From: Deltaproteobacteria bacterium
Lineage (GTDB): Bacteria; JAMCPX01
NCBI GenBank assembly: GCA_023382265.1
Contig: JAMCPX010000017.1
Span: 4,838-68,837, forward strand
Direction of reading: 5' to 3'
Length of the DNA stretch: 64,000 nt
The notes under the pieces were generated by a model. That model ran no database searches. It saw only the letters and a list, made by a program, of their open reading frames with translations, and was not told the DNA's origin. Position 1 is the first letter of the stretch; every line of letters begins with the position of its first letter. A program made the translations under genes and the position numbers. This document shows, in pieces, positions 1 through 64,000 of the stretch.

Positions 1-784
1 AATACGTGAATGCGGATTTGCTGCCCGAGACATTAAAGTTTATGCTGTGCGTATTGAAATTGCCTTCTTTTATACCTATCTCCTTTTCCGGATGCTGCCT
101 GGTTGTAATATTCACCACACCCGCAAGGCTGTTTCCGTATTCAGCAGGATAGCCGCCGGTCATAACGTCAATGCTCTGGATGTCCTGAGGATCGAGTATG
201 TCCGAAAAGCTTCCGGAAACGGCAGACGGTATGCTGACGCCGTCGATTCTGTACGTTATTTCTGTGTGGGCACCGCGGAAATGCACCTCTCCGAAAGGCC
301 CCTGTGCTGCACCGGGAACCGTATACAGGAGCTTGGAAAGGTTGTCGCTTCCTGATAAAGCCGATACTGTTTTTTGCGATATCTCTGTAGAAGATGAAGA
401 GCTTTTCGTGTTTATGACCAAGGCATGTGCATGCACCGTATAGACAAGTTCGCTATGGAGATTGATATCGTGCAGAGAGGCCTGCCCGCCGGTAATGTTG
501 ATCGTTATTGTCCGCTCTTCAAATCCCTTTGATTTTATCTTTACGCTGTATTTGCCGGGTTTAAGGCTGGCAATGATACATTGGCCATAGGTATTGGTAG
601 TGCCGGTTATCGTCGCACTGTCCGAGCGTACCGTTATGGCAGCGCCCGGTAAGGGTTTGCCGGTATCACCTATTGAAACATGTATGATAAGCGTGCCGGA
701 TGAAGGTACAGTGTTCGCTTTTAAAATACCTGCACTAACAATTACAACTGCTGTAGACAGTATGATTGCATTTATAAATTGCAT
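1..784 (-). CDS. TonB-dependent outer membrane receptor, N-terminal part (gene runs off the 5' end of the window)
   Basis: Not in the ORF track because it has no stop inside the window. Manual translation of the minus strand from ATG (plus-strand CAT at 782-784), preceded by AAGGAGG, gives MQFINAIILSTAVVIVSAGILKA (signal peptide). A carboxypeptidase-regulatory-like beta-sandwich follows (TGTLIIHVSIGDTGKPLPGAAITVRSD...KPGKYSVKIKSKGFEERTITI). Then comes a TonB-box/plug-like segment (LYTVPGA...VHFRGAHTEITYRIDGVSIPSAVSGSF...IQSIDVMTGGYPAEYGNSLAGVVNITTR), and the reading frame stays open to position 1. Confidence 0.7.
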   Translation of the reverse strand, partial: MQFINAIILSTAVVIVSAGILKANTVPSSGTLIIHVSIGDTGKPLPGAAITVRSDSATITGTTNTYGQCIIASLKPGKYSVKIKSKGFEERTITINITGGQASLHDINLHSELVYTVHAHALVINTKSSSSSTEISQKTVSALSGSDNLSKLLYTVPGAAQGPFGEVHFRGAHTEITYRIDGVSIPSAVSGSFSDILDPQDIQSIDVMTGGYPAEYGNSLAGVVNITTRQHPEKEIGIKEGNFNTHSINFNVSGSKSAFTY

Positions 785-1067
785 TGAAAACCTCCTTGTG
801 TTCGTCGTTTTTTTATTCGTTACGGGAGCGGTATAGTGTACGATCTGATATCATGGTGTAACTCTCAACATTCATTTTTCGTGTTATTCCCGCGAAAGTT
901 GGAATTCAGTTATTTACTTTTTTCTGGATCGCCCCGCATCAAGTACCGGGGCAGGCTGCGTCAAACACAGAATGACATCGTGTTAGTGTTTTCCCGGAGT
1001 AGCCCGCTTTGTGGGTATCTGTTTGCGAACGTACTGACCCGTAATATTTATGAAATTTGGTATATTC

Positions 1068-1400
1068 TTATGAAACGAACGCAGGAGGGGCTCTTTCACT
1101 GATAGCTGAAAGGGCAGTATACTTAATCCTAATAAGTCTGACCGGTATGTTATAGATGAATGAGAAGAATGATATTACTATTGGCATTACGTGATTAACA
1201 ACACCATAACTTGCAATGACAAAGGCATGTTCAGGGCAATTAGCAGGCTCCGGTTGGCCAAGCACAAGAGGATGATTGTGCAGGAATGGAAGGAAGATAA
1301 TTATAGATAAATAAAGCGACGCAAGTGCTATTTTTACAAGCCGGACTTTATCTGTCGGTTTATTATTTTTTAAAAACATATATTTATACATATAAGGCAT
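1068..1400 (-). CDS. hypothetical small membrane protein (two hydrophobic segments); could be spurious
   Basis: 110-aa ORF with two TM-like stretches, a weak RBS, and no recognisable family. Confidence 0.2.
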   Translation of the reverse strand: MPYMYKYMFLKNNKPTDKVRLVKIALASLYLSIIIFLPFLHNHPLVLGQPEPANCPEHAFVIASYGVVNHVMPIVISFFSFIYNIPVRLIRIKYTALSAISERAPPAFVS

Positions 1401-1608
1401 ACAAACAATTTATTCAAGGTTTTGAGAAAATAGTAAATAGGTGTCAGTTTGTTGACTTTTGCATACCATGCCGTGTTGCTTCATTAGAGTTATCCGTTGA
1501 TGACGCTTCTTGTATTTTTATTCCATAATATCTTGTTGCATTTTGGACATACTTAACGAACAAACCATGCTTCACTATTTGATTATCCCGGTTAAATACA
1601 TACCCGGT

Positions 1609-2430
1609 TTATGTGGACTCGGGATATTTTGTTATACCGAGTAATGCCTTTGTAAAATTAATCTTTGAGAAATGTCCACTGCTTAACAGGGTCATCGTGT
1701 CCTCTTTACCGAAGATCTTTCTTGTTATAGCACGCAGGCTCATACCGTTTTTGTAAAGAGCTTCTACCTGCGCCTTTTTCTCCTCAAAAAACTCGAGTTT
1801 TCTGCTTAATGCCCTTTTACCATTTGTTACAGGTCCGATAAGGCTATCAAAAATAACATCAAAATCCAGTGTCAAAAGCATTTTCAGGCTATCTATCATT
1901 ATAATGGGACTTTCATCATCCCTCATATACTTTAATGTCTCCGAAAGAAAAACATCACCGGAAAATAGCCAGCCGTGTTTGCTTTCATAAAATACCTTAT
2001 GATCATGACTATGACCGGGTGCAGGGATCACTTCAAAGGTGTAATGCCCTGTTTTTACCCGGGTATCGAGCACCTGAACATTTGACGGCTCTGGTGTGCC
2101 CCATACAAGTCTTCTGTGGAACTGCAGCCTGCGCGGATGCATTATCAACTCAATACCTTCTTTAGGCGCGTACGGGACTAAACCCATTTTGTTTGCCTCA
2201 GCATTTGCACCTATGTGGTCCTCATGATGATGCGTAATTATGATTGTTTTAATATTATCATCCTTTATAATCATGGCAGTTTGTTTGCTTGCAATTGGTG
2301 AGCCTGTATCTATCATAAGATTATCAACGATAAATGCATGCACAAAATATACCGGTGAGCCGAAAAGAATTCTGGACATTTTCAATATCTTTACTTCGTT
2401 AAAAGTGTCGGTCTTATAATAGATCTTCAT
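1609..2430 (-). CDS. MBL-fold metallo-hydrolase
   Basis: HHHEDH metal-binding motif (ITHHHEDHIGAN) and additional His/Asp ligands typical of the metallo-beta-lactamase fold. Confidence 0.8.
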   Translation of the reverse strand: MKIYYKTDTFNEVKILKMSRILFGSPVYFVHAFIVDNLMIDTGSPIASKQTAMIIKDDNIKTIIITHHHEDHIGANAEANKMGLVPYAPKEGIELIMHPRRLQFHRRLVWGTPEPSNVQVLDTRVKTGHYTFEVIPAPGHSHDHKVFYESKHGWLFSGDVFLSETLKYMRDDESPIIMIDSLKMLLTLDFDVIFDSLIGPVTNGKRALSRKLEFFEEKKAQVEALYKNGMSLRAITRKIFGKEDTMTLLSSGHFSKINFTKALLGITKYPEST

Positions 2431-2453
2431 AAATGTTGTTTTATATTTAAAAC

Positions 2454-3071
2454 ATGCTCTATTCTTATAAGTATACTATGCTAAAAGATTATATACTTGC
2501 ATTCATAACAATATTCGTTGCAATTGATGTACTCGGTTTGTTACCCATATTTATTTCTATTACCGCTGATTACGAAGTCAAGGCAAGGGATTTGATTGTA
2601 AAACAGGCAACGTTAACAGCTTTTTTGGTAAGCTTATCTTTCATAGCGATAGGAAAGCTTGTTTTCAGCGCTCTGGGCATAACAATACCTGATTTCCAGA
2701 TTGCGGGCGGTATCATCCTTCTTATTATAGCAATAAATGATATAATATATCCGGACAGGCCGACGAGGAAGCCGTCATCAGCCGTTGGCATAGTTCCTAT
2801 CGGCATTCCTCTTATAACAGGTCCGGCAGTGCTTACCACATCAATACTGGTTATTGATCTTTATGGTACAGTACCTACAATCGTATCGCTTGTTGTAAAC
2901 ATGCTTATAGTGTTCTTTGTTTTAAAAAAAGCAAGCCTTGTTGTAAGAATGTTAAGAGATGGCGGCACAAAGGCTATCGGCAAAGTGGCGAGCATACTGC
3001 TTGCCGCCATTGCTATTAAACTAATAAGAATGGGTCTGGTAACTATAATATCAGGAATAAAATTGCATTAG
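2454..3071 (+). CDS. marC: MarC family integral membrane protein (UPF0056)
   Basis: 205 aa, multi-TM. The N-terminal DYILAFITIFVAIDVLGLLPIFISI and overall layout are typical of the MarC family. Confidence 0.7.
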   Translation: MLYSYKYTMLKDYILAFITIFVAIDVLGLLPIFISITADYEVKARDLIVKQATLTAFLVSLSFIAIGKLVFSALGITIPDFQIAGGIILLIIAINDIIYPDRPTRKPSSAVGIVPIGIPLITGPAVLTTSILVIDLYGTVPTIVSLVVNMLIVFFVLKKASLVVRMLRDGGTKAIGKVASILLAAIAIKLIRMGLVTIISGIKLH

Positions 3072-3112
3072 TTTTTATTGCTTATGATAAAAATCTGTAT
3101 ATTTTTAAATTT

Positions 3113-3394
3113 ATGGAAGTCGTAAAACATATTCATATTATCATATCCGGCAGGGTTCAGGGTGTGTGGTTCCGGTCAAGTACAAAAGAAAAGGCTGATG
3201 AGCTTGGAATAATAGGCTGGGTGAGAAACCTGCCCAATAGAGAAGTTGAGATAGAGGCTCAAGGAGGAATATTACAGTTAGAGAAATTCATAGAATGGTG
3301 TCATAGCGGACCGCCCGGTGCTGATGTAACAAATGTAGAGATAGAAAACATTGAACCGGGGCAGGCATTGATGGATTTCAGAATTATCAGGTAA
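3113..3394 (+). CDS. acyP: acylphosphatase
   Basis: 93 aa with the acylphosphatase signatures VQGVWFR and GWVRNLPNREVEIEAQG. Confidence 0.85.
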   Translation: MEVVKHIHIIISGRVQGVWFRSSTKEKADELGIIGWVRNLPNREVEIEAQGGILQLEKFIEWCHSGPPGADVTNVEIENIEPGQALMDFRIIR

Positions 3395-3460
3395 CTCAAG
3401 ATTACATCATGAGAGTTTGATCAATAACCGTATATATTTTAAGAGATAAGAGATGATTAA

Positions 3461-4366
3461 ATGTCAAAAATGAACGCTTCCAAAAGAATGGAGAACGTAA
3501 CAATATTTTTTGGCGGTAAAGAAGGTCCAGTGTTGTATGCTAATACTATTGTTGTAAATGCTGCTTCAAAGAAGATAATCCTTGATCCTTCTGCCGATTC
3601 AGAGGAAGTTAAAAAGCTTGCATCCGAAAGGCCTTTTGTAGTTAACAGCCACTATCACGGGGATCATAGGAGGCTAAATTATTTATTCGATAAAAGTGAA
3701 TTTTTCTCTCCAGAATCAGACGCACCAATGCTGTCGGATAATAAAAAATTCATAGACGCCATAGGTGTTGATGATAAGGAAATCGGTTTTCAATGGATTA
3801 ATGCAATCAAGGGCATGTATAACATAACAGAGCATCATATAACAGGTACATTTAAAGATGGGGATTATGTAATAGATAAATCTTACGGTATTTATGCAAT
3901 AGGCCTGCCAGGCCACACACTGGGACATTCGGGCTTCATATTTAAAGATGCTGACATCGCAATTATAACGGATATAGATCTTACAAGTTTTGGACCGTGG
4001 TATGGGAACGATACATCGGATATTGATGCATTCCTTGACTCAATAGAAAAGGTGAAACATCTTGATGTAAAGTATGTTATGACATCCCATGTAAATGCAA
4101 TATACACAAAAGAAGAGCTGATTCCGTTACTTGATAAGTTCGCAGCACATATAAAGAGTCGTGAAGATAAGCTGATGAATTGTCTGAACAAACATCCAAT
4201 GACCCTTGAAGATCTGTCAAAAAAAGGGATTATCTACCCTAAAAAATGGCTTGATAATAATAATTTCCTTATCTTTTTTGAAAAAAAAATGCTTGAAAAA
4301 CACATAATAAGACTTAAAACCAAGCTCTTAATAAAAGAGCAGGATGCCGTTTTATCTATATTATAA
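3461..4366 (+). CDS. MBL-fold metallo-hydrolase
   Basis: HYHGDHRR (HxHxDH) motif with a downstream GHTLGHSGF His ligand. Confidence 0.7.
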   Translation: MSKMNASKRMENVTIFFGGKEGPVLYANTIVVNAASKKIILDPSADSEEVKKLASERPFVVNSHYHGDHRRLNYLFDKSEFFSPESDAPMLSDNKKFIDAIGVDDKEIGFQWINAIKGMYNITEHHITGTFKDGDYVIDKSYGIYAIGLPGHTLGHSGFIFKDADIAIITDIDLTSFGPWYGNDTSDIDAFLDSIEKVKHLDVKYVMTSHVNAIYTKEELIPLLDKFAAHIKSREDKLMNCLNKHPMTLEDLSKKGIIYPKKWLDNNNFLIFFEKKMLEKHIIRLKTKLLIKEQDAVLSIL

Positions 4367-4374
4367 AAAATCAA

Positions 4375-5673
4375 ATGGAGCATTCTTCCAAACTTTTAAA
4401 AGCTGTATTTTATGACGGGATCAATGCCGTTAATGGTTACAATGCGGTCAAAGGTGTAATAAGAATCAATAGAAAAGAAATCATCATTTCCGGTAATGAA
4501 TATTTATTCGGGCAATTCAAGCACATTATCGTAGCTGGTGCCGGTAAGGCATCTGTATCAATGGCGAAGGCAATAGATGATCTTGTCGGGGAAAGGATTG
4601 AACGCGGCATTGTAATAACAAAATACGGGCATGGGAACAGATTGAAGCATATCGATGTTTTAGAAGCAGGTCATCCACTCCCCGATCAGAACAGTATTGA
4701 TGGAACAAAACGTATACTGCATCTGTCCAAATATGCCGATGAACAAACCCTGTTGATCATGCTCCTGTCAGGGGGGGCATCTTCTTTACTCGTTGCGCCT
4801 GATGGAATCCCGCTTGAAGATAAGATAAACACGACAGAGCTTTTGTTAAAAGCCGGCGCAGGGATAGATGAATTGAATACGGTGCGAAAGCAGTTGTCTC
4901 TTGTAAAAGGCGGCGGGCTTGCAAACGCATTTTATCCCGCACACGTAATTACACTTATGATCTCAGACGTTATAGGTAACAAGCTTGATACGATAGGTTC
5001 AGGTCCAACCGTTAAAGATAGCTCAACATCAAGAGATGCTCTTAAGATTATTCAGCACTATGGCTTGATTAAGCGGGTTCCTATAAGAGTAAAACAGCTT
5101 TTAGAACAAAAAAGCAAAGCATATACGCAACACACCCGGATAAGGCGTACAAAGAATATCATCATAGCAGATAATAGAAAGGCCATAGAGGCATGCAGGA
5201 TTAGAGCCTCAAAAATGGGACTAAAGACTATCATCTTAACCGATAGCCTTCACGGTGAAGCAAAGGAAGTTGCAAAGGTGCTTGCATCTATAGCATTGGA
5301 ATTAAAACATAAGAAAATAAATAGAGGTATCTGCCTGATCAGCGGTGGAGAGACCACCGTTAATGTAATAGGCAAGGGCAGGGGCGGTAGGAATCAAGAG
5401 CTTGCGCTCAGTTTTGCAATGGAGCTGAAAGGCATCAAAGGTATAACATTATTATCGGCAGGTACTGATGGGACTGATGGACCAACCGATGCGGCAGGTG
5501 CAATAGTCGATTATAAAACAATAACAAAGATAAAAGTGCATGGGATAGAGCCGTATCAATCACTTTTGAATAATGACTCCTACACAGCATTGGACATCGC
5601 TAATTGCTTGTTAAAAACAGGACCTACAGATACTAATGTAATGGATTTGCAGTTGATTATCGTGAATCCATGA
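4375..5673 (+). CDS. glycerate 2-kinase (MOFRL family, GckA/TtuD-like)
   Basis: VAGAGKASVSMAKAI, LLSGGASSLL and LSLVKGGGLA blocks are characteristic of MOFRL-family glycerate kinases. Confidence 0.75.
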   Translation: MEHSSKLLKAVFYDGINAVNGYNAVKGVIRINRKEIIISGNEYLFGQFKHIIVAGAGKASVSMAKAIDDLVGERIERGIVITKYGHGNRLKHIDVLEAGHPLPDQNSIDGTKRILHLSKYADEQTLLIMLLSGGASSLLVAPDGIPLEDKINTTELLLKAGAGIDELNTVRKQLSLVKGGGLANAFYPAHVITLMISDVIGNKLDTIGSGPTVKDSSTSRDALKIIQHYGLIKRVPIRVKQLLEQKSKAYTQHTRIRRTKNIIIADNRKAIEACRIRASKMGLKTIILTDSLHGEAKEVAKVLASIALELKHKKINRGICLISGGETTVNVIGKGRGGRNQELALSFAMELKGIKGITLLSAGTDGTDGPTDAAGAIVDYKTITKIKVHGIEPYQSLLNNDSYTALDIANCLLKTGPTDTNVMDLQLIIVNP

Positions 5674-5798
5674 TACCGGTATAATGCAAGATTGTATACT
5701 TAAAACATAGTTAGAACATAGTTAAAACTTATAAAAGCAACATACTCTTACTGTAGCTATTTAAAAAACATGTAAATGAGATTATTAGAGTTTGTTGT

Positions 5799-6893
5799 TT
5801 ATCCTTTTGCCCACCTGTTTAATTCAAGAGGTATCAAGTAGTATGGTAAAACGCGATCTACCTTTCCGGTTGCTATTGCCTCCCTCGGCATGCCGAAAAC
5901 AACCGCCGTTTCTTCAGATTCTGCTATTGTATATCCGCCGGCATCCTTTATCATCTCAATCCCTTTTTTACCGTCATTACCCATACCGGTCAACACGACA
6001 CCCGAGCACATACTCCCAAACCTTTTGGCGGCAGAAGCAAACATTTCATTAACGGATGGAACAAATTTATCTGTTTCCCTTTTTGGAATGAGATGGGCTA
6101 TCTTTTTATTACCTTTAGTACCTATGGATATGCTGTATCCGCCTGGTACAACTAAAGCATTGCCTCTGTGTAAAGCGTCTCCGTCTTCTGCTTCCTTAAC
6201 GTTAAGATGAGTGTACTTGTTAAGCCTTTGAGCAAATGTAGATGTAAACCCGGGCGGCATGTGCTGAGATATAACAACACTTATATTAAGCTCCCTCTCC
6301 AATCCGGCAAGTATCCTCTGCACTGCAGACGGTCCTCCGGTGGATGATCCGATTGTTATAAGTTTGAAATCATTATTCATACTAAACGGTTCACTTTCAG
6401 GACTGTTAATCTGGACTATAGGCTTTGATGAAACATCTATACCTAAATTTAACTTAGCATTTATATCGGCAATCCTCCTTTGAACATTATGAAGATTTAT
6501 AGACCGAATACTCAACACCTTTTTTATAATATCTTCCTTTATAGAATAAAGTTCCATCGATATTCTTTTTGTCGGCTTTGGTATAAAATCTACTGCACCA
6601 AGCTCCATTGCTTTAAATACACTCTCCGAATCGGAAAGAGCACTGACAACGATTGTTGGAGTCGGTTTTGTTCTCATCAGAATTCGCAGGAAGGTAAAAC
6701 CATCCATTTTTGGCATTTCGAGATCGAGGGTTATAATATCTGGAGAAAGCACCTTTATTTTTTTTAGAGCATCTTCACCATCCGTGGCTGTTCCTACGAC
6801 GACAACATCAGGAATTGATTCAAGGATATTCTTTATTGCCCTCCTGTTAAAGGCTGAATCATCTATTATTAAAACCTTGGAGACCTTATTCAT
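5799..6893 (-). CDS. cheB: chemotaxis response regulator protein-glutamate methylesterase CheB
   Basis: N-terminal REC (VLIIDDSAFNRR...DIITLDLEMPKMDG) plus a C-terminal methylesterase domain (GSSTGGPSAVQRIL, HMPPGFT, GMGNDG). Confidence 0.9.
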   Translation of the reverse strand: MNKVSKVLIIDDSAFNRRAIKNILESIPDVVVVGTATDGEDALKKIKVLSPDIITLDLEMPKMDGFTFLRILMRTKPTPTIVVSALSDSESVFKAMELGAVDFIPKPTKRISMELYSIKEDIIKKVLSIRSINLHNVQRRIADINAKLNLGIDVSSKPIVQINSPESEPFSMNNDFKLITIGSSTGGPSAVQRILAGLERELNISVVISQHMPPGFTSTFAQRLNKYTHLNVKEAEDGDALHRGNALVVPGGYSISIGTKGNKKIAHLIPKRETDKFVPSVNEMFASAAKRFGSMCSGVVLTGMGNDGKKGIEMIKDAGGYTIAESEETAVVFGMPREAIATGKVDRVLPYYLIPLELNRWAKG

Positions 6894-7762
6894 TTTGCAG
6901 GTTTCCTATATACAAGATCATTTTTAAGCTGGACAAGTTTAAATACATTTGTAACACATATTAATGATTCTGCATGTCCAAGCAATAACCAGCCATTATC
7001 AAACAGCTTTTCGTAAAAACGTTCGGCGAGTTTTTTCTTGGATTCGGTATCAAAATATATCAAAACATTTCTGCATATTATTGCATCAATCCGAGGGAGT
7101 AGATTCATCAAGTTTGAGTCCATAAGATTGATCCTTGATATCTTAACCATATTTTTTATCTCATCCTTTATTTTATACCTGCCTTCGTAAGGTTCAAAGT
7201 ACTTTTTCTTATAGTAATCATCAATTACTCTGAAAGATGATTGTCCGTATATGCCCTTACGGGCTATTGCAAGGACCCTCTGGCTTATGTCGGAAGCTAA
7301 TATCTCAAGATTAAAATCTTTATCCACTCCATACTCTTTTGCTAACATAGCTATCGTATAAGGTTCTTCACCCGTTGATGAACCGGCACTCCATAACTTT
7401 AAGGAAGGCTTTGACGAATAAGCCTTTTCTACCTTTAATGTGGGAATAATTTCCTCAAATAATGCCTTTATCTGGGGAAGTTCTCTAAAAAAATATGTTT
7501 CGTTAGTTGTTAATATATCTACGATTGCGCTAAGTTCCTCTTCTTTAGCCTTGTCGTATTTTAAAAACAGATAATAATCACGGAATGAATTTAATTTTCT
7601 GAAAGCAAGTCTGTCTACGAGTCTTGATTCTATCAGATATTTTTGCTCTTCAGAAAAAAAGATACCGGTATAATCCTTTATGAAATCCCGCAGTTTGTGA
7701 AAATCTTCGTCCTCCAGCACCACTTTATTATTACCCTGTTCCTGAATCACTATCCGATCCAT
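6890..7762 (-). CDS. cheR: chemotaxis protein methyltransferase CheR
   Basis: CheR all-alpha N-domain followed by a SAM-binding block (LKLWSAGSSTGEEPYTIAML). It overlaps cheB by 4 nt. Confidence 0.9.
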   Translation of the reverse strand: MDRIVIQEQGNNKVVLEDEDFHKLRDFIKDYTGIFFSEEQKYLIESRLVDRLAFRKLNSFRDYYLFLKYDKAKEEELSAIVDILTTNETYFFRELPQIKALFEEIIPTLKVEKAYSSKPSLKLWSAGSSTGEEPYTIAMLAKEYGVDKDFNLEILASDISQRVLAIARKGIYGQSSFRVIDDYYKKKYFEPYEGRYKIKDEIKNMVKISRINLMDSNLMNLLPRIDAIICRNVLIYFDTESKKKLAERFYEKLFDNGWLLLGHAESLICVTNVFKLVQLKNDLVYRKPAK

Positions 7763-9684
7763 CGAATATTATCTTTTTGAGTAACAATAACCTGTTTTAT
7801 TTTGTCATCACTACTCGATAGAAGTTTTTTAAGTATCTCCTGAGCACTACCGGTTTTGCTTTTCCCTACTATCTGGATCGCTTCTGAAATTACATCGACA
7901 TCTCTACCGGCTAAAGTATTCTCTATATCTGCACCCGCATCCTTGCACTGTAAATTTACAATATTCTGGAGTGCTGTAAGCATAACTATGGGTGATTCAT
8001 CATAGAGATACGGTTTTAACAATGGATAAGCTTCTTCCGAATTATTAAAACAAATAAGGTTTTTGACAATCTCCGCCCTAATCCATGGATCTTCATCATT
8101 TGAAATCCATTTAATTGTTTCTATAAAATGTTCCGGCTCTATCAATGATACCGTTCTTATAGCTTCTATCCTTACATCTCTATTCTCGTCTGTTAATGCC
8201 ATTTTAATATCTTCAACATAGGTATGCAGTTTTATTTCTCCGATTGTTAATATAATGGCTGCTCTTACAGCAGGTTCGCTGTCGTTAAGCAGGGTTTTCA
8301 CATAATCATCCGAATCTTTGTTATAGAAACTTTTTATAAGCTTTGCAGCGGACAATCTTAAACGATAATCCGTACTGTGGACCATGTCTTTAAGCAAATT
8401 AAAAGGAAAAACCTTTAACCTTTGGCCGACTTTTACAAAGTTGTTAATAATGTGATCCTGAATCTCATTTACGGATGAAGTTATAATCTTCATAAAGAGT
8501 TTTAAACTATTTTCATGTATATAATTACCTATAACATCGGAGAGAAGCATAAGTATATCAGGCTCATCCGTGTATTTTATTATGTAGGATAAACCTTCCG
8601 GGTACGGGTTCTGTTCTTCAGGAAGATGGGATAAATACTTTAAACCAAGTCTTATGTGATATATGTTATTACTTCCTATGAGCAAACCAATTACATCTTC
8701 CTTTACCTGATCATTGAGATCCAATAACGCACTCAGGCATGCATCCTGCATTTCAGGTTCTTCTGCATATCTGAAAATAAGATTCAGGCTGCTTGCTATT
8801 CCTGACCAGCCGGCAATCCTGATACCCGCTGCTCTTGCATGTGGATTAATGCTTGATAATAGTTTTTCTATTAAAAACTGATCATATAGATGCCCGTTTT
8901 TCACTTCGTTTCGTACGTACGACTTACCCTGTTCATCCAGACTCAAGTATAACTTGAGCATGGACTGTGCAGCAGCTTCCATGTTTATCCTTTTTGTATC
9001 TCTTATTCCTTCGATTAAGTATTGTACGGCATGAGCTTCATGGCTTGAACCAAGCAGATCGTAAACAGCCTTTTTGAATAATGGATCGTTTAAAAGCGGG
9101 ACAACATTCTGTATGGGTATTTTGAATCCTCTTTGTCCAAGGTTTGCAATGGATTCAACAGTTGAAAAAACAACATATAATTCCTTTTCTCTTAAAAGCT
9201 CACACAAATCATTTACAATATCCTGAGTTCCAATCTTTCCAAGAGCTTCTATAGCAGCGGTAGCAAGGTTTTGTTGTTTAACGTGCGTTAGAGCCAAGAG
9301 AGTCCCGATCGCTTTAGGGTCATTTAGCTCACCTATGACATCTACAAGAAGTTTTGACAGCTCCCAGTCTTCAGGGTTTATCGCCCTTAATATTTTTTTT
9401 ATCCCATGCCTGCCAATCCTTGTGAGTCCTTCTATGCCCGCTGTCCTGAGCCCCGCATTATTATGATCGGAAAGCATATCTATAAATATATCAATAAGTT
9501 TATCCTTAGAATATATCTGTAGAATCTCATCGATCGCGGCCTTTCTTACTCTGAAACTCTCATCACCGAGTAGAGATTTGATCACATGAACATTCTCATC
9601 GTAAGAGAATTTATCCAGGCTTTTTGTTAACCGTATTTTCTCTTCTTCATTTAAATCCGTTGTCGTTAGTTTGTCATCCGTCAT
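7750..9684 (-). CDS. HEAT-repeat (PBS-lyase-like) protein encoded inside the chemosensory operon
   Basis: 644 aa of repeated roughly 30-aa helical units (D/ExxxRxxAxxALGxIG-like: VRKAAIDEIL, TAAIEALGKIG, VRAAIILTIGEI, VRIEAIRTVSLI). It overlaps cheR by 13 nt and the next gene by 1 nt. Confidence 0.7.
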   Translation of the reverse strand: MTDDKLTTTDLNEEEKIRLTKSLDKFSYDENVHVIKSLLGDESFRVRKAAIDEILQIYSKDKLIDIFIDMLSDHNNAGLRTAGIEGLTRIGRHGIKKILRAINPEDWELSKLLVDVIGELNDPKAIGTLLALTHVKQQNLATAAIEALGKIGTQDIVNDLCELLREKELYVVFSTVESIANLGQRGFKIPIQNVVPLLNDPLFKKAVYDLLGSSHEAHAVQYLIEGIRDTKRINMEAAAQSMLKLYLSLDEQGKSYVRNEVKNGHLYDQFLIEKLLSSINPHARAAGIRIAGWSGIASSLNLIFRYAEEPEMQDACLSALLDLNDQVKEDVIGLLIGSNNIYHIRLGLKYLSHLPEEQNPYPEGLSYIIKYTDEPDILMLLSDVIGNYIHENSLKLFMKIITSSVNEIQDHIINNFVKVGQRLKVFPFNLLKDMVHSTDYRLRLSAAKLIKSFYNKDSDDYVKTLLNDSEPAVRAAIILTIGEIKLHTYVEDIKMALTDENRDVRIEAIRTVSLIEPEHFIETIKWISNDEDPWIRAEIVKNLICFNNSEEAYPLLKPYLYDESPIVMLTALQNIVNLQCKDAGADIENTLAGRDVDVISEAIQIVGKSKTGSAQEILKKLLSSSDDKIKQVIVTQKDNIRWIG

Positions 9685-10625
9685 TATGATATGCCCAATT
9701 CCTTTTTCTTCCTCGTTATCAGTTCATTAAAAGATGCTGCAAGAAAATCTTCTGCGGTTCTTATATGTTCAGGAATCCTTTTCTCAAAGTATCTATTTCC
9801 TTCCTCGATATCATCTCTCAGCAATTCCGAAAAATTTCCGTGTCTTACTCCCTCCTCAACCAACTCCTGGTTGTAAAGTGCAATATCCGATACAATAATT
9901 CTTGCAAGTCTTCTTGCCTTTTCTATTTCTTCCTTATCTAAGGGTGTTTGTACAAATCCCTCTTCTTTTAATCTCTTTATATCTTCTTTACGAAGTTCCG
10001 GGATTGTTGTCTCCACTCTCTCTGTTCCTGTCTCTGCATGTTCTATGGGTTTCTGAGGTTCTTGAATTTCTTCCAGTTTTATTAAAAGTTTGTTTATCTT
10101 GGCAATCAAATGATCTCTTATATGATGTTTCTCTATAAAATCATTGGCACCGTAAAGGCTCTGCGGCATACGTTTATAACGGGTTTTATCGTATATGGAA
10201 GCTATAAGTATAACTTTTATACCGTGAAGTCTTTCATCATTTTTTATCATCTCCGGGAACTCAAATCCAAATATCTCGGGCAAAGCTACATCAACAATAG
10301 CTACATCCGGATGTGAGTTCATCATAATGGAGATAGCCTCTATGCCGTTTTTAGCAAATAAAGGCACATAACCTGCTGCTTTTATAATAACACCAATCAT
10401 ATCCCTCATTGCATTACTTGAATGGGCGATTAGTATTTTTCTTACTGCCCTGTCATGATGCGGCTTGTTTGGCTCATTATTCGCTTCTTCACCTATTGCT
10501 TGCGATTTTTTCCTCAACATAAAGATAGCTTTGCATTTTGAACACCTTATCTTAATCTTATTAGAAGATAACTTATCTTCAAAAAGTTTGTATTTGGTTG
10601 AGCATACAGGACAGCTTACAATCAT
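9684..10625 (-). CDS. MJ0042-type zinc-ribbon + receiver (REC) domain protein with an uncharacterised C-terminal region
   Basis: N-terminal CPVCSTKY...CSKCKAIF zinc ribbon. A REC domain follows, with a conserved acidic pocket (ILIAHSS...VAIVDVALPEIFGFEF...KVILIAS). The C-terminal roughly 120 aa is helical, charged and unassigned. Confidence 0.65.
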   Translation of the reverse strand: MIVSCPVCSTKYKLFEDKLSSNKIKIRCSKCKAIFMLRKKSQAIGEEANNEPNKPHHDRAVRKILIAHSSNAMRDMIGVIIKAAGYVPLFAKNGIEAISIMMNSHPDVAIVDVALPEIFGFEFPEMIKNDERLHGIKVILIASIYDKTRYKRMPQSLYGANDFIEKHHIRDHLIAKINKLLIKLEEIQEPQKPIEHAETGTERVETTIPELRKEDIKRLKEEGFVQTPLDKEEIEKARRLARIIVSDIALYNQELVEEGVRHGNFSELLRDDIEEGNRYFEKRIPEHIRTAEDFLAASFNELITRKKKELGIS

Positions 10626-10633
10626 AAAATGGT

Positions 10634-12748
10634 TTATACCTTAAACATCTTTATTATATCGTGAAGAACCTTAGCCTGTTTATCTAGCAGTTTTGAAACC
10701 TCATTTAGTTGGGATATGCTTGCTACATTCTCTGAGGAACCTTCTTTAATCCTGTTCAAAGATGATGCAACAATATCATTCGTTTTGGCCTGTTCCCGTG
10801 TTGCTTTATTTATGAAATTTACCATCTCCGTTATATTTTCTATAGCCTGACTGATGAATTTGCTGCTTTTAGCCTGCTCTTCCATCGATTTCTTGACCTG
10901 CTCTGAAACTCCCCTCATCCTTTCAGCAGCACTTGTTATCTGTTCTGAACCCCTTGCCTGTTCCTGTGTTGCCTTTGCTATCTCGACCATCATGGTAGTT
11001 ATATTTGTAATAGCCTCTGTTACTTCTTTTGATGCCTTTGCCTGTTCCTGTGTTGCCTTTGCTATCTCGGATGACATTAAACTGGATTTGGCCGAGCTTT
11101 CCGATATCTTCATAAGTACGGCGCCGGCTTTGTTTGCAAGTTCGCTGCCTTTTTCTACGGTTTCACTGCCAAGGATAACAGACTCCCTTGCCTGCATGGA
11201 TTCAGCCTGTACAGCCCTTATTATATTTGTGATCTCCTTTGTGGATGATGCCGTTCTTTCTGCAAGTTCTTTTATTTCATCCGCCACAACTGCAAAGCTT
11301 TTTCCATACTCACCGGACTGTGATGCGATAATTGCCGCATTAAGGGCAAGCAGATTTGTTTGATCGGTAACTTCATCTATCACATTAAGTATCTTGCCTA
11401 TATCATCTATTTTCTGGGTAAGATTATTTATTGTATCCTCCACATGATTAGAGGCTTCTTTTATCTTCTGCATGCCGTCTATTGTAATATTAACAGCCTC
11501 AACACCATTCTTTGCATCGCTCATAACCTGGTTGGCTATGGAAGCCGTTTCGTTTGCATTTGTTTCGATCTGTTTTGTAGATGCATCCATTTCTACTACA
11601 GAAGCGGCTGTTTCGTCTGTTATTTTAAGTAATTGATCTACATTGTCGGCAACCTGTTTGATAGAAGCACTCATCTCTTCTATTGATGATGTTGTTTCTT
11701 CAATAGAGGAAGAAAGCATCTCAACGTTTTCAAGCACCTCTTCTATACTTGATGACAGCTCAAGTACGGATGATGAGCTTTCTACCGCGGATGAATGGAG
11801 CGTTTCTGTATTTGTTGCGATCTCCTTTATGGAGGCATTTAACTCCATCATGGATGAAGAATTTTCTTCAACCGATCTTTGCTGAAACCCTGATGTCTCA
11901 AGAAGTTTTCCGGCATTATCGGATATCCTTCTAACAATTTCTGTCGTATCAGATGATGCGTTCTGTATGCGTTTTAGTATGTCTCTTAAATTCGAAGACA
12001 TGGTATTAAATGAATTTGCAAGCATGCCGATCTCATCTTTTGATTTTGCAGATACCGTTTGGGTAAGGTCTCCTTCTGATATAAGAGACGCCTTTTCAGC
12101 TATAACAGGGATCTGTCCTATGATCCTCTGAACAAAAAGAAACGTTATACCAGCACCGATTATGAAATTCATGAGAACGATAAGTAATGCGCCCCATATA
12201 AATGATACGATCTTTTTTGATATACCGGCAAGAGACATGCCGAGATACACATAGCCCTGAACCGTTTTAGCCTGCTGCAAGGCTCCGCTCGCGTTTGGCT
12301 TGGAACTCTCTGTGACAACATCCTTGTTTACTTCAATGAATTGTCCGATATGGTGAATGGTAATTGTCGTGTTATGATTTTTTGCCGTTCTGAGTATTTC
12401 AGCTAAAAAATTTGCTGTCGCCTTATTCCTGTATTTAGATGCAAGCGTTACTCCGTTTGCATCCGTTATAACAACATAACTTACATCATTATCCTTAAAC
12501 ATATTATCTATAAGTTCCTCAAGAACAACTCTATCCTGAGCAATAACACCAAACCGGACATTGTAAGCGAGGTCCTCCGCTATCGTATTACCCCTTTTAA
12601 CAAATTCCACCTTATCGAGTGATCTCATAAGGAATAGATAATATAAGCTGTAGACAGTGCTAAGTGCTATGATTCCCCAGAGTATGTAAATAATGAATTT
12701 AAGCCTGAGGCTATATTTGACATTCTCCAACTCTCCAAAAAATTTCAT
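10634..12748 (-). CDS. mcp: methyl-accepting chemotaxis protein (two TM, roughly 150-aa periplasmic sensor, HAMP, long signalling domain)
   Basis: Highly conserved MCP signalling hairpin ([41 protein letters not shown]), a HAMP region after TM2, and long heptad-rich arms. Confidence 0.9.
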
Positions 12749-13287
12749 CTTGTGCCTCCAGTTTTTTGTTTTTTATCCTTAAAAATTAATTTCTCGAATT
12801 GTATTTTCTCTGTTGTCGAAAGGATTTTATCCAGCTCAAGAACCATGATGATCCTTTTTTTATCGCTGACAACACCGGAAAGATACTCAGAACCAATGCC
12901 TTTTGCTATTTGCGGCGGCGGCATAACCTTGCTCTCAGGAACTTTTAACACCTCTTTAACTTCATCAAGGATTAAACCTGCTACCCTATCCAGAACCCTT
13001 ACTATAACTATACGGGCATTTTCATCGGGTTTGTCGGATAGCACATCGAATCTCTTTCGCATATCAACAATAGGTATGATCGTTCCTCTGACATCAATGA
13101 CGCCTTCAAGAAAATCCGGTGCTTTGGGAACTTTTGTAAATGGTGTGTATTTTATAATCTCTACGATTTTATTTATGTCAATTGCAGAATAAACATTCCC
13201 GATTTTTAATACTATGAACTGTTTAATAAGCTCTTTCTGATTAACGTTTTTATCAAGTTTTTGCGTATCACTATTCTTTGTATTCAT
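12745..13287 (-). CDS. cheW: chemotaxis coupling protein CheW
   Basis: 180-aa single CheW domain ([14 protein letters not shown]...[17 protein letters not shown]...GLILDEV). Confidence 0.85.
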
Positions 13288-13290
13288 ACA

Positions 13291-13965
13291 TTAAGCCTTT
13301 AACATATCGGACGATTTTATTATTTCTTTAAGGTTCAATACAACAGTAAATCCACCATTATAAGTGCTTATCCCTGATAAAAACTTAACATCCACACTAC
13401 CGGAAACATTGGTAAGCTTGATAGAGTCGGAAGAGATCCTTTTTACATTTGTTATTTTATCCACTACAAGCCCCAAAGCTGCATTATCCATATCAACCAT
13501 AACAAATCTCGTATCTGTGCCAAAGTTTAAGAAGGGTAAACCTATACGCGTTCTCATATCTATTAAAGGCATGATCCCACCCCTTAGCACTACTATACCG
13601 AGGACGAACTTGGCTGTATTGGGTACGGGCGTGATATCTCTGACCCTTATTATTTCCTTTACCAAAGAGATCTCTATTCCATACTCTTCCTCGCCGAGAT
13701 TAAAGCATAGAAGTTCTTTTTCACTGTCCAGTGGTGTATACTTTTTTAGTTCATTATGTGCAAGTTCAAGTAAAGTATGAGGCTCCGTAGATACAGGTTT
13801 CCTCTCCTGATCCGGTTGTGATTCTATCAAAGGCTCTTTAATCCGGTTCTTTTCGCCTTGCTCTTGAGAAGACATTATCCCGGGTTCTTTTTTTTGTTTC
13901 TCTTTAAGTTTAGCAAACTTCTCTGATTGCTCTTTTGCCTTTTTTCTTAACTTCGATATATCCAT
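13291..13965 (-). CDS. CheW-like coupling protein with a KE-rich N-terminal extension
   Basis: CheW domain (LCFNLGEEEYGIEISLVKEI...IVVLRGGIMPLIDMRTRIGL...LGLVVDKI) preceded by a roughly 70-aa charged low-complexity region. Confidence 0.75.
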   Translation of the reverse strand: MDISKLRKKAKEQSEKFAKLKEKQKKEPGIMSSQEQGEKNRIKEPLIESQPDQERKPVSTEPHTLLELAHNELKKYTPLDSEKELLCFNLGEEEYGIEISLVKEIIRVRDITPVPNTAKFVLGIVVLRGGIMPLIDMRTRIGLPFLNFGTDTRFVMVDMDNAALGLVVDKITNVKRISSDSIKLTNVSGSVDVKFLSGISTYNGGFTVVLNLKEIIKSSDMLKA

Positions 13966-13966
13966 T

Positions 13967-14776
13967 TTAGGTTAAACTTATCCTGACATCATCTATAATT
14001 GCATTTATAGATTTATCATCGATCATTTCAAGCTCTTCACCATAACCATAAAGCAACGCATTGTTGCATAATGTGTTTATAGATCTCGGAATGCCTTTTG
14101 AGTATTTGTATATCATATCTACAGCGGAAGATGTAAACAGAGGTTTATCCCTGCCCGCGACATTTAATCTAAAATATATGTATCCCTCAACCTCTTCTCT
14201 GCTGAGTGAACCAAGATGAAAAGCAACCCCTATCCTCTGTCTGAATGCATCGTAATACTTTGTCTGTATCCTTTTACGAAATTCGGTTTGACCGATAAGT
14301 ATTATGCTTAAAAGATTCATATTATCAAGCTGATAGTTTGTTAATAAGCGGATTTCATCTATTGTGCTTTTTGATGGAATCAATTGTGCTTCATCTATTA
14401 TTATAACCGGAACCGTATTTTTATTATAAAGGTCTGAGATCTTATCGCTGATCTGTTCTATTATCTCATATTTGAAGTATCTGAGATCCTCTATCCCAAG
14501 CCTTTTTGCAACGGTTTTTAAAAATTGGGTCGGAGAAAGTCGTGGATTGATAATATTTATAATTGTATAGTTTCCCTCAAGACTATCCATTACACTTCTC
14601 GATATTGTAGTTTTGCCCGATCCTATATCACCCGTAAGAACAGCGAGCTCTTTTTCCTGTATTGCAAACAAAATCCTTTCGTATGCCTCTTCGTGTTGTT
14701 TTGACTTATACAAAAATTTGGGATCGGGTGTTTTATTAAAGGGCTTTTCTTTTAATGAATAAAACTCTTCGTACAT
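13967..14776 (-). CDS. ExeA/GspA/MshM-like AAA ATPase (AAA_22) embedded in the chemosensory operon
   Basis: Colinear match to the ExeA/GspA N-terminal ATPase (YxxFYxLKEKPFxxTPDPKFLYxS...LTGDIGSGKTT Walker A...IIIDEAQ Walker B...KGIPRSIN). It lacks the C-terminal peptidoglycan-binding region. Confidence 0.75.
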   Translation of the reverse strand: MYEEFYSLKEKPFNKTPDPKFLYKSKQHEEAYERILFAIQEKELAVLTGDIGSGKTTISRSVMDSLEGNYTIINIINPRLSPTQFLKTVAKRLGIEDLRYFKYEIIEQISDKISDLYNKNTVPVIIIDEAQLIPSKSTIDEIRLLTNYQLDNMNLLSIILIGQTEFRKRIQTKYYDAFRQRIGVAFHLGSLSREEVEGYIYFRLNVAGRDKPLFTSSAVDMIYKYSKGIPRSINTLCNNALLYGYGEELEMIDDKSINAIIDDVRISLT

Positions 14777-14777
14777 A

Positions 14778-16784
14778 TTAACCCCTTACCACTTCTTCCA
14801 CAAATATAGATACATCTATTACAAGAACGATTTCGCCTGAACCCACATCAGCAGCACCGGAAATACCTTTTACGCCTTTCAATAATTTACCGAGAGGTTT
14901 GATAACAACATCCTGCTGCCCGATAAGGCTGTCGGTCAATATCCCTATCAATCTTTCACCAACACCCACCTCAACGACATAATAGTGATCCGGACTTTTA
15001 TCTTCCTTTTTACCGAAATCCAAAACCCTTGATAGTCTTACAACCGGTAAGACAGTATCCCTGAGTTTGATTATTTCTCTATTCTCTACAGTTCTTATAT
15101 CCTCTGAACGTATAAAAATGCTTTCATTTATTGAGTTTAGAGGAATAGCATATCTTTTGCCGTCTGCCTCAACGATTAAAGCCTGAATAATGGCAAGCGT
15201 TACCGGCAGTGTAAGTTTGGTTCGTGTCCATTTACCTTCCTCTGTTTCTAAATCTATCATACCGCTTATTGCTCTAAGATTTGTTTTTACAACGTCAAGT
15301 CCAACTCCTCTGCCCGATATTTCGCTCACGTCAGACTTTGTAGAAAAACCTGGCAGAAATAACATGCTGAATAATTCATCCCTGGTTGGTTTTGAGGATG
15401 ATGAGAGTAACCCGCTTTCTACAGCCTTTTTTCTAATAGCTTCAAGTGATATTCCTTTACCATCGTCTTCTATTTCTATAATGACATGATTGCCTTTTTG
15501 ATATGCACGTATCGATATCCTGCCTTTTTCCGGTTTACCCGATAGTAGTCTTTCCTCTGCTTTCTCTATTCCGTGATCTATTGAATTCCTTATTATATGC
15601 ATCATTGGATCTGTCAGCTCTTCTATAATCAATTTATCCAATTCCGTTTCTGCACCGTAAAAAGACAGTTCCATTTCTTTGTTGAGACTTTTAGCGATCC
15701 TTGTAGCTGTTCTTGTGAGTTTATCAAAAAGCTGGCTCAAAGGGATCATCCTTATATCAAGAATACCGAGCTGAAGTTCATTCAGTTTCATCTCCAGTCC
15801 TTTCAATATTTTGGCAAATTCAACGGCTGTACCTTTAAATCCAGTCTCCTGCCGTAAGGTCTCTAATGTTCTTAAAAGGTTTGTTTTGAAAAGGATAAGC
15901 TCACCTACAATATTCATGATATGATCAAGCTTCGCTATGTCAACCCTTACAGTCTGAGCTATACCCTTTATCGACGTGGTCTCATCAATACCCGATGAGA
16001 CTACGGATTGCGAGCCGTTATTATCATGTGTAACGGCGGCAGACTCTTTTTGATTTCTCAAGTTTTGTACTTCCAAATTTTTAAAATCCAGGGCACTGCG
16101 TATTTTGTCTTCCGACTCTTTCGTTCCAATAATGATATCGAATTTTATTTCGTTTTCTTTTGCCTCTGTTGTGCTTGGAAGTGTAGTAATAAGCTCTCCA
16201 AAACTTTTTAATTCAGCAGTTAAATCGGATAGCTCTTTATCAAAACTCATAATATTAAAAATTGTTTCTATCTTAAATATGTCGTTGCCCTCCTTGATGT
16301 TTTCTCTTAACCTTGATTCCTCATACTCCGTGAGAACACCCAGTATGTCCTTGTTTAATGAGAGTAACGAAAATATATCGTCCTTTTTCTCTTCCGGTTT
16401 ATCATTCTCTGCATCTAAAAGCTTTTTGAGCAGCGGTTCTATATCAGTGCCTCTGCCGAAATTTTCCGAAGAGACCATTGTTCTCAAAAGATCGCCTGCA
16501 GAGTACAAAGCATCTATAAGCTGATCCGAAATCTTAACTTTACTCAGTCTTACTTTATCAAGCAGATCCTCCATCTTATGGCTTGTATCTGTAACTTCTT
16601 TGAAACCAAACATACTGGATATCCCCTTCAGGGAATGTGCCGCACGGAAAAGATCGTTTATTACATCTGGATCGGGCTTAGCCGTCTTTCTTGCATTGTC
16701 TATGATAAGAACGTCCTCAAATAATTTATCTATAAGCTCTTCCGCCTCTGCAATAAATTCTTTTGTTGCTTTATTTTGTTCCAT
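14778..16784 (-). CDS. cheA: chemotaxis histidine kinase CheA
   Basis: P1 HPt (RAAHSLKGISSMFGF), dimerisation domain, HATPase (N, G1 DDGKGI and G2 GRGVGLDVV boxes), and a C-terminal CheW-like P5 domain. Confidence 0.9.
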   Translation of the reverse strand: MEQNKATKEFIAEAEELIDKLFEDVLIIDNARKTAKPDPDVINDLFRAAHSLKGISSMFGFKEVTDTSHKMEDLLDKVRLSKVKISDQLIDALYSAGDLLRTMVSSENFGRGTDIEPLLKKLLDAENDKPEEKKDDIFSLLSLNKDILGVLTEYEESRLRENIKEGNDIFKIETIFNIMSFDKELSDLTAELKSFGELITTLPSTTEAKENEIKFDIIIGTKESEDKIRSALDFKNLEVQNLRNQKESAAVTHDNNGSQSVVSSGIDETTSIKGIAQTVRVDIAKLDHIMNIVGELILFKTNLLRTLETLRQETGFKGTAVEFAKILKGLEMKLNELQLGILDIRMIPLSQLFDKLTRTATRIAKSLNKEMELSFYGAETELDKLIIEELTDPMMHIIRNSIDHGIEKAEERLLSGKPEKGRISIRAYQKGNHVIIEIEDDGKGISLEAIRKKAVESGLLSSSSKPTRDELFSMLFLPGFSTKSDVSEISGRGVGLDVVKTNLRAISGMIDLETEEGKWTRTKLTLPVTLAIIQALIVEADGKRYAIPLNSINESIFIRSEDIRTVENREIIKLRDTVLPVVRLSRVLDFGKKEDKSPDHYYVVEVGVGERLIGILTDSLIGQQDVVIKPLGKLLKGVKGISGAADVGSGEIVLVIDVSIFVEEVVRG

Positions 16785-16787
16785 GAG

Positions 16788-17156
16788 CTATCCTATATAC
16801 CTTTTTATAAACTTTTGAAGCGCCTCAGGCTTAAAGGGTTTAACAAGGTATTCGTTTGCACCAAGCCCGATACCTTTTTTCCTGTCATTCTCTGTTCCCT
16901 CTGTAGAGATAATGATTAGAGGTATATCTTTATACTGCTCATTTTTTCTTATAAAATTTATGAGTTCAAGCCCATTTATGTCAGGCATATTTATATCCGT
17001 TACGACTAGTTGAAATCTTACCTGCGGCAGCAGTTTTAGAGCTTCAAAACCAGTTGGAGCTTCATAGATATCATAGTCACCAACACTTTCTATAGCGGAG
17101 GAAATAAATGCACGCATGGTAGCGGAATCCTCTACAATAAGGATATTGTCTGTCAT
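16788..17156 (-). CDS. cheY: chemotaxis response regulator CheY
   Basis: 122-aa single REC with the conserved Asp pocket (ILIVEDSATMR...LVVTDINMPDINGLELI...PLIIISTEG...KP). Confidence 0.9.
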   Translation of the reverse strand: MTDNILIVEDSATMRAFISSAIESVGDYDIYEAPTGFEALKLLPQVRFQLVVTDINMPDINGLELINFIRKNEQYKDIPLIIISTEGTENDRKKGIGLGANEYLVKPFKPEALQKFIKRYIG

Positions 17157-17158
17157 TA

Positions 17159-18835
17159 TTACTTTCGCTCCTTTAGCATTCTTTCAAGATAAGACTTTTC
17201 CATAACCACACTTGCCTGATTCATAAATATCTCAAAGGCTGTCATATCGCCGATTGGCTTTTTAAAGGGGACATTATCACCGTAGAATATGGCTGCAACT
17301 CTATTTGCCGTTAAGAGTGGTATAACATAGCATTCGATAGGCCAGACGCCGCCAAGCTGATCTATAAATCGCTTATTGGCTTCTGTATGCTGCGGCTCTG
17401 CTTTGATGGGCCTTTTGTATTGCATTACCCTGCCCAGTATTAAATCATCATCTATTTTGATCTCCATTTTTTTTATAACCATATTGGGATTTTTAAAAAA
17501 AGACTCAAGCCCGAATTGTCCGAGCCCTTTTACATTGTTCTTTTTGACAAGAAATAAGACGCCTCTGTTGAGGAGTTCACTTGCAAACCTCATTGTAAGC
17601 AGTGTTACCTCGCCTGTAAAATTTGGATGCATAAGTTCATCAATCATTGATTTCAAAGTAAGCAATCCGGGACTTGATTCGGTTTTAAGTATGGGGCCTT
17701 CCGGTAAAAGGTCTGTTTCATTAACAAACTCATTCGTTAATTCCTCTGTTATATCCTGTATAAGTTTGTGTCCTGCATCATCTTCTTCTTTTATTTCCTG
17801 TTTTGTTGTTACCACTTCCTTCCACACAGGTTTAAATGTAAAACCTGCCTCATGATACTGCCTCATAAGGGTTGAAATCTTTTCAACTATATCCATATAG
17901 GTATCAATTTCATTCAAAGATCTTGAGAATTTCTTCGGCTTTTTTAAATATGCGTACACACCAAGCATCTTGGCCTCTTTTAAAACTTCTTCATTGTTTA
18001 CACTGCTCAAAAGTATAATCGGTATCTTTAGTTTTTTTTCTATTGTCCAATTAAGAAGTTCCAGACCGCCAAGCATACCCTCACCTTTAGTTTTTGGTAT
18101 GGCAAGTTCGGTAACGATTAAAGGAAACCTTGGTGAATCATGTATAGATTCAAGATAGTTATAAAGCGTCCTCAGATCATCCATAACAGTTATTTTCAGT
18201 CCTCTTGACTCAAGGCTTTCTTTAAAAAATGACTGTGATTCTGTATTGGGATCAAGAATAATAATCTCTTCCATCTCCATTAACTTCGGTTCCATTTCTT
18301 CTGTAACAGAAATCGGCGTACTCTCGGCTCTTTTTTGTTCATCGATTTGGCGCACAGCTTCCATTGCCACGTACTGAGGATTAATAGGAACAGATAAATA
18401 ACACTCATACGCATTTATCAAAACATTCCTGTCACTCGCTTCACTCAGTTCAAAGTTGAAATTTCCCTCTTTCCATTCAAAAAAGTTAAATATGATTGAT
18501 GTCACATACGATTTTATAAATTCATCAATGCCCTCTTTATCAATAACATTTGAGTTTATCAAAAGAGATCTCGGATCCTCGATCTCTTCAACCCTGATAC
18601 GATCGTACATCTTTTTTTCCAGTTGTTCTGTAAGGATACCTTTATTTTTAAGTAATCCCAATATATTATTAGGATTGGATGATATTGATGCGGATATGAG
18701 CTGACCATCAGAAAATACAAGTTTACCTTCTTCACCCTTCTTCGTAAGATAAAGAATTCCAGACCGCCTGCTAAGGCTTACTATCTGTAGTATATCACCA
18801 AGAGCTAAATCCTCAAGGCTACCTATTAAACTCAT
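17159..18835 (-). CDS. DUF4388 (PatA-N-like) domain protein with a degenerate receiver-like domain and a GAF-like C-terminus; first gene of the chemosensory operon
   Basis: The N-terminal GSLEDLALGDILQIVSLSRRSGILYL matches the DUF4388 signature. The central REC-like fold (KITVMDDLRTL...PLIVTELAIPKTKG...IILLSSV) has the phospho-acceptor position replaced (TEL for D). The C-terminal roughly 150 aa is GAF-like. Confidence 0.55.
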   Translation of the reverse strand: MSLIGSLEDLALGDILQIVSLSRRSGILYLTKKGEEGKLVFSDGQLISASISSNPNNILGLLKNKGILTEQLEKKMYDRIRVEEIEDPRSLLINSNVIDKEGIDEFIKSYVTSIIFNFFEWKEGNFNFELSEASDRNVLINAYECYLSVPINPQYVAMEAVRQIDEQKRAESTPISVTEEMEPKLMEMEEIIILDPNTESQSFFKESLESRGLKITVMDDLRTLYNYLESIHDSPRFPLIVTELAIPKTKGEGMLGGLELLNWTIEKKLKIPIILLSSVNNEEVLKEAKMLGVYAYLKKPKKFSRSLNEIDTYMDIVEKISTLMRQYHEAGFTFKPVWKEVVTTKQEIKEEDDAGHKLIQDITEELTNEFVNETDLLPEGPILKTESSPGLLTLKSMIDELMHPNFTGEVTLLTMRFASELLNRGVLFLVKKNNVKGLGQFGLESFFKNPNMVIKKMEIKIDDDLILGRVMQYKRPIKAEPQHTEANKRFIDQLGGVWPIECYVIPLLTANRVAAIFYGDNVPFKKPIGDMTAFEIFMNQASVVMEKSYLERMLKERK

Positions 18836-19014
18836 TTATTAAGAATTCTCCTATATATCAATTGTTTAATTTTATTATCATACCAATACATAGGTGTAAA
18901 GCAACAAACATTAACCCGAATAAGACAATGACGTAAATGTGCATCAAAAGATGCGAATTTGATTGCATAATAACATAAATAAAAGTATAAGGGTAACAAA
19001 AGGTATGTGATACT

Positions 19015-19971
19015 ATGCGTATAGGTATTATTACAAGCGGAGGTGATTCACCGGGAATGAACGCGGCTTTAAGGGCATCCGTTAGAACAGGATTATCTTA
19101 TGGATTTGAAATGATAGGCATACATAGAGGTTTCTCCGGTTTATTACAGGAGGCTTTCCAAACTCTCGATTCTAAATCCGTAAGCGGCATACTTCAGTTT
19201 GGCGGGACAATTCTTCAAACGGCGAGATCTAAAGAGTTTTATGAGGAACAAGGCAGGCTCAGGGCTGTGGAGATCATAACAAAAAATAATATAGATGCAT
19301 TGGTTATTATAGGAGGAAACGGCTCATTAACCGGCGCTTTAAAATTGGATGAGCTTGGCATCGCAACGGTTGGTATACCTGCATCTATTGATAATGATAT
19401 GTATGGTACGGATATGGCAATAGGTGTCGATACGGCACTCAACACAATAATACAAGTTATAGATAAAATAAAGGACACAGCCTCATCGCATGAAAGGGCT
19501 TTTATCATAGAGGTAATGGGGAGAGAATCCGGGTATCTTGCAACAATGTCGGCAATAGCAAGCGGTGCTGAGATTGTTATCGTTCCTGAGGTTCCTTATG
19601 ACATAAAGGATATCTCCGTAAGACTTAAAAAACGTTACGATGAGCAACGTTCGAATAGCATAATCATTGTCGCCGAGGGTGCTGTAAGCGCTTTTCAGAT
19701 CGAAAAAGAATTAAAAGATGAAATCGGATTTGAAATAAGAGTAACCGTACTCGGGCATATCCAGAGAGGAGGCTCTCCCTCCATATTTGATCGTTTGATT
19801 GCATCGCGTTTCGGATATCATTCTATAAATTTTTTAAAACAAGGCGGGAAAGGTAAAATGGTTGGGCTCGTGAAAGACGAGATTACCTTTACACCTTATA
19901 AAGATGTGATCTCAAAACAAATTCCGTTTAATGCAGAATTAATTCATATCATGGAACTGCTTGGTACATAA
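19015..19971 (+). CDS. pfkA: ATP-dependent 6-phosphofructokinase
   Basis: MRIGIITSGGDSPGMNAALRA N-terminus, GGNGS and MGR motifs, and 318 aa typical of PfkA. Confidence 0.9.
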   Translation: MRIGIITSGGDSPGMNAALRASVRTGLSYGFEMIGIHRGFSGLLQEAFQTLDSKSVSGILQFGGTILQTARSKEFYEEQGRLRAVEIITKNNIDALVIIGGNGSLTGALKLDELGIATVGIPASIDNDMYGTDMAIGVDTALNTIIQVIDKIKDTASSHERAFIIEVMGRESGYLATMSAIASGAEIVIVPEVPYDIKDISVRLKKRYDEQRSNSIIIVAEGAVSAFQIEKELKDEIGFEIRVTVLGHIQRGGSPSIFDRLIASRFGYHSINFLKQGGKGKMVGLVKDEITFTPYKDVISKQIPFNAELIHIMELLGT

Positions 19972-20183
19972 AAACATAAACCCGAAAATACAACAAAGAA
20001 ATAGCGGCGACCCGTTGAGTCGCCAAAAACAGGACGGTTCACCGAATCTCCCATACAATAAAAGACATATTAAAATGTCCTCCGGAAGTTTATATGCAGT
20101 TATTAGTGGGGGCATATCATGCCCTTGTCTTTATAGTCTTTTTTATTCCTGTGAATGAATTTTTTTGCTTAATCAAAAAGAAA

Positions 20184-20210
20184 GGCAGCAAAAAACTCGC
20201 TGCCTTTTTA
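20184..20210. terminator. bidirectional rho-independent terminator between pfkA (+) and the cytochrome gene (-)
   Basis: GGCAGC-aaaaaactc-GCTGCC hairpin flanked by an A-run on one side and a T-run on the other. Confidence 0.6.
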
Positions 20211-20229
20211 AAAAGAGGGGGATTACTAT

Positions 20230-22845
20230 TTAAGGTAATTTCTGTAATGTATCATTAAGTATCGTCAGTATATAGGTTGGGTTGTGTATGCCAAGACTGC
20301 CGTCGCTATTAACAAGTGCGTAGTTCCAGCCTGCTTCCAAAACCGTCGTGGTTAGAGGATTTGCTGCACTATTGATCCAGAATACAGGACCCGGGGCAGA
20401 ACCTGTTGTTGCTGTTATAGAACCCATCGCAAGTGTGAATGTTGCGTTAGAGGAATCCCACAACTGGTAGCCCTGCTGTCCGTGCACCTCCGAGAATGCC
20501 GCTGCCGTTACAGGAGTTGCGATTGTCTTGGTGTTTGAGGCCCATATTGTATAACCTGATGAAGCTGAAAAGTTGATTGCAGCGATTACAGTATTAGAAA
20601 GGTTCGTTTCAAGCTGATTCAGTAAACCCTGAACCTCTGTTTGTAAGCCGTAGCCTGTAACACCCGATCCATGACAGTTCTGACAGATCGTGCCCTGGTC
20701 CTGTGGATTGATTGTCCATACATGTGATGAAGGCGCACCTCCTGGATTGTTTGGATTATAGACCATGTGACATGTTACGCATGTATCTGCAATGTTTGCG
20801 TGCTTTGACACATATATCGTGGTTGTGCCTGTAATACCTGTAAAGTATGAGCTTTGGCCCATCAGTATGTCTGCCTGCGAAGGTGTATGAGGCGCAGAGT
20901 AATCAGCTACTGGAACAGAGTCATTCCTTAATCCATTTCTTGTATTATGACACTCCATACAAATTGCACCCGCACCTACCGAGTCCGCAGTAAACCCTGC
21001 TGCAAGTGTAAATGTGTTGCCGTAAACTCTTAGCTGATCAGGGTTGGCGGCATTATGGGGATCATGACATGCCTGGCATGTTTGAGGTTGAACCTGCGAT
21101 ACTGTAAGCCCTAAAGCTGCAAGCTGGGTAAGATTAAGACCAACGAGGTTTTGCATGCCATTGTTTACGCCAGAAGAAACCTGGTCAATATATGCATTAA
21201 ATCCCTGTGCAGAGTGACATCTTCCACAGTGTGCCGCATTTGAACCCATTCCCTGGATTGTTGCCTCTGAAAGTGATAAGTCAAGATTCGCATGAGGTGA
21301 TATTGCCCAGTCAGGGCCATTTGAATCATGGCACTGACTGCATACCCCTGCATCCCATCCAACCCTTGCCTGTAAATCATAAGCCTGGTTGGTACTGTGA
21401 TGTGCTTGTGAGTTACTTGGGCCGTGGCAATTCTCACATTGTATATTGGAAAGTGCTGCAAGCCCTGCATAATTTGAAAGCATATTTGTCCAGTTTGATA
21501 ATTGAAGAGTGTCCGGAAATGCCCACCCAAGGGTTTTCATCACATCGTCAAACCCATCGTTATTCGCGAGCGGCGCCTGATCATAACCAACAGTATGACA
21601 GCTCAAACACACCTCATTAGTAGTTAAAGGTATTGGAGAGGAGTCATAGGGCGGGATATCTGCCGGTTCATATCCAGAAGGACCAACAGTGCCGTCTCCG
21701 ATTAATCCCTCAATACCTCTTGTAAACATACTCGCATGTTGAGTCTGAAACCATGGTGCAAAATTACCTGTAATAGTGCCGTTATGACATGCGCTGCAGC
21801 TTGAATTTGAATACCCGCCGGAACCATCAATAGCTCCCATCCATGTTCCTGCTGCAATTGTGAAATAAATACCCGTAGTCGTTTCTTTTATTGTATATAA
21901 ACCCGCTACATCAGGAGTAAATGTTACAACTGTGTATGGGCTTGCTGCTACATTTGTTACAACAGCATTAGAGCCTGCTGGTTTTGATATAATTGATATT
22001 GACGGTGTGGTTGATGTAAAACTAAGGTACACGGGAGTTCCGATACCCACATTTTCTATACCCGCTGTTTTACTCGCGGCTCTTACCATTATTTCCGATA
22101 CCGCTTGAACGCCGGCAGGATTTGTCACATAAAGTGTAAGTCTGTATAAACCTACTTGCGTTGGTCCTATTGATATAATGCTGTCTCTGCCCTGATCGGG
22201 TGTTATACCATTAACCTGAGACATCATTGGATCCGTCGTAAAAGTAATTGATGCTGTTGTTGCTCCCGGTATCTGAGTTTCAACCCCCCCATACTGAGGG
22301 TACGGAATAACTGTCCATGTATAAGAGAGTGCTGACGCTGGATAATTCTGATCTGTTACATTTGCAGATATATTAACAGCTGCATTATATCCTACATTGT
22401 AAAGCCCGACATCATAAGCATCCATATAATAATTAGATGGCCACGTAATCAAAGAAGGCTGCAAACTCAATGGGGCCAAAGCTAATGATACTGATACCGT
22501 AACCGTTGAGCCTGCCGCTACTGCAAAGTACCCTGAAGTATACTGTGCATATCCTTTTGCACTGACCACCACCTGATACGGACCCACTGGTATGTTAGGA
22601 AAACTGAATTTACCCTGCGAATCGGTAGTAGTTGTTGGAAGAACTGCAGGAATCAATGCTACTGTAGCATTTGAAACAGCCTTGCTGCTTGAACTATCAA
22701 CGACAACTCCAGCTATGGTTCCTGTGCTTAATCCTGCCTTACCCGCAGGTCCGGCAGACCCTGCGGCACCTGTTGAACCTTTACATCCTGTAATACTTAT
22801 AGATATCAGGATGCTTGCTAAAAAGAACAAACCTTTTAATTTCAT
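20230..22845 (-). CDS. secreted nonaheme c-type cytochrome lipoprotein with N-terminal carboxypeptidase-regulatory-like and Ig-like domains
   Basis: Lipoprotein signal (LISISITGC), a short G-x-x collagen-like stretch, and a CarbopepD_reg-like beta-sandwich (GTIAGVVVDSSSSKAVSNATVAL...QGKFSF...GPYQVVVSAKGY). Nine CxxCH motifs follow: CSACH, CLSCH, CENCH, CSQCH, CGRCH, CQACH, CMECH, CVTCH, CQNCH. Confidence 0.85.
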   Translation of the reverse strand: MKLKGLFFLASILISISITGCKGSTGAAGSAGPAGKAGLSTGTIAGVVVDSSSSKAVSNATVALIPAVLPTTTTDSQGKFSFPNIPVGPYQVVVSAKGYAQYTSGYFAVAAGSTVTVSVSLALAPLSLQPSLITWPSNYYMDAYDVGLYNVGYNAAVNISANVTDQNYPASALSYTWTVIPYPQYGGVETQIPGATTASITFTTDPMMSQVNGITPDQGRDSIISIGPTQVGLYRLTLYVTNPAGVQAVSEIMVRAASKTAGIENVGIGTPVYLSFTSTTPSISIISKPAGSNAVVTNVAASPYTVVTFTPDVAGLYTIKETTTGIYFTIAAGTWMGAIDGSGGYSNSSCSACHNGTITGNFAPWFQTQHASMFTRGIEGLIGDGTVGPSGYEPADIPPYDSSPIPLTTNEVCLSCHTVGYDQAPLANNDGFDDVMKTLGWAFPDTLQLSNWTNMLSNYAGLAALSNIQCENCHGPSNSQAHHSTNQAYDLQARVGWDAGVCSQCHDSNGPDWAISPHANLDLSLSEATIQGMGSNAAHCGRCHSAQGFNAYIDQVSSGVNNGMQNLVGLNLTQLAALGLTVSQVQPQTCQACHDPHNAANPDQLRVYGNTFTLAAGFTADSVGAGAICMECHNTRNGLRNDSVPVADYSAPHTPSQADILMGQSSYFTGITGTTTIYVSKHANIADTCVTCHMVYNPNNPGGAPSSHVWTINPQDQGTICQNCHGSGVTGYGLQTEVQGLLNQLETNLSNTVIAAINFSASSGYTIWASNTKTIATPVTAAAFSEVHGQQGYQLWDSSNATFTLAMGSITATTGSAPGPVFWINSAANPLTTTVLEAGWNYALVNSDGSLGIHNPTYILTILNDTLQKLP

Positions 22846-23228
22846 ATGTCCTCCTTCAATAATACTTACTTTGAACGCATTTTTTATACCATCTGTTGTT
22901 TTAAGATGGCAAGCTTATAAGTATTTATTTTCCCTGAATATCTTAGAAAATAGCTATATTGATTCAGTAGTATGAAATGGTAATTTTTGGTTATAACGCA
23001 CTATTATATGGTGAAATCACCCATTTACGAACAAAAAAGATTATTATGCAAAAATAATTCTGGGATGCGTTAAAAAAAAACGGTGAGACTGAGAAATGTG
23101 TAAAAATGGATCATAGTGCCGAACCAGCGTACAGCGGCGAGTCAGTCTAGCCGCTCACACTTAGCATTTTATTTTGATTTAATTGTTTTACAAAAGGAAA
23201 AATCGTATGAGCAGAAAAACACTTTTTG

Positions 23229-23257
23229 TTGACACTATTAAAACTAATATGTATATT
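23229..23257 (+). promoter_or_regulatory. near-consensus sigma70 promoter for citrate synthase (TTGACA-17 bp-TATATT)
   Basis: TTGACA at 23229-23234, a 17-nt spacer, and TATATT at 23252-23257. An AAGGAGG RBS lies 5 nt before the ATG at 23288. Confidence 0.5.
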
Positions 23258-23287
23258 GTATACAATTAAAAGTATAAGGAGGAAGAC

Positions 23288-24592
23288 ATGGGAAGACTTA
23301 AAGACAAACTATCAAAGTTGATTCCAATATGGAGAAACAATGTTAGCACTTTATCTAAAGAACATGGAAAAATAAAGATCGATGAAGTGGAATTGGATCA
23401 GGCCTTAGGCGGAATGAGGGATATAAAATCAATGGTATGTGAGACCTCTTATCTTGACCCAATGGAAGGCATAAGATTCCGTAATTATACAATTCCGGAA
23501 GTAAGAGAAAAACTGCCAAAACCGGAACCCAATAGTGAGGCATATCCGACAGGATTATGGTACTTGCTACTTACAGGAGAAATTCCTTCAAAAGATGATG
23601 TACTTGAAATAGAGGATGAATTTAAAGTTCGGGCGAGTGTGCCTGAATATGTATTTAATGTAATAAAAGCACTTCCCTCGGGAACTCATCCGATGACACA
23701 ATTTGCAGTAGGAATTCTTGCATTACAAAAAGATTCTATCTTTGCAAAAAAATACAATGACGGCATGAAAAAAACAGATTACTGGGAACCGATGCTTGAA
23801 GATTCTATGAATCTTCTGGCGAAACTGCCGGGAATTGCTGCGTATATCTACAGACATACCTACAAAGACGGGAAAATTATTCCTGCTGAACCAAAGCTTG
23901 ACTGGGGAGCAAATTTTGCCCACATGATGGGTGTTGATAACCCAGAATATAAAAATCTGATGAGACTTTATCTTATATTGCACAGTGATCATGAAAGTGG
24001 TAATGTCAGCGCACATGCTGGACATTTGATTGCCTCGGCGCTTTCTGATGTATATTATTCTATTTCGGGTGCTATGGATGGATTAGCCGGACCATTACAT
24101 GGACTTGCAAACCAGGAATGTCTTAAATGGATAATGGATCTTTACAATAAATACAATGGAATCCCGACAAAAGAACAGGTTGAGCAATTTACAAATGATA
24201 CTTTGAACAGCGGCAAGGTCATACCTGGCTACGGTCATGCCGTTCTCAGAAAAACCGATCCAAGGTACACCGCACAAAGAGAATTCGCATTAAAATTCAT
24301 GCCCGATGATCCATTGTTTAAAACCGTAAGTAATATATTTGACGTTGTTCCAAATGTACTCATGAAACAGGGTAAAGCAAAAAATCCATGGCCCAATGTT
24401 GATGCACACTCCGGCGTACTGCAGTATCATTATGGTGTAAAGGAATTTGACTTCTATACAGTCTTATTCGGTGTTTCCAGGGCACTCGGCATAACAGCTC
24501 AAATCGTGTGGGATAGGGCAGTGGGTGCACCTCTTGAGCGACCAAAATCTGTTACTCTCCAGATGCTAAAAGAGGCAATACTAAAAGCTTAA
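23288..24592 (+). CDS. citrate synthase (eukaryote-like / type I form)
   Basis: 434 aa with the conserved active-site blocks (GGMRDIKSMVCETSYLDP, HSDHESGNVSAH, GYGHAVLR, DAHSGVL). The N-terminal region resembles mitochondrial-type enzymes, as seen in Geobacter. Confidence 0.9.
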   Translation: MGRLKDKLSKLIPIWRNNVSTLSKEHGKIKIDEVELDQALGGMRDIKSMVCETSYLDPMEGIRFRNYTIPEVREKLPKPEPNSEAYPTGLWYLLLTGEIPSKDDVLEIEDEFKVRASVPEYVFNVIKALPSGTHPMTQFAVGILALQKDSIFAKKYNDGMKKTDYWEPMLEDSMNLLAKLPGIAAYIYRHTYKDGKIIPAEPKLDWGANFAHMMGVDNPEYKNLMRLYLILHSDHESGNVSAHAGHLIASALSDVYYSISGAMDGLAGPLHGLANQECLKWIMDLYNKYNGIPTKEQVEQFTNDTLNSGKVIPGYGHAVLRKTDPRYTAQREFALKFMPDDPLFKTVSNIFDVVPNVLMKQGKAKNPWPNVDAHSGVLQYHYGVKEFDFYTVLFGVSRALGITAQIVWDRAVGAPLERPKSVTLQMLKEAILKA

Positions 24593-24634
24593 GTTGTGCA
24601 TTTGGTAATACATGGGATCTTGGGTAAGTGAAAA

Positions 24635-24676
24635 ACGGGTCACCCCAAAAAGCATAAATTTTTTTGGGTGACCCGT
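24635..24676. terminator. bidirectional terminator between convergent citrate synthase and dienelactone hydrolase genes
   Basis: 11-bp perfect stem ACGGGTCACCC/GGGTGACCCGT with an A/T-rich loop, A-run before and T-run inside, and U-rich flanks in both orientations. Confidence 0.55.
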
Positions 24677-24767
24677 TCTGCCTGTTCTTCTTTTGCAATG
24701 TCTTTCATAATCTTTACCCCTATTAGGAAGCATTCATTTATTATGCCGCTTTCCTCTTTCTTTTCCA

Positions 24768-25565
24768 TCAGGCACCAAGGTATTTTTTAAAGAGATCGAG
24801 TGTCCTTTCCCATGCGTCTTGTGAAGCATCCTCATTGTATGAGGTACCGGTGTGATTGAAAAAGGCGTGATGTGTACCGGGGTAGAGTTTCATCTCAAAA
24901 TTCGTTTTATACTCTACAATAGCTTTCATGAGCTCAGGCAGTCCCTGGTTTATACTGCTGTCTTCGCCCGCATATATCCCGGGCACAGCGCCTTTTATGT
25001 TTGCAACGGCTTCTATGGGTTTAGGATTTGCCCGGTAATACACCGCTGATGCCTCAAAAGGCTTTATTGTTGATATCTGGAAGGTCAGCCCGCCTCCCAT
25101 ACAAAAACCGATTACCCCCATTTTGTGGACATTATAGTTTGCTTTTAAAAAGTTGTATGTGGATTCCAGGTCCTTTAACATATTTTCTTCAACCTTATGT
25201 CTGTTTATCATAAGGTCCGTAATGATCTTTTTCTGTGTTTCGTCAGACTTTGACATGATCTCATTCAACACAGATGGATCTCTTCTTTTTTCGGGTGGGA
25301 TAGAGAACATCGGGGTCATTGCATTCGTTATAATCTTCTATGTAAACAGCGCATCCTGGTTTTATCTTGAATACAAGTGTGGCGCAAGGGCTATATACCC
25401 CTGTCCAGCTAATCTATTAGCAACACCACGTATAAAATCGGTAAAACCGAATATTTCCTGTATAACTATTATGCCGGCTGCCTTGGTTTTGACTTCCGGC
25501 ACTGCAAGATGCGTCCTGATTTCGCTGTTATCGTGTGTTTTATATCTTACATTCCTGCTATCCAT
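24768..25565 (-). pseudogene. dienelactone hydrolase (carboxymethylenebutenolidase) family gene interrupted by two in-frame stop codons
   Basis: ORFs 25362..25565 (N-terminus, GIIVIQEIFGFTDFIRGVANRLAGQGYIALAPHLYSR) and 24768..25319 (GFCMGGG nucleophile elbow through the C-terminus) are in the same frame. Translation between them reads R-TAA-NQDALFT-TAG-KIITNA-M, so there are two nonsense codons in 14 codons. Confidence 0.65.
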
Positions 25566-25771
25566 AATCGTTGATCCTTATCTATCTTGTCTTGGACTTT
25601 GGACTGCTGTATCATTTACCCGAATCCAGTACTCTATCTACCCTGTACACAGGACTTTTCAATAATTTATCGTCTTTTCTAATAATGTTAACTTTGATGG
25701 ATTATGGGGTCTACACACACTTGACAAAGATTCTGATCTGCTCCCTATTTCTAACTACTTGAAAAACAACA

Positions 25772-25844
25772 TGCGCCCGGGGGGATTTGAACCCCCGGCC
25801 TGCGGATTCGTAGTCCGACGCTCTATCCACTGAGCTACGGGCGC
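25772..25844 (-). tRNA. tRNA-Arg (anticodon ACG)
   Basis: Minus-strand sequence GCGCCCGTAGCTCAGTGGATAGAGCGTCGGACTACGAATCCGCAGGCCGGGGGTTCAAATCCCCCCGGGCGCA. It has a 7-bp acceptor stem, a D-arm, anticodon loop CTACGAA, and a GGGGG/TTCAAAT/CCCCC T-arm. No CCA is encoded. Confidence 0.9.
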
Positions 25845-25979
25845 ATTATTTATATTTCAATATGTTATATGATGTTCCTATTTACTGTCAAGCGGCTGCT
25901 GCCAACTTATCCCCGTTTTTTTTGTGAAAATCAGTTCCCATCATTGCATCCTTGAGTTAAATGTTGACAACGATCCACA

Positions 25980-26858
25980 TTAAACGCTTACATGCAAAAA
26001 CATCCTTAACCCATAGCCAATCAAAAAAGATAAACCCGCAACTCCAATGCTGATCAAGCTCATCTCAAGAAACCTGCTCAAGAACGGTACTTCTTTTGTT
26101 ACAGAAATGAAGTAGGTGAAAAAAAATATAATAACAACAGCAGTGATAATGGATAATAATATGGCAAGATGATAGCTTTGAAAAATAAAAAATGGGGCAA
26201 CAAGTAATGCCACAGCAATTATATAAGCCACACCGGTATACATTGAAGCTTTAAAAGGATTTTTATCATTCCGGTCTGATTTTTTTGCAAGATACTCTGA
26301 TGACATCATCGATAAAGCCGCTGCGATACCTGTGATCAAACCTGCTACCCCTATAAGGTGCGTTTTCTGGAATGCAAAAGATAAACCTGCAAGTGTACCT
26401 GTGATCTCCACAAGTGCATCATTTAATCCGAGGATCATGGAGCTTATGTAATTGAGTTTATCTTCATCAATTAAAGATATTAGTTCTCTCTCGTGCTTCT
26501 CTTCATCTTCAATTATTTCTGCCGTCTCTTTAAATTGATCGGATATCCGCCTGTAAGCAAGCTGCGCCCTATCTTCTCCTTTTTCCATAATCTTTATGGC
26601 AAAAGTTAAACTGAATAGCTTAACAATAGCAATGTAGAAAAAGATTTTTATTCTGCTCGGTTTTATATCTATTTTCGTATATCTTTTCCATATATCATAA
26701 TGACGAAGCTCGTCATCGCATATTTTCTGTAATACTTCTTTATTTTTATCTTTTGAGTTATCAGAAAGCCTTTTATAAACAAAATGTTCTGTAATTTCAT
26801 TTTTTTGAAAAGCCATCAGAGACAGCATCATGTTCTGTTCCAAAGTGTTTTTATTCAT
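25980..26858 (-). CDS. ferritin-like (rubrerythrin/Er-type) domain fused to a VIT1/CCC1-family Fe/Mn transporter
   Basis: N-terminal four-helix ferritin-like region with ExxH pairs (DDELRHYD, EDEEKHERE). A C-terminal five-TM VIT1 domain follows (LGLNDALVEITGTLAGL...). Confidence 0.7.
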   Translation of the reverse strand: MNKNTLEQNMMLSLMAFQKNEITEHFVYKRLSDNSKDKNKEVLQKICDDELRHYDIWKRYTKIDIKPSRIKIFFYIAIVKLFSLTFAIKIMEKGEDRAQLAYRRISDQFKETAEIIEDEEKHERELISLIDEDKLNYISSMILGLNDALVEITGTLAGLSFAFQKTHLIGVAGLITGIAAALSMMSSEYLAKKSDRNDKNPFKASMYTGVAYIIAVALLVAPFFIFQSYHLAILLSIITAVVIIFFFTYFISVTKEVPFLSRFLEMSLISIGVAGLSFLIGYGLRMFLHVSV

Positions 26859-27001
26859 ATAATCTCTCCTTAAAACTCATTCTCATTTTTTAATATTATC
26901 AGAACGCATATAAACTGTCATCTTAGGCTTATACCAGATTTATCGAATTATTATCATCTGATTGCAAATTTATATCGATTAACATATATCTATACTTAAA
27001 C

Positions 27002-27892
27002 ATGACAAAAAGAGAAATAACAAACACTATAAAGCTATTGGTATTCTTCATAATTATAGGGATCATAGCAGGTGTCTCATTACATTTAATAGCAATACAT
27101 ACAAAAATGATTCCTATGGGTTTTTCTTCTATAATCGATGCTGCCATAATCTTTATTTTAGGTATGATAATTATTAAGGTAATACAGAGATTTATAGCCA
27201 ACACATTCATGTATATAAGTGAAGACAATGCAGGTGTTTTAAAATTTTTTATCAACCTCATTGTATACTCAGCCTTACTCATTATTATCTTTTCTGTACT
27301 TGGCATTAATGTCACAAACATACTGCTTGGTGCCACATTTCTTGGTATAGTTTTAGGCCTTGCAGCCCAGACAATATTATCTAATTTATTTGCGGGTATT
27401 ATTATCCTTTTTGCCAAGCCTTTCAAGATAGGAGATAGAATCACTGTTGTGACATGGCAATGGGGAGTATCTCCATCTACTTATCAACATGAGGCCCTTA
27501 AACCAGGATATACAGGCATGGTTAAAGATGTAAACCTTTTATTTACAACCATAAAAGAAGATAACGGCATGGAATTAAAAGCACCAAATAATGTACTTAT
27601 GTCTGCACTTATCACGAATTATTCGGGAGTGAAAAAGCGGATAACAAGGGTGAGATTTGAGCTCGATAAAAAAGTTGAGCCTGGTGCATTTAAAAAGGCT
27701 CTGGAATCGTATCTTGATCAGGATGAAATTATATTAAAAGAACCTTCACCGGCCATAAGAACAGTGGATTTAACTTTGAACAGCTATTTCATAGCAGTAG
27801 AAGTGTATTCGGAAGAGATAAATGAAGATCCCGTCAGAGATATAATACTTAATTTTTGTTTAAATTATACTAAAGGGGTAAAACAGAATTAA
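27002..27892 (+). CDS. mscS: small-conductance mechanosensitive channel (MscS family)
   Basis: TM3 and beta-domain signature (ILSNLFAGIIILFAKPFKIGDRITV) with N-terminal TM helices. Confidence 0.8.
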   Translation: MTKREITNTIKLLVFFIIIGIIAGVSLHLIAIHTKMIPMGFSSIIDAAIIFILGMIIIKVIQRFIANTFMYISEDNAGVLKFFINLIVYSALLIIIFSVLGINVTNILLGATFLGIVLGLAAQTILSNLFAGIIILFAKPFKIGDRITVVTWQWGVSPSTYQHEALKPGYTGMVKDVNLLFTTIKEDNGMELKAPNNVLMSALITNYSGVKKRITRVRFELDKKVEPGAFKKALESYLDQDEIILKEPSPAIRTVDLTLNSYFIAVEVYSEEINEDPVRDIILNFCLNYTKGVKQN

Positions 27893-27949
27893 GCAAGATT
27901 GAGTGAATGATCCGTGGATGAAGATAAAATAAAATAAGGAGGACAATAA

Positions 27950-30253
27950 GTGAGATGTTATAAATGCCTTAAAGAAGTTCCTGCGGGTGTAGAAAAGTGT
28001 CCTCATTGCGGTCAGATTTTGTTTCCCAAATTTTCAAAAAACAATCCGGAGCAAAAATATAAAACAGGGCAAGAATCAATAGAATCAGCAAATGGAGGAA
28101 AGTCAAGCACCCCTGTACAGAAATCAGCGATTTTTCATGTTGGAGATATAATACTCTCCAGATACGAAGTAAGGGAGTTACTCAACTCTAAGGGCCTTGG
28201 GAACACGTACAAAGTAAGAGATAAAACTCGAAAAAAGATTTTTGTACTCAAAACCATACAACCCTCGTTGCTTTCATCGCAAAAGATAAAAAACCAGTTG
28301 TTCAACATTATGAAGATACTGAAAGAGCTAAAGCTGCCGGAGATTGCGATCATATATGATTATGGGGAGATAGAAACTACTCCATATATTGTTACAGAGT
28401 ACATAGAGGGGCTGACGCTCAGAAAATTGCTTGATGTAAGAAGAGACATGAAGCGTTTCTTTAAAGGTGAAGAACTCGAATCCATACTTAGACATCTGTG
28501 CAAAGCATTGATTACCGCCCATAATAACGGCATTGTTCATGGTGATTTAAAACCTGAAAATATCTTCATACTTCCAAACGGTATAAAGATCACGGATTTT
28601 GGCATTGCAAGCGCGCTCTCGCCATTAGACTTCGCATCAATACAGCAAGATCTCGGGTATGCTTATGCATACATAGCCCCGGAGATCATCATAGGTGGGG
28701 CATTGGCAAAAGTAAGTGACATATATTCACTCGGGGTTATAACCTATGAGATGCTAACAGGGCTTATACCTTCCGGCGTAGTAAGCCCGCCGAGCACCTA
28801 TAATAAAGAACTTTTCCCGGACATTGACAGAGTAGTTTTGAATGCCATACAGCAGGATTATGAAAAACGGGCTCAATACATAACCGATTTCTATAAAACA
28901 CTCGTGCACTTATTTGGAAAAGAACCGGATGCCTTTGAAGAAAAACAATGGGAAACAAAAGAACAGCAAGGAATAGAAGAGGCTGGCAAACTGCATACAG
29001 AAATCGATAAAGAATTATTAATGTATATAGACACGGAAGGGACAAGTATCCCTCATACTAATCTTGAGGAGGCATCTAAAAAAGAAACAGCAAACCCTTC
29101 GGAACCCCGGCAGCAAATTATAGAAAATCTTCCTCTGATAGAAGAAAAACACTCACCTGTTAGACAGCCAGAGCCTGAAAGCGATATCGTTCAAGAACAA
29201 CAGTTAGAGCCTAAAAAGGTACCGTTAATACCTTCTCCAGAAAAGGTTAAGGAGAAACTCGCTAAGAAATCTCCAATCGGACTTATAACAGTTATAAGTG
29301 CTGGTACTGCAATTATATCAGCAGTCATTGTATGGATGGTTTTGAAGCCATCTCACGAGATAATAGCATCTCGTATTACTCCATCTCAGATGGCTTCAAC
29401 TCAAATAACCCAATCTCAGATGACTTCAACTCGAAAAACCAAATCTCAGATGACTGCATCTACTATAAAACATGTCCTAAGAAAGGTCATAAAACATACA
29501 AAACCTGTTGAAAAAGCAAAAATCATACCGCACCAGTTACAACAGCCTGAAAGCATTGCAAAGCCGATAGAACAAAGAAAAGAAAAGCTACCTGTAAAAC
29601 CTGAAAAAGAGGTAAATGCAGCTGTAGTGCCGGAGAAACTCATTACACCACCTGCACCAAAACCTCAATGCCCTGATAACATGGTATATATACCTGCCGG
29701 CAGCTTTATAATGGGCAGTTCTCCTTCCGATCCTATGAGAGATTTTTCAGAAAAACCAAATGTAAAAACATACATAGATAGCTTTTGTATTGATAAATAT
29801 GAGTACCCGGATAAAAAAGGCGTAATACCTGTAGTAGATATAAATTTCTATACCGCCAAACAGATCTGTAGCGAAGAAAATAAAAACCTTTGTACTGAAG
29901 CTGAATGGGAAAAAGCATGTAAAGGATCCGGCAATCTCAAGTACCCTTATGGAAATAAATGGGATGATTCAAAATGCAATACGCAAACATCCGACGGAAC
30001 GAACAGGTCTATTGCACCATCAGGGAGTTTTATAGGATGTGCGAGCGGTTATGGTGTTTACGATATGAGTGGAAATGTAATGGAGTGGACTGATAATGTT
30101 TTTTCATCGGCAGATACTCGGTATAAGGTAGTAAAAGGGGGCTCTTATACAAGGCCTGACTGGGGGACACGCTGTGCATCCAGATACAATATGCTACCCA
30201 ATTCAACGAGCCCTGAAGTGGGATTCAGATGTTGCAGCAACCCGTTGAAATGA
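27950..30253 (+). CDS. Ser/Thr protein kinase with N-terminal zinc ribbon, single TM, decapeptide repeats and C-terminal formylglycine-generating-enzyme (FGE-sulfatase/SUMF1) domain
   Basis: CYKC...CPHC zinc ribbon. Hanks kinase motifs (HGDLKPENIF, DFGIA, APEII). A TM helix (PIGLITVISAGTAIISAVIVWMVL). A C-terminal FGE-like domain (MVYIPAGSFIMGSS...YGVYDMSGNVMEWT...VVKGGSY). Confidence 0.85.
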   Translation: MRCYKCLKEVPAGVEKCPHCGQILFPKFSKNNPEQKYKTGQESIESANGGKSSTPVQKSAIFHVGDIILSRYEVRELLNSKGLGNTYKVRDKTRKKIFVLKTIQPSLLSSQKIKNQLFNIMKILKELKLPEIAIIYDYGEIETTPYIVTEYIEGLTLRKLLDVRRDMKRFFKGEELESILRHLCKALITAHNNGIVHGDLKPENIFILPNGIKITDFGIASALSPLDFASIQQDLGYAYAYIAPEIIIGGALAKVSDIYSLGVITYEMLTGLIPSGVVSPPSTYNKELFPDIDRVVLNAIQQDYEKRAQYITDFYKTLVHLFGKEPDAFEEKQWETKEQQGIEEAGKLHTEIDKELLMYIDTEGTSIPHTNLEEASKKETANPSEPRQQIIENLPLIEEKHSPVRQPEPESDIVQEQQLEPKKVPLIPSPEKVKEKLAKKSPIGLITVISAGTAIISAVIVWMVLKPSHEIIASRITPSQMASTQITQSQMTSTRKTKSQMTASTIKHVLRKVIKHTKPVEKAKIIPHQLQQPESIAKPIEQRKEKLPVKPEKEVNAAVVPEKLITPPAPKPQCPDNMVYIPAGSFIMGSSPSDPMRDFSEKPNVKTYIDSFCIDKYEYPDKKGVIPVVDINFYTAKQICSEENKNLCTEAEWEKACKGSGNLKYPYGNKWDDSKCNTQTSDGTNRSIAPSGSFIGCASGYGVYDMSGNVMEWTDNVFSSADTRYKVVKGGSYTRPDWGTRCASRYNMLPNSTSPEVGFRCCSNPLK
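29378..29467 (+). repeat. 3 x 30-bp in-frame tandem repeat inside the kinase gene, encoding (I/K)T(P/Q/K)SQM(A/T)STx decapeptides
   Basis: Units: actccatctcagatggcttcaactcaaata, acccaatctcagatgacttcaactcgaaaa, accaaatctcagatgactgcatctactata. Confidence 0.7.
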
Positions 30254-30254
30254 T

Positions 30255-30959
30255 CTAAGAACTCAAGTTTTCAATTTCAGCTCTCACCTTATCAATAAGT
30301 ACCTCTTTATTATCCATATTGTATTGATCAACTTGTATGGGTTTACCTATCTTAACCCTTATTGTGCCTGATTTTACCAATAATGAATGAGAAGGTAAAA
30401 TCTCAAAACTTCCTTTTATTCCAATAGGAACAATTGAAAAGCCTGATTCTATAGCAAGTACGAATCCGCCCTTTTTAAACGGCCCTATTTTGCCGGTCAA
30501 GCTTCTTGTACCTTCAGGGAAAAGTATAATAGAAAATCCATATTTAAGCATACGCCTTCTTGCTTGTTCAATACTCTTTCTTGCCAATATAATGTTTTTT
30601 CTATTAATAATAACGTGCCTGCCCAAATACACTGCCAAGCCAAAAACCGGAATCTTCAGCAGTTCTTTTTTTGCAAAAAATCTTAATTCCAAGGGTGATT
30701 TGAATACAATAGCTGCCGTATCAATGTGGCTTATGTGATTGGACATAAAAATGTAAGATTTGTTTTTATCGAGTTTATCAAATCCTTCAATATCCACTTT
30801 TATACCGGCGGTTTTAAGTATCAGCCATGCCCAGATCCTTGAAATAAAAAATACAATATTACCCGTTGGATCAAATAAACCTATTATTATTGCTAATGTC
30901 GCTACAACGGCGGTATAGATAATAATTCCAACAAATGTAATATACGATCTCATAAGCAA
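30255..30959 (-). CDS. plsC: 1-acyl-sn-glycerol-3-phosphate acyltransferase
   Basis: HxxxxD (NHISHIDT) and FPEGTRS acyltransferase motifs, with an N-terminal TM. Confidence 0.8.
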   Translation of the reverse strand: MLMRSYITFVGIIIYTAVVATLAIIIGLFDPTGNIVFFISRIWAWLILKTAGIKVDIEGFDKLDKNKSYIFMSNHISHIDTAAIVFKSPLELRFFAKKELLKIPVFGLAVYLGRHVIINRKNIILARKSIEQARRRMLKYGFSIILFPEGTRSLTGKIGPFKKGGFVLAIESGFSIVPIGIKGSFEILPSHSLLVKSGTIRVKIGKPIQVDQYNMDNKEVLIDKVRAEIENLSS

Positions 30960-31103
30960 GTATTACATAAATATCTGTTTTTTTCAATATATCTCAAACA
31001 GCTACCAGATAAGTGGATCGTGGTAGTTATGTTGAAAGAATGTACTTGATTTGTCAGGATTGAACAGGCAATTAAACGGCAAAGCCAATCACTCACTTCA
31101 CAA

Positions 31104-31838
31104 TCATTCTTTAAGTGCCCTCTCCGTAAAGTCTCTATTGGATAATCCTGTATTGATCTTCATTTCCTTTACGATGATGTACGTTGTATGATTTTCCTGC
31201 ACGTTACGCATTTCCATAGACATCGGGAACCATTTACCGTTGATCTCTTTCATCTCTGTATTTGTCAGAATTTTCAAGAGCTTTCCGGAAGGATCATAAA
31301 ATTCTATCTTTAACGGTACAAAGGTATCATCCTTTACCCAGAGCTTTACCTTACTGTACGCTGAGCCGGACTTTTTGGGCGTAAGGGTCAATGCATATTC
31401 ATGATCTTTATAACTATCAATGGCCGCATTAAAGTCCTCTGCAAGCCCGCTCGAGCTTAGATCTCTATAATTAAAATCAGAACCCATAAAATCCCCGTGT
31501 GATGCATATCCGGCGATACGTCTTACCCTGCTTAAAGCAGGCAGATATAACCACATATTCTCGCTGCCTCTTGATAGGAAGGCAGTTCCTTTAATATCGG
31601 CAGGTGATAAGAACCTTATAAGCTTATCATTGGCACCTTTCATATACATTTTTAATGTTCTTTCTACTGTTGTGCCGCTGCTATCAATAAGCTTCATTAC
31701 AGCCACACTCGTTTTATCCTTTGTTAATTGCTGGTTATCGATTTTTTGTAACACTTCATTCCCGGTTAAAGGTGCAGATGCGTTTACAATTAAGGGTAGA
31801 ACGACTGGTAATATTGAAAATATTGTTATCTTCTTCAT
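31104..31838 (-). CDS. outer-membrane lipoprotein-sorting (LolA-like) family protein
   Basis: Signal peptide and roughly 220-aa beta-rich protein with the LolA-like pattern (MYMKGANDKLIRFLSPADIKGTAFL...KLWV). Confidence 0.5.
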   Translation of the reverse strand: MKKITIFSILPVVLPLIVNASAPLTGNEVLQKIDNQQLTKDKTSVAVMKLIDSSGTTVERTLKMYMKGANDKLIRFLSPADIKGTAFLSRGSENMWLYLPALSRVRRIAGYASHGDFMGSDFNYRDLSSSGLAEDFNAAIDSYKDHEYALTLTPKKSGSAYSKVKLWVKDDTFVPLKIEFYDPSGKLLKILTNTEMKEINGKWFPMSMEMRNVQENHTTYIIVKEMKINTGLSNRDFTERALKE

Positions 31839-32010
31839 TTTTATGCCTCCCGAACAGCTATATAAATAGTCATTGTAAACTTATATGTCAAACAAAGTTG
31901 CCATTTACTTAAATCCGATATATAAATTTTATGTATTATCAGATAAGGCGTAATTCTACTATCTCAAGATAGTCGGTCATTAGAGGAAATGGTGTAATGG
32001 AGGTTTTTTT

Positions 32011-32733
32011 ATGAAAGATAAAGAGCATTACAAGCTTGGCAAAGAATATTTCCTTGATAATAAATATGATCTTGCAATGAAACATTTTACAATCTTTGAA
32101 AAGAACAATAGAGATTATGCTGATGTTTATAACATGCTTGGAGTGATTTATTATCTAAAGGGCAATATAAAGGATGCGATAGGTTCGCTCGAAAGATCTC
32201 TTGAACTAAACCCAACGTATCTGGAAGCAGCAACAAGTTTATCCATTATTTATAACGATATAGGGCAATATGAGAAAGCAAAAAACGTGTTAAATAAGGT
32301 TAAAGAATCGTCACACACAAAAACCATAAAAGAGATGGAAGATAAACTTATCTATTCCAGGCTTGCAAATATGCATGCAAAACTCGGAGATCTTTATACA
32401 GAAATAGACAATTATGATAGTGCAATAGAGGAATATCAAAAGGCTTTAAAACTTCAACCCGTTTATGTTGATATAAAAACAAAACTAGCTTTAGCATTAA
32501 GAACAAAAGGACTTATTGCACAAGCTATAAAGGAGCTTGAAGAAGTCCAGATGATAAATGCCGATTATATACCTGCGAAGGTTAATCTCGGGATACTATA
32601 CTATCTAATGGGTAGATACGATGATGCAATTGTCGAACTTGAAGATGTGCTCAGGAGAGAGCCTAAAAATGGAATTGCCAATATATATATTAAAGCTGCT
32701 AAGAATGGATTGATGAAGAAACAAAATGCGTAA
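32011..32733 (+). CDS. TPR-repeat protein
   Basis: Multiple 34-aa TPR units (AxxYxxLGxxYxxxGxxxxAIxxxxxALxLxP pattern). Confidence 0.7.
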   Translation: MKDKEHYKLGKEYFLDNKYDLAMKHFTIFEKNNRDYADVYNMLGVIYYLKGNIKDAIGSLERSLELNPTYLEAATSLSIIYNDIGQYEKAKNVLNKVKESSHTKTIKEMEDKLIYSRLANMHAKLGDLYTEIDNYDSAIEEYQKALKLQPVYVDIKTKLALALRTKGLIAQAIKELEEVQMINADYIPAKVNLGILYYLMGRYDDAIVELEDVLRREPKNGIANIYIKAAKNGLMKKQNA

Positions 32734-33295
32734 AATTACTACCTACATTTTGTGCATAACGCTATTATTGATAGCGTATAACTTAGCTTACGCGGAGTCG
32801 TATAAAGATATAGATGATTTTAAACTCCTTGAGGATAAAGAATATTATAGTTATCTTATAAAAGATATAGGTGCGGCGAGACATAGCATAGACATAATTA
32901 TGTACTTGTTCAAACCAACAGGTTATAGAAACGGATTACCGGATCATATCCTTGACTCAATAGAGAGTAAACATAAACAGGGTGTTAATGTGATAGTACT
33001 TTTGAATATAGATGATAGATATAAGAACAACGGAAAAGCTGTATCGGTAAATGATTCAAACACTTCTGTAGCAAAGGATCTCGAAAAAAGGGGTATAAGG
33101 GTTTATTTCGATTCACCTAAAAGAATAACTCACGCAAAGGTCATTATAATTGACAAGCGTATCGTTTACATAGGCAGTCATAATTTTACTCAAAGTGCGT
33201 TGAAATATAATCATGAAATAAGTGTAAGGATTGTTTCATCCGATTTAGCAGAAATGCTTTTAAGATACATGGAGGTCATAGAACATGAGATATAG
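32726..33295 (+). CDS. phospholipase D-family (single HKD motif) protein, NucT/PLD-like
   Basis: Signal peptide and one HxKxxxxD motif (THAKVIIIDKRIVYIGSHNFT). It overlaps the upstream TPR gene by 8 nt. Confidence 0.6.
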   Translation: MRKITTYILCITLLLIAYNLAYAESYKDIDDFKLLEDKEYYSYLIKDIGAARHSIDIIMYLFKPTGYRNGLPDHILDSIESKHKQGVNVIVLLNIDDRYKNNGKAVSVNDSNTSVAKDLEKRGIRVYFDSPKRITHAKVIIIDKRIVYIGSHNFTQSALKYNHEISVRIVSSDLAEMLLRYMEVIEHEI

Positions 33296-35189
33296 GTTTT
33301 TATCAATATCTCTCTTATTGGTAATCGTATACAGTTGTGCTCCCAGGATTGTTTATGAAGGCAGGATGATGAACGTAGAACAGGTGATAAGTATTGTCAG
33401 GAACAAGGCATCCGAACATGAAAAAAAACATGATCTTATAGAAGCCATAAAGCTGTACGCATCAATACCAAAGATATACAAGGACAGCATTTATGCACCC
33501 TATGGATTATTTAAGGCCGGTGAGCTTTCAATGAAATTAAAATTATATAATGATGCCAGGGGCTATTACAATCAGATAATAACACAGTATTCAAACAGCA
33601 GATACTCATACAATGCAATGATTGGTTCCGGGGTTATCGATATGATAGAGACTCAATACAGCAATGCAGCGGATCAATTTAAATCAGCCATTAAACGGTC
33701 AGAAGGCGATAAAAAAGGAAGAGCATATTTTTTGCTTGGCGAGGCATATTATATGGGAGATAAGTATCGGGATGCATGTAATGCTTATGCTCATTCAATG
33801 ACTCTATTCTCCAATAAACCCGATATAGAGCTTTCACGTATGATGATTGATAAAATCGTTAATGCCTATCTTAGTGATAATGATGCAAAGCAACTTCTAA
33901 AAGGAGCGTATACGGTATATGAGACGTCGCTTCTACAGCTAAAGCTTGCCAGGGCTATGCTCTCTTCAAATAATTACATGGCAGCGCTAAAACTTTTAAA
34001 TGCGATAATAGCCTCCGGCATTCCATACCCTGAGGTCATGAATACGGCAATTTCTTTGAAGCAACAAATCGAATCTATCGTTAATGTGGATATGAAACAC
34101 ATAGGCTGCATTCTGCCTTTAAGCGGAGAAATGGCTCCTTTTGGTGAACAGGTGTTAAAAGGTATAGAACTTGCTATCGGATTTTCAGGAACCAATGGAT
34201 CAGGTTATAGGCTTTTTATAGGGGATTCAAAAGGTGTACCCGAAGAGGCTGTTAAACAGGCAGAGGAATTAGTTAAAAAAGATCATGTGTCTGCAATCAT
34301 TGGTCCATTGCTGAATGCCACTTCTCAGGAGGTTGCTTATGAAATGCAGGAGTACGGTGTTCCGGACATAACAATTAATCAGAATTCGAATATCACGAAA
34401 GTAGGCAGTTATATATTCCAGAACAGCCTTACATCCGCGGATCAGGCAAGAAATATTGTTGACTATTCAATGAAAGTGCTCGGCATAAATAGTTATGCAG
34501 TACTGTATCCGGAATCTAATTATGGTGAAAGTATGATGCGTTCTTTTGTAGAAGAAGTATTGCAAAACGGCGGTTCAATAAATGGTCTTGAAGGATATGA
34601 TACTACAGAAACAGATTATAAAGTCCAGATCAAAAAGCTTATAGGTACATATTATCTCGATCTACGGAAAGCAGATATCTTAAAATTACCGCGAGATCAA
34701 CGTTCTAAACCCCCGCCGATAATAGATTTTAAAGCGATTTTTATTCCCGATTATTATGAAAAAATTGCAATGATTGCACCGGAATTGCTCTACTATGATG
34801 TTAACAATGTTCAGTTATTAGGCGGCAATGGCTGGAGCAGTGAAGCCCTTATCAAACTCGGCGGCAGGTACGTTGATGGTTCTATATATGTAGATGGTTT
34901 TTTTACTCAGAGTACCGATCCAGCAGTAGTGCAATTTGTGAACAAATACAACTCCGAGTTTTCGGTTGAGCCGACTATCCTATCAGCACTTGGTTATGAT
35001 ACAGCCAATATCCTTATTAATGCTATTAAGGATGCTAAGACAAGAAAGGATATAAGAAACAACATTATGGGGCTTAAAAATTATAACGGTGTTACAGGTA
35101 TTACAACGTACGATGGCAGTAGAGTGCCGGTTAAAAAACTTTACATATTAAAGGTATATGGTAATAGAATAATCGAGGTGGGGCATTGA
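33285..35189 (+). CDS. TPR domain + type-I periplasmic binding protein domain protein (LpoA-like architecture)
   Basis: Signal peptide, an N-terminal TPR-rich half, and a C-terminal Leu/Ile/Val-binding-protein-like PBP1 fold (ILPLSGEMAPFGEQVLKGIELAI...). Confidence 0.6.
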   Translation: MRYRFLSISLLLVIVYSCAPRIVYEGRMMNVEQVISIVRNKASEHEKKHDLIEAIKLYASIPKIYKDSIYAPYGLFKAGELSMKLKLYNDARGYYNQIITQYSNSRYSYNAMIGSGVIDMIETQYSNAADQFKSAIKRSEGDKKGRAYFLLGEAYYMGDKYRDACNAYAHSMTLFSNKPDIELSRMMIDKIVNAYLSDNDAKQLLKGAYTVYETSLLQLKLARAMLSSNNYMAALKLLNAIIASGIPYPEVMNTAISLKQQIESIVNVDMKHIGCILPLSGEMAPFGEQVLKGIELAIGFSGTNGSGYRLFIGDSKGVPEEAVKQAEELVKKDHVSAIIGPLLNATSQEVAYEMQEYGVPDITINQNSNITKVGSYIFQNSLTSADQARNIVDYSMKVLGINSYAVLYPESNYGESMMRSFVEEVLQNGGSINGLEGYDTTETDYKVQIKKLIGTYYLDLRKADILKLPRDQRSKPPPIIDFKAIFIPDYYEKIAMIAPELLYYDVNNVQLLGGNGWSSEALIKLGGRYVDGSIYVDGFFTQSTDPAVVQFVNKYNSEFSVEPTILSALGYDTANILINAIKDAKTRKDIRNNIMGLKNYNGVTGITTYDGSRVPVKKLYILKVYGNRIIEVGH

Positions 35190-35199
35190 GGCATTAGTC

Positions 35200-35631
35200 A
35201 TGAAACCGAAAAGCACAATAGATAAAATAAATATGGAACTTGGCGATATTGCAATAGAAACAATAAAGACTTGGATGTATGCGGATATTGGTATACCCGA
35301 TATTAAAAGTGACATCTACGAAAAACAGGATGAACTTATCATAGAGATGGATGTTCCTGGTGTAGATGCCGGGCATGTAGAGTGCTTTGTGCAGAACAAT
35401 GTAGTTTATGTTTACGGAGAGAAATTCGAAGTAGTTGAGCATAATATTATTAGATACGGTCAGGTAGAAAGGACCTTTGGAAGCTTTACTAAAATAATAC
35501 CGATACAGTCCACGTGTGATACCAGGAATATAAAAGCAGTATTAAAGAATGGTGTATTGAAGATTATCCTCAAAAAAATACAGGATAGAAGAGTTAGTAA
35601 AATAAGGATAAAAATAGAAAAAGGATCATGA
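35200..35631 (+). CDS. Hsp20/alpha-crystallin family small heat-shock protein
   Basis: Alpha-crystallin domain (DIYEKQDELIIEMDVPGV...FERTFGSF...NGVLKIIL). Confidence 0.8.
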   Translation: MKPKSTIDKINMELGDIAIETIKTWMYADIGIPDIKSDIYEKQDELIIEMDVPGVDAGHVECFVQNNVVYVYGEKFEVVEHNIIRYGQVERTFGSFTKIIPIQSTCDTRNIKAVLKNGVLKIILKKIQDRRVSKIRIKIEKGS

Positions 35632-35632
35632 T

Positions 35633-38077
35633 ATGACGGAAGAAATTGATTTAAAACAAGAAAATGAACAGCAGCCAGACAGGACAAAGATTCCCGATGA
35701 ACTGCCGCTCGTTCCTATAAGGGATGTTGTACTATTCCCCAATATGATACTGCCGCTATTTGTCGGGAGAGAAGCATCAATATCCGCAATCGATTATGCG
35801 CTTACAAAAGAAAGGCTTGTAGTATTCTCGACGCAAAAAAATATGAACGAGGAATCTCCGCTGCCGGAAGGGATATATGAGACAGGGACTGTCGGCTCCA
35901 TAACACGCATGCTTAAACTGCCTGACGGTAGGGTAAAAATTCTCATACAGGGGCTGTCGCGCGTACATATAAAAGAGTATAAACAACAGAAGCCGTTTTA
36001 TCTTGTAAGCATTGATGTTATACAGGAAGAACCTGTTACAGAAACTGTAGAGATACAGGCACTCATAAGAACCGTTAAAGAGCAGCTTGAAAAGGTAGTT
36101 GCAATGGGCAAACCAATTCAGCCTGATGCACTTATACTACTTGAAAACATAACAGATCCTGGAAGGATAGCGGATATAATTGTAACAAACTATGGCTTGA
36201 AAACCGCAGAGCTCCAAACATTTCTTGAGACTGTTGATCCTGTACAGAGATTAAAGTCTGTCATGGAAATACAGAACAAAGAAATGGAACTTTTGACATT
36301 ACAGGCAAAAATACAGTCTCATGCAAGAGAGGAGATGGGTAAGGTTCAAAGAGAATATTTTTTAAGGGAGCAGCTCAAAGCCATTAAAAGTGAACTCGGT
36401 GAAATCGATGAAAAAGCGAGAGAGATACAGGAGTTCAGAGATAAAATAAAAAAGGCAAAGATGCCGAAAGATGTTGAAGAAGAAGCGCAGGGTCAGGTAA
36501 ACAGGCTTGAGATGATGCATCCAGATTCTGCTGAAGCATCTATAGTAAGAACTTACCTTGAATGGCTGACAGAGATTCCATGGAGTAAAAAAACAAAAGA
36601 AAATATTGATATAAAGCATGCAAAAAGTATACTCGATGTGGATCATTATGATCTTGAAAAAGTAAAAGAACGTATACTTGAATATCTCTCAGTGAGAAGG
36701 CTTAAAAAAAAGGCAAAAGGTCCTATACTATGCTTTGTAGGACCACCGGGTGTAGGTAAGACATCCCTCGGTAAGTCAATAGCACGCGCACTCAACAGAA
36801 AATTTGTTAGGATGTCTCTTGGCGGTATAAGAGATGAAGCAGAGATAAGAGGCCATAGGCGAACCTATATAGGTGCCATGCCTGGCAGGATTATACAGGG
36901 GATAAAACAGATCGGCACAAAAAATCCTGTTTATATGCTCGATGAAATTGATAAAATAGGCGTAGATTTTAGAGGAGACCCGTCTGCAGCACTTCTTGAA
37001 GTTCTTGATCCGGAACAGAATTTCTCATTTTCCGATAATTATCTCGGTGTTCCTTTTGATTTAAGCGATGTCCTGTTTATAGCAACTGCGAACATGATGG
37101 ATCCTGTTCCGCCTGCATTAAAAGATAGAATGGAGGTGATAAGCCTCGCCGGATACACCGATGAAGAGAAATTACGCATTGCACAAAAATTTATAATCTC
37201 AAGACAGGGGAATGAAACGGGTGTGGGGAAAAATAATGTTAAGTTTGAAGAGGCAGCTATACTCTTCATTATAAATAACTACACCAAAGAAGCAGGCCTG
37301 AGAAATCTCGAAAGAGAAATAGCAACAATCTTTAGGAAAGTTGCTCAAAAGATAGCAGAAGGAGAGAAGCCGCCTTTCAATATAACAAAAAATGATGTGA
37401 GAAAATATCTTGGTGCCCCCAAAATTCCTATAGAAGACCTTATGTACAAAGATGAGATTGGTGTTGCAACCGGTCTTGCGTGGACGCCTTACGGCGGAGA
37501 TGTGCTTTACATAGAGGTGATAATAATGAAAGGCAAAGGCAGACTAACACTTACAGGACAGCTTGGCGATGTGATGAAGGAATCCGCAATGGCTGCTGTA
37601 AGTTATCTTAGATCAAAGGCAACGGAACTTGGTATAAATGATGGATCTTTTTTTGATAGGTTCGATATTCATATACATGTGCCTGCCGGTGCTATTCCTA
37701 AGGATGGGCCCTCAGCAGGGATCACTATGGCTGTTGCAACTGCGTCTGCTCTTACACGTAAAAAGGTTAGAAGAGATGTTGCAATGACCGGCGAGATTAC
37801 ATTGAGGGGTAATGTACTGCCAATAGGGGGTTTGAAAGAGAAGTCTCTTGCAGCTCTCAGAGCAAAGATATACAGAGTTATAATGCCGGAAGCGAACAAA
37901 CCGGATCTCGAAGAATTACCGGATTATGTTAAAGATAAAATCACTTTTATCCCTGTAAAACACATAAGCGAAGTTCTGGAACAGGTTTTGCTCACAAATA
38001 AAAAATCAACTCATTCAAAGAATGATGCAAAAAACAATAAAAAACTGGGAAGAGATAGACCTCATAAAAAGAATTAA
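35633..38077 (+). CDS. lon: ATP-dependent protease Lon
   Basis: N-terminal LON domain, AAA+ (GPPGVGKTS Walker A, DEIDK), and a protease domain with catalytic Ser (DGPSAGIT) and Lys. Confidence 0.95.
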
Positions 38078-39011
38078 AAAAACTTCGGGAAAATCCAGAG
38101 GTGATGTTTTACTTGGTATTGGAGACGATACGGCTGTTGTATCGTGTAAAGGCAATAAGCAATTACTTTATACGGTTGATAGTGTTGTAGATGGTATACA
38201 TTTTCTTGGCGAACTAAATAAATGGGAAAGTGCCGGGAAAAGAGCCATTGGCGCGGCGGTAAGTGATATAGCAGCAATGGGTGGAATTCCCCTTTATGCA
38301 ATGTCTTCACTATTTCTGCCGGTAAGTTTTAATGAAAAGAATGTCCACAGGTTTATGCATGGATTTACATCCCGGTTAAAAGAATATGGTATTACACTTA
38401 TAGGAGGGAATATTACCACGACCAACGGGAGTTTTGCAGCGGATACGGTTGTTATAGGTGAAACAGAGAACAATACATTTATAACGAGGCATGGTGCAAG
38501 AGTCGGTGATATTATATGCCTTGCAGGTATAACAGGTGAAGCGATTGCGGGGCTTGATCTTTTGTTAAAGAGAAAAGAGAAAAAATATCCAGGGCTTGTG
38601 AACAGATATTTAGAACCCGTTCCAATGTTATTACAGGCACGTACAATTGTAAAACATCTTGTTCCTAATTCAATGATAGATGTATCTGATGGACTTATGC
38701 AGGATCTTAATCATATACTTGAAGAAAGCAATGTTGGTGCAAGACTTGATCTTGATAAAATACCCGTATCAAATGGTGTAAAATACACAGCAGAACTCAT
38801 GGGTAAAGATCCTTATGAGTATGTTTTAACCGGAGGTGATGACTATACACTGCTTTTTACTGTTTCTGTTACGCATTATAAAGGCGAGATAAACAGGCTT
38901 GGTATAAAAAGGATTGGTACGATAGTGGAGGATAAGGGTATCTCTATGTACAGGCATGGGAAAAAAATAAAATTGGCTTATGAAAGCAAAGGCTATATTC
39001 ATAGGGGATAA
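38022..39011 (+). CDS. thiL: thiamine-monophosphate kinase
   Basis: EEIDLIKRI...LGIGDDTAVV N-terminus and the AIR-synthase-like fold. The ORF start overlaps the lon 3' end, so the true start may be slightly downstream. Confidence 0.8.
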   Translation: MMQKTIKNWEEIDLIKRIKKTSGKSRGDVLLGIGDDTAVVSCKGNKQLLYTVDSVVDGIHFLGELNKWESAGKRAIGAAVSDIAAMGGIPLYAMSSLFLPVSFNEKNVHRFMHGFTSRLKEYGITLIGGNITTTNGSFAADTVVIGETENNTFITRHGARVGDIICLAGITGEAIAGLDLLLKRKEKKYPGLVNRYLEPVPMLLQARTIVKHLVPNSMIDVSDGLMQDLNHILEESNVGARLDLDKIPVSNGVKYTAELMGKDPYEYVLTGGDDYTLLFTVSVTHYKGEINRLGIKRIGTIVEDKGISMYRHGKKIKLAYESKGYIHRG

Positions 39012-39013
39012 AA

Positions 39014-39760
39014 ATGAGAATGGAAGATCTGAAAATGATATTAACAGATGTAAAGAATCATAAAACGGACGTGCAGGATGCATTAAAGCTTATGAGCAAT
39101 TTACCTTATGTAGATATCGGATTTGCCAAGTATGATACGCATAGATTTTTAAGACAGGGTTTTCCGGAGGTAATCTTTGGTGAAGGTAAAACAGATAAAG
39201 AAACGGTTAAGTTGTGCAAAATAGCCGTTGAAAATGGCGGTATTGTTATGGTAACAAGAATAGTTAAAAAAACAGCAGACTATGTGAGTAAGCACATAGA
39301 TGGGTTTAAGTATCATACGGATGCGCGTATGCTTACCTACGTGAAGAGTAACGGCAAAAGGAGCAAAACAGGCATTCTCATTGTGACGGCAGGAACGGTT
39401 GATCGCTTTGTTGCTGAGGAGGCAAGAATTACAGCACAGATGTTTGGTAATACGGTAGATACGTCTTATGATGTGGGTGTTGCAGGGTTACATAGATTAC
39501 TTGATCAAATGGATAAAATAAAAAAAGCAAGGGTTATAGTTGTTGCTGCCGGTATGGATGGTGCGTTACCAAGTGTTGTGGGGGGACTTGTGGATAAACC
39601 GGTTATTGCTGTGCCGGTTAGTTCTGGTTATGGTGCAAGCTTTAAAGGACTTTCAAGTTTATTGACAATGCTTAACAGCTGTTCTCCAAATGTAGCTGTT
39701 GTAAATATAGATAATGGGTTTGGTGCCGGATTCATGGCATCCCTCATAAATAGGTTATAA
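39014..39760 (+). CDS. larB: nickel-pincer cofactor biosynthesis protein LarB (circularly permuted PurE-like NaAD carboxylase/hydrolase)
   Basis: Near-colinear match to LarB. Conserved blocks include GFAKYDTHRFLRQGFPEVIFGEGK, VTAGTVDRFVAEEA, YDVGVAGLHRL, AGMDGALPSVVGGLVDKPVIAVP and LLTMLNSCSPNVAVVNIDNGFGA. Confidence 0.85.
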   Translation: MRMEDLKMILTDVKNHKTDVQDALKLMSNLPYVDIGFAKYDTHRFLRQGFPEVIFGEGKTDKETVKLCKIAVENGGIVMVTRIVKKTADYVSKHIDGFKYHTDARMLTYVKSNGKRSKTGILIVTAGTVDRFVAEEARITAQMFGNTVDTSYDVGVAGLHRLLDQMDKIKKARVIVVAAGMDGALPSVVGGLVDKPVIAVPVSSGYGASFKGLSSLLTMLNSCSPNVAVVNIDNGFGAGFMASLINRL

Positions 39761-41437
39761 ATGCAGGAAAAGAATACTGAGATCAACGACCACACAAAAC
39801 AGATCCCGTCAGCAGAAGGGATAATACAAGAAATTTCTTCTACTTATGTAAGGCTTTCAAAAGCCTGCACCTATAAAGAGGTTCTCGAAATATTCTCAGA
39901 GGTTCTTTCAAAGGAACTTATAACGTTTGATGTAAGTATTATAGTCTTTACAGATCCGGATAAAGAACAGGGAAAGGTAATAGCAAGCAGTGAGATAAAA
40001 GATGAAAAGACGCTTCTTTTAGATATAAGAAAGTATCCGGAAATCAGGATATCCGTAAAAGAGAAAAGGGCATTGTTTATAGATGATATTAAAAATACTG
40101 ACTTTTTTAATGATGAGACAAAAAAAGTGATAATATCTAAAAATATACGCTCTACATTTGTAATACCCATATTTGATATGGATGAAATTATCGGCGTTGT
40201 TTTTGTAAGGTCTGAAGAACCTTTTTACCTCTCACCATTCCATCAAAGATACTATTTCAGACAGGCAAGTATGTTAACTGGTGCTATACTCAATATATCG
40301 AAATTAAATGCATTTGAACAGGCCGTAAAAAAGGCATCAGAACTTGTAAAATTAAAAGAGGAATACGAGTTTTTATTTGATGAATCAACAGAAGGATTAA
40401 TGTTGATTGACAGAGAAGGAAGAATAAATAATGTAAATAAAACGTTTCTCAAACTAACAGGTTATTCCAAAAAAGAAGTCATTGGCAGACATTACTCAGT
40501 GGCGATTGCAGACGATAGTTCAAAACTCATAGCTAATAAGATATTTTATGATTTTATTAACAAAAAGTTTACCGATCAATTTGATATCGATATTAAAACA
40601 AAAGCGGGTGAAATAAAATCATTTTCGATAAGGGCAACACCCCTAAAGGGGCGTAAGGATCTGTCACTTGTCTCTGTGAGAGACATTACAGAAGAAAAAC
40701 TATTAAGCAAAGAACTCCTAAAGACAACAGACTTACTTTTTAAAACCGTCAGCAGTTCGCCGGACTCAATCATAGCCGCTGATACAGGCGGGGACATTTT
40801 ACTTTTCAATGAAGAGGCGACCAAACTGTTTGGTTATTTTCAAGAAGAGGTTATTTCGCATTTTAATGTTACACAACTGTACCCCAATAATGTTGCAAAA
40901 GAGATTATGAAAATTCTCCGTGATAGCCCCGCAAAGTATGTTAGGAATTATCCTGTAAACGTCAAAACAAGGATAGGTGAAGAGATACCCGTTAGCCTGT
41001 CGGGGGCGATTGTTTATAATGATAAAGGCGAAGAACAAATGACGGTAGGTTATCTGAGGGATGAGCGTAAGAGGATCAAGATGGAAAAATCATTGGATGA
41101 GGCTTTATCAAGGCTTATAGAGGCAGAAAAGAGCGAGACTATGGCCGCGCTTGCAGGCGCATCAGCACATAAACTTAATCAGCCTCTTACAGTAATACAA
41201 GGGTATTCCGAACTCATAATTCAGCATTTAAAAGATAAAAACGATCCCATTTCTCAATATGCGGGAAAGGTTATGGCAGAGGTCGCAAAAATGTCGGATA
41301 TAATAAAGCAGATAAGTAAGATTACCAAGTATGAAACAAAATCTTATGCTGGTGGTGCAGTAATAGCAAAGATAGGTGATGGAGATAACAAGAGTGATAA
41401 CAATGACAAACCCGTAAAGATTCCTGAAAATAAGTAG
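39761..41437 (+). CDS. GAF-PAS-PAS sensor protein with a HisKA-like dimerisation/phosphoacceptor region but no HATPase_c domain
   Basis: GAF (roughly residues 20-180), two PAS folds, and an H-box-like segment (ALAGASAHKLNQPLTVIQGYSELI). Only about 90 residues follow, with no N/G1/G2 ATP-binding boxes. Confidence 0.65.
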   Translation: MQEKNTEINDHTKQIPSAEGIIQEISSTYVRLSKACTYKEVLEIFSEVLSKELITFDVSIIVFTDPDKEQGKVIASSEIKDEKTLLLDIRKYPEIRISVKEKRALFIDDIKNTDFFNDETKKVIISKNIRSTFVIPIFDMDEIIGVVFVRSEEPFYLSPFHQRYYFRQASMLTGAILNISKLNAFEQAVKKASELVKLKEEYEFLFDESTEGLMLIDREGRINNVNKTFLKLTGYSKKEVIGRHYSVAIADDSSKLIANKIFYDFINKKFTDQFDIDIKTKAGEIKSFSIRATPLKGRKDLSLVSVRDITEEKLLSKELLKTTDLLFKTVSSSPDSIIAADTGGDILLFNEEATKLFGYFQEEVISHFNVTQLYPNNVAKEIMKILRDSPAKYVRNYPVNVKTRIGEEIPVSLSGAIVYNDKGEEQMTVGYLRDERKRIKMEKSLDEALSRLIEAEKSETMAALAGASAHKLNQPLTVIQGYSELIIQHLKDKNDPISQYAGKVMAEVAKMSDIIKQISKITKYETKSYAGGAVIAKIGDGDNKSDNNDKPVKIPENK

Positions 41438-41446
41438 GACTTATGT

Positions 41447-42487
41447 ATGAACAGATTAACTAAAAAGCAAGCGATTGAAATGTTTAAATCGATGGATCTT
41501 CTGGAGCTTGGAAGGCTCGCCTATGAAAGGAGAATGCTTATTCATACCGAATCTATTGTAAGTTTTGTCATAGACACAAACATAAATTATACAAATGTCT
41601 GCGATGTTGGTTGTCTTTTTTGTGCTTTCTACAGGCCGCTTGGTCATCCCGATGCGTATGTTATGGATATAGATCAACTTCAACATAAGCTCGATATCGC
41701 TTATAAAAACGGCGTTACAACAGTGCTGCTTCAAGGCGGTATGCACCCTGATTTGGATCTTAACTATTATAAATCCATCATATCCTTTATAAGAGACAAT
41801 TACCCTTCTATGCATATTCATGCATTCTCACCTCCCGAGATTATTCGTATGACAGAAGTTTCCGGATTAAGTATTGGGGATGTGATTAAAGAACTGATTT
41901 CCGCTGGTCTCATGTCTATTCCTGGAGGAGGTGCGGAGATCCTTGTAGAAAGGGTAAGAAAGGCTATTAGTCCATCCAAACCCGATGTTGATAAGTGGTT
42001 TGATGTTATGGAGACAGCACATAATATTGGTATTCCAACAACAGCTACTATGATGTATGGACACGTTGAAACACCGGAAGAAATCATAGAACATCTTGAT
42101 CGTCTGCGTAAGTTGCAGGATAAGACAAATGGTTTTACGGCTTTTATTGCATGGGATTTTAAAACAGAGAATACGGTACTCGGTAAAAGAATCAGGATAC
42201 ACAGCAGTGCAGAAAAGTATCTTAGAATCGTTTCTATTGCAAGGTTATATCTGGATAACTTTGATAACATTCAGGCATCATGGTCATCACAGGGTAAGGA
42301 TATAGGACAGATTGCACTTTATTTTGGGGCAAATGATATAGGAAGTCTGCTTTTTGAAGAAAACGTAATGAGGCTTGCAGGCCATAGGATTACGGCACAG
42401 GCTAATGAGATTGTTGAGCTGATAAGAGAAGCCGGTTTTATACCTGTTCAGAGAAACACATCATATGAAACATTGAAGGTTTTCTAA
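41447..42487 (+). CDS. mqnC: cyclic dehypoxanthinyl futalosine synthase (radical SAM, futalosine menaquinone pathway)
   Basis: Colinear with MqnC: NYTNVCDVGCLFCAF radical-SAM cluster motif, LLQGGMHPDL, HAFSPPEI, IPGGGAEIL, TATMMYGHVET, FTAFIAWDF, and DNFDNIQASW. Confidence 0.85.
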   Translation: MNRLTKKQAIEMFKSMDLLELGRLAYERRMLIHTESIVSFVIDTNINYTNVCDVGCLFCAFYRPLGHPDAYVMDIDQLQHKLDIAYKNGVTTVLLQGGMHPDLDLNYYKSIISFIRDNYPSMHIHAFSPPEIIRMTEVSGLSIGDVIKELISAGLMSIPGGGAEILVERVRKAISPSKPDVDKWFDVMETAHNIGIPTTATMMYGHVETPEEIIEHLDRLRKLQDKTNGFTAFIAWDFKTENTVLGKRIRIHSSAEKYLRIVSIARLYLDNFDNIQASWSSQGKDIGQIALYFGANDIGSLLFEENVMRLAGHRITAQANEIVELIREAGFIPVQRNTSYETLKVF

Positions 42488-42555
42488 ACCCTTTAATGTC
42501 AGAGATACCGAACAGCTTTAACCCCAAAATTGCATTTAAAAAAAAGGAAAGCACA

Positions 42556-43707
42556 TTAACCCAACCTTTTTTTGAACCTGCTCACGCTGAGCAGGAAAAG
42601 AACAATGCCGAAGAAGGCAAGTGCAAGTGCATCAGGCCAGAGGATGTACATGCCGGACCCCTTCATGAATATATATCTGACAATAACGATAAAATATCTC
42701 AGAGGTATAAGGAATGTGAAATACTGTACTGCAACAGGCATGTTGTCTATGGGAGACATAACGCCTGAAAGCAGTATTATTGGCATGATAAGCAGCATGG
42801 ATATCATCATTGCCTGCTGTTGAGTCTTTGAAACGGTCGAGATCAGAAGACCGAGTCCGAGTGTTGTAAGCATAAAAAGTGCGGACAACAAAAATAAAAG
42901 TATAAAGCTGCCGTGTAACGGTATCTGGAACCAGAACACCGAGACCATTGTAACGAGAGTGATGTCGATCAAACTGATAATGGCAAATGGCAGGAGCTTG
43001 CCTGCTATGAGTTCTATGGGTTTTATCGGGGTTACGATAAGCTGTTCAATTGTGCCGCGTTCCTTTTCTTTTACTATAGCCATGGAGGTAAGCACTGTAC
43101 TTATGATCATGAGCACAAGTGCAAAAACACCTGGCACCATAAAGTCCATGCTCTTGAGAGTTGGGTTGTACCAGACCCTTGGCTGTATATCCAGAGGTGT
43201 AAAAGGTTTGAGTCCGGTTTTAGACATCTGTTCTGCCGAAAGTTCAAGAGCCCTGTTGGTTATGATTCTTTCCAAATATGACCTTACCATTGTTGCATAG
43301 ATGGCATTCGATCCATCAATGACAGTCTGTATGTATGCCTTTCTGTCCCCGTTTATGTCTCTCTCAAGACCTTCTGGTATAACAATGCCGACCATGTCTT
43401 CACCGTCATCAAGGCTTTTTCTCACATCTCGTATGGAAGGTACTCTGTTCTGTATTACAAAATATCCTGAAGCTGTAATGTCGTTAAGGATGGTCCTGCT
43501 CTGCATGCTCTGATCCATGTCGCAAACGACAACAGGCACCGATTTTACGTCCAATGTTGCTGCATATCCAAACAGTGTAAGCTGTATGATTGGTGCCATA
43601 AAGGCAATAAACAGCATACGTTTGTCGCGTCTCAACTGAATAAATTCCTTGCGTGCTATTGCCTTTACCCTTAACAAAAAAAGTTTCCAGTTAATCATAT
43701 CAATCAA
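42556..43707 (-). CDS. ABC-2 family transporter permease (YbhR/YbhS-like)
   Basis: N-terminal TM, a large periplasmic loop, and a C-terminal six-TM ABC-2 permease domain. Confidence 0.8.
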   Translation of the reverse strand: MIDMINWKLFLLRVKAIARKEFIQLRRDKRMLFIAFMAPIIQLTLFGYAATLDVKSVPVVVCDMDQSMQSRTILNDITASGYFVIQNRVPSIRDVRKSLDDGEDMVGIVIPEGLERDINGDRKAYIQTVIDGSNAIYATMVRSYLERIITNRALELSAEQMSKTGLKPFTPLDIQPRVWYNPTLKSMDFMVPGVFALVLMIISTVLTSMAIVKEKERGTIEQLIVTPIKPIELIAGKLLPFAIISLIDITLVTMVSVFWFQIPLHGSFILLFLLSALFMLTTLGLGLLISTVSKTQQQAMMISMLLIMPIILLSGVMSPIDNMPVAVQYFTFLIPLRYFIVIVRYIFMKGSGMYILWPDALALAFFGIVLFLLSVSRFKKRLG

Positions 43708-44845
43708 GGCTCTTCTTTGTTTTTAAGATGCACAGTGTCAACACGATAACCGAGATTAGGATCATGATCAGTATCTGTGGCATAAGAACAAACATGCTCG
43801 AATTTTTAAGAAAAATACCTCTCAAAACAACAAGAAAATATTTTGCTGGTACAACGTAAGAGAATATTCTTAATGCCAGAGGCATACTGTTTATGGGATA
43901 TATGAATCCCGACAGGAGCAGGGATGGCAGCATGGTGCCTACAAAGGACATCTGCATTGCGACCTGCTGGGATTTTGTTATGGCTGAAAACAGAAATCCT
44001 ATGCCCATGGCACTCACCAGAAATAAAAATGTTGTAAGTGTCAGGAGCAGAAGGTTCCCCTTTAGAGGTACGTGGAATACAAGCACAGCGATTAGCGTAA
44101 CAAGTGTCACCTGGATAAAGCCTATCACGATATAGGGAACAAGCTTACCTATAATAAGCTCGTATACTTTTACGGGTGAGACAATAAGCTGTTCCATTGT
44201 TCCCCGTTCATACTCGCGTGCAACGCTCTGGGATGTCATGAGGACTCCAAGGATCATAAGTATGGTCGCTATGAGTCCGGGTACAATGAAGTTCTCCGTC
44301 CGCAGTGTTTGATTATACCATATACGGAGACGCTGCGATAAAAGGGGAAAATTCCTTGAAAGACTGGAATCACCTTGTTTATTGAGCATACGCTTTGTAA
44401 TATCGAGGGAGTATCCCTGTGCTGCAGCTATAAAATAGCCGAGGGCAACACCGCCTACATTGGCATCCGTCCCATCGATAAGAAGCTGAACGCCGGCTGT
44501 TTTATCGGCATTTATATTGTCCGCAAAATCGGGCGGAATAATAATGCCTATCTTTATATCTCCTTTCTCAATCAGGGTATTGATCTCTGTTCTGCTGTTT
44601 GCATTATCTGCAATGAGAAAATATGAAGATGCTGTTACCGCACGTATGAGCTGTCTGCTCTCCTGGGTATGCGATTGATCGAAAATACCCATGGGTATAT
44701 GTTTAATATCAAAGCTTACCGCATAGCCAAACAGCAGCAGCTGTATAATGGGGATCAATATGACAACGGCAAGGCTGATGGGATCCCTTATGATCTGGAT
44801 GAATTCTTTTTTTATGACTGGTCTGAGCAGACTATGACTTTTCAT
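43700..44845 (-). CDS. ABC-2 family transporter permease (YbhR/YbhS-like), paralogue of the previous gene
   Basis: Same architecture; it overlaps its neighbours by 8 and 14 nt. Confidence 0.8.
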   Translation of the reverse strand: MKSHSLLRPVIKKEFIQIIRDPISLAVVILIPIIQLLLFGYAVSFDIKHIPMGIFDQSHTQESRQLIRAVTASSYFLIADNANSRTEINTLIEKGDIKIGIIIPPDFADNINADKTAGVQLLIDGTDANVGGVALGYFIAAAQGYSLDITKRMLNKQGDSSLSRNFPLLSQRLRIWYNQTLRTENFIVPGLIATILMILGVLMTSQSVAREYERGTMEQLIVSPVKVYELIIGKLVPYIVIGFIQVTLVTLIAVLVFHVPLKGNLLLLTLTTFLFLVSAMGIGFLFSAITKSQQVAMQMSFVGTMLPSLLLSGFIYPINSMPLALRIFSYVVPAKYFLVVLRGIFLKNSSMFVLMPQILIMILISVIVLTLCILKTKKSLD

Positions 44846-45788
44846 TTTTGTCTTCTTGTTTTATGAGACTTATGAATATATCCTCAAGGGAAGGCGGGAT
44901 CGTGTTTAACCTGTTTACCCTTACTCCGTGTTCTTTCATAAGCTGTAGAATGTTTTTTATGATCGGCTCTATTGTGTCTGCGTGTGTAGTGGTAACAGCA
45001 TGGATGAGCCTGCCGAAAAAGGACACCTCATCCATTGTTTCCATGGATTTTATAAGTTTCAGTGCTGCCGAGGGAGAGTCTGTATCAAGCTCTATAATTA
45101 TTCCCTTCATCTGAGTACGTTTTATTTCCAGAGGTGTTCCTGATGCAACCATCTTTCCGTTGTAAATAAAGCCAAGCCTTGTACAGTTTTCTGCCTCATC
45201 CATGTAATGGGTTGTTACGAACATGGTCATACCCTTTTGTGCAAGGCTGTAGATGAGATCCCAGAACATCCTTCGAGAATCCGGATCAACACCTGCTGTC
45301 GGCTCATCCAGGAACAGGATCCTCGGTTCATGGATGATGGAGCATCCGAGTGCAAGCCTCTGCTTCCATCCGGCAGAAAGAGTGGATGTTATGACTTGCT
45401 CCCTGCCTTCAAGTCCTGTCAATTTTATTATCTCCTTTTTTCTCACTTTTAATCTGCTGTCATCTATCCCGTATATATTCCCAAAAAAGTCTATATTCTC
45501 CGAGACCGACAGATCACTGTAAAGAGAAAACTTTTGAGACATGTACCCTATAGAACTTTTCACATCGTCCGGTTGCACTGCGATATCGAATCCCGCAACC
45601 CGTGCAGAACCAGAGCTCGGCAGAAGCAGGCCGCAGAGCATCTTTACGGTTGTTGTTTTTCCTGCACCGTTAGGACCCAGAAAACCAAATACCTCGCCCT
45701 TTTCAACGCTTAACGTTATATCGTCAACCGCTACAAAATCCCCGAATGATTTTCTTAAATTTGTTGCTTTAATAGGTGTTTCTATCAT
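44832..45788 (-). CDS. ABC transporter ATP-binding protein (second ATPase of a YbhF-like pair)
   Basis: Walker A (GPNGAGKTT), LSAGWKQRL signature, and Walker B (LFLDEPTAGVD). Confidence 0.9.
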   Translation of the reverse strand: MIETPIKATNLRKSFGDFVAVDDITLSVEKGEVFGFLGPNGAGKTTTVKMLCGLLLPSSGSARVAGFDIAVQPDDVKSSIGYMSQKFSLYSDLSVSENIDFFGNIYGIDDSRLKVRKKEIIKLTGLEGREQVITSTLSAGWKQRLALGCSIIHEPRILFLDEPTAGVDPDSRRMFWDLIYSLAQKGMTMFVTTHYMDEAENCTRLGFIYNGKMVASGTPLEIKRTQMKGIIIELDTDSPSAALKLIKSMETMDEVSFFGRLIHAVTTTHADTIEPIIKNILQLMKEHGVRVNRLNTIPPSLEDIFISLIKQEDKNEKS

Positions 45789-46711
45789 TCACGTTCCTTT
45801 TCAATGATAGATACAAAGACATCTTCGAGCGTCGGTGGTGTAAATCCTGTTTGCTCTACAGCAATACCGTTATTATTGAGGATCTGTTTAACATCGGTTA
45901 TATACCAGGGATCCTGTTTGTCTACATAAATATGGATTCTATCCCCGAGTATGTGTACATGCCTGTAATTGTCAATTACGTTAAGTATCTGTTTTGCGTG
46001 TAACGGTTCTTTTACTACAGCCTCAAGCATTGTGCCTTTAATAAGGATTTTAATATTCTGGGGTGTGTCAACGACAGGCATGATACCATTATTCATAAGT
46101 GCAATGGTTGTGCATCTGTCGGCCTCATCCATATACGGCGTTGACATCAGGACTGTCATACCCTGATGCAGAAATGAATCAAGTATCTGCCAGAACTCGC
46201 GCCTTGATACAGGATCAACGCCTGTTGTCGGTTCATCGAGTATGAGCAACTGTGGCTGATGAATAAGCGTACATGCAAGCCCGAGCTTCTGCTTCATACC
46301 GCCCGAGAGCTTGCCTGCGAGTCTTTTTGTGAACGGTTCGAGGTTTGTAAACTTCAACAAATAATCTTTTTGCCTTATGAAATTAGTCCGTTCAACAGAA
46401 CGAAGTGATGCGAAAAATTTGAGGTTTTCATCTACGGTAAGTTCTTCATAAAGGCTGAACCTCTGTGGCATGTATCCAATCATCATGCCCGTTTCAGCCT
46501 TACGTTTTACGGCATCGGTCCCGAATATCTTGATTGAACCGCTGTCCGGCGTCATAACACCGGTGAGCAGCCGTATGAGCGTTGTTTTACCAGCCCCATC
46601 GGGTCCTATGAGACCGAAGAGATCGCCTTTATTTATACGGAAATTCACGCCGCGTACAGCCTCCGCTTTATCAAAAGATTTTTTAAGCTCTGATGTCTCA
46701 ACAGCAAGCAT
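45785..46711 (-). CDS. ABC transporter ATP-binding protein (first ATPase of a YbhF-like pair)
   Basis: Walker A (GPDGAGKTT), LSGGMKQKL, and Walker B (LILDEPTTGVD). Confidence 0.9.
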   Translation of the reverse strand: MLAVETSELKKSFDKAEAVRGVNFRINKGDLFGLIGPDGAGKTTLIRLLTGVMTPDSGSIKIFGTDAVKRKAETGMMIGYMPQRFSLYEELTVDENLKFFASLRSVERTNFIRQKDYLLKFTNLEPFTKRLAGKLSGGMKQKLGLACTLIHQPQLLILDEPTTGVDPVSRREFWQILDSFLHQGMTVLMSTPYMDEADRCTTIALMNNGIMPVVDTPQNIKILIKGTMLEAVVKEPLHAKQILNVIDNYRHVHILGDRIHIYVDKQDPWYITDVKQILNNNGIAVEQTGFTPPTLEDVFVSIIEKERE

Positions 46712-47577
46712 TACTTGGTCTCAAATACTGCATCGGCCGGCATGCCAGGTTTAAGAAGCATTTGACTATTATTAATATAAACCTTTACTGCAAACACAAG
46801 CGCAGTCCTGTCTTCCTTTGTCTGGACATCATGTGGTGTGAACTCCGCTTTATTGGCTATTTGCTCAACAGTACCGTCAAAGGTCTTATTTGGAAAACTA
46901 TCGACACTTAAATGTACATGCTGTCCAAGCCATACCCTGCCGAGGTCTATGTCGCTGACATATATTTTTATCCACGGTCTGTTCAGATTGCCTATCGTGA
47001 ATATTGTTGAACCAGGCATGATAACGTCACCGCGTTCGTAATTTTTTGTTAAAACAACACCCGTGATTGGTGACGCAAGCATACCCTCATCATACTGGAT
47101 CTCCGCAAGTTTTAAGGCACTTTTGGCTTCTTGCTTCATTGCGATTGCAGCATTTAATTGTGCCTTTGTTGAGTCCGTTTGTGATTTAATAAGATCAAAC
47201 TGCTGCTTTGAAGCCCCTCCTTTTTTATAAAGTGCCTCGATCCTTTTCAGGTCTGTTGCTAAATATCTCAGCTGAGCCTGAGCCGATACGATCTGTGCAT
47301 TTGCTGCTTTAAGACTTGCCTGTGCCCTGTTTTCCCCGGCAGTTAGTTCGCGTGTTGTCAATCTTGCAATAACTTCATCATTATTGACTTTATCACCCTC
47401 ATCAACACCAAGCCACCCGATCCTTCCCGGGATTTTTGAAGCAACGTTATATTCTGTAACCTCTATGGTCCCGCTGCCTGTTACGAGATTTGCGTTTTTA
47501 TTTGAGCAAGAAACGGTAATAAAACCTAACATACCGATAAACGTAAAAAACAATATATACGGTTTTCTAAACATCAT
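46711..47577 (-). CDS. HlyD-family periplasmic adaptor (YbhG-like)
   Basis: Signal/anchor, a coiled-coil hairpin, and a beta-barrel/lipoyl-like C-terminus. Confidence 0.8.
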   Translation of the reverse strand: MMFRKPYILFFTFIGMLGFITVSCSNKNANLVTGSGTIEVTEYNVASKIPGRIGWLGVDEGDKVNNDEVIARLTTRELTAGENRAQASLKAANAQIVSAQAQLRYLATDLKRIEALYKKGGASKQQFDLIKSQTDSTKAQLNAAIAMKQEAKSALKLAEIQYDEGMLASPITGVVLTKNYERGDVIMPGSTIFTIGNLNRPWIKIYVSDIDLGRVWLGQHVHLSVDSFPNKTFDGTVEQIANKAEFTPHDVQTKEDRTALVFAVKVYINNSQMLLKPGMPADAVFETK

Positions 47578-47628
47578 TCAGAACTCCTTTATTTGCTTTT
47601 ATATATTCCTCATACTCTTTTTTATTGT

Positions 47629-48249
47629 CTAAATTTTATTAAAAAGAGACCTTGCTTTATTCGACAAAACACCATTAAAAAAGATACTTATTATACCCCT
47701 GAAGGCGTCTTCTGTTGAAAAGGGTTCATTGATCAAAATTTCGGGGGTAATTATTCCCTCAACAGCAGAGGTAAGCATGAGCAAGCTTAAATCCTTTTGA
47801 ATATCGTTTCTTATGATCCCGAGTTTTATACCTTCATCAAGGATATTTTCAAAAATCGGAAACACCTCCTGCTTTCGGTAAAGTTCTATCTTTTTCCACA
47901 GATCAGGCCTGTGTTTTATGAGGTCTTGTTGAGCCGTTTTATTCATTCCCGATAAAAACCTACTGATAAATTCGCAGAGCCTGTAAAGACGATCAAGATA
48001 AGCACCAGGTTCACTCGTGATCTCTTGAAGTTTGTTTTTCACAGAAAGCACATTCCATTTATAAACTGCATCTGCAATCTCGTCTTTACTTGTAAAATAT
48101 CTGTAAAGGGTCTTCTTGCTTATCCCGAGCTCTTTGCTCAGTTCATCAACAGTAACCTTTGAAAAACCAAAACGTGGGAACAACTCTGCTGCCTTCTCAA
48201 CAATCCTCTGTTTTATATCCGTTTTTGTATTTATTTTATGTTTAACCAT
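47629..48249 (-). CDS. TetR-family transcriptional regulator (CecR/YbiH-like position)
   Basis: N-terminal TetR HTH (FSKVTVDELSKELGISKKTLYRYF). Confidence 0.8.
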   Translation of the reverse strand: MVKHKINTKTDIKQRIVEKAAELFPRFGFSKVTVDELSKELGISKKTLYRYFTSKDEIADAVYKWNVLSVKNKLQEITSEPGAYLDRLYRLCEFISRFLSGMNKTAQQDLIKHRPDLWKKIELYRKQEVFPIFENILDEGIKLGIIRNDIQKDLSLLMLTSAVEGIITPEILINEPFSTEDAFRGIISIFFNGVLSNKARSLFNKI

Positions 48250-48479
48250 AACTATCGCTTATAATTTAAAATAAACACCTTATTCTTTGTCCGAATACTA
48301 TAATGCAAATAAAATAATACTGTATGGAAAATAAGTCAACTATTAAAGTATTTTTAGTTTCCTTATAGGTAAACTGCTCTAAAAATATCGGACAGTTTTT
48401 TACTCACTATATTCTTTCTTCAATGTGCCGGTAAAAAAGGATAAGATATAACTCTTTACTGGATGCTGAAACAATATCG

Positions 48480-48662
48480 CTATATTGAATTCCCTATCTT
48501 GTATCCCAGCCATATTCCGATAATACCGCCAACCGCACTGAATACCATAGAAGATATGGAGAATACACTCCCTCCCCAAAGGGAAGGGACAAAACTACCA
48601 ATTGTTGAACCGATAAAAAGCCCTAAGCCAATAAACAACTTAACAACTTTATTCATGTGCAT
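48480..48662 (-). CDS. GlsB/YeaQ/YmgE-family small stress membrane protein
   Basis: 60 aa, Gly-rich with two TM helices (LFIGLGLFIGSTIGSF...VFSAVGGIIGIWLGYKIG). Confidence 0.5.
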   Translation of the reverse strand: MHMNKVVKLFIGLGLFIGSTIGSFVPSLWGGSVFSISSMVFSAVGGIIGIWLGYKIGNSI

Positions 48663-48853
48663 AAGATAAACAATGTATATGAAAAGTAAAGCGGTTGATT
48701 TGATTCTTGCCCCTGATTTTTAAGGAATAGTGACCTGTTAATTCACTTGGATCTGTGTTTTTCGGGTTAATTGTCTTTATAAATCTTCGATAAAGTTGGG
48801 ATGACAAGTAAAATGACTTAAGGATACTTGAAAGTTTCTTATTTAGTTATACA

Positions 48854-49909
48854 ATGAATAATATGAAGAGAAAAGGCATAGCAAATATTGAAATAGGTAT
48901 GGTCTTGTCGGCATTTCTGCATTTGGCAGTTCTTCTGGTATTTGTTTATGTTTTTAGACTTAATAGCTCAGAAGCGTTGCCTGCTATGGTAAAACCGAAC
49001 GCGGATTATATTAGATTAACAACAATCCCGAAACAAAATAAGAATGAAATAGCCGCGAATAAGCCGGCACTAAAAAAAACGGACAAACAGGAAAAACTTA
49101 TTATAAAGAATCAGATCGTGGATATCCCAAAGCCGCTTATACAGGAAGAGCCAAAAAAAACCGCATACCTATCTGAATATTCACAGAGCGTAAAAAAAGA
49201 AATGGTAAGCAGACATAAAGGTGGCGGGTATGGAACAAACGTCAAAGAAACCATAGAGTTACATCAAAGTGCCGGTATTTCTCAAAACCCAGGGCAAACC
49301 AATACAAGTCCTCCCACACAATCTCAGCTTCAGGAGAAGAAAGCTAAAGAAGGTCTATCTAACATACCTGCTCATGGCTTATCTTTTACACAACAGTCAG
49401 GTTTACCCAACCAATTACAAGGACAGAATCAAGGTCCGGCACAGAATAAAACAAATATTGCCATGAATACTATGTTACCCTCATATTCAAGAATGCGGGC
49501 AATACCTGGGATTGGGGATAATAATTATCTGCCTGGGCTTAAAGAAGGGGATGTTACGCTTCTTAATACCAAAAGTTTTGTTTATGCCGGCTTTGTAAGA
49601 CGTGTCGCGTACAGGATATTTGACCAATTTATCTTTGAGGTACGGAATGATAATGTGTCATCGGACACTATAACCACAATAAACGGATATGCATATGTAG
49701 AAGCGAACATGTCTAAAGATGGTAAGTTGATTTCCGTTAATTTGTTAAAATCATCGGGTTCACCGACATGGGATAAGCTTGCTATCCAGGCATGTAAAAC
49801 ATCTGCATGGGATGCCAATCCTCCTAAGGGGGCGGAAGGCAAGGATGGAATAATACATTTTGTTTTTGCACCTGGGAGGGATGTTCTTGTAGTCGGGTTA
49901 CTTGAATAA
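48854..49909 (+). CDS. TonB-family energy transducer (N-terminal TM, Pro/Gln-rich spacer, TonB_C-like domain)
   Basis: N-terminal anchor, a low-complexity P/Q/K-rich middle, and a C-terminal TonB_C-like block (YVEANMSKDGKLISVNLLKSSGSPTWDKLAIQACKTSAW...P). Confidence 0.55.
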   Translation: MNNMKRKGIANIEIGMVLSAFLHLAVLLVFVYVFRLNSSEALPAMVKPNADYIRLTTIPKQNKNEIAANKPALKKTDKQEKLIIKNQIVDIPKPLIQEEPKKTAYLSEYSQSVKKEMVSRHKGGGYGTNVKETIELHQSAGISQNPGQTNTSPPTQSQLQEKKAKEGLSNIPAHGLSFTQQSGLPNQLQGQNQGPAQNKTNIAMNTMLPSYSRMRAIPGIGDNNYLPGLKEGDVTLLNTKSFVYAGFVRRVAYRIFDQFIFEVRNDNVSSDTITTINGYAYVEANMSKDGKLISVNLLKSSGSPTWDKLAIQACKTSAWDANPPKGAEGKDGIIHFVFAPGRDVLVVGLLE

Positions 49910-49976
49910 AGGGGTAAATCATATTATTGGTTTATTGAAAACTCTTGATATTAAGAAAGTATTCATTATATTTTAG

Positions 49977-51692
<1,716 letters not shown>

Positions 51693-51715
51693 TTTTAATC
51701 AGCATGAGGCAAAAA

Positions 51716-51741
51716 GCAGGCACAAAGTGCCTGCTTTTTTT
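51716..51741. terminator. bidirectional rho-independent terminator after groEL
   Basis: GCAGGCAC-aaa-GTGCCTGC hairpin flanked by A5 and T7. Confidence 0.65.
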
Positions 51742-51831
51742 GTGTGTACGACTTCAGGTAATGGAGGATGATCTCGCTGCGTAAGTCAGCAATGAATGCT
51801 GGTGGATAAATAAAGAACAAAAAAATTTGGC

Positions 51832-52527
51832 TTAATGTTTTTTGTCTTGCTCCGAGAGTGTTTCTTTGAATTCGGCTAATGTAAAAATGCCCTTTTTTAT
51901 AAGAATCGCTATTAATGCTTTTATGAATGGCTGCAATTGATTCTCTAAAGGTTCTTCAGTATTTTTTTCAAGTTCATCCTGTTTGATATGAGAATCTATC
52001 TGATATTTGTCCATTTTAACAGAAAGCTCTTCATCCTTTTGTGTTAGAATGGGCTCGTTAATCTTTGCAGGCAGAGGTTTATCTTTATAATAATAATTTA
52101 TAAAATCAGAAATCGTTGATTCCAGCGCGAGGACGGGTTGAATCTTATAACCAACCGCAAACTGAACTGCATCTATTGCTTCAAGGTTTGTAGGATCCGA
52201 CATTGCCAAATACAGACTGGGCTTGCCTGATGCAGCCTTGATTGCTAATGGTAAAATATTATATTTTTCCACAGTCTCAACATGTATGAGGTTAAGAACT
52301 TTTTTATCTATTGTAATCTTATAAAGATCAACCATTTGTATACCAAGCTGTTTACTGAGGAATTTGAGAATATCCATATCTTTTAAGAAACCTAATTTTA
52401 CGATTACTGTACCAAGCCTGCCTCCGTATTGTTTCTGATTCGATAGTGCAACTCTTAATTGTGTTTGATCTATAATACCATGTTCCAATAACATCTCACC
52501 AAGTTTTTTGTGAGCAGGTGGAGTCAT
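51832..52527 (-). CDS. standalone MshEN (T2SS-E N-terminal) domain protein, candidate c-di-GMP receptor
   Basis: Tandem 24-aa MshEN motifs with a 5-aa spacer: KLGEMLLEHGIIDQTQLRVALSNQ-KQYGG-RLGTVIVKLGFLKDMDILKFLSKQ. They are followed by the rest of a GspE_N fold and a short helical C-terminal tail. Confidence 0.7.
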   Translation of the reverse strand: MTPPAHKKLGEMLLEHGIIDQTQLRVALSNQKQYGGRLGTVIVKLGFLKDMDILKFLSKQLGIQMVDLYKITIDKKVLNLIHVETVEKYNILPLAIKAASGKPSLYLAMSDPTNLEAIDAVQFAVGYKIQPVLALESTISDFINYYYKDKPLPAKINEPILTQKDEELSVKMDKYQIDSHIKQDELEKNTEEPLENQLQPFIKALIAILIKKGIFTLAEFKETLSEQDKKH

Positions 52528-53309
52528 TTTAGATGCTGTTTCAGATCAGATTCCTTCATAATACCGCTGTCAATCAAAGTTTCTATAAGTGAATATAAGA
52601 CAGATTTGGTTTCCTTACCCGATAGAGTATTTGAGAGTTCTTGTGATAGCCCCTTTTTTGTACCAAGTGTTGAATCAAGAATTGCTTTTGCTTCTTCAGG
52701 CAATTCATTATCGGTTATTGTTGTAGATACGGACTGACCGCCAGGTTCATCGTGCATTATAACCATTTCCTCTGCATTTGAAGAATTTGTTACTTTTGGC
52801 TCATTTGGTGGTTGTTGTTCACCATTATTTACAGGTATTGCATTTCCAGGCATAAATTCTTCAACAGGATTATAATATTTTTTGATTGCGTTTGCTATAG
52901 CATTATCCGATGCCAAAACAGTTTTTATCGTGTATCCTGTTACGAATTGAAGTTCATCAAGGGATTCAAGGTTTGTAGGATCCGACATTGCTATAAACAA
53001 TACCTTTTTACCGCCTTCTATTTTTATACCGAGCGGTAAGACATTGTTCTTGGTTGCTATTTCCTCAGGAATTAATTCGATTGTGGATGGGCTGATCTTG
53101 ATCTTATCTATAGCTACATAGGGTATTTGTAACTGCTGGCTTAGAAACTTTAAAAGCTTTTCTTCTGTTATGAACTTAAGCTTTACCAGATTATTACCAA
53201 GCCTGCCTCCCCATTTTTGCCTTTCTGCAAGAGCAGCACGTAATTGGAATTGGTCGATAAGCCCGGCCTCAAGGAGTAAATCACCCAATCTCTTTTTACT
53301 TGTATTCAT
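52524..53309 (-). CDS. standalone MshEN (T2SS-E N-terminal) domain protein, paralogue of the previous gene
   Basis: RLGDLLLEAGLIDQFQLRAALAER-QKWGG-RLGNNLVKLKFITEEKLLKFLSQQ, then a GspE_N fold, a Pro/Asn-rich linker and the same C-terminal tail (LYSLIETLIDSGIMKESDLKQHL vs FIKALIAILIKKGIFTLAEFKETL). It overlaps the paralogue by 4 nt. Confidence 0.7.
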   Translation of the reverse strand: MNTSKKRLGDLLLEAGLIDQFQLRAALAERQKWGGRLGNNLVKLKFITEEKLLKFLSQQLQIPYVAIDKIKISPSTIELIPEEIATKNNVLPLGIKIEGGKKVLFIAMSDPTNLESLDELQFVTGYTIKTVLASDNAIANAIKKYYNPVEEFMPGNAIPVNNGEQQPPNEPKVTNSSNAEEMVIMHDEPGGQSVSTTITDNELPEEAKAILDSTLGTKKGLSQELSNTLSGKETKSVLYSLIETLIDSGIMKESDLKQHLK

Positions 53310-53631
53310 AGTTTTATTATATACTGTTTTATGATTATTTCAATGATCTTGATCACAGTGGTATTTTGAATAGAGGTTATGATCTGTATGATAGTTTAAG
53401 CTAAATAATGGCGACTTTTAGAAGTTATGTGATGATATGACTTAATAACTATGTATGGATACCTGTTGACAAAGTTATATGCACGCTATCTCAGTATACG
53501 CAATGTCTTACCCGTGCTGCATTATTTTTAGCAGTTCTGATAATACCTGCACCTGTACCATGACACATTAATCATATTTTACTTGTTTTACTGCTTGAGA
53601 TTATGTGCCATGACATGCTATTAGTAGCAGT

Positions 53632-54996
53632 ATGGATGTACAATTAAAAATGCTGGTAGTTGATGATCAGGAAAACATAAGATTTGCCGTATCAAATATA
53701 CTTAAAGCCAATAACTATGATGTTGTAACTGCCTCAGACGGGGATGAGGCATTTTTGGAGATTAAAAAACAGCATTATGATTTTGTTTTATGTGATGTAA
53801 AAATGCCAAAGATAGATGGGATGGAATTTCTAAGGGCATTGCAGAGACACAGAATAGACACGACCGTAATAATGATGTCTGCTTACGGAAATATCGATGC
53901 AGCAATAGAAGCTATAAAACAGGGCGCTTATGATTACATTCCCAAGCCTTTTAAACCCGATGAACTAATACTAACTATTAAAAAGGCAGAAGAACGGTTG
54001 AGACTTTACAATGAGAATGTCCGTCTTAGAAATGCAATCAGAAGAGATTATGATTTTAGTTCTATTTTAGGAAAAAGCACGAAAATACTTTCTATTTTAA
54101 ATCAGATCAAACAGGTAGCGGTTCATAAGACTACCGTTCTTATAACAGGAGAGAGCGGAACAGGTAAAGAACTTGTGGCAAGAGCAATTCACTATAACAG
54201 CGATCGCAGGAACAAGACTTTTGTATCAATAAATTGCGGAGCAATCCCCGAGAATCTTCTTGAGAGTGAGTTGTTCGGATATGTAAAAGGCGCATTCACG
54301 GGTGCATATACGAATAAGCAAGGACTATTTGAAGCTGCGGATCAGGGTAGTTTGTTCCTCGATGAGATCGGAGAATTGCCTGTTAATTTACAGGTAAAAC
54401 TTCTACGCGCCATTGAACAGTTACAAATAATGCGCATAGGCGATACAAGATCCATTGATATAGATGTGAGATTTGTGGCTGCTACATCAAGGGATCTTTT
54501 GGAACAAGTCAGGATTGGTAAATTCAGGAACGACCTTTTTTACAGGCTGAGTGTTTTCCATATTCATTTACCGCCTCTTAGAGAAAGGGAAGAAGATATT
54601 CCATTACTCGCAAATCATTTTTTAAAAAAGATTGCCAATGACATCAAAAAAACAATTAATAAATTCAGCGATGAAGCCATGAATATCATTATTAATTATG
54701 ACTGGCCTGGGAATGTTAGAGAGCTTGAAAATGTAATAGAAAGAGCGTGTATCATGAGCGAATATGATACAATTATGCCTGAAGATTTGCCTGATGCCAT
54801 TAAATCAAGTAGTGTAGAGGATATGATTACAGGACAAAAAGATTTATCAATTAAAAAGGCACAACGAAATCTTGAAATTAGGTTAATACAAAAAGCGTTA
54901 AAAAAAACCGCTGGAAATAAAACGCAGGCTGCAAAACTTCTTGAGATAAGTTTACGAGCCTTGATGTACAAGATTAGGAAGTATAATATTGAATGA
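53632..54996 (+). CDS. sigma54-dependent response regulator (NtrC/PilR family: REC-AAA+-HTH)
   Basis: REC domain (LVVDDQENIR...FVLCDVKMPKIDG), sigma54 AAA+ (GESGTGKELVARAIH, GAFTGA GAFTGA-box, ESELFGY) and a C-terminal Fis-type HTH. Confidence 0.9.
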   Translation: MDVQLKMLVVDDQENIRFAVSNILKANNYDVVTASDGDEAFLEIKKQHYDFVLCDVKMPKIDGMEFLRALQRHRIDTTVIMMSAYGNIDAAIEAIKQGAYDYIPKPFKPDELILTIKKAEERLRLYNENVRLRNAIRRDYDFSSILGKSTKILSILNQIKQVAVHKTTVLITGESGTGKELVARAIHYNSDRRNKTFVSINCGAIPENLLESELFGYVKGAFTGAYTNKQGLFEAADQGSLFLDEIGELPVNLQVKLLRAIEQLQIMRIGDTRSIDIDVRFVAATSRDLLEQVRIGKFRNDLFYRLSVFHIHLPPLREREEDIPLLANHFLKKIANDIKKTINKFSDEAMNIIINYDWPGNVRELENVIERACIMSEYDTIMPEDLPDAIKSSSVEDMITGQKDLSIKKAQRNLEIRLIQKALKKTAGNKTQAAKLLEISLRALMYKIRKYNIE

Positions 54997-55909
54997 GAAA
55001 GGGGGCTTTATGAAAAAGATATTTATTATACTGGCATTACCTTTGATTTTAATAAGCTGTGAGAAAAAAAATTCAACGGCAGAGAAATCGTTCCTCGGTA
55101 GTATTACGCAGAATACACCTGTCGAAAAACGGTTATTTATGATTACACCTGAAAAGCCTCATATAAACGATACCCTTAATATCGCCTTACCGGCAGCTAT
55201 AAAATTGAATAATATAGAATGGTATGTGAATAATGATTTTGTAGAGGAATCAAAAACGTTGCAGAATCAATTCAAAAAAGGAGATTATATTACCGCTGTT
55301 GTAAATTACAAGGATCATGACGGAAAACAAAAAGAGATCACAACCCCGCCTGTAAATATATTAGACAGTCCGCCCGTTATTACATCTGTTGTTATTAGGC
55401 CATCAAGACCGGCAATCAGTACAACGCTTATGGTATCGATAGAAGCTTCGGATCCGGATATGGATACTATGACATATAAATTAACATGGTATGTTAATGA
55501 TAAGATTATTGATGGAGCTACTGGTGATACATTTAGTTGCGCTTCGTATAAACAAGGGGATGCAATTCATGCCGTGGTTACTCCTTTTGACGGAGAGATG
55601 TACGGAACAAGCGTATCAAGTAATGTGGTTTTTATTCAGAACACACCTCCGTTAATAACATCTCTGCCTCCAACAACTACCACGGGGAGTTTATTTATAT
55701 ACAAGATACAAACTTTTGATCCGAATCAATATAAACTTACTTACAAACTGGAAGAATCTCCGCCTGGTATGGTTGTTAATAATAGTGGAGAGATTATCTG
55801 GGATACAAAAGATTTTAAAAAATCGGGAGTTGTTCCTGTTAAAATAGTCGTATCGGACGGATTTGGCGGAGCGGTAGCACAAAAATTTAGCATAACTATT
55901 ATTAAATAA
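54989..55909 (+). CDS. lipoprotein with two roughly 75-aa internal repeats (WYVN(D/N) signature) and a C-terminal cadherin/Ig-like domain
   Basis: Lipoprotein signal (LALPLILISC), tandem repeats spanning roughly residues 60-135 and 140-215, and a C-terminal beta-rich domain (EESPPGMVVNNSGEIIWDTK...VKIVVSDGFGG). Its start overlaps the regulator stop by 8 nt. Confidence 0.5.
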   Translation: MNEKGGFMKKIFIILALPLILISCEKKNSTAEKSFLGSITQNTPVEKRLFMITPEKPHINDTLNIALPAAIKLNNIEWYVNNDFVEESKTLQNQFKKGDYITAVVNYKDHDGKQKEITTPPVNILDSPPVITSVVIRPSRPAISTTLMVSIEASDPDMDTMTYKLTWYVNDKIIDGATGDTFSCASYKQGDAIHAVVTPFDGEMYGTSVSSNVVFIQNTPPLITSLPPTTTTGSLFIYKIQTFDPNQYKLTYKLEESPPGMVVNNSGEIIWDTKDFKKSGVVPVKIVVSDGFGGAVAQKFSITIIK

Positions 55910-55969
55910 CCTATAATTATAGTATAACTATGCGGAAATTACTTGACATTGGTAATAAAATATGAATAA

Positions 55970-56188
55970 ATGACATATATGAAGGGGCAAAATACCAAAA
56001 ATAACTTAAAGCAATACAGAGTAAGAGCTATGATGAGTAAAGCTGAGCTTGCAAGGAAATCAGGTGTTTCTGTTTTAACAATTACAAGAGCAGAAAATGG
56101 AAAAGAATGCAGGGTGGATACTAAGCGGAAGATCATGCAGGCACTCGGTTTAAAAATAACGGACAGAGAAAGGATTTTCCCTGATTAA
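55970..56188 (+). CDS. XRE-family helix-turn-helix transcriptional regulator (72 aa)
   Basis: HTH_XRE core MSKAELARKSGVSVLTITRAENG...IMQALGL. Confidence 0.6.
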   Translation: MTYMKGQNTKNNLKQYRVRAMMSKAELARKSGVSVLTITRAENGKECRVDTKRKIMQALGLKITDRERIFPD

Positions 56189-56205
56189 TTTAATAAGGAG
56201 TTAAT

Positions 56206-57259
56206 ATGGCTTTATTTGGCGGAGGTAAACAATTAATAGGCCTGGATATTGGCACAAGTAGCGTTAAACTTGTTGAACTCAAACCAATGGGGAAAAAGGG
56301 GTACCAGCTCCTCAATCTTGGCATATCGAACCTTCCTCCGGACACGATAGTCGATGGAGATATAATAAATACCACTGCTGTAAGTGATGCAATAAAAAGT
56401 ATACTTTCAAATTTAAAAATAAAGAGCAAATCTGTAGCAACTTCTGTATCAGGGCACTCTGTTATTATGAAAAAAATAAACATGCCCATTACTACGGATG
56501 AAGCTCTCGCGGAATCAATACAATGGGAAGCTGAACAATATATTACGTTTAATATCAATGAAGTAAATCTTGATTATCAGGTACTTGAAAGATCAACCGC
56601 AGAAGGACAGATGAGTGTATTTCTTGTAGCGGCAAAAAAAGAGCTTATAAATAATTATGTTACCGCTATCAGTGAGGCTGGGCTAAATATAGATGTAATA
56701 GATATTGATGTTTTTTCGTTGCAGAATATGTTTGATGCCAACTATTCGGAATATGCCGATGAAACTGTAGCTATTGTGAATGTGGGTTCAAGTATAACCA
56801 ATTTCAATGTCGTTAATAAAGGCATCCCCGTTTTTGCAAGAGATTTAACCCAGGCAGGTGGCAACCAGATCACAGAAGAAATACAAAAAGGCTTAAATAT
56901 TTCAAGAGAAGAAGCGGAAAAAAGAAAAACCGACAGCAGTGGACAAATGACCCCAGATGTGATTGAAATTATAAAAAATGCTTCTGATGCGATTGCCGCA
57001 GATATTCAAAGGTCGATAGATTTTTATCTGTCAACAGGGGGGGGGAAAAATAAATAGAATTATGATTGGTGGTGGAACTGCTAAAATAGCCGATTTTACC
57101 GATCTTATAGCAAAAAGGACAGGTATACCTGTTGAGATTATAAATCCTTTTAAAAATATTGCTGTTAATACCAAGGTATTTGATATTAACTACATAAAAG
57201 AAATATCGCCGATTGTTTCAATAGCAGTCGGACTTTCTATAAGAAGGTCTGGAGACTGA
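56206..57259 (+). pseudogene. pilM: type IV pilus assembly ATPase-fold protein PilM, split by a +1 frameshift in a G9 homopolymer (ORFs 56206..57057 and 57062..57259)
   Basis: Actin/FtsA-like PilM blocks (IGLDIGTSSVKLVEL, RSIDFYLSTGGG). The tract GGGGGGGGG at 57037-57045 shifts the frame. Deleting one G restores ...LSTGGGKINRIMIGGGTAKIADF..., the canonical PilM C-terminus. Confidence 0.75.
57037..57045 (+). repeat. G9 homopolymeric tract causing the pilM frameshift
   Basis: Nine consecutive G followed by A5; it lies inside the GGG-GGG-GGG Gly codon run of pilM. Confidence 0.8.
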
Positions 57260-57261
57260 TT

Positions 57262-57846
57262 ATGATGAAAATTAACTTAATAAAACAGGCAAGTAAGGGA
57301 ATATCAAAAAAAGAGATAGCGATTTATCAGCAGCTTATAATTGGAGTTGCTGCGGTTGTTGTTCTGATAGGAATTCTTGTGTTTTTAGAGTATTCTATAG
57401 AGAATGCGATATCAACTACAACAACCAAGATAACTTCACTTAATGAAGAAATGCTTCGTCTTAACAAAACTGTAAATCAGATCAATGATTTCAAAAAGAA
57501 GAAAGAACAAATAAAAGCAAAACTTGACATTATTAAAACCCTTGAAAAAAATAGAATAGCGCAGGTCGTTTTAATGGATGAATTATCAAAATCAATTCCA
57601 ATCGATCAAACAAGCATTATCTCTAAAAGATTATGGTTAACCTCTTTAAGCGAACAGGGTAATCTTGTATTGATGGAGGGTATAGCACTCGATAATGATA
57701 CCATAGCAAAATTTATGAAGGATCTGTCTCGTAATGGTTATTTTAGAGAGATTAAACTTCAGCAAACCTCGCAATTTACATCAAACGATCTTTTGCTTTA
57801 TAAATTTGGAATTACGTGCAAATATGTATTCAGCGAGAAGCATTAA
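57262..57846 (+). CDS. pilN: type IV pilus assembly protein PilN
   Basis: N-terminal INLIK motif, one TM, a coiled-coil periplasmic region, and its position after pilM. Confidence 0.75.
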   Translation: MMKINLIKQASKGISKKEIAIYQQLIIGVAAVVVLIGILVFLEYSIENAISTTTTKITSLNEEMLRLNKTVNQINDFKKKKEQIKAKLDIIKTLEKNRIAQVVLMDELSKSIPIDQTSIISKRLWLTSLSEQGNLVLMEGIALDNDTIAKFMKDLSRNGYFREIKLQQTSQFTSNDLLLYKFGITCKYVFSEKH

Positions 57847-57861
57847 TGAAGAGGGGATATT

Positions 57862-58464
57862 ATGGATATTAATCTTAATACTTTGTCAAAATTGACCTTA
57901 CAACAAAAAATATTATTGATAGGTGTCATAATGATACTTGTTGTTCTTTTAGACCTTTATTTGTGGCCCGGTTATTTTGCTGAAAGAAATAAATTGGCAG
58001 TGCTAAAGGCTCAAGAGCAGAATATTCAGGCAAAAGTGCTCGAAACACAGGCTATAACAGCACATCTTAATGAATTCCAGGATGAGCTTGATAAATTAAA
58101 TGAACAACTAAAAGAGGCTTTAACGAAACTACCCAATACGGAAGAAATTGATAAATATCTTCTCACTATTAATACGCTTGCTAAAACAACCGATATAAAT
58201 GTATTGCAAATACAGCCCCAGGCAGAACAGAATAAAGGATTTTATGCAGAAATCCCTGTTAGTATAAATGTTACAGGGCGGTATCAGGATATTGCTACTT
58301 TTCTTGATAAGCTAACGCATCTTCAAAGGATAGTGAATGTCTCGGCTCTGAATTTAAAAATTAAAGGACAATCTTCTATAGGTAAGACTATTTTAAACGC
58401 ATCGTTTATAACAACGGTTTTCAGATTTGTGGAGCAGAAAACCAACACAACAGGTAAAAAATGA
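57862..58464 (+). CDS. pilO: type IV pilus assembly protein PilO
   Basis: One TM, a coiled coil, and a ferredoxin-like C-terminal domain, in the position following pilN. Confidence 0.75.
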   Translation: MDINLNTLSKLTLQQKILLIGVIMILVVLLDLYLWPGYFAERNKLAVLKAQEQNIQAKVLETQAITAHLNEFQDELDKLNEQLKEALTKLPNTEEIDKYLLTINTLAKTTDINVLQIQPQAEQNKGFYAEIPVSINVTGRYQDIATFLDKLTHLQRIVNVSALNLKIKGQSSIGKTILNASFITTVFRFVEQKTNTTGKK

Positions 58465-58477
58465 AAAAGGGTAATGT

Positions 58478-59008
58478 ATGAAAAAAATAAGCAGATTTAG
58501 GTTTCTCAATTTAATATTGTTGGTCTTGTTGATATCGGGCTGTAAAAGCAAAACAGTTTCAAAACCGGTTAATATTCAAAAACCGTTATCGGTTTCAACA
58601 ACTCAGATTCAACCTAAGACTACTGCTGTTACAGCAACACAGGGTACAACACAACAAAATGAATTTACTTATACTTATAATCCGGCAGGCAAACCCGATC
58701 CATTTGAACCATTTGATATATCAAAAATAAAACCATCGGCACAGCTTACCCCATTACAACAATTTTCATTGGATCAACTAATATTAAAAGGTATAATCTG
58801 GGGTGTATCGGATGCAAAGGCGATAATTCAAGATCCAACGGGTAAGACTTATATAGTCGGCAAGGGAGCAAAAATCGGTAAAAATAATGGTGAAATAGTC
58901 AGAATACTCGATGATAGGGTGATTATTCTTGAAAACTATACAGATGTTTTTACAGGTAAAATAAAAACAAACGAAGTTACAATGCAGTTAAAGAAAACAT
59001 CCCAATAA
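58478..59008 (+). CDS. pilP: type IV pilus assembly lipoprotein PilP
   Basis: Lipoprotein signal (LLISGC), a Thr/Gln-rich linker, and a C-terminal beta-sandwich (LKGIIWGVSDAKAIIQDPTGKTYIVGKGAKIG...VRILDDRVIILE). Confidence 0.7.
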   Translation: MKKISRFRFLNLILLVLLISGCKSKTVSKPVNIQKPLSVSTTQIQPKTTAVTATQGTTQQNEFTYTYNPAGKPDPFEPFDISKIKPSAQLTPLQQFSLDQLILKGIIWGVSDAKAIIQDPTGKTYIVGKGAKIGKNNGEIVRILDDRVIILENYTDVFTGKIKTNEVTMQLKKTSQ

Positions 59009-59020
59009 AGGGGGCATAAA

Positions 59021-61585
59021 ATGAATACAGGAGTAAAAACAAGAATCTTATTAGCATCTTTTTTGCTGATAATAATAACTATTATAGGCTCGTGTGGTGG
59101 GGCAAAACCTGTACCAGGTGGAGATAAAAATATCATAGGCAATATAGATATATCTGATCAAAGTAATGCAACAATAATAACTATAGAAGGCAGCCTTCCT
59201 CCTGTTTATACAATATTTAAGATGACTAATCCGTTAAGGATAGCGGTTGACTTAACCAATGTAGATATTTCAGAGGTATCAAAGAAATTGGCGATAGACA
59301 ATGGCGTAATAAATAAGATCACCGTAAACAAAGGTAAAGGCTCCAATAGTGGCAGAATCGAGATAGGGCTGGATAAGCTTGTAGATTATAACAGCTCTGT
59401 GCAGGGTAGTAATCTTATTATAAATGTCTCTAAAAAATCTACTTCATCAACAAATAATATGTTACCGGAACTTGGAGAACCTTCTGCAACAGGAATGGAG
59501 ATGTCGCCGCAAACCCAGAGTACCCCGGGAACCCAGGAAGGTTTACAACCCATTCAGGGATTAGCAGAAACTGCTCCGTCTATTCAGCCGTTGAGTGGGC
59601 AGTCACAGTCATTAATTCCTTCCCCGGAGGAAGCGGGTACAATGTCTACTGCACCAGCTATTGAAGAGCAGCCGGTTGCTGTAGAATCTGTTACACAGAC
59701 TGCACAGCCTCCAGCAGCGCAGCCGTTGGGAGAACAGCCTTTGCCAGAACAGCCGTCACTTATGCCTGAATCTCCTCAAACCACTGTAACACCTGCTGTA
59801 CCTGTTGTTGAGGAGCCTCCTTCGCAGCAAGCATTACAGCAGCCTGTGGCGAGTAAGATAATTGATGTAAAGTATGGATCATCAGATGGGAAAACAGTTG
59901 TTAAACTTATAGGTAATGGTGTAATAGGTAATTATAACGCATTTCGTCTTAGTAACCCTCCAAGATTGGTTATTGATGTTCTGAATGTGGGTAGTCTATA
60001 TCCTCAAAAAGAGGTGTCGGTAGGGACGAACGATGTTGAAAGAGTGAGGATTGGACAGTATCCCGATAAGGTCAGATATGTTTTTGATACACAAAGATCG
60101 CAATTTCCATCTTATGCAATAAATAAAAAAGGTAACGAGTTGGTTGTGTCTGTTGGTTCCGGGGTACAGGCAGAAGGTAAAGTTATTATCTCTCAACCCG
60201 AAAACCAGATTCCCGGGGCTCCGCCTCCTCAACAGATTTCTTCAGTTTCAAAATCTCCTGTCATGTTTTCACCGGCAGAACTTGGAATGAAAAAATATTA
60301 TACAGGCAGAAAAATTTCTTTAGATTTTAAAGATGCGGATATCCAGGATATTTTAAGAATAATAGCAGAAGTTGCCAATAAAAACATTATTACAAGTGAA
60401 AATGTCCAGGGTAAAATTACAATTAGAATGATCAATGTACCGTGGGATCAAGCACTTGATATTATACTACAAACAAATAAGCTCGGTATGGTTCAGGTTG
60501 GGAATATTATTCGGATAGCCCCATTATCAGAACTAAGGAAGGAAGAAGAGGCTCAACTCGAATCTAAACAAAAACAGGAAAAACTTGAAGCGCTCGTTAC
60601 AAGAATTATTCCCGTTAATTATGCAAAAGCTTCAGACTTGGCTGCACAGGTAAAAACCCTTCTAACTTCGAGAGGCAGTGTAAATATTGACACAAGGACC
60701 AATTCAATTATTGTTAAGGATGTCCCGAAGGTTGTGAGCGAATCTGAGCAGCTTGTTAAAGCTCTTGATCTTCAGACACCGGAGGTTCTTATTGAAGCGA
60801 GAATTGTTGAGGCTAATACGAATTTTTCAAGACAACTTGGAGTGCAATGGGGCGGTACTTACAACGCAAGTCCTGCTTATGGTAATGCAACAGGGCTTTC
60901 TTTCCCAAACACTATTGGTATTAGCGGACCAATCAATAAAGCGTCCTCAACCGGTGTGCCTAATCCTTTAACAGGCGGTGTAGGCTCGAGCGGTAGTAAT
61001 TTTCTTGTAAATCTTCCTGCAGCAGTAGGTGTTGGTAGTGGCGGTGGTATAGGTATGACGTTTGGTAACCTCACGAATAGTTTCTTACTGGATCTACAAT
61101 TAAGCGCTATGGAACAAACCGGTGAAGGTAAGATCATATCAAGCCCTAAGGTAACAACACTCGATAATACTCAGGCAAAGATTCAGCAAGGTTTATCAAT
61201 ACCATATCAGACAGTTTCTCAGATGGGTACGCAGACCCAATTTATAGATGCAGTGTTAAGTCTTGAAGTCACCCCACATATAACTGCCAATGGCAGCATT
61301 ATAATGAAGATTCAGGTGGAGAATGATGCACCTAATACATCAATACTCAGCGCCGGCGGTGTCCCGAGTATATCAAAGAAAGAAGCTAATACGCAAGTTT
61401 TGGTAAAGAATGGAGAAACTACTGTGATTGGAGGGATCTATCAAATGTCGCGTTCAAAAACGGTATCGGGTGTCCCGTGGTTCTACAAAATCCCTATTAT
61501 AGGTTGGTTATTTAAGAATACTTCATCAACAAATCAAACTACCGAACTGATAGTGTTTATTACACCGAGAATAGTTAATCAATAA
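59021..61585 (+). CDS. pilQ: type IV pilus secretin PilQ (AMIN domains, Pro/Gln-rich linker, N0/N1, secretin domain)
   Basis: Two AMIN-like beta domains and a long PQ-rich spacer. The secretin C-terminal signature follows (VLVKNGETTVIGGIYQ...VSGVPWFYKIPIIGWLFK...ELIVFITPRIV). Confidence 0.9.
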   Translation: MNTGVKTRILLASFLLIIITIIGSCGGAKPVPGGDKNIIGNIDISDQSNATIITIEGSLPPVYTIFKMTNPLRIAVDLTNVDISEVSKKLAIDNGVINKITVNKGKGSNSGRIEIGLDKLVDYNSSVQGSNLIINVSKKSTSSTNNMLPELGEPSATGMEMSPQTQSTPGTQEGLQPIQGLAETAPSIQPLSGQSQSLIPSPEEAGTMSTAPAIEEQPVAVESVTQTAQPPAAQPLGEQPLPEQPSLMPESPQTTVTPAVPVVEEPPSQQALQQPVASKIIDVKYGSSDGKTVVKLIGNGVIGNYNAFRLSNPPRLVIDVLNVGSLYPQKEVSVGTNDVERVRIGQYPDKVRYVFDTQRSQFPSYAINKKGNELVVSVGSGVQAEGKVIISQPENQIPGAPPPQQISSVSKSPVMFSPAELGMKKYYTGRKISLDFKDADIQDILRIIAEVANKNIITSENVQGKITIRMINVPWDQALDIILQTNKLGMVQVGNIIRIAPLSELRKEEEAQLESKQKQEKLEALVTRIIPVNYAKASDLAAQVKTLLTSRGSVNIDTRTNSIIVKDVPKVVSESEQLVKALDLQTPEVLIEARIVEANTNFSRQLGVQWGGTYNASPAYGNATGLSFPNTIGISGPINKASSTGVPNPLTGGVGSSGSNFLVNLPAAVGVGSGGGIGMTFGNLTNSFLLDLQLSAMEQTGEGKIISSPKVTTLDNTQAKIQQGLSIPYQTVSQMGTQTQFIDAVLSLEVTPHITANGSIIMKIQVENDAPNTSILSAGGVPSISKKEANTQVLVKNGETTVIGGIYQMSRSKTVSGVPWFYKIPIIGWLFKNTSSTNQTTELIVFITPRIVNQ

Positions 61586-62769
61586 TGATTCGGTATTTTA
61601 CTGGCGGGGAATCCCATGGTAAAGGGCTGATTGCCATAATTGATGGATTCCCTGCGGGTCTTTTTGTTGATGTTAATGAAATCAACTCACAACTATCCAA
61701 AAGACAAAGCGGTTATGGTAGAGGGAAAAGGATGTTAATCGAGGGAGATCGGATTATTCTTTTATCCGGCGTAAGAGGCGGGTATACGTTGGGATCACCC
61801 ATATCACTGTACATAGAGAATAAGGACTTTATCAACTGGCAGGATATTATGGATCCAGATATAGCCTCAGAAAAAAAACTTGTTTCCCTTCCGAGACCAG
61901 GACATGCCGATCTATCCGGCGGGATCAAATATAACCATCACGATTTAAGGAATGTTCTTGAAAGGGCAAGTGCGAGGGAAACCGCTATCAGAACTTCGGT
62001 AGGAAGCCTTTCTAAATTATTATTAAAAGAACTTAATATAGAACTTTATAGCTTTGTTGTATCTATTGGTGACATAAATATAGATCAAGATATTCTTCCT
62101 CAAAAATCACTCGGCAGCAAATACCTTAAAAAGCTAAACAGGCTTATAGCAGCGGATCAACATATGTTATGGATGCCTGATACTAAGGCAAGTCTCAATG
62201 CTGTAAAAAAAATTGAAGGTGCGAAGAAGAACGGTGACACTCTTGGAGGTGTATTTGAAATCAGGGCAACAAATGTACCTCCCGGTATAGGCTCTTATGT
62301 GCAATGGGATAGAAAACTCGATGCAAGAATAGCGATGGCACTTATGAGTGTGCAGGCAATAAAAGCAGTAGAGGTGGGGGATGGTTTCAAAAATGCGTTT
62401 AAATATGGCTCGGATGTGCATGACGAGATTTTTTATAAAGGTAACTATGGATTTTTCAGAAAAACGGATCGGGCTGGCGGCATAGAGGGCGGAGTGACAA
62501 ATGGTGAAGAGCTAATAGTGAGGGCTTACATGAAGCCTATATCTACACTCTATAAACCGCTTAAAAGTGTGGATGTTGTAACGAAGGAACCGGGCAATGC
62601 TGCTGTGGAAAGATCGGATATTTGCGCTGTGCCTGCTGCGTCTGTTGTAGGCGAGGCAGTGATTGCAATAGAATTGGCAAATGCGATAATGGAAAAATTT
62701 GGTGGAGATTCAATAATTGAACTAAAGAGAAACTATAAATCGTATCTATCTTATATGGAAAAATATTAA
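61585..62769 (+). CDS. aroC: chorismate synthase
   Basis: GESHG N-terminal motif, RPGHADL, and ERASARETA blocks. It overlaps the pilQ stop by 1 nt. Confidence 0.9.
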   Translation: MIRYFTGGESHGKGLIAIIDGFPAGLFVDVNEINSQLSKRQSGYGRGKRMLIEGDRIILLSGVRGGYTLGSPISLYIENKDFINWQDIMDPDIASEKKLVSLPRPGHADLSGGIKYNHHDLRNVLERASARETAIRTSVGSLSKLLLKELNIELYSFVVSIGDINIDQDILPQKSLGSKYLKKLNRLIAADQHMLWMPDTKASLNAVKKIEGAKKNGDTLGGVFEIRATNVPPGIGSYVQWDRKLDARIAMALMSVQAIKAVEVGDGFKNAFKYGSDVHDEIFYKGNYGFFRKTDRAGGIEGGVTNGEELIVRAYMKPISTLYKPLKSVDVVTKEPGNAAVERSDICAVPAASVVGEAVIAIELANAIMEKFGGDSIIELKRNYKSYLSYMEKY

Positions 62770-62775
62770 TTATGT

Positions 62776-63276
62776 ATGGAACACATTATATTGGTCGGAA
62801 TGATGGGATCGGGCAAAACAACAATAGGAAATCTTGTAGCAAAAAAGAGCGGAAGGAATTTTATGGATACGGATACGATCATAGAACAAGAGGATGCTAT
62901 GTCCATATCTGATATAATGGTTTTGCGGGGAGAGTCTTACTTCAGGGCATTAGAGAGGAGAATTATTTTATCTATTGGGGTAACGAAGCCGTTTGTCATA
63001 TCAACCGGCGGCGGAGCTGTAATGGATTACGATATATTTAATTTTTTAAAGAAATTGGGTAAAGTCGTTTATCTTAAAGCAAGTCCGGAAACTCTTTACA
63101 GGCGTGTTGCCAACACCGAGAATAGACCGCTTCTCAGAAATGGGGATAGACTTTTGACTATACGGAAACTTTTACAAGAAAGAGAAGGGCGATATCTTGA
63201 ATCGGACATTGTTATTGAAACGGATAACCGTTCTCATGATGAGATTGCGGATGAAATCATTAAAAAGGTTTTATGA
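62776..63276 (+). CDS. aroK: shikimate kinase
   Basis: Walker A (GMMGSGKTTIG), ISTGGGAV, and 166 aa. Confidence 0.85.
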   Translation: MEHIILVGMMGSGKTTIGNLVAKKSGRNFMDTDTIIEQEDAMSISDIMVLRGESYFRALERRIILSIGVTKPFVISTGGGAVMDYDIFNFLKKLGKVVYLKASPETLYRRVANTENRPLLRNGDRLLTIRKLLQEREGRYLESDIVIETDNRSHDEIADEIIKKVL

Positions 63277-63500
63277 ATACCGATGTAATAAATGTAAAAA
63301 TCAGCATGAACGATTGCGGCTATAAAATACTTATAACGGATGAATTAACGATTCATTCATTGATCGATTACATTAAGGAAATGGATTTCAGGAATTTAAT
63401 CGTGCTGATTAATCTTGTGGTAAAACGCCTTTATATATCTACAATTGAATCTGCGTTAGATATCTTAAAACAAAAAAAGGATATAATACGTATTGAGTAA
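63273..63500 (+). pseudogene. aroB: truncated 3-dehydroquinate synthase (aroB) N-terminal remnant, 75 codons
   Basis: The pilMNOPQ-aroK-aroB order is conserved and the start overlaps aroK by 4 nt. The N-terminal pattern (VKISMNDCGYKILITDELT...NLIVLINLVVKRLYI) resembles the AroB N-terminus (xVxLGERSYPIxIGxGL...VxLVTNETLAPLY). A stop falls at 63498-63500 with no continuation in any frame. Confidence 0.35.
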
Positions 63501-63630
63501 AATTATAGATTATGATAAAAAGGATATCGGAGGAATGATAAATCTGGTTTTACTTGAGAAGATAGATAAACTACGGGTTATGAAACTCGGGAAAAATGAA
63601 TTTAAAAAAATATTAACGGAGGTTAGACTA

Positions 63631-64000
63631 TGAAGTTTAGATTATTTTTTGAAACGATGCTAATTGGTTCAATAATTGCTATTATGGGTTGCGGTGCTAA
63701 TCAAGCTCCGAATACTGCTGTGTTAAGCATTAATCCATCCAGTATTAGTGTACCATATCAACCCAATGAAAACCCGTCTCAGGATTACTGTATTATAACC
63801 ACTGTATCAGGTCCATCGCAGGTACAGCAGCCTGGTGTTACACAGAGTAATACTAATTTATTGCCTATGAATGGTATACAGGTAAAATATGATTCTCCAT
63901 ACGCGTTAGGTGAAATGAACGGAGGGGTAGGATATCTGGGATTCCTTGATAAGGGTAATCCATCTCCGGCACCTTATTATAATACAACAAACAGTCAAGG
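63631..64000 (+). CDS. lipoprotein, 5' part (continues beyond the window end)
   Basis: GGAGG RBS, then MKFRLFFETMLIGSIIAIMGCGANQ (lipobox). It stays open to the end of the window. Confidence 0.4.

Follow-up and report, generated by a model that had tools for sequence, protein, structure and literature searches.

The eleven genes on the minus strand at positions 5799-18835 of the window, the 64-kb stretch of deltaproteobacterial DNA analysed here, form an operon that corresponds to the 'beta-group'/Esn che cluster of Geobacter, a correspondence based on synteny with Geobacterales loci and on published annotation. Probably its products make up a complete chemosensory pathway capable of adaptation, of a conserved type that is beta-group/Esn-like and has the gene order of class F10, and the output of this pathway is likely to lie in surface colonisation.

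Gene content and core signalling proteins

The eleven ORFs and their domains were found where the initial annotation had placed them, by matches to Pfam and NCBIfam and, for the GAF domain, by structure (Table 1). Read 5' to 3', they encode a PATAN-pseudoREC-GAF protein, CheY, CheA, an ExeA-like AAA+ ATPase, two CheW proteins, a chemoreceptor (MCP), a zinc-ribbon-REC protein, a HEAT-repeat protein, CheR and CheB. The run had been described as translationally coupled through overlaps of 1-13 nt; overlaps are indeed present at four of the ten junctions (1, 4, 4 and 13 nt), but at the remaining six the genes stand 1-8 nt apart. The spacing is nonetheless tight enough at all ten junctions for a single operon, and the ORF coordinates and domain matches support the earlier reading that a full Che core and four accessory genes are combined in one operon. 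All six Che-pathway components (CheA, CheW, MCP, CheY, CheR and CheB) are present with Pfam E-values of 1e-24 to 1e-59, and the operon thus has what defines a Che pathway, namely a core accompanied by CheY and by the adaptation enzymes CheR and CheB.

Table 1. Genes of the chemosensory operon in 5' to 3' order, with positions in the window
Product	Position	Strand	Length (aa)	Domain matches (E-value)
PATAN (DUF4388)-pseudoREC-GAF protein	17159..18835	-	558	Pfam: DUF4388 1.3e-24, weak REC 3.9e-08
CheY, single-domain response regulator	16788..17156	-	122	Pfam: REC 2.9e-27
CheA histidine kinase	14778..16784	-	668	Pfam: Hpt, H-kinase_dim, HATPase_c, CheW
Che-associated AAA+ ATPase	13967..14776	-	269	Pfam: AAA_22 5.5e-20
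Long CheW (CheWa)	13291..13965	-	224	Pfam: CheW 4.5e-31
Short CheW (CheWb)	12745..13287	-	180	Pfam: CheW 1.7e-34
Transmembrane chemoreceptor (MCP)	10634..12748	-	704	Pfam: sCache_4, HAMP, MCPsignal
Zinc-ribbon (MJ0042-type CxxC...CxxC)-atypical receiver protein	9684..10625	-	313	Zn_ribbon_4 1.3e-10, REC 6.9e-13
HEAT-repeat protein	7750..9684	-	644	Pfam: HEAT_2 6.5e-46
CheR methyltransferase, without TPR	6890..7762	-	290	Pfam: CheR 2.4e-55, CheR_N 1.8e-12
CheB methylesterase	5799..6893	-	364	Pfam: CheB_methylest 7.3e-59, REC 1.4e-26

CheA comprises a P1 Hpt domain with His50, a weak P2, and P3, P4 and P5; the Hpt domain is single, the protein ends with its CheW domain, and there is no fused REC. 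An HSLKG motif is seen in its translation, and its NCBIfam scores are 385 bits for CheA_Halo and 322 bits for E. coli CheA. CheY carries E-D/D/S/K at the positions of D12-D13/D57/T87/K109 in E. coli CheY, a canonical active site, and, beyond its own clade, is 49-63% identical to its counterparts in the majority of related clusters. The receiver residues of CheB are likewise canonical, and these two proteins hold the only canonical receiver sites in the operon.

The receptor has two transmembrane segments (about residues 18-36 and 179-207) and a periplasmic sCache_4 domain, followed by a HAMP domain (nt 11981-12115) that ends at residue 256 and a signalling hairpin of 448 residues (nt 10637-11980) with the tip motif SGEYGKSF at 478 and Glu480 at the tip. 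Both arms, from the HAMP end to the tip and from the tip to the C-terminus, measure 224 residues. In the Alexander-Zhulin scheme class 64H is characterized by a cytoplasmic hairpin of 64 heptads (32 + 32), and by hairpin length alone the receptor belongs to this class; among in-cluster MCPs of related loci, 16 have a post-tip arm of exactly 224 residues and one more has 225.

The longer of the two CheW proteins has at its N-terminus the motif MDISKLRKKAKE (nt 13930-13965); this is followed by a linker, charged and of low complexity, and by the CheW domain (aa 84-218). The motif, conserved as MD-x-x-K-x-RKKA, marks the N-terminus of the CheW that follows the ATPase: of the 61 unique CheWs that come first after the ATPase, 55 have the pattern M-D-[IL]-x-x-[IAL]-R-K-K, which was found in none of 37 second CheWs or 3511 other ORFs. 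In one locus (L074), which has no CheA, the ATPase is accompanied by a CheW-domain protein whose N-terminus is related. Among the 43 related loci for which 9 kb or more of downstream sequence is available, 27 encode a second CheW.

The accessory proteins and their conservation

Loci related to the operon occur in Nitrospirota, Acidobacteriota, Geobacterales/Desulfuromonadales and other lineages. Close relatives (L001-L003) keep all eleven genes and their order, as does a complete genome (L004) whose ATPase is 56% identical, and the core order PATAN-CheY-CheA-ATPase-CheW-...-CheW-HEAT-CheR-CheB is found in Nitrospirota and others. HEAT, PATAN and two CheW genes recur alongside the ATPase, and the ATPase, HEAT and PATAN genes hold their positions across several phyla at protein identities of 21-56%. 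Such conservation, with the order kept, upholds the view of the initial annotation that the accessory genes are real parts of the cluster. Many relatives have a pair of GAF and REC genes after cheB, which the operon of the window lacks.

The initial annotation had reasoned that absence of these genes from relatives would point to chance insertion; instead, of 66 related loci whose upstream sequence is long enough, 65 have the ATPase directly after cheA, a count made among ATPase homologues of at least 43.5% identity. Twenty homologues have no adjoining cheA or cheW; 19 of them are at most 43.3% identical, and the last (L039) lies on a contig whose 1.6 kb do not suffice for a judgement. Below 43.5% identity a single homologue (L089) stands in a che cluster, which is of a different type. 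The che-linked clade is separate from relatives at roughly 40% identity, and the nearest of these, a sister clade, pair with HD-GYP-type signalling proteins, not secretins.

The ATPase itself is of the ExeA/GspA/MshM-like AAA_22 family, and source annotations call its homologues 'type II secretory pathway predicted ATPase ExeA'. With ExeA/GspA/MshM and TIGR03015 (XrtA/PEP-CTERM ATPase), its best NCBIfam match, it shares the AAA_22 core, an N-terminal PF..TPD..F motif, Walker A (GSGKT), Walker B (DEAQ) and, for TIGR03015, a full-length alignment; unlike them, it scores below the cutoff (247.6 against 324.5 bits), lacks a peptidoglycan-binding domain and has cheA and cheW for neighbours in place of secretin or EPS genes, and its assignment to TIGR03015/ExeA was therefore rejected. 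An AF2 model (pLDDT 91.4) has MuB, Orc1/Cdc6, TnsC and RuvB as its top fold matches, and an AAA+ core and lid account for all 269 residues.

The protein at the head of the operon has a PATAN domain with an inserted helical segment (about nt 18332-18823), a receiver (about 17921-18265) and a GAF domain (about 17162-17668). Its receiver residues are D-P-E-S-K, and the Glu at the acceptor position and the Pro at the second acidic (Mg-site) position bear out the earlier label of pseudoREC; with these replacements, and with a GAF domain following, the protein was not accepted as a PatA-type response regulator in spite of its PATAN domain. The GAF label also stands, although Pfam has no match to the protein's own C-terminus: GAF_2 is matched by 9 of 14 homologous C-termini, and the AF2 model's C-terminal domain (pLDDT 85-91, against a mean of 75) matches many GAF structures in Foldseek, among them 5w10, 3ci6, 3oov and 3eea (TMt 0.65-0.73). 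Depending on the lineage the receiver is canonical (D-D-D-T-K in Geobacterales), degenerate or, as in Nitrospirota, missing, and this variation makes a uniform role for the PATAN protein uncertain.

The zinc-ribbon-REC protein, which matches TIGR02098 (NCBIfam) and has a conserved C-terminal domain besides, is encoded in 15 of 43 related loci. Its four Cys are invariant in 23 orthologues, none of which has D-D at the acidic pair (H-S here), and the acceptor is D here and N in Acidobacteriota. Of the 43 loci whose downstream sequence suffices, 32 have a HEAT gene, most absences being loci cut off by the flank limit; in three relatives (L021, L027 and L043) the N-terminal half of the HEAT protein is fused to CheR.

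Relation to known chemosensory systems

In the Wuichet-Zhulin classification the signature of class F10 is YA...W...W...RB with no characteristic fusion proteins, and the published table entry gives neither a receptor class nor auxiliary proteins. The order in the window, Y-A-(ATPase)-W-W-(M, ZnREC, HEAT)-R-B, fits this signature, with the dots taken up by the ATPase, an MCP or REC, and here ZnREC/HEAT; the order in relatives is Y-A-(ATPase)-W-(M or REC)-W-(HEAT)-R-B. It is the gene order that fits F10, the class itself being defined by CheA/CheB/CheR HMMs and phylogeny, and, in contrast to the table entry, the clusters compared here possess receptors of class 64H as well as extra genes that are conserved. 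The operon does not belong to class ACF (CheA-REC, CheR-TPR, WRW...ABO), from which it differs in gene order and in having a CheA without REC and a CheR without TPR, and 'alternative cellular function', proposed initially, is not supported as a formal class; nor is class Tfp (5-6 Hpt domains, C-terminal REC, YYWMRABW), since CheA has a single Hpt domain and no REC and the order again differs. Assignment to a flagellar class together with absence of the accessory genes from relatives had been named as grounds for rejecting the initial reading; the class is flagellar by the name F10 only, and the genes are not absent.

The combination of genes, which had been thought not attributable to a characterised pathway, matches the Geobacter beta-group che cluster (PMC2577667) and GSU2220-2224 (PMC5585712). 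The beta-group was defined by cheA, cheW, cheB and cheR without mcp, and is conserved among Deltaproteobacteria (Tran 2008, PMC2577667). In G. sulfurreducens, che cluster 5 (GSU2220-2224 and onward) lies within the Esn electrode-sensing network, with the published layout GSU2225 (EngA)-GSU2224 (RR)-GSU2223 (CheY)-GSU2222 (CheA)-GSU2221 (ATPase)-GSU2220 (CheW) (Chan 2017, PMC5585712). Growth on electrodes needs esnB (CheW), esnC (CheA) and the intervening ATPase gene GSU2221 (Tn-seq scores of -2.4, -2.1 and -2.8 for GSU2220, GSU2221 and GSU2222), and deletion of esnB or esnC abolishes it while Fe(III) oxide reduction and growth on fumarate are unaffected (PMC5585712). The Geobacterales loci that we retrieved have Der upstream (6/6 scanned), with Era beyond it (3/3 checked further), and lack an mcp gene; these neighbours and the missing mcp match the published layout and the beta-group definition, and the orthology with GSU2220-2224 is drawn from this synteny together with the published annotation.

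The operon of the window resembles this cluster in its che content and accessory genes, in the order RR (of PATAN type in the relatives examined)-CheY-CheA-ATPase-CheW-...-CheW-HEAT-CheR-CheB and in the ATPase between cheA and cheW. It departs from it in having its own 64H mcp, against the 'no mcp' of the definition, and a zinc-ribbon-REC gene, in the change from D to E in the receiver of its PATAN protein, in the lack of trailing GAF and REC genes, and in its neighbouring genes. The Esn receptor EsnA is annotated as 40H, not 64H (PMC5585712).

Two further systems invite comparison. The Myxococcus xanthus Che7 system shares a Che core without CheA-REC or CheR-TPR and an operon-encoded HEAT-repeat protein, Cpc7, which binds CheY7 and regulates development, and the earlier comparison of the HEAT protein with Cpc7 appears reasonable by analogy. 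Its receptor Mcp7 (821 aa), however, is long and cytoplasmic without transmembrane segments, its listed components include a single CheW, which its locus tag places beside CheA, but neither a PATAN nor a zinc-ribbon-REC protein, and its receptor and layout fit an F13-type signature (YAWM...RB). Its operon also encodes a desaturase. Cyanobacterial Tax/Pix systems with PatA-type (PATAN-REC) regulators likewise encode a PATAN protein, with PATAN as the output domain, together with a plain CheY and CheA, but these systems are Tfp-type and have a phosphorylatable receiver, whereas that of the window is a pseudo-receiver followed by GAF.

Proposed working and output

In the working that we propose, the 64H receptor would sense a periplasmic ligand through its sCache domain and form an unusually long array with the two CheW proteins and CheA, which would phosphorylate only the two canonical receivers, CheY and CheB, while CheR and CheB would adapt the receptor. 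The ATPase gene has a fixed position between cheA and the long cheW, and its product probably joins the signalling complex as a stoichiometric partner; the conserved RKK motif at the N-terminus of the long CheW may recruit it, and its role may be that of an ATP-dependent factor for assembly or switching, as with other AAA+ proteins of the initiator clade. The HEAT protein, to judge by its fusions in three relatives, would be a scaffold working with CheR, and may also bind CheY-P as Cpc7 does CheY7. The PATAN protein is a candidate output or adaptor module, not phosphorylatable here and more likely GAF-controlled, and the zinc-ribbon-REC protein may be a non-canonical modulator. Surface colonisation, by type IV pilus or matrix control, would be the most likely output, not flagellar rotation.

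A possible, though rather doubtful, alternative is a second-messenger or matrix output through a remote regulator, with the accessory proteins of the operon serving array assembly and adaptation only. The Esn model joins MCP, CheW and CheA to a GGDEF response regulator, EsnD (GSU3376), but this link is in Geobacter itself a hypothesis drawn from similar phenotypes (PMC5585712). A cluster 5 knockout alters the extracellular matrix, according to unpublished data cited by Tran et al. (PMC2577667), and the sister clade of the ATPase pairs with HD-GYP proteins; against this, Pfam searches found no GGDEF, EAL or HD-GYP gene within or adjoining the operon.

Direct control of the type IV pilus, in which PATAN would bind the PilB/PilC motor and the ExeA/MshM-like ATPase would act on the pilus/secretin machinery, seems unlikely. 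In Synechocystis PATAN is the output domain and binds PilB1 and PilC, GspA/ExeA belong to the family of the ATPase, whose homologues are annotated as ExeA, pil and esn genes score in the same Tn-seq screen (PMC5585712), and the window itself encodes pilMNOPQ (56206-61585) and two MshEN-only proteins (Pfam). The pilus genes had been taken, at 38 kb, as a hint of function; however, they lie 37.4 kb from the operon and are unlinked in relatives, and their proximity carries no weight because housekeeping genes intervene and the neighbourhood of the che cluster varies among lineages. Moreover, the operon lacks the Tfp class architecture, the nearest non-che relatives of the ATPase do not pair with secretins, and the ATPase, being no more than core and lid, lacks the peptidoglycan-binding domain of ExeA.

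Ordinary flagellar chemotaxis, with CheY-P acting on the motor and the extra genes as lineage-specific tuning factors, is improbable. It agrees with the 'F' of the class that the gene order fits, with the grouping of F10 with F4 and F9 in co-occurrence analyses, with the canonical single-domain CheY and with the classical five-domain layout of a CheA without REC. F10 nevertheless co-occurs with non-flagellar systems more than expected, beta-group clusters occur in genomes that include the non-flagellated M. xanthus (PMC2577667), and the sole experimental data on an orthologous cluster describe a defect in electrode colonisation, whereas fumarate and Fe(III) oxide support normal growth (PMC5585712). 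As the initial annotation had stated, there are no flagellar genes nearby: neither flagellar nor motor genes were found by Pfam among nearly all non-shadow ORFs of at least 150 aa in the 64-kb window. That the four accessory genes are chance insertions without a role, for which only their unusual nature and the patchy zinc-ribbon-REC gene speak, is already refuted by the synteny data, to which are added the HEAT::CheR fusions, the specific motif on the adjoining CheW and the Tn-seq phenotype that GSU2221 shares with its che neighbours.

A non-flagellar output directed at surface colonisation is thus probable by inference, and the surface-related output suggested initially is judged plausible. 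The operon is a further member of a widespread and little-studied pathway type, not a new system.

Operon layout and its Geobacter counterpart

The eleven genes attributed to the operon in the initial annotation are indeed consecutive minus-strand reading frames running from 18835 to 5799, and Pfam and NCBIfam recovered every domain that had been named in them (see table). The genes are tightly packed as described, but the overlap claimed for the whole run holds at four junctions only (4, 1, 13 and 4 nt), the others being gaps of 2, 3, 1, 1, 3 and 8 nt. A sigma-70 promoter scan returned 52 matches against 47.5 expected, no excess over chance, and by eye no convincing sigma-54 site was found upstream of 18835. 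The operon, in what is a metagenome-assembled genome of an uncultured 'Deltaproteobacteria bacterium', is flanked by housekeeping genes that are unrelated to it and face the other way (for glycerate kinase and phosphofructokinase) and by the gene for a multihaem cytochrome. This cytochrome, encoded just past the phosphofructokinase gene, has 871 aa and an N-terminal carboxypeptidase-regulatory-like domain. Elsewhere in the window, a 558-aa GAF-PAS-HisKA protein ends about 36 residues past HisKA, apparently without the ATPase domain that makes a histidine kinase catalytic, and a 767-aa protein joins a Ser/Thr protein kinase domain to a C-terminal FGE-sulfatase (formylglycine-generating enzyme-like) domain.

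Coordinates of the operon genes, of related features in the ATPase-bearing loci (L numbers) and of other genes in the window
Feature	Location	Strand	Basis
DUF4388/PATAN + weak REC	17159-18835	-	Pfam/NCBIfam
CheY	16788-17156	-	Pfam/NCBIfam
CheA (Hpt, dimerisation, HATPase_c, CheW; no REC)	14778-16784	-	Pfam/NCBIfam
AAA_22 ATPase	13967-14776	-	Pfam/NCBIfam
CheW (long, CheWa)	13291-13965	-	Pfam/NCBIfam
CheWa N-terminal motif	13930-13965	-	
CheW (second)	12745-13287	-	Pfam/NCBIfam
MCP (sCache_4, HAMP, MCPsignal)	10634-12748	-	Pfam/NCBIfam
MCP arms with internal repeats	10637-11980	-	
Zinc ribbon + REC	9684-10625	-	Pfam/NCBIfam
HEAT repeats	7750-9684	-	Pfam/NCBIfam
CheR	6890-7762	-	Pfam/NCBIfam
CheB	5799-6893	-	Pfam/NCBIfam
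871-aa multihaem cytochrome	20230-22845	-	
Kinase/FGE-sulfatase protein	27950-30253	+	
GAF-PAS-HisKA protein	39761-41437	+	
Features adjoining the sigma-54 response regulator, upstream of pilMNOPQ	51832-53309	-	
Sigma-54 response regulator	53632-54996		
pilMNOPQ	56206-61585		
ATPase + HD_5 pairs	L071:3208-5177, L072:361-2295, L073:9787-11853, L076:10001-11926, L080:10001-11981		
ATPase + CheW-domain protein	L074:10001-12157		
Second receptor type	L005:11570-14470, L008:14407-17331, L015:8959-11745, L016:13857-16652, others		
HEAT::CheR fusion	L021:12761-14719, L027:8199-10142, L043:13051-14982		
Standalone GAF + REC after cheB	L004:19251-20500, L005:18947-20151, about 20 other loci		

The combination of genes had been regarded as not attributable to any characterised pathway, a view that is not supported, as it matches the Geobacter beta-group/Esn (electrode-sensing network) cluster. 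For Geobacter, Tran et al. (PMC2577667) distinguished a 'beta group' among the che clusters and cited unpublished evidence that cluster 5 of G. sulfurreducens affects the extracellular matrix. Using Tn-seq, Chan et al. (PMC5585712) found GSU2220 (CheW, esnB), GSU2221 ('ATPase') and GSU2222 (CheA, esnC) to be required for growth on electrodes, and deletion of esnB or esnC abolished electrode growth while Fe(III) oxide reduction was kept. Another paper places next in G. sulfurreducens GSU2223 (CheY) and GSU2224 (response regulator), then two GTP-binding proteins including EngA. The Geobacterales loci that were fetched carry no mcp; Der (EngA) lies directly upstream of the regulator with the PATAN (DUF4388) domain in 6 of the 6 scanned, with Era beyond it in the three checked further. 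Since this layout matches the published GSU layout, the window operon is homologous to the beta-group/Esn cluster, the link running through other Geobacterales loci and the published annotation, and it adds one more member to a known, if poorly understood, type of pathway and is not a new system.

The 'alternative cellular function' (ACF) class proposed initially is not supported. In the updated Wuichet-Zhulin table, ACF clusters have the gene order WRW...ABO with CheA:REC and CheR:TPR, and Tfp clusters the order YYWMRABW with a CheA that bears multiple Hpt domains and REC; the clusters studied here fail both signatures. They do fit the order listed for F10, YA...W...W...RB without characteristic proteins, and F10 is probably the class of the operon, as judged from these class signatures.

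Conservation of the accessory genes

At E <= 1e-10 the ATPase has 5301 relatives in the database. A genome scan with the ATPase alignment yielded 80 loci, none of them from G. sulfurreducens, and the ORFs called in all 89 loci were set against the 11 window proteins. The order of the eleven genes is identical in the close relatives L001-L003 and again in L004, from a complete 'Deltaproteobacteria bacterium' genome with an ATPase only 56% identical. Contigs from Nitrospirota and others show PATAN-CheY-CheA-ATPase-CheW-MCP(s)-CheW-HEAT-CheR-CheB, as a rule with a GAF protein and a REC protein next in line. All ATPases of at least about 43.5% identity among the 89 loci lie in such clusters (the 1.6-kb contig L039 is too short to judge), and the carriers include Nitrospirota, Thermodesulfovibrionales, Acidobacteriota, Geobacter, Oryzomonas, Malonomonas, Geopsychrobacter, other Desulfuromonadales, and one Betaproteobacteria MAG. 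Among loci at or above 43.5% identity with upstream sequence present, cheA immediately precedes the ATPase in 65 of 66. Below that identity the sole ATPase in a che cluster is that of L089, where the cluster is of a different type; adjoining cheA and cheW are both missing at 20 ATPase loci, 19 of them at or below 43.3% identity and the remaining one being L039.

Gene content was counted in the 43 loci that extend 9 kb or more downstream. CheW was present in 42 (two copies in 27), CheR with CheB in 33, the HEAT protein in 32, an in-cluster MCP in 20 and the zinc-ribbon-REC protein in 15; most loci scored as lacking a HEAT gene are truncated at the flank limit or encode it fused to CheR (HEAT::CheR). 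The accessory genes are thus not absent from relatives, and they are fixed parts of the system rather than chance insertions. Those for the ATPase, the HEAT protein and the PATAN protein belong to the core, and the zinc-ribbon-REC protein and in-cluster MCP are optional. In many relatives cheB is followed by genes for a highly conserved standalone GAF protein of ~275 aa (57-67% identity across most lineages) and a single-domain REC protein, both missing from the window operon and its closest relatives; tblastn found no copy of the standalone GAF protein in the window. At L007, multihaem cytochromes and an outer-membrane barrel are inserted within the che cluster.

Receptor, coupling proteins and receivers

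The HAMP domain of the MCP ends at residue 256, the hairpin-tip Glu (SGEYGKSF) is residue 480 and the protein ends at 704, giving arms of 224 and 224 residues, or 32 + 32 heptads, and placing the receptor by length in class 64H. The C-arm is exactly 224 residues long in 16 in-cluster MCPs of related loci from several phyla, and 225 in one more, and this shared length makes very long receptors a hallmark of the pathway. By a rough estimate from the 224-residue coiled coil together with HAMP, the baseplate would stand some 35-40 nm off the membrane. A comparison of Desulfuromonas reported 64H receptors in all five strains, together with beta-group clusters. Internal repeats in the arms (SS-IEE units in the N-arm and a further repeat in the C-arm) fit a hairpin lengthened by duplication of heptads. 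Several loci encode a second type of receptor (928-974 aa), which has beyond its 224-residue C-arm an extra C-terminal domain of ~260-270 aa labelled Phosphonate-bd/NMT1 by Pfam; a 64H receptor would here carry a solute-binding-like domain at its cytoplasmic end.

The N-terminal extension of CheWa, the long CheW that follows the ATPase, starts M-D-[IL]-x-x-[IAL]-R-K-K-A and continues into a variable low-complexity linker. This motif occurs in 55 of 61 unique first CheWs after the ATPase (L001-L068), lies behind a different start call in two more, and is absent from 37 of 37 second CheWs and all 3511 other ORFs; it may serve in docking, with the ATPase as the simplest partner. In three loci a single ORF of about 645-652 aa joins the N-terminal half of the HEAT protein to CheR, and these fusions suggest that the HEAT protein and the methyltransferase work together.

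The best curated match of the ATPase itself is an ExeA-like PEP-CTERM ATPase, with a score under that family's cutoff; a profile search yielded nothing beyond weak P-loop, MuB and TnsC matches, and a PDB sequence search gave no match. Walker A and B are intact and invariant in the alignment, and there is no extra domain. The AlphaFold2 model (pLDDT 91.4) has a fold like those of MuB, Orc1/Cdc6, TnsC and RuvB, AAA+ proteins that form oligomers when they bind ATP and work as loaders or switches. After the closest non-che relatives (about 40-43% identity) comes, in five loci from Nitrospinota, Desulfobacterales, Thermodesulfobacteriota and Planctomycetes MAGs, a gene for an HD_5 (HD-GYP-type) protein of 370-406 aa, in what looks like an uncharacterised gene pair. 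In a Melioribacteraceae MAG (L074), with no cheA nearby, the gene after that of the ATPase encodes a protein of 426 aa that has its CheW domain at the C-terminus and starts with MINILKLRKLEK. Because the non-che relatives adjoin HD_5 or CheW-domain genes, the wider clade is suggested to be a signalling accessory rather than a secretion factor.

When the four receivers of the operon were aligned with E. coli CheY, canonical sites were found in CheY and CheB only. In the receiver of the PATAN protein the metal site reads Asp-Pro and Glu takes the acceptor position, and in that of the zinc-ribbon-REC protein His-Ser stands in place of the acidic pair. Among relatives, most Geobacterales and Desulfuromonadales have the former receiver in canonical form (D-D-D-T/S-K); it is degenerate in the lineage of the window and in Acidobacteriota, and absent in Nitrospirota. 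In the latter receiver the D-D pair was never seen and four cysteines are invariant. Pfam searches at E up to 10 returned nothing useful for the C-termini of these two proteins or the CheWa extension, a profile of the PATAN-protein C-terminal domain had no match in the PDB, and its profile-profile comparison with the standalone GAF proteins was negative (probability 0.9%). The original description of a DUF4388-pseudoREC-GAF protein is nevertheless correct, as GAF_2 is matched by 9 of 14 homologous C-termini and the AlphaFold model of the domain (pLDDT 85-91) superimposes on many GAF structures (TM 0.65-0.73).

A possible array module and its output

The system has a complete Che core with adaptation enzymes, together with conserved accessory genes. 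The 64H receptor, the two CheW proteins and CheA would form a long array that the ATPase may join through the long CheW, while the HEAT protein would scaffold CheR and perhaps bind CheY-P, as Cpc7 does in Myxococcus. The PATAN-pseudoREC-GAF protein would be an output or adaptor whose PATAN domain may touch type IV pilus motor proteins, as in Synechocystis, and which would be regulated here by a small ligand at its GAF domain rather than by phosphorylation, and the pathway would serve surface colonisation, not swimming. It is conceivable, and offered tentatively, that the ATPase and the MD-x-x-K-x-RKKA CheW peptide constitute an undescribed ATP-driven array module for 64H arrays, acting in assembly, spacing or remodelling, with the HEAT protein tethering CheR.

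As to the output, a remote GGDEF regulator, as in the model for the homologous Esn cluster, is possible at best. Direct control of type IV pili is rather doubtful: the window does contain pilMNOPQ, close to a sigma-54 regulator and to two proteins that are MshEN-only, but these genes are 37 kb off, beyond central-metabolism, protease and transporter genes, and their proximity, initially taken as a clue, is uninformative because related clusters occupy quite different neighbourhoods. Flagellar control, to which the F10 class points by its name, is improbable, no flagellar gene having been found among the window ORFs scanned with Pfam (nearly all non-shadow ORFs of at least 150 aa), as first noted, and the literature consulted yielding no experimental link of F10 to flagella.

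Few signalling machines are understood as well as chemosensory arrays, and this widespread type nevertheless keeps conserved parts of no known role, namely the AAA+ ATPase, the HEAT scaffold and the PATAN and zinc-ribbon pseudo-receivers. The only available genetics, those of the Geobacter Esn, have already shown that the ATPase is required and tie the pathway to electrode colonisation, which is relevant to bioelectrochemical systems. The fixed cheA-ATPase-cheW order, the CheW motif, the HEAT::CheR fusions and the strict 64H length provide handles on the roles of the ATPase and the HEAT protein, and they bear too on the standing of F10 as a flagellar class. If an ATP-driven array module does operate here, it would be a new core activity in a machine thought to be understood.

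Follow-up and report, generated by a model that had tools for sequence, protein, structure and literature searches.

An ATPase-only member of the ExeA/GspA family, encoded between cheA and cheW, as a probable component of a chemosensory pathway

The ExeA type, as in Aeromonas hydrophila, consists of a cytoplasmic ATPase, a membrane segment and a periplasmic peptidoglycan-binding domain. MshM, encoded in the MSHA pilus operon, is likewise an ExeA-like ATPase that is tied to a larger machine. In the window (the whole stretch of 64,000 nucleotides of deltaproteobacterial DNA that was analysed), an ATPase of this kind is encoded inside a chemosensory operon. This raises the question of what it does there. 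The original prediction supposed a functional link between chemosensing and the assembly of a secretin or pilus. We found the gene in this place, between cheA and cheW, in hundreds of species. Therefore, the ATPase probably works in the signalling pathway and not in a secretion pore.

The gene lies within a closely packed operon of 11 che genes (5799-18835, minus strand). Their order is PATAN-REC, CheY, CheA, ATPase, CheW, CheW, MCP, Zn-ribbon-REC, HEAT, CheR and CheB. The genes, and the two nucleotide-binding motifs of the ATPase, are as follows.

17159..18835, minus strand: PATAN (DUF4388) plus receiver protein, 558 aa, operon gene 1 (Pfam DUF4388 1.3e-24, Response_reg 3.9e-08)
16788..17156, minus strand: CheY, single-domain response regulator, 122 aa (Pfam Response_reg 2.9e-27)
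14778..16784, minus strand: CheA histidine kinase, 668 aa (Pfam Hpt, H-kinase_dim, HATPase_c, CheW)
13967..14776, minus strand: ExeA-family AAA_22 ATPase, module only, 269 aa (ORF and Pfam AAA_22)
14609..14632, minus strand: Walker A codons of the ATPase, GDIGSGKT, residues 49-56 (window sequence)
14384..14407, minus strand: Walker B codons of the ATPase, VIIIDEAQ, residues 124-131 (window sequence)
13291..13965, minus strand: CheW 1, 224 aa, N-terminal extension rich in Lys (Pfam CheW 4.5e-31)
12745..13287, minus strand: CheW 2, 180 aa (Pfam CheW 1.7e-34)
10634..12748, minus strand: transmembrane MCP with sCache_4, HAMP and MCPsignal, 704 aa (Pfam)
9684..10625, minus strand: zinc-ribbon plus receiver protein, 313 aa (Pfam Zn_ribbon_4/5, Response_reg)
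7750..9684, minus strand: HEAT-repeat protein, 644 aa (Pfam HEAT_2 6.5e-46)
6890..7762, minus strand: CheR methyltransferase, 290 aa (ORF, homologous to the Pfam CheR_N/CheR genes of the related loci L001 and L005)
5799..6893, minus strand: CheB methylesterase, 364 aa, final operon gene (ORF, homologous to the Response_reg/CheB_methylest gene of L001)

The original prediction of a 269-aa ATPase between cheA and cheW was confirmed by the ORF, the Pfam domains and the neighbours. It had also placed the start of the ATPase 1 nt past the cheA stop, and a single base (14777) does intervene between that stop and the ATPase ATG. Its figure of 2 nt between the ATPase stop and cheW was right about adjacency but not about the gap, which is again a single base (13966) before the cheW ATG; two is the coordinate difference. 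A Shine-Dalgarno-like AAGGGG run was seen within the 3′ end of cheA, ahead of the ATPase. Scanning the operon for promoters and terminators gave counts no different from those of shuffled sequence. The operon structure itself is established.

The ATPase ORF (13967..14776, minus strand) begins with ATG, and Pfam matched only P-loop domains in its 269 aa, with AAA_22 at 5.5e-20. Homologues were found down to E = 1e-167, and 5302 proteins were retrieved at E < 1e-5, so the gene is taken to be real. The start codon is considered correct because the N-terminus (MYEEFY...) lines up with those of the homologues. Among 65 homologues, residues G49, G52, G54, K55 and T56 of Walker A and D128, E129 and Q131 of Walker B were invariant, as were about 45 more residues beyond the two motifs. 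With its Walker motifs intact, the protein is predicted to be a soluble, catalytically competent AAA+ ATPase. A block of conserved, clade-specific residues at positions 132-154 is a candidate surface for binding a partner. The AF2 model (pLDDT 92.9) showed a compact AAA+ base and lid, and its best structural matches were ORC/Cdc6, MuB and TnsC (TM 0.65-0.73, identity 13-17%). MuB and TnsC were also matched weakly, together with midasin, when solved structures were searched by sequence, and no solved ExeA ATPase domain was found in that search. As the identity is low and the che ATPase has no DNA-related context, the likeness to ORC/Cdc6, MuB and TnsC seems to be one of fold only.

All 269 aa correspond to the N-terminal ATPase module of ExeA-type proteins. 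Two such proteins that join AAA_22 to PG_binding_1 (P0146 and P0149) matched the profile of the che-linked clade over positions 1-265 with about 270 bits. The residues that run through the whole family are present (PF..PDP in the N-terminus, GxxGxGKT, DEA, R143, N147, GQ, QR and G-P-R231), and 44 positions were conserved in at least 90% of the Che clade and at least 80% of 137 other modules. Judged by its sequence, the window protein belongs to the ExeA/GspA module family as a form with the ATPase part alone, as had been suggested. It differs from ExeA and GspA in having no membrane segment, PG-binding domain (PF01471) or SPOR, in having cheA and cheW as neighbours instead of a gspB/exeB or secretin operon, and in its place in an NJ tree, where the short forms made up a clade of their own. 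E. coli K-12 GspA was tried as the ExeA reference and rejected (BLASTP E = 0.25, no NCBIfam match). We considered it too divergent and took PG_binding_1-bearing representatives as the reference instead.

The best NCBIfam match was TIGR03015, the XrtA/PEP-CTERM system-associated ATPase, which aligned end to end (residues 1-265 of 269). The score of 247.6 bits falls short of the curated cut-off (324.5). Members of the clade scored 197-255 bits, and the top scorers were the long PG_binding_1 forms with 308-318 bits. Every ExeA-type module tested matched TIGR03015, with the long forms highest. Therefore, the match is generic, and a sister relationship to the PEP-CTERM ATPases was rejected. The context is also different, being a che operon and not an EPS/PEP-CTERM locus.

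We surveyed the neighbourhood of the ATPase in loci from Nitrospirota, Desulfuromonadales, Gallionella and unclassified lineages. The cheA gene was immediately upstream on the same strand in all 70 species-level genome loci that had sufficient flanking sequence, and cheY was upstream of cheA in 69 of the 70. Immediately downstream was cheW (72 of 75 genome loci). The clade is found next to cheA in several hundred or more species-level genomes, including Nitrospirota, Geobacter relatives and iron oxidisers, and its position beside cheA across phyla is established. Among the 80 genome loci compared, L001 had the same 11-gene order as the window operon, and a PatA_N gene occupied the position of the window PATAN-REC gene in L001, L004 and L005. 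Distant cluster representatives read REC-CheA-ATPase (P0130) and ATPase-CheW-HEAT-CheR-REC (P0126). The CheA-ATPase pair was kept in L002/L029 and L081, though cheW and mcp were not adjacent, which makes CheA the most constant neighbour of the ATPase. In 43 of 78 loci, the ATPase gene started within 10 nt of the cheA stop, and an identical 8-nt overlap was observed in 26 loci. The original prediction named two outcomes that would count against it, a grouping with generic AAA_22 ATPases and a lack of conserved linkage to che genes in relatives. With the ExeA-module residues, the full-length alignment and the conserved che placement described above, neither was found.

The ATPase is also co-inherited with the che genes. 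Its distance matrix correlated with those of CheY, CheA, CheW, CheR and CheB (r = 0.85-0.96), and in a mirror-tree comparison all che genes correlated with it at 0.78-0.96. Mirror-tree and partial correlations were rejected as a way of finding the partner, as they were not specific to CheA (0.37 for CheA versus 0.64 for CheR). The presence or absence of the ATPase tracks the CheA tree, with five parsimony changes over 136 loci. Among 67 related CheA loci, 19 had no ATPase and retained the rest of the cluster. Going by consecutive locus tags, Che8 of M. xanthus also has none. The core thus works without the ATPase, which is an accessory part. No CheA column separated the clusters with the ATPase from those without it (at least 90% versus at most 30%). 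Rosetta-stone fusions to CheA, CheW or REC were absent from the closest 150 cluster representatives, where the fusions found were tandem double-AAA_22, PG_binding_1 and SPOR only.

Gene content and order place the window operon among the beta-group, Esn or Che8-type chemosensory clusters. The beta-group, or Esn, cluster of Geobacter is cluster 5, with MCPs of class 40H. In G. sulfurreducens it comprises cheY (GSU2223), cheA (GSU2222, esnC), a gene labelled 'ATPase' (GSU2221), cheW (GSU2220, esnB) and two REC genes (GSU2219 and GSU2217), an order that matches the Desulfuromonadales locus L062. GSU2221 thus lies between cheA GSU2222 and cheW GSU2220, as the window ATPase does, and its flanking cheY/REC order is that of Desulfuromonadales loci whose homologue is 50% identical to the window ATPase. 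We infer from this synteny that GSU2221 is an ortholog. No named Geobacter protein was among the homologue matches listed, which reached Desulfuromonas and Geothermobacter. The Geobacter cluster differs from that of the window in having no mcp gene.

In a Tn-seq study on electrodes, the log2 values were -2.8 for cheA, -2.1 for the ATPase GSU2221, -2.4 for cheW and -2.4 for the MCP EsnA (PMC5585712). The similar scores group the ATPase with the receptor-kinase core. The GSU2221 score, linked to the clade through orthology by synteny, is its sole experimental datum, and the effect may be polar on cheW. GSU2221 is labelled only 'ATPase' in the literature, and the Geobacter che-cluster paper does not mention it. 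Similarly, we found no published description of an ExeA-like ATPase in chemosensory systems.

The ATPase is very probably a component of the chemosensory pathway. It is co-produced with CheA and CheW from one compact operon, and we propose that it most likely binds the signalling core formed by CheA, or by CheA and CheW. In binding and hydrolysing ATP, it would serve as a switch over the assembly, stability or activity of the CheA complex, by analogy with ORC/Cdc6, MuB and TnsC, which build and release assemblies using ATP. The target is unlikely to be a secretin. Physical contact with CheA or CheW is what we infer, and the specific mechanism, a switch or assembly factor for the CheA core complex, is proposed tentatively, with somewhat less than an even chance of being right. 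The explanation as a whole, that an ExeA-module ATPase became a dedicated accessory of Esn/beta-group/Che8-type clusters and acts on the CheA core as a switch or as a partner in assembly, seems to us evenly balanced between right and wrong.

The ATPase might instead act on the output side. CheA would phosphorylate the CheY encoded beside it, and CheY~P or CheA would switch the ATPase, which would drive export or assembly in the envelope, for example of exopolysaccharide or matrix. CheY-CheA-ATPase is the minimal conserved unit. The other known contexts of the module are all envelope machines, namely the PG_binding_1 and SPOR fusions and the EPS-export locus of P0133, with pseudopilin-like genes. 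The beta-group cluster of Geobacter is said to control the extracellular matrix (PMC2577667), and electrode colonisation fails in Esn mutants (PMC5585712). However, the response regulator required for the Geobacter phenotype is EsnD, a distant GGDEF protein (PMC5585712). Moreover, an effector of this kind would have to work without a receiver, membrane or periplasmic domain, its gene lies between cheA and cheW and not beside output regulators, and conservation of export or secretin genes was not seen within 10 kb in the related loci. We consider such a role unlikely.

Another accessory ATPase embedded in che operons is ParC of Vibrio or PpfA of Rhodobacter, which are ParA-like and position chemoreceptor arrays. 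The ATPase studied here, encoded beside cheA and cheW, could be their functional analogue in array positioning or segregation, perhaps through nucleotide-dependent binding of DNA or membrane in the manner of MuB; MuB, TnsC and ORC, which it resembles in structure, form oligomers that bind DNA in an ATP-dependent way. However, it belongs to the AAA_22 group of AAA+ proteins and not to the ParA/MinD family. It had no ParA/CbiA match in Pfam, and its Walker A is the classical GxxGxGKT and not the deviant KGGxxK[ST]. In addition, the cognate MCP is transmembrane, and no ExeA-type module is on record as DNA-binding. Array positioning is therefore improbable.

The coupling to PilQ or to MSHA/type IV pilus assembly in the ExeA manner, as first supposed, has the homology of the module in its favour, as well as the company in the window. 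The PilQ secretin (59021-61585) and two MshEN-domain proteins (51832-52527 and 52524-53309) are indeed encoded there, as the original prediction had noted. In P. aeruginosa, an ExeA-like gene upstream of pilMNOP (PA5037/PA14_66580) affects piliation, with PilQ multimers unchanged (PMC6321873). However, the genes for MshM and PA5037/PA14_66580 are in or beside pilus operons, whereas the che ATPase is not in an msh operon and has neither the membrane nor the peptidoglycan-binding part by which ExeA acts. The window pilMNOPQ genes form an ordinary separate operon followed by aroC, on the other strand and more than 41 kb away. Homologues of PilM/N/O/P/Q or MshEN occurred within 10 kb in none of 85 related loci, and the genes flanking the che cluster vary between genomes. 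The proposed link to secretin or pilus assembly was thus not borne out, and we regard it as very improbable. In Synechocystis, PATAN domains bind the pilus motor (bioRxiv 10.1101/2021.06.11.447907). Should the pathway have any contact with type IV pili, the product of the first operon gene, PATAN-REC, would be a better candidate than the ATPase.

That the ATPase is a passenger without a chemosensing role, such as a leftover from some mobile or secretion-related locus, is scarcely credible: although it was lost from several related clusters, its synteny with cheA across phyla is complete among the loci counted, its catalytic residues are invariant, its tree agrees with the che gene trees and it is closely coupled to cheA in translation.

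We therefore return to the ATPase as an accessory of the CheA core. Taken further, this reading would make the clade an unrecognised class of chemosensory accessory, an AAA+ ATPase with an ORC/MuB-like fold. Bound to CheA, it would spend ATP on gating how a non-motility array is assembled or turned over, or what kinase output it gives. By extension, the ExeA module, which is cytoplasmic, might be a general switch for assembly, dependent on ATP, that was recruited separately by different machines of the envelope, namely secretins, pili, EPS exporters and receptor arrays. We offer this larger picture as a speculation that is possible and rather doubtful. Chemotaxis-like pathways that do not serve motility are widespread and poorly understood. 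To our knowledge, no AAA+ ATPase is among the recognised accessory proteins (CheC, CheD, CheV, CheX, CheZ and the ParA-like positioning ATPases). A role for this ATPase, if defined, would give chemosensory signalling a new component, and the question is open to direct test because G. sulfurreducens is genetically tractable. Such a role could also point to the function of the ATPase half of ExeA/GspA proteins, which lies in the cytoplasm.

The ATPase gene was confirmed as an ORF (13967..14776) that starts at an ATG and encodes 269 aa between cheA and cheW, as in the original prediction; the sole addition is that it lies on the minus strand. It belongs to an operon of eleven consecutive minus-strand genes (5799-18835), the junctions of which overlap or leave at most 8 nt. 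The genes, identified by Pfam and by homology to related loci, are as follows, from gene 1 to gene 11:

17159-18835, minus strand, PATAN(DUF4388)-REC
16788-17156, minus strand, CheY
14778-16784, minus strand, CheA
13967-14776, minus strand, AAA_22 ATPase
13291-13965, minus strand, CheW (first)
12745-13287, minus strand, CheW (second)
10634-12748, minus strand, transmembrane sCache/HAMP MCP
9684-10625, minus strand, Zn-ribbon-REC
7750-9684, minus strand, HEAT-repeat protein
6890-7762, minus strand, CheR
5799-6893, minus strand, CheB

A single base lies between the cheA stop and the ATPase ATG, and an AAGGGG run is found within cheA, 8-9 nt 5′ of that ATG. The ATPase stop and the cheW ATG are also one base apart. 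The protein matched AAA_22 in Pfam (5.5e-20) and otherwise just overlapping P-loop families. Its Walker A (GDIGSGKT, 14609-14632) and Walker B (VIIIDEAQ, 14384-14407) motifs are both intact. About 250 C-terminal residues of the PATAN-REC protein had no Pfam match; in two related loci, L004 and L005, the equivalent gene encodes PATAN alone (374-384 aa).

The best NCBIfam match of the ATPase was TIGR03015 (PEP-CTERM-associated ATPase), end to end, at 247.6 bits, which is below the cut-off of 324.5. A profile (A1) built from twelve homologues and searched against 1.84 billion cluster representatives revealed 37,369 relatives at E ≤ 1e-3, of which 12,073 had E ≤ 1e-30. About 20 short, high-scoring proteins came first, followed mostly by proteins of 360-950 aa, which match profile positions 1-265 with their initial ~266 residues (~260-270 bits). 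The long members sampled had a C-terminal PG_binding_1 (P0146, P0149) or SPOR domain (P0143), which together with the N-terminal ATPase is the ExeA/GspA architecture. In addition, 44 positions are conserved in both the Che-linked group and 137 other modules, including the N-terminal PF..PDP, the Walker motifs, R143, N147, GQ162-163, QR180-181 and G228-P-R231. Judged by this alignment and these shared positions, the window protein is a genuine ExeA-family ATPase module, and solely that module; the predicted ExeA/GspA-type assignment was right. TIGR03015 acts here as a generic model of the ExeA-type module: scores were 308-318 bits for long PG_binding_1 forms and 191-255 bits for short ones, and none of those tested reached the cut-off. 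In a neighbor-joining tree of 167 modules, calculated without bootstrap, 24 of the 26 short (<300 aa) representatives fell into one 39-member clade with the window protein. E. coli K-12 GspA was rejected as a family reference because it is too divergent. No solved ExeA ATPase domain was found. The AlphaFold2 model of the ATPase (pLDDT 92.9) has an AAA+ base plus lid, and the nearest PDB structures were ORC/Cdc6, MuB, TnsC and RuvB (TM 0.65-0.73, 13-17% identity). Three representatives nearest to the clade profile (P0121, P0127 and P0135; ~600-690 aa) comprise two tandem ExeA-type AAA_22 modules, which hints at a dimeric or higher-oligomeric working form of the module.

We then surveyed one genome per species with the anchor peptides DEAQLIPxK and KTPDP[RK]FL[YF], which contain clade-specific residues. 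At least 585 relatives were obtained and the best 80 were analyzed, mostly from Nitrospirota/Thermodesulfovibrionia, with others from Desulfuromonadales/Geoalkalibacter, Gallionella/Betaproteobacteria and unclassified MAGs. Neighbors were counted among these best 80 of at least 585 by tblastn with the window Che proteins as queries. cheA was directly upstream of the ATPase, on the same strand, in all 70 loci whose upstream DNA extended for at least 2.1 kb; cheY was upstream of cheA in 69 of 70, and cheW directly downstream of the ATPase in 72 of 75. The distance from the cheA stop to the ATPase start was ≤10 nt in 43 of 78 loci, and an 8-nt overlap was common to 26. The complete genome CP070770.1 (56% identity) has the same 11-gene order as the window. 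Among distant 50%-cluster representatives, P0130 showed REC-CheA-ATPase, P0126 showed ATPase-CheW-HEAT-CheR-REC and P0125 adjoined an MCP fragment; P0133, from a neighboring subclade, had a different setting, an EPS-export-type locus that includes pseudopilin-like genes. The co-occurrence with cheA raised by the original prediction is thus conserved very strongly, far beyond the source genome. In minimal versions (L002/L029, L081), CheY-CheA-ATPase or CheA-ATPase is followed by unrelated genes; therefore, CheA is the most constant partner of the ATPase. In L002, the minimal cluster lies beside a 402-aa Ras/Arf-like small GTPase protein (10846-12054, minus strand), followed by a GAF-GGDEF protein. 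Across 31 complete clusters, evolutionary distances of the ATPase correlated with those of CheY, CheA, CheW, CheR and CheB (r = 0.85-0.96).

For the converse test, loci were drawn from metagenomes by CheA alignment. Among the 67 testable loci, 47 had the ATPase directly 3′ of cheA, and one more (L145) had it slightly beyond the distance filter. The other 19 lacked it and still had CheY-CheA-CheW-CheW(-MCP/Zn-ribbon-REC/HEAT) (L095, L103, L104, L114, L115, L122, L124, L130, L132, L136, L144, L148, L153, L158, L160, L164, L166, L168 and L171). Their CheAs were 37-46% identical, and Zn-ribbon-REC and HEAT were often kept. On a neighbor-joining tree of 136 CheAs, the ATPase-less loci formed three or four groups, requiring five changes by parsimony. 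Therefore, the ATPase is a vertically inherited, dispensable accessory outside the minimal core. No CheA signature tracking its presence or absence was found. Residues 151-166 of the window CheA (~16287-16334, minus strand), in the P1-P3 linker, carry a class-specific motif, LTEYEE[SH]RLRENIKEG, with 8 of 16 positions invariant in six CheAs; this linker is the usual site of P2. The EYEE core is independent of the ATPase, being present in 115 of 117 ATPase-bearing and 16 of 19 ATPase-less loci. From its consecutive locus tags, M. xanthus Che8 (CheA8 MXAN_4758, CheW8b MXAN_4757; PMC3945109) appears to be an ATPase-less version.

The Geobacter sulfurreducens cluster offers a probable counterpart. 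In electrode Tn-seq, log2 values were -2.8 for GSU2222 (cheA, esnC), -2.1 for GSU2221 ("ATPase") and -2.4 for GSU2220 (cheW, esnB), listed together with the MCP EsnA, and clean deletions of esnA, esnB, esnC and esnD blocked electrode colonization, though not Fe(III) oxide reduction (PMC5585712). The supplement of that paper names GSU2223, GSU2219, GSU2217 and GSU2212 as cheY40H-1 to -4. The resulting order (CheY, CheA, ATPase, CheW, REC, ..., REC, ..., CheY) recurs in L062, a Desulfuromonadales locus that encodes an ATPase with 50% identity to that of the window, and this match suggests that GSU2221 is the orthologue. Polarity on cheW could explain its Tn-seq effect. The G. sulfurreducens cluster is the Geobacter "beta-group" cluster 5, which is reported as conserved in delta-proteobacteria and said, from unpublished data, to regulate extracellular matrix (PMC2577667). 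Neither Geobacter paper discusses the ATPase; within the literature searched, GSU2221 was mentioned in a single paper and no role of an ExeA-type ATPase in chemosensory systems was described. Just upstream of the window che operon, a gene (20230-22845, minus strand) encodes a lipoprotein-like protein of 871 aa in which the CxxCH haem motif occurs nine times; among the loci, L040 alone has a tblastn homologue of it. In L004, the genes immediately after CheA-ATPase-CheW encode multihaem cytochromes of 873 and 335 aa (9479-13191). Given the tie between the Geobacter cluster and growth on electrodes, such neighbors may be relevant.

The original prediction had also proposed a functional link between chemosensory signalling and secretin or pilus assembly. 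The PilQ secretin and MshEN-domain proteins that it mentioned are present. An ordinary pilM/N/O/P/Q operon (56206-61585; PilM, PilN and secretin assigned by Pfam, PilO and PilP by position), followed by aroC, ends with PilQ (59021-61585). The two MshEN proteins (51832-53309, minus strand) adjoin a sigma-54 activator. They are stand-alone and in tandem (51832-52527 and 52524-53309; 231 and 261 aa), lie upstream of both a lipoprotein gene and pilMNOPQ, and are divergent from the sigma-54 response regulator (53632-54996); MshEN is a domain type known to bind c-di-GMP. These pil and MshEN genes are 37-45 kb from the ATPase, the pil operon being on the opposite strand, and homologues of PilM/N/O/P/Q or MshEN were found within 10 kb in none of 85 related loci. 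ExeA is thought to act on the secretin by way of its membrane and peptidoglycan-binding parts, both of which are missing from the ATPase. Therefore, the secretin link was not supported. Genes flanking the che cluster vary between genomes. It is conceivable, by analogy with Synechocystis PATAN domains that bind PilB1 and PilC (bioRxiv 10.1101/2021.06.11.447907), that the pathway is linked to type IV pili through the PATAN-REC protein at the operon head. Elsewhere in the window, a 767-aa protein (27950-30253, plus strand) is a fusion of Ser/Thr protein kinase and FGE-sulfatase (formylglycine-generating enzyme-like) domains.

The protein belongs to the ExeA module family and is an intact AAA+ ATPase; it is co-expressed and co-inherited with CheA and CheW, and some lineages dispense with it. 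We infer that it would bind the CheA(-CheW) core and act as an ATP-dependent switch or assembly factor for a beta-group-type signalling complex. Alternatively, it might be an output effector of the pathway. The core model is preferred because the gene lies between cheA and cheW, CheA is its invariant neighbor, and the Geobacter ATPase shares its phenotype with the MCP-CheW-CheA core, the relevant response regulator being encoded elsewhere. The evidence does not separate the two models sharply: partial correlations of ATPase distances were not CheA-specific, and a domain check of the closest profile-matching representatives found no fusions with Che domains. A clade-specific conserved block at residues 132-154 (L132, P134, T138, T146, Q149, L150, D151 and N154) is a candidate partner surface. 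Annotated Geobacter genomes already show the arrangement, with one fitness datum, so this is not a new kind of system, but a variant in which a chemosensory pathway has recruited an ExeA-type ATPase module. It represents a tractable, conserved accessory of a widespread class of non-motility chemosensory systems.

Follow-up and report, generated by a model that had tools for sequence, protein, structure and literature searches.

Two overlapping genes encode stand-alone MshEN-domain proteins, probable c-di-GMP receptors, in a deltaproteobacterium

Two overlapping genes within a 64,000-nucleotide stretch of deltaproteobacterial DNA (the whole stretch analysed, hereafter the window) encode paralogous proteins that carry an MshEN domain without an attached ATPase. 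We favour the reading, with a probability of about 60%, that this pair forms an operon for cytoplasmic stand-alone c-di-GMP receptors that signal by protein contact. Widespread c-di-GMP receptor domains number, to our knowledge, only three (MshEN, PilZ and ComFB), and in all characterised cases of MshEN that we found except PA3740 an output enzyme is fused to the domain. Free MshEN proteins that end in a conserved output-like tail and are often encoded as pairs would constitute a large family of diffusible c-di-GMP receptors, and identifying their targets would fill part of the known gap between the numerous cyclases and the small number of receptors in Myxococcota, Desulfobacterota and related lineages. 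Candidate targets are Opp-type ABC ATPases, type IV filament machines and cNMP-binding proteins.

Genes A and B encode MshEN domains without an ATPase

Gene A (positions 52524-53309, minus strand) encodes a protein of 261 residues and gene B (51832-52527, minus strand) a protein of 231 residues. An earlier note on this DNA had located both open reading frames correctly and quoted their peptide strings without error. Its description of them as tandem paralogues also holds, as the start codon of B overlaps the stop codon of A by ATGA (AAAATGACT) and the two proteins are 50% identical over 143 residues. Protein B is 100% identical to an NCBI protein from a metagenome-assembled genome (MAG) labelled 'Deltaproteobacteria bacterium'.

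The HMM check proposed in the earlier note, a search with T2SSE_N (PF05157, the Pfam MshEN profile), scored A at 76.9 bits and B at 61.8 bits, both above the curated threshold of 23.1 bits. Scores against the NCBIfam model NF053729 ('c-di-GMP_motif'), which covers the 53-residue c-di-GMP motif, were 71.2 and 67.6 bits, respectively, nearly twice its cut-off of 38 bits. Positions 1-53 of this model aligned without insertions or deletions to residues 7-59 of A and 8-60 of B. Because the alignment involves no change in length, the two 24-residue motifs and the 5-residue spacer are in register, and the register agrees with that of MshE as had been proposed.

The MshEN_N c-di-GMP module of A, matched end to end by NF053729 (residues 7-59; 53133-53291, minus strand), is composed of two 24-residue half-sites joined by a QKWGG spacer, with four helices predicted by AlphaFold2 (AF2) at residues 8-14, 20-33, 37-43 and 49-60. 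It is followed by a T2SSE_N1-type alpha/beta subdomain delimited by PF05157 (residues 60-148; 52866-53132, minus strand), for which strands and helices are predicted with a pLDDT around 90. This subdomain bears an AMSDPTN loop that is nearly invariant in the ortholog alignment: S109, D110, P111, T112 and N113 do not change, whereas M108 varies. B has the same layout, with a 53-residue module likewise matched end to end (residues 8-60; 52348-52506, minus strand) and a PF05157-defined T2SSE_N1-type subdomain (residues 61-149; 52081-52347, minus strand; pLDDT 92-95). The N1 subdomains of both proteins are canonical, covering positions 1-86 of the 90 in PF05157.

Mean pLDDT of the AF2 models was 70.8 for A (87-92 in its MshEN part) and 78.4 for B, with values of about 87-95 over residues ~10-148 and of 66-67 over the first ~10 residues. 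Both models show the secondary structure expected of a four-helix bundle plus T2SSE_N1 alpha/beta subdomain, and both adopt the MshEN fold, with c-di-GMP-bound MshE (5HTL) as the best structural match; for B, the best Foldseek match in the PDB was 5HTL at E 3.6e-11 with a TM score of 0.74 on the target. Profile coverage, models and structural match together support the full GspE_N fold that had been assigned to each protein. No match to the T2SSE ATPase domain (PF00437) was found in A or B with Pfam and NCBIfam, and of the 564 positions of the PilB model TIGR02538 only the first 142 align with A and the first 194 with B. A and B are stand-alone MshEN-domain proteins without an ATPase, as the earlier note had recognised.

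Half-sites fit the c-di-GMP-binding consensus approximately

Half-sites were scored at the consensus residues R1, L2, G3, G10, L17, L21 and Q24. None of the four matched the strict published consensus, each deviating at one position; the relaxed pattern given by Wang et al (2016) was passed by three and failed by motif II of A. The match to the MshEN consensus stated in the earlier note is only approximate. In motif I of A, Arg30 replaces Gln in this strain and other A orthologs have Gln; in motif II of A, Lys45 replaces Gly at position 10 and is kept in all A orthologs. The deviations in B are Lys8 for Arg at position 1 of motif I and Ile53 for Leu at position 17 of motif II. Gly3 is preserved in each of the four half-sites, as are the Leu clusters. 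Across 25 orthologues of A and B, the residues equivalent to MshE L10, G11, L25, L29, R38, L39, G40, L58 and Q61 either do not vary or reach at least 90% conservation. In MshE, G11L abolishes c-di-GMP binding and single Leu-to-Ala changes lower it 10- to 38-fold (Wang et al, 2016; PMC5013675).

Both non-consensus residues of A align with defined positions of MshE. Lys45 corresponds to the helix-turn Gly47, and Arg30 to the phosphate/ribose-contacting Gln32, whose replacement by Ala costs 9-fold in binding (Wang et al, 2016; PMC5013675). The PilB protein of Myxococcus xanthus, with Asn as the tenth residue of motif I, binds c-di-GMP according to the summary of Dye et al (2023) in PMC11656802; a known binder departs from the consensus at the motif position that Lys45 occupies in A. 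Judged from sequence, profile scores and model, A and B are probable c-di-GMP receptors, and their earlier designation as candidate receptors is credible. B appears the safer case, while A, with two non-consensus residues, is plausible.

Both proteins end in a conserved helix-turn-helix tail

The two proteins end in short tails that align and are related, in agreement with the similarity noticed earlier. The tail of A (residues 232-261; 52527-52616, minus strand; …LYSLIETLIDSGIMKESDLKQHLK) is predicted by AF2 to form helices at residues 232-247 and 253-259 (pLDDT 67-78); it is conserved in orthologs, where Leu245 and Gly249 are invariant. That of B (residues 200-231; 51835-51930, minus strand; …FIKALIAILIKKGIFTLAEFKETLSEQDKKH), likewise conserved in orthologs, is predicted to form helices at residues 200-211 and 217-230 with a pLDDT of about 78.

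An HMM of the half-motif aligned the B tail ILIKKGIFTLAEFKETLSEQ to motif positions 5-24, and hhalign placed the tail, that of A included, in register on half-motif I (P = 7.6e-5, probability 62%). With an independent HMM of the half-motif, tails scored a mean of 4.5 bits compared with -1.7 bits for composition-matched shuffles, and 43% of tails scored above the 99th percentile of the shuffles. Because a HMMER secondary-domain search with the MshEN profile gave insignificant scores of about 0 on the tails, we relied on the shuffle test and hhalign. From these alignments, the tail looks like a third 24-residue half-motif that lacks the ligand-contacting Arg1 and Gly3, and from this lack we infer that it would be unable to bind nucleotide. 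The similarity is weak, and short helix-turn-helix segments can converge.

A and B belong to a tail-bearing family often encoded in tandem

A full-length profile search matched many proteins of 200-340 residues end to end. The family so delineated comprises proteins of this length with a single MshEN domain, a disordered linker of variable length and a C-terminal hairpin of the form LxALxxLLIxKGhhTxEEh (in the helix-turn-helix of the typical architecture, LxALxxLLIEKGhITxEE); A and B fit this definition. Of the top 150 family representatives, 82 were short proteins, and 56 of these carried the tail. By sequence, A and B belong to a large family that has no formal name and whose architecture is undescribed, and we found no functional characterisation of any member with MshEN plus tail in the literature searched. 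The earlier note's view that the arrangement is little studied is fair in this respect; however, there are many genes for stand-alone MshEN proteins, and Wang et al (2016) had already included MXAN_4666/4667 in their alignments.

Tandem MshEN-only pairs occurred in 16 of about 45 metagenome loci. For pair members, the best hit in another locus held the same position of the pair in 28 of 29 cases, many of these loci being close relatives. Identity within the pair is 50% for A and B as against 28-41% for pair members elsewhere, and the best outside match of B is a first-position gene. This closeness, together with the match of B to the first position, suggests that A and B may stem from a separate duplication and not be the ancient pair. 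Beside the singleton A-like gene P0017, neither further MshEN copies nor a decayed B were found.

The pair is conserved and its pilus neighbourhood is not

The A-B pair, with genes overlapping or abutting, is kept in at least eight related MAG loci, at 62-66% identity for A and 52-61% for B. At these loci it is flanked on one side by grx-groES and a CsgG/FlgT_N/GNA1162/PEGA lipoprotein cluster and on the other by ribonucleotide reductase. Comparison with a 97%-identical strain gave dN/dS values of 0.16 for A and 0.375 for B; both genes are under purifying selection, B being more relaxed.

In the window, a REC-sigma54 AAA-HTH_8 response regulator identified with Pfam (53632-54996, plus strand) diverges from A and is followed by pilM (frameshifted in the assembly), pilN, pilO, pilP and pilQ (56206-61585, plus strand; Pfam PilM_2, PilN, PilO, PilP and Secretin/AMIN). 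The A-B pair lies 2.9 kb from pilM both here and in the 97% strain. This geometry is as the earlier note described it. The functional tie that it suggested from the geometry was not supported: synteny with the regulator and pilMNOPQ is shared only by the 97%-identical strain, so the pilus link is positional. Nor can the regulator be called PilR-like, because no PilS kinase or pilin gene is adjacent, the highest-scoring NCBIfam models for it are of generic NtrC/AtoC type and stay below their equivalog cut-offs, and its flanking intergenic regions gave no -24/-12 match.

For the wider family, 146 neighbour proteins were clustered by BLAST and the cluster representatives scanned with Pfam. The recurrent neighbours were Opp-type ABC transporter genes, the commonest, which flank 12 of about 45 metagenome loci, and cNMP-binding proteins; no pil gene recurred beside family members in the 45 loci. 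The pilus association is local and unsuited as a basis for annotation.

Regulatory signals around the pair and remaining content of the window

Directly upstream of A, a consensus scan found a sigma70-like promoter (53316-53343, minus strand; TTGAAA-16-TATAAT, 11/12); it scored best in the scan, as a match to the consensus only; the DNA is AT-rich, and the overall number of sites does not exceed that in shuffled sequence. Its -10 element ends 6 nt before the ATG of A, and the transcript could therefore be leaderless. Between the convergent B and groEL lies a hairpin flanked by A/T runs (51711-51739, no strand assigned), with a 13-bp stem containing six GC pairs and T-runs on both strands, which is likely a bidirectional terminator ending the A-B operon.

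A scan for sigma54 sites (TGGCAC-N5-TTGCW, up to two mismatches) gave 34 matches in the window where 27.5 were expected, and no such -24/-12 site in the intergenic region between A and the regulator or just upstream of pilM. An Rfam scan of the window returned one tRNA only and no c-di-GMP riboswitch. Among the window ORFs scanned, none encoded GGDEF, EAL, PilZ, PilB, PilT or PilC, and pilA was likewise not found; for a few ORFs, among them 42556-47577 and 61585-63276, the identity comes solely from the homologous locus of the strain. The window also carries a chemosensory cluster with a PATAN-REC regulator. Its ABC genes at 42.5-46.7 kb are of the ABC-2 exporter type, as judged from the homologous strain locus. 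An intergenic direct repeat, TGTCATGGYACA, is present as a single exact copy in the 97% strain.

A model of contact-based signalling and its alternatives

In MshE, PilB and NfrB, MshEN_N clamps one c-di-GMP between its two 24-residue half-sites. In the reading that we favour, A and B would be co-expressed from a two-gene operon as three-part proteins (MshEN_N plus T2SSE_N1, linker and tail) whose four-helix MshEN_N modules bind c-di-GMP. The linker, predicted to be disordered and variable in length, would connect this sensor to the conserved C-terminal helix-turn-helix, and output would pass through protein-protein contact and not through an attached enzyme. The N1 subdomain, the C-terminal hairpin or both would provide the interaction surfaces, and the hairpin, as a nucleotide-dead third copy of the repeat, may serve dimerisation of A with B or docking of a partner. 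A more ambitious version seems improbable to us: that the tails are ligand-dead MshEN repeats by which A and B pair into a pseudo-MshEN_N bundle, making an obligate heterodimeric c-di-GMP sensor, and that MshEN proteins throughout the family regulate separate ATPases in trans, in most lineages those of Opp-type ABC transporters and in this one a pilus motor or platform. If true, it would extend c-di-GMP control to peptide-type ABC transport, of which we found no description in the literature searched.

The remaining readings differ in what the proteins act on and in whether they bind ligand at all. It was originally suggested that A and B could be free c-di-GMP sensors with pilus assembly or the neighbouring sigma54 regulator as their target; for the type IV pilus this could mean, for example, docking on PilM or the platform and replacing or joining the N-domain of PilB itself. 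The gene order shared by the window and the 97% strain, in which the pair diverges from the regulator and pilM is 2.9 kb away, would fit this, as would the standing of PilB N-termini as the closest sequence relatives of the domain, the use of N1 by GspE to bind GspL and by X. citri PilB to bind PilZ (with 4PHT, 2BH1 and 7LKM among the fold matches), the chemosensory cluster with its PATAN-REC regulator, and the location of MXAN_4667/4666 about five genes from the Tad-like Kil cluster MXAN_4648-4661. However, at every sister-clade locus (62-66% identity) the regulator and pilMNOPQ are gone from beside the pair, the 45 metagenome loci yielded no recurrent pil neighbour, the region upstream of A has no sigma54 promoter match, and pilB, pilT, pilC and pilA are missing from the window ORFs scanned; we consider this reading unlikely. 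Somewhat more doubtful is the reading that ATPases of Opp/Dpp-type ABC transporters are the true partners of the family and that A and B regulate one encoded elsewhere in the genome, a trans version of the MshEN-ATPase fusion. Family members do lie between oppB- and oppC-like genes (loci L014-L016 and L026), and both the Corallococcus locus L017 (equivalent to MXAN_4667-4666) and loci L097-L099, which hold the nearest full-length outgroup of A, stand directly upstream of two OppD/F-like oligo_HPY genes; Opp-type genes adjoin 12 of about 45 metagenome loci. Yet the association is by position only, no Opp-type gene is near the pair in the window or the sister clade, and the ABC genes at 42.5-46.7 kb are of the exporter type noted above.

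One or both proteins could instead be degenerate, non-binding MshEN domains, like that of X. campestris XpsE, that act as structural adaptors only. Wang et al (2016; PMC5013675) point to numerous MshEN domains that no longer bind, motif II of A fails the relaxed pattern at Lys45, Arg30 stands in for Gln in this strain, and B evolves under more relaxed constraint (dN/dS 0.375). But XpsE carries eight substitutions at key MshEN positions (Wang et al, 2016; PMC5013675) against one or two each in A and B, Gly3 persists in all four half-sites along with the Leu clusters, and the NF053729 scores are nearly twice the cut-off, which makes outright loss of binding quite unlikely. That the ORFs are non-functional N-terminal remnants of a decayed pilB or gspE is hardly credible. 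Their PilB homology is to N-termini only and the neighbouring pilM is frameshifted in the assembly, but the genes are full-length and conserved across divergent MAGs, the non-PilB tail is conserved, dN/dS is below 0.4, promoter and terminator signals are present, and no ATPase-coding remnant lies downstream. Conservation effectively refutes such a remnant, and with dN/dS it rules out a pseudogene reading of A and B.

Comparison with known systems

The closest solved homologues of A and B are the N-domains of M. xanthus and Geobacter PilB, Thermus PilF and V. cholerae MshE. MshE (5HTL; PMC5013675) shares the two-subdomain fold and the 24+5+24 module in register, is about 33% identical to B in the structural alignment, and has ligand-contacting Leu, Gly and Gln positions that are largely kept in A and B, although each half-site of the latter has one non-consensus residue. 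In MshE a T2SSE ATPase follows the domain, whereas A and B continue into a disordered linker and C-terminal hairpin. The PilB/PilF N-domains (3JC8, 5ZFR, 5TSG, 6F8L and 8PDK) are the best sequence matches, with E values of 1e-24 to 1e-36, and M. xanthus PilB resembles A in having a residue other than Gly at motif position 10 while, in the summary cited above, binding c-di-GMP. All of these PilB/PilF domains are joined within one polypeptide to the pilus extension ATPase, unlike those of A and B. E. coli NfrB, a glycosyltransferase with a C-terminal MshEN domain, puts the c-di-GMP module to a non-pilus use, and the NCBIfam model for NfrB aligns with the MshEN part of both A and B; its glycosyltransferase output is fused, whereas the output of A and B must be a separate protein.

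Among stand-alone-type MshEN proteins, P. aeruginosa PA3740 was the only one found with experimental data. Like A and B it is a small non-ATPase MshEN protein. Wang et al (2016; PMC5013675) report a role for it in swarming motility and include it in their list of proteins whose c-di-GMP binding was characterised by experiment. Supplementary Table 4 of that paper gives its architecture as MshEN_N followed by a highly divergent N1, and it occurs in beta- and gamma-proteobacteria; this published description sets it apart from A and B, whose N1 is canonical.

Closer in architecture are M. xanthus MXAN_4667/MXAN_4666 and their Corallococcus orthologues, which belong to the same family as A and B (E about 1e-54 for P0291). 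They form a tandem MshEN-only pair, are about 40% identical to A over the domain and have the same architecture including the tail (…LKAMVELLIEKGVFSREEYLAKVKR). They differ from A and B in that two OppD/F-like ABC ATPase genes follow and the Kil Tad-like cluster is near. Both were included in the supplementary MshEN alignments of Wang et al (2016; PMC5013675), and we found no report of their function in the literature searched. With MXAN_4666/4667, M. xanthus offers a tractable test system.

A and B are constrained genes encoding stand-alone MshEN proteins

The minus-strand ORFs A (52524-53309, 261 aa) and B (51832-52527, 231 aa) encode proteins with 50% identity across 143 residues, and an NCBI MAG protein labelled 'Deltaproteobacteria bacterium' has the same sequence as B (100% identity). 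The start ATG of B overlaps the stop TGA of A (AAAATGACT), a strong consensus match to a sigma70-like promoter (TTGAAA-16-TATAAT; 53316-53343, minus strand) precedes A, and a GC-rich hairpin between A/T runs lies at 51711-51739, between B and the convergent groEL, such that the two genes look like a compact operon. Because the -10 hexamer ends 6 nt before the ATG of A and no Shine-Dalgarno sequence is visible before this codon, the mRNA may be leaderless. Compared with a near-identical (97%) strain, dN/dS was 0.16 for A and 0.375 for B (0.08 for the neighbouring regulator and PilQ), values that indicate real, constrained genes and rule out a reading of A and B as pilB fragments.

Pfam detected MshEN (PF05157; cut-off 23.1 bits) as the sole domain of each protein, with scores of 76.9 bits (A) and 61.8 bits (B) and a match spanning the T2SSE_N1-type part, residues ~60-149. 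NF053729, the 53-residue NCBIfam 'c-di-GMP_motif' (cut-off 38 bits), was matched end to end by residues 7-59 of A (71.2 bits) and 8-60 of B (67.6 bits), which places their 24+5+24 arrangement in register with the family. The PilB, NfrB and GspE models aligned over the N-terminal part alone, and the Pfam and NCBIfam scans found no ATPase domain in either protein. Thus the earlier note, whose quoted peptides occur exactly in A and B, was correct in describing stand-alone MshEN proteins without an ATPase, both by PF05157 score and by the register of the two motifs.

Among solved structures, the nearest relatives are the N-domains of Thermus PilF, Myxococcus xanthus PilB, Geobacter PilB and Vibrio cholerae MshE. 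In the AlphaFold2 models of A and B the MshEN fold is confident (pLDDT about 87-95), the linker after it is disordered (below 50), and the C-terminus forms a helix-turn-helix (67-79). A Foldseek search of the PDB with model B gave MshE with c-di-GMP (5HTL) as best match (E 3.6e-11, TM 0.74 on the target, 33% identity).

Most, but not all, binding positions are conserved

It had been proposed that both proteins match the MshEN consensus RLGxx(L/V/I)(L/V/I)xxG(L/V/I)(L/V/I)xxxxLxxxLxxQ. This held only in part: three of the four half-sites (the 24-residue repeats, motifs I and II) conform to the relaxed pattern applied by Wang et al (2016; PMC5013675) in genome counts, but none fits the strict consensus and A motif II fails both. 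A motif I ends in Arg30 instead of Gln (Arg also in the 97% strain, Gln in A orthologues 62-66% identical); A motif II has Lys45 instead of Gly at position 10, which all A orthologues share; in B motif I the first residue is Lys8 instead of Arg, kept throughout the B clade; and B motif II carries a conservative change at position 17, Ile53 instead of Leu.

Mutagenesis of MshE gave most weight to Gly3 of each half-site and to the Leu clusters: binding was lost in G11L, fell 72-fold in G40I and fell 10- to 38-fold when single Leu residues were changed to Ala (Wang et al, 2016). Among 25 A and B orthologues, conservation at the Gly3 and Leu-cluster positions is complete or no lower than 90%. A sequence alignment places Asn at position 10 of motif I in M. 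xanthus PilB, and binding of c-di-GMP by that protein has been reported (Dye et al, 2023, as cited in PMC11656802), so a non-Gly residue there is not disqualifying. Judged from these motifs, c-di-GMP binding is likely for B and plausible for A.

The C-terminal hairpin marks a widespread family

A search of 1.84 billion representative proteins with a profile spanning the full length of the A and B orthologues gave 27,860 hits at E ≤ 1e-3, a set that takes in practically all proteins bearing MshEN, and 1,071 hits at E ≤ 1e-30. Among the best 150 matches, 82 were at most 350 aa long and many aligned from the N-terminus through the C-terminal tail; by a simple pattern, 56 of these 82 carry the tail (consensus …LxALIxLLIKKG(I/V)(I/F)TxEEF…). 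The third homology search started from a diverse alignment and found about 1,000 proteins at E ≤ 1e-10. The 120 listed are nearly all 200-340 aa with PF05157 as sole Pfam domain, and include members from Myxococcaceae, Deferrisomatales and the cultured Corallococcus macrosporus. A and B belong to this widespread, uncharacterised architecture.

The tail resembles positions 2-21 of the MshEN repeat (cf. kLGELLiEAGLIDefQLrAAL), without Arg1 and Gly3. With an HMM built from PilB-type half-motifs alone, real tails averaged 4.5 bits versus -1.7 bits for composition-matched shuffles, and 43% of tails exceeded the 99th percentile of the shuffles. The tail profile aligned in register on motif I by hhalign (P = 7.6e-5, probability 62%), and secondary HMMER hits on the tails were insignificant; together these tests suggest, but do not prove, the resemblance. 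In MshE, Gly3 provides the backbone amides that read guanine (Wang et al, 2016). Nucleotide binding by a hairpin lacking this residue would be unlikely, pointing instead to a role in dimerisation or partner docking.

Opp-type transporter genes are the commonest context

A metagenome scan yielded 79 loci, of which about 45 hold non-ATPase MshEN genes; 16 of these have two MshEN-only genes in tandem. The best match of a pair member elsewhere lay at the same pair position in 28/29 cases, many loci being close relatives; the exception is B of the window. BLAST clustering and Pfam annotation of the neighbours found Opp-type permeases beside 9 loci and OppD/F-type ATPases beside 7 (union 12), and no recurrent pil genes in the about 45 loci. 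In eight loci (L041:3727-6072, L051:8820-10295, L043, L044, L045, L049, L062, L064) the MshEN gene is convergent with one encoding two cNMP-binding domains, which hints at c-di-GMP/cNMP cross-talk.

Tail-bearing MshEN genes lie inside Opp/Dpp-type ABC operons (L014:8001-8609, L015:8001-8609, L016:5620-6228, L026:6369-7217) in the order SBP_bac_5-OppB-MshEN-OppC-OppD-OppF, or directly upstream of two OppD/F-like ATPase genes with no permease genes near (L017:10001-13841, L097:10001-12490, L099:10001-12507). Independent look-ups agree: 202-aa Desulfuromonadales members sit between oppB- and oppC-like genes, and immediately after the nearest full-length outgroup of A (40% identity) come two OppD/F-like genes and a convergent PilZ gene. 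Opp-type ABC genes are thus the family's commonest context, which suggests that a peptide-type ABC transporter is controlled by c-di-GMP; the literature searched held no MshEN-Opp connection. Elsewhere, in the metagenome loci L090-L093, the gene immediately upstream of and overlapping a full-length PilB-type ATPase gene encodes a non-ATPase protein of 300-324 aa whose MshEN domain is C-terminal (e.g. L092:7013-7987 and 7980-9725), a further case of a free MshEN protein encoded beside a motor.

The Corallococcus gene (strain HW-1) is the first of a tandem MshEN-only pair (L017:10001-11770; 250 and 336 aa), followed by the two OppD/F-like genes, an ECF sigma/anti-sigma pair and, about five genes away, TadE/TadG-like genes that correspond to the M. 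xanthus Tad-like Kil cluster 2 (MXAN_4648-4661). Its N-terminus matches that of MXAN_4667, which stands beside MXAN_4666 in the supplementary MshEN alignments of Wang et al (2016), and the pair is the equivalent of MXAN_4667/MXAN_4666. Beyond these alignments, no mention of either protein was found in the literature searched.

Pilus and transporter as candidate targets

The A-B tandem recurs, overlapping or abutting, in at least eight loci of related uncultured bacteria (A orthologues 62-66% identical, B 52-61%). Here the divergent neighbours are grx-groES and a FlgT_N/CsgG/GNA1162/CsgG/PEGA lipoprotein cluster, the convergent neighbour is ribonucleotide reductase, and neither a sigma54 regulator nor pilMNOPQ adjoins the pair at any of them. 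One A-like gene (52% identity) occurs as a singleton, within a mobile-element region. In the window groEL (50040-51692) follows a TonB_C-like gene and lacks groES upstream, and the sister clade has a lone groES (L012:8411-8683) that is divergent from the MshEN pair and not followed by groEL, suggesting that a rearrangement beside the pair split an ancestral groES-groEL operon.

The output of A and B would be protein-protein contact, via the N1 subdomain and/or the C-terminal hairpin. The earlier note had them act on the pilus or the adjacent regulator, which is possible: the MshEN domain derives from pilus and secretion ATPases, docking through N1 is known, and in M. xanthus, too, a type IV filament cluster is found close to the pair. 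However, the gene adjacency behind this proposal, although real in the window (regulator 53632-54996, pilMNOPQ 56206-61585, both plus strand), is shared with the 97% strain only and is lost already at 65% identity. The regulator, described as PilR-like, is of a generic NtrC/AtoC type and has neither a PilS gene nor a pilin gene as neighbour, and the 322-bp intergenic region between it and A contains no sigma54 -24/-12 match. Opp-type transporters are an alternative target class, suggested by the family-wide linkage, but the linkage is missing at the window locus.

Several further features were observed in the window. The only two copies of a direct repeat, TGTCATGGYACA, in the window (53554-53565 and 53604-53615, minus strand) are spaced by 50 bp and closely precede the regulator start codon; the 97% strain has one exact copy. 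An extra G in a G9 run (57037-57045) splits pilM (56206-57259) into 283-aa and 65-aa ORFs, the 97% strain having GGTGGGGGT and an intact 350-aa PilM, which reflects either a homopolymer assembly error or a slippage-prone tract switching pilM off. A complete chemosensory cluster (5799-18835, minus strand) encodes PATAN(DUF4388)-REC, CheY, CheA, an AAA_22 ATPase, two CheW, an MCP with sCache/HAMP, Zn-ribbon-REC, a HEAT-repeat protein, CheR and CheB. In cyanobacteria, type IV pilus motors are controlled by PATAN-REC regulators.

Comparison with characterised MshEN proteins

By sequence and model, A and B are best interpreted as paralogous stand-alone c-di-GMP receptors of the MshEN class, a domain whose ligand mechanism is well described (Wang et al, 2016). 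They differ from the characterised ATPases (MshE, PilB, PilF) and glycosyltransferase (NfrB), in which the output is fused to the domain. PA3740 is likewise small and without an ATPase, and has been experimentally characterised for c-di-GMP binding, with a reported role in swarming motility, but its N1 is divergent (Wang et al, 2016). The many architectures in Supplementary Table 4 of that study do not include MshEN, linker and conserved C-terminal hairpin, nor is a recurrent tandem arrangement noted there. The domain itself is unsurprising, and the tail, the pairing and the targets are the points of interest. All three are amenable to testing, and a tandem MshEN-only pair is present in a cultured, genetically tractable relative, Corallococcus.
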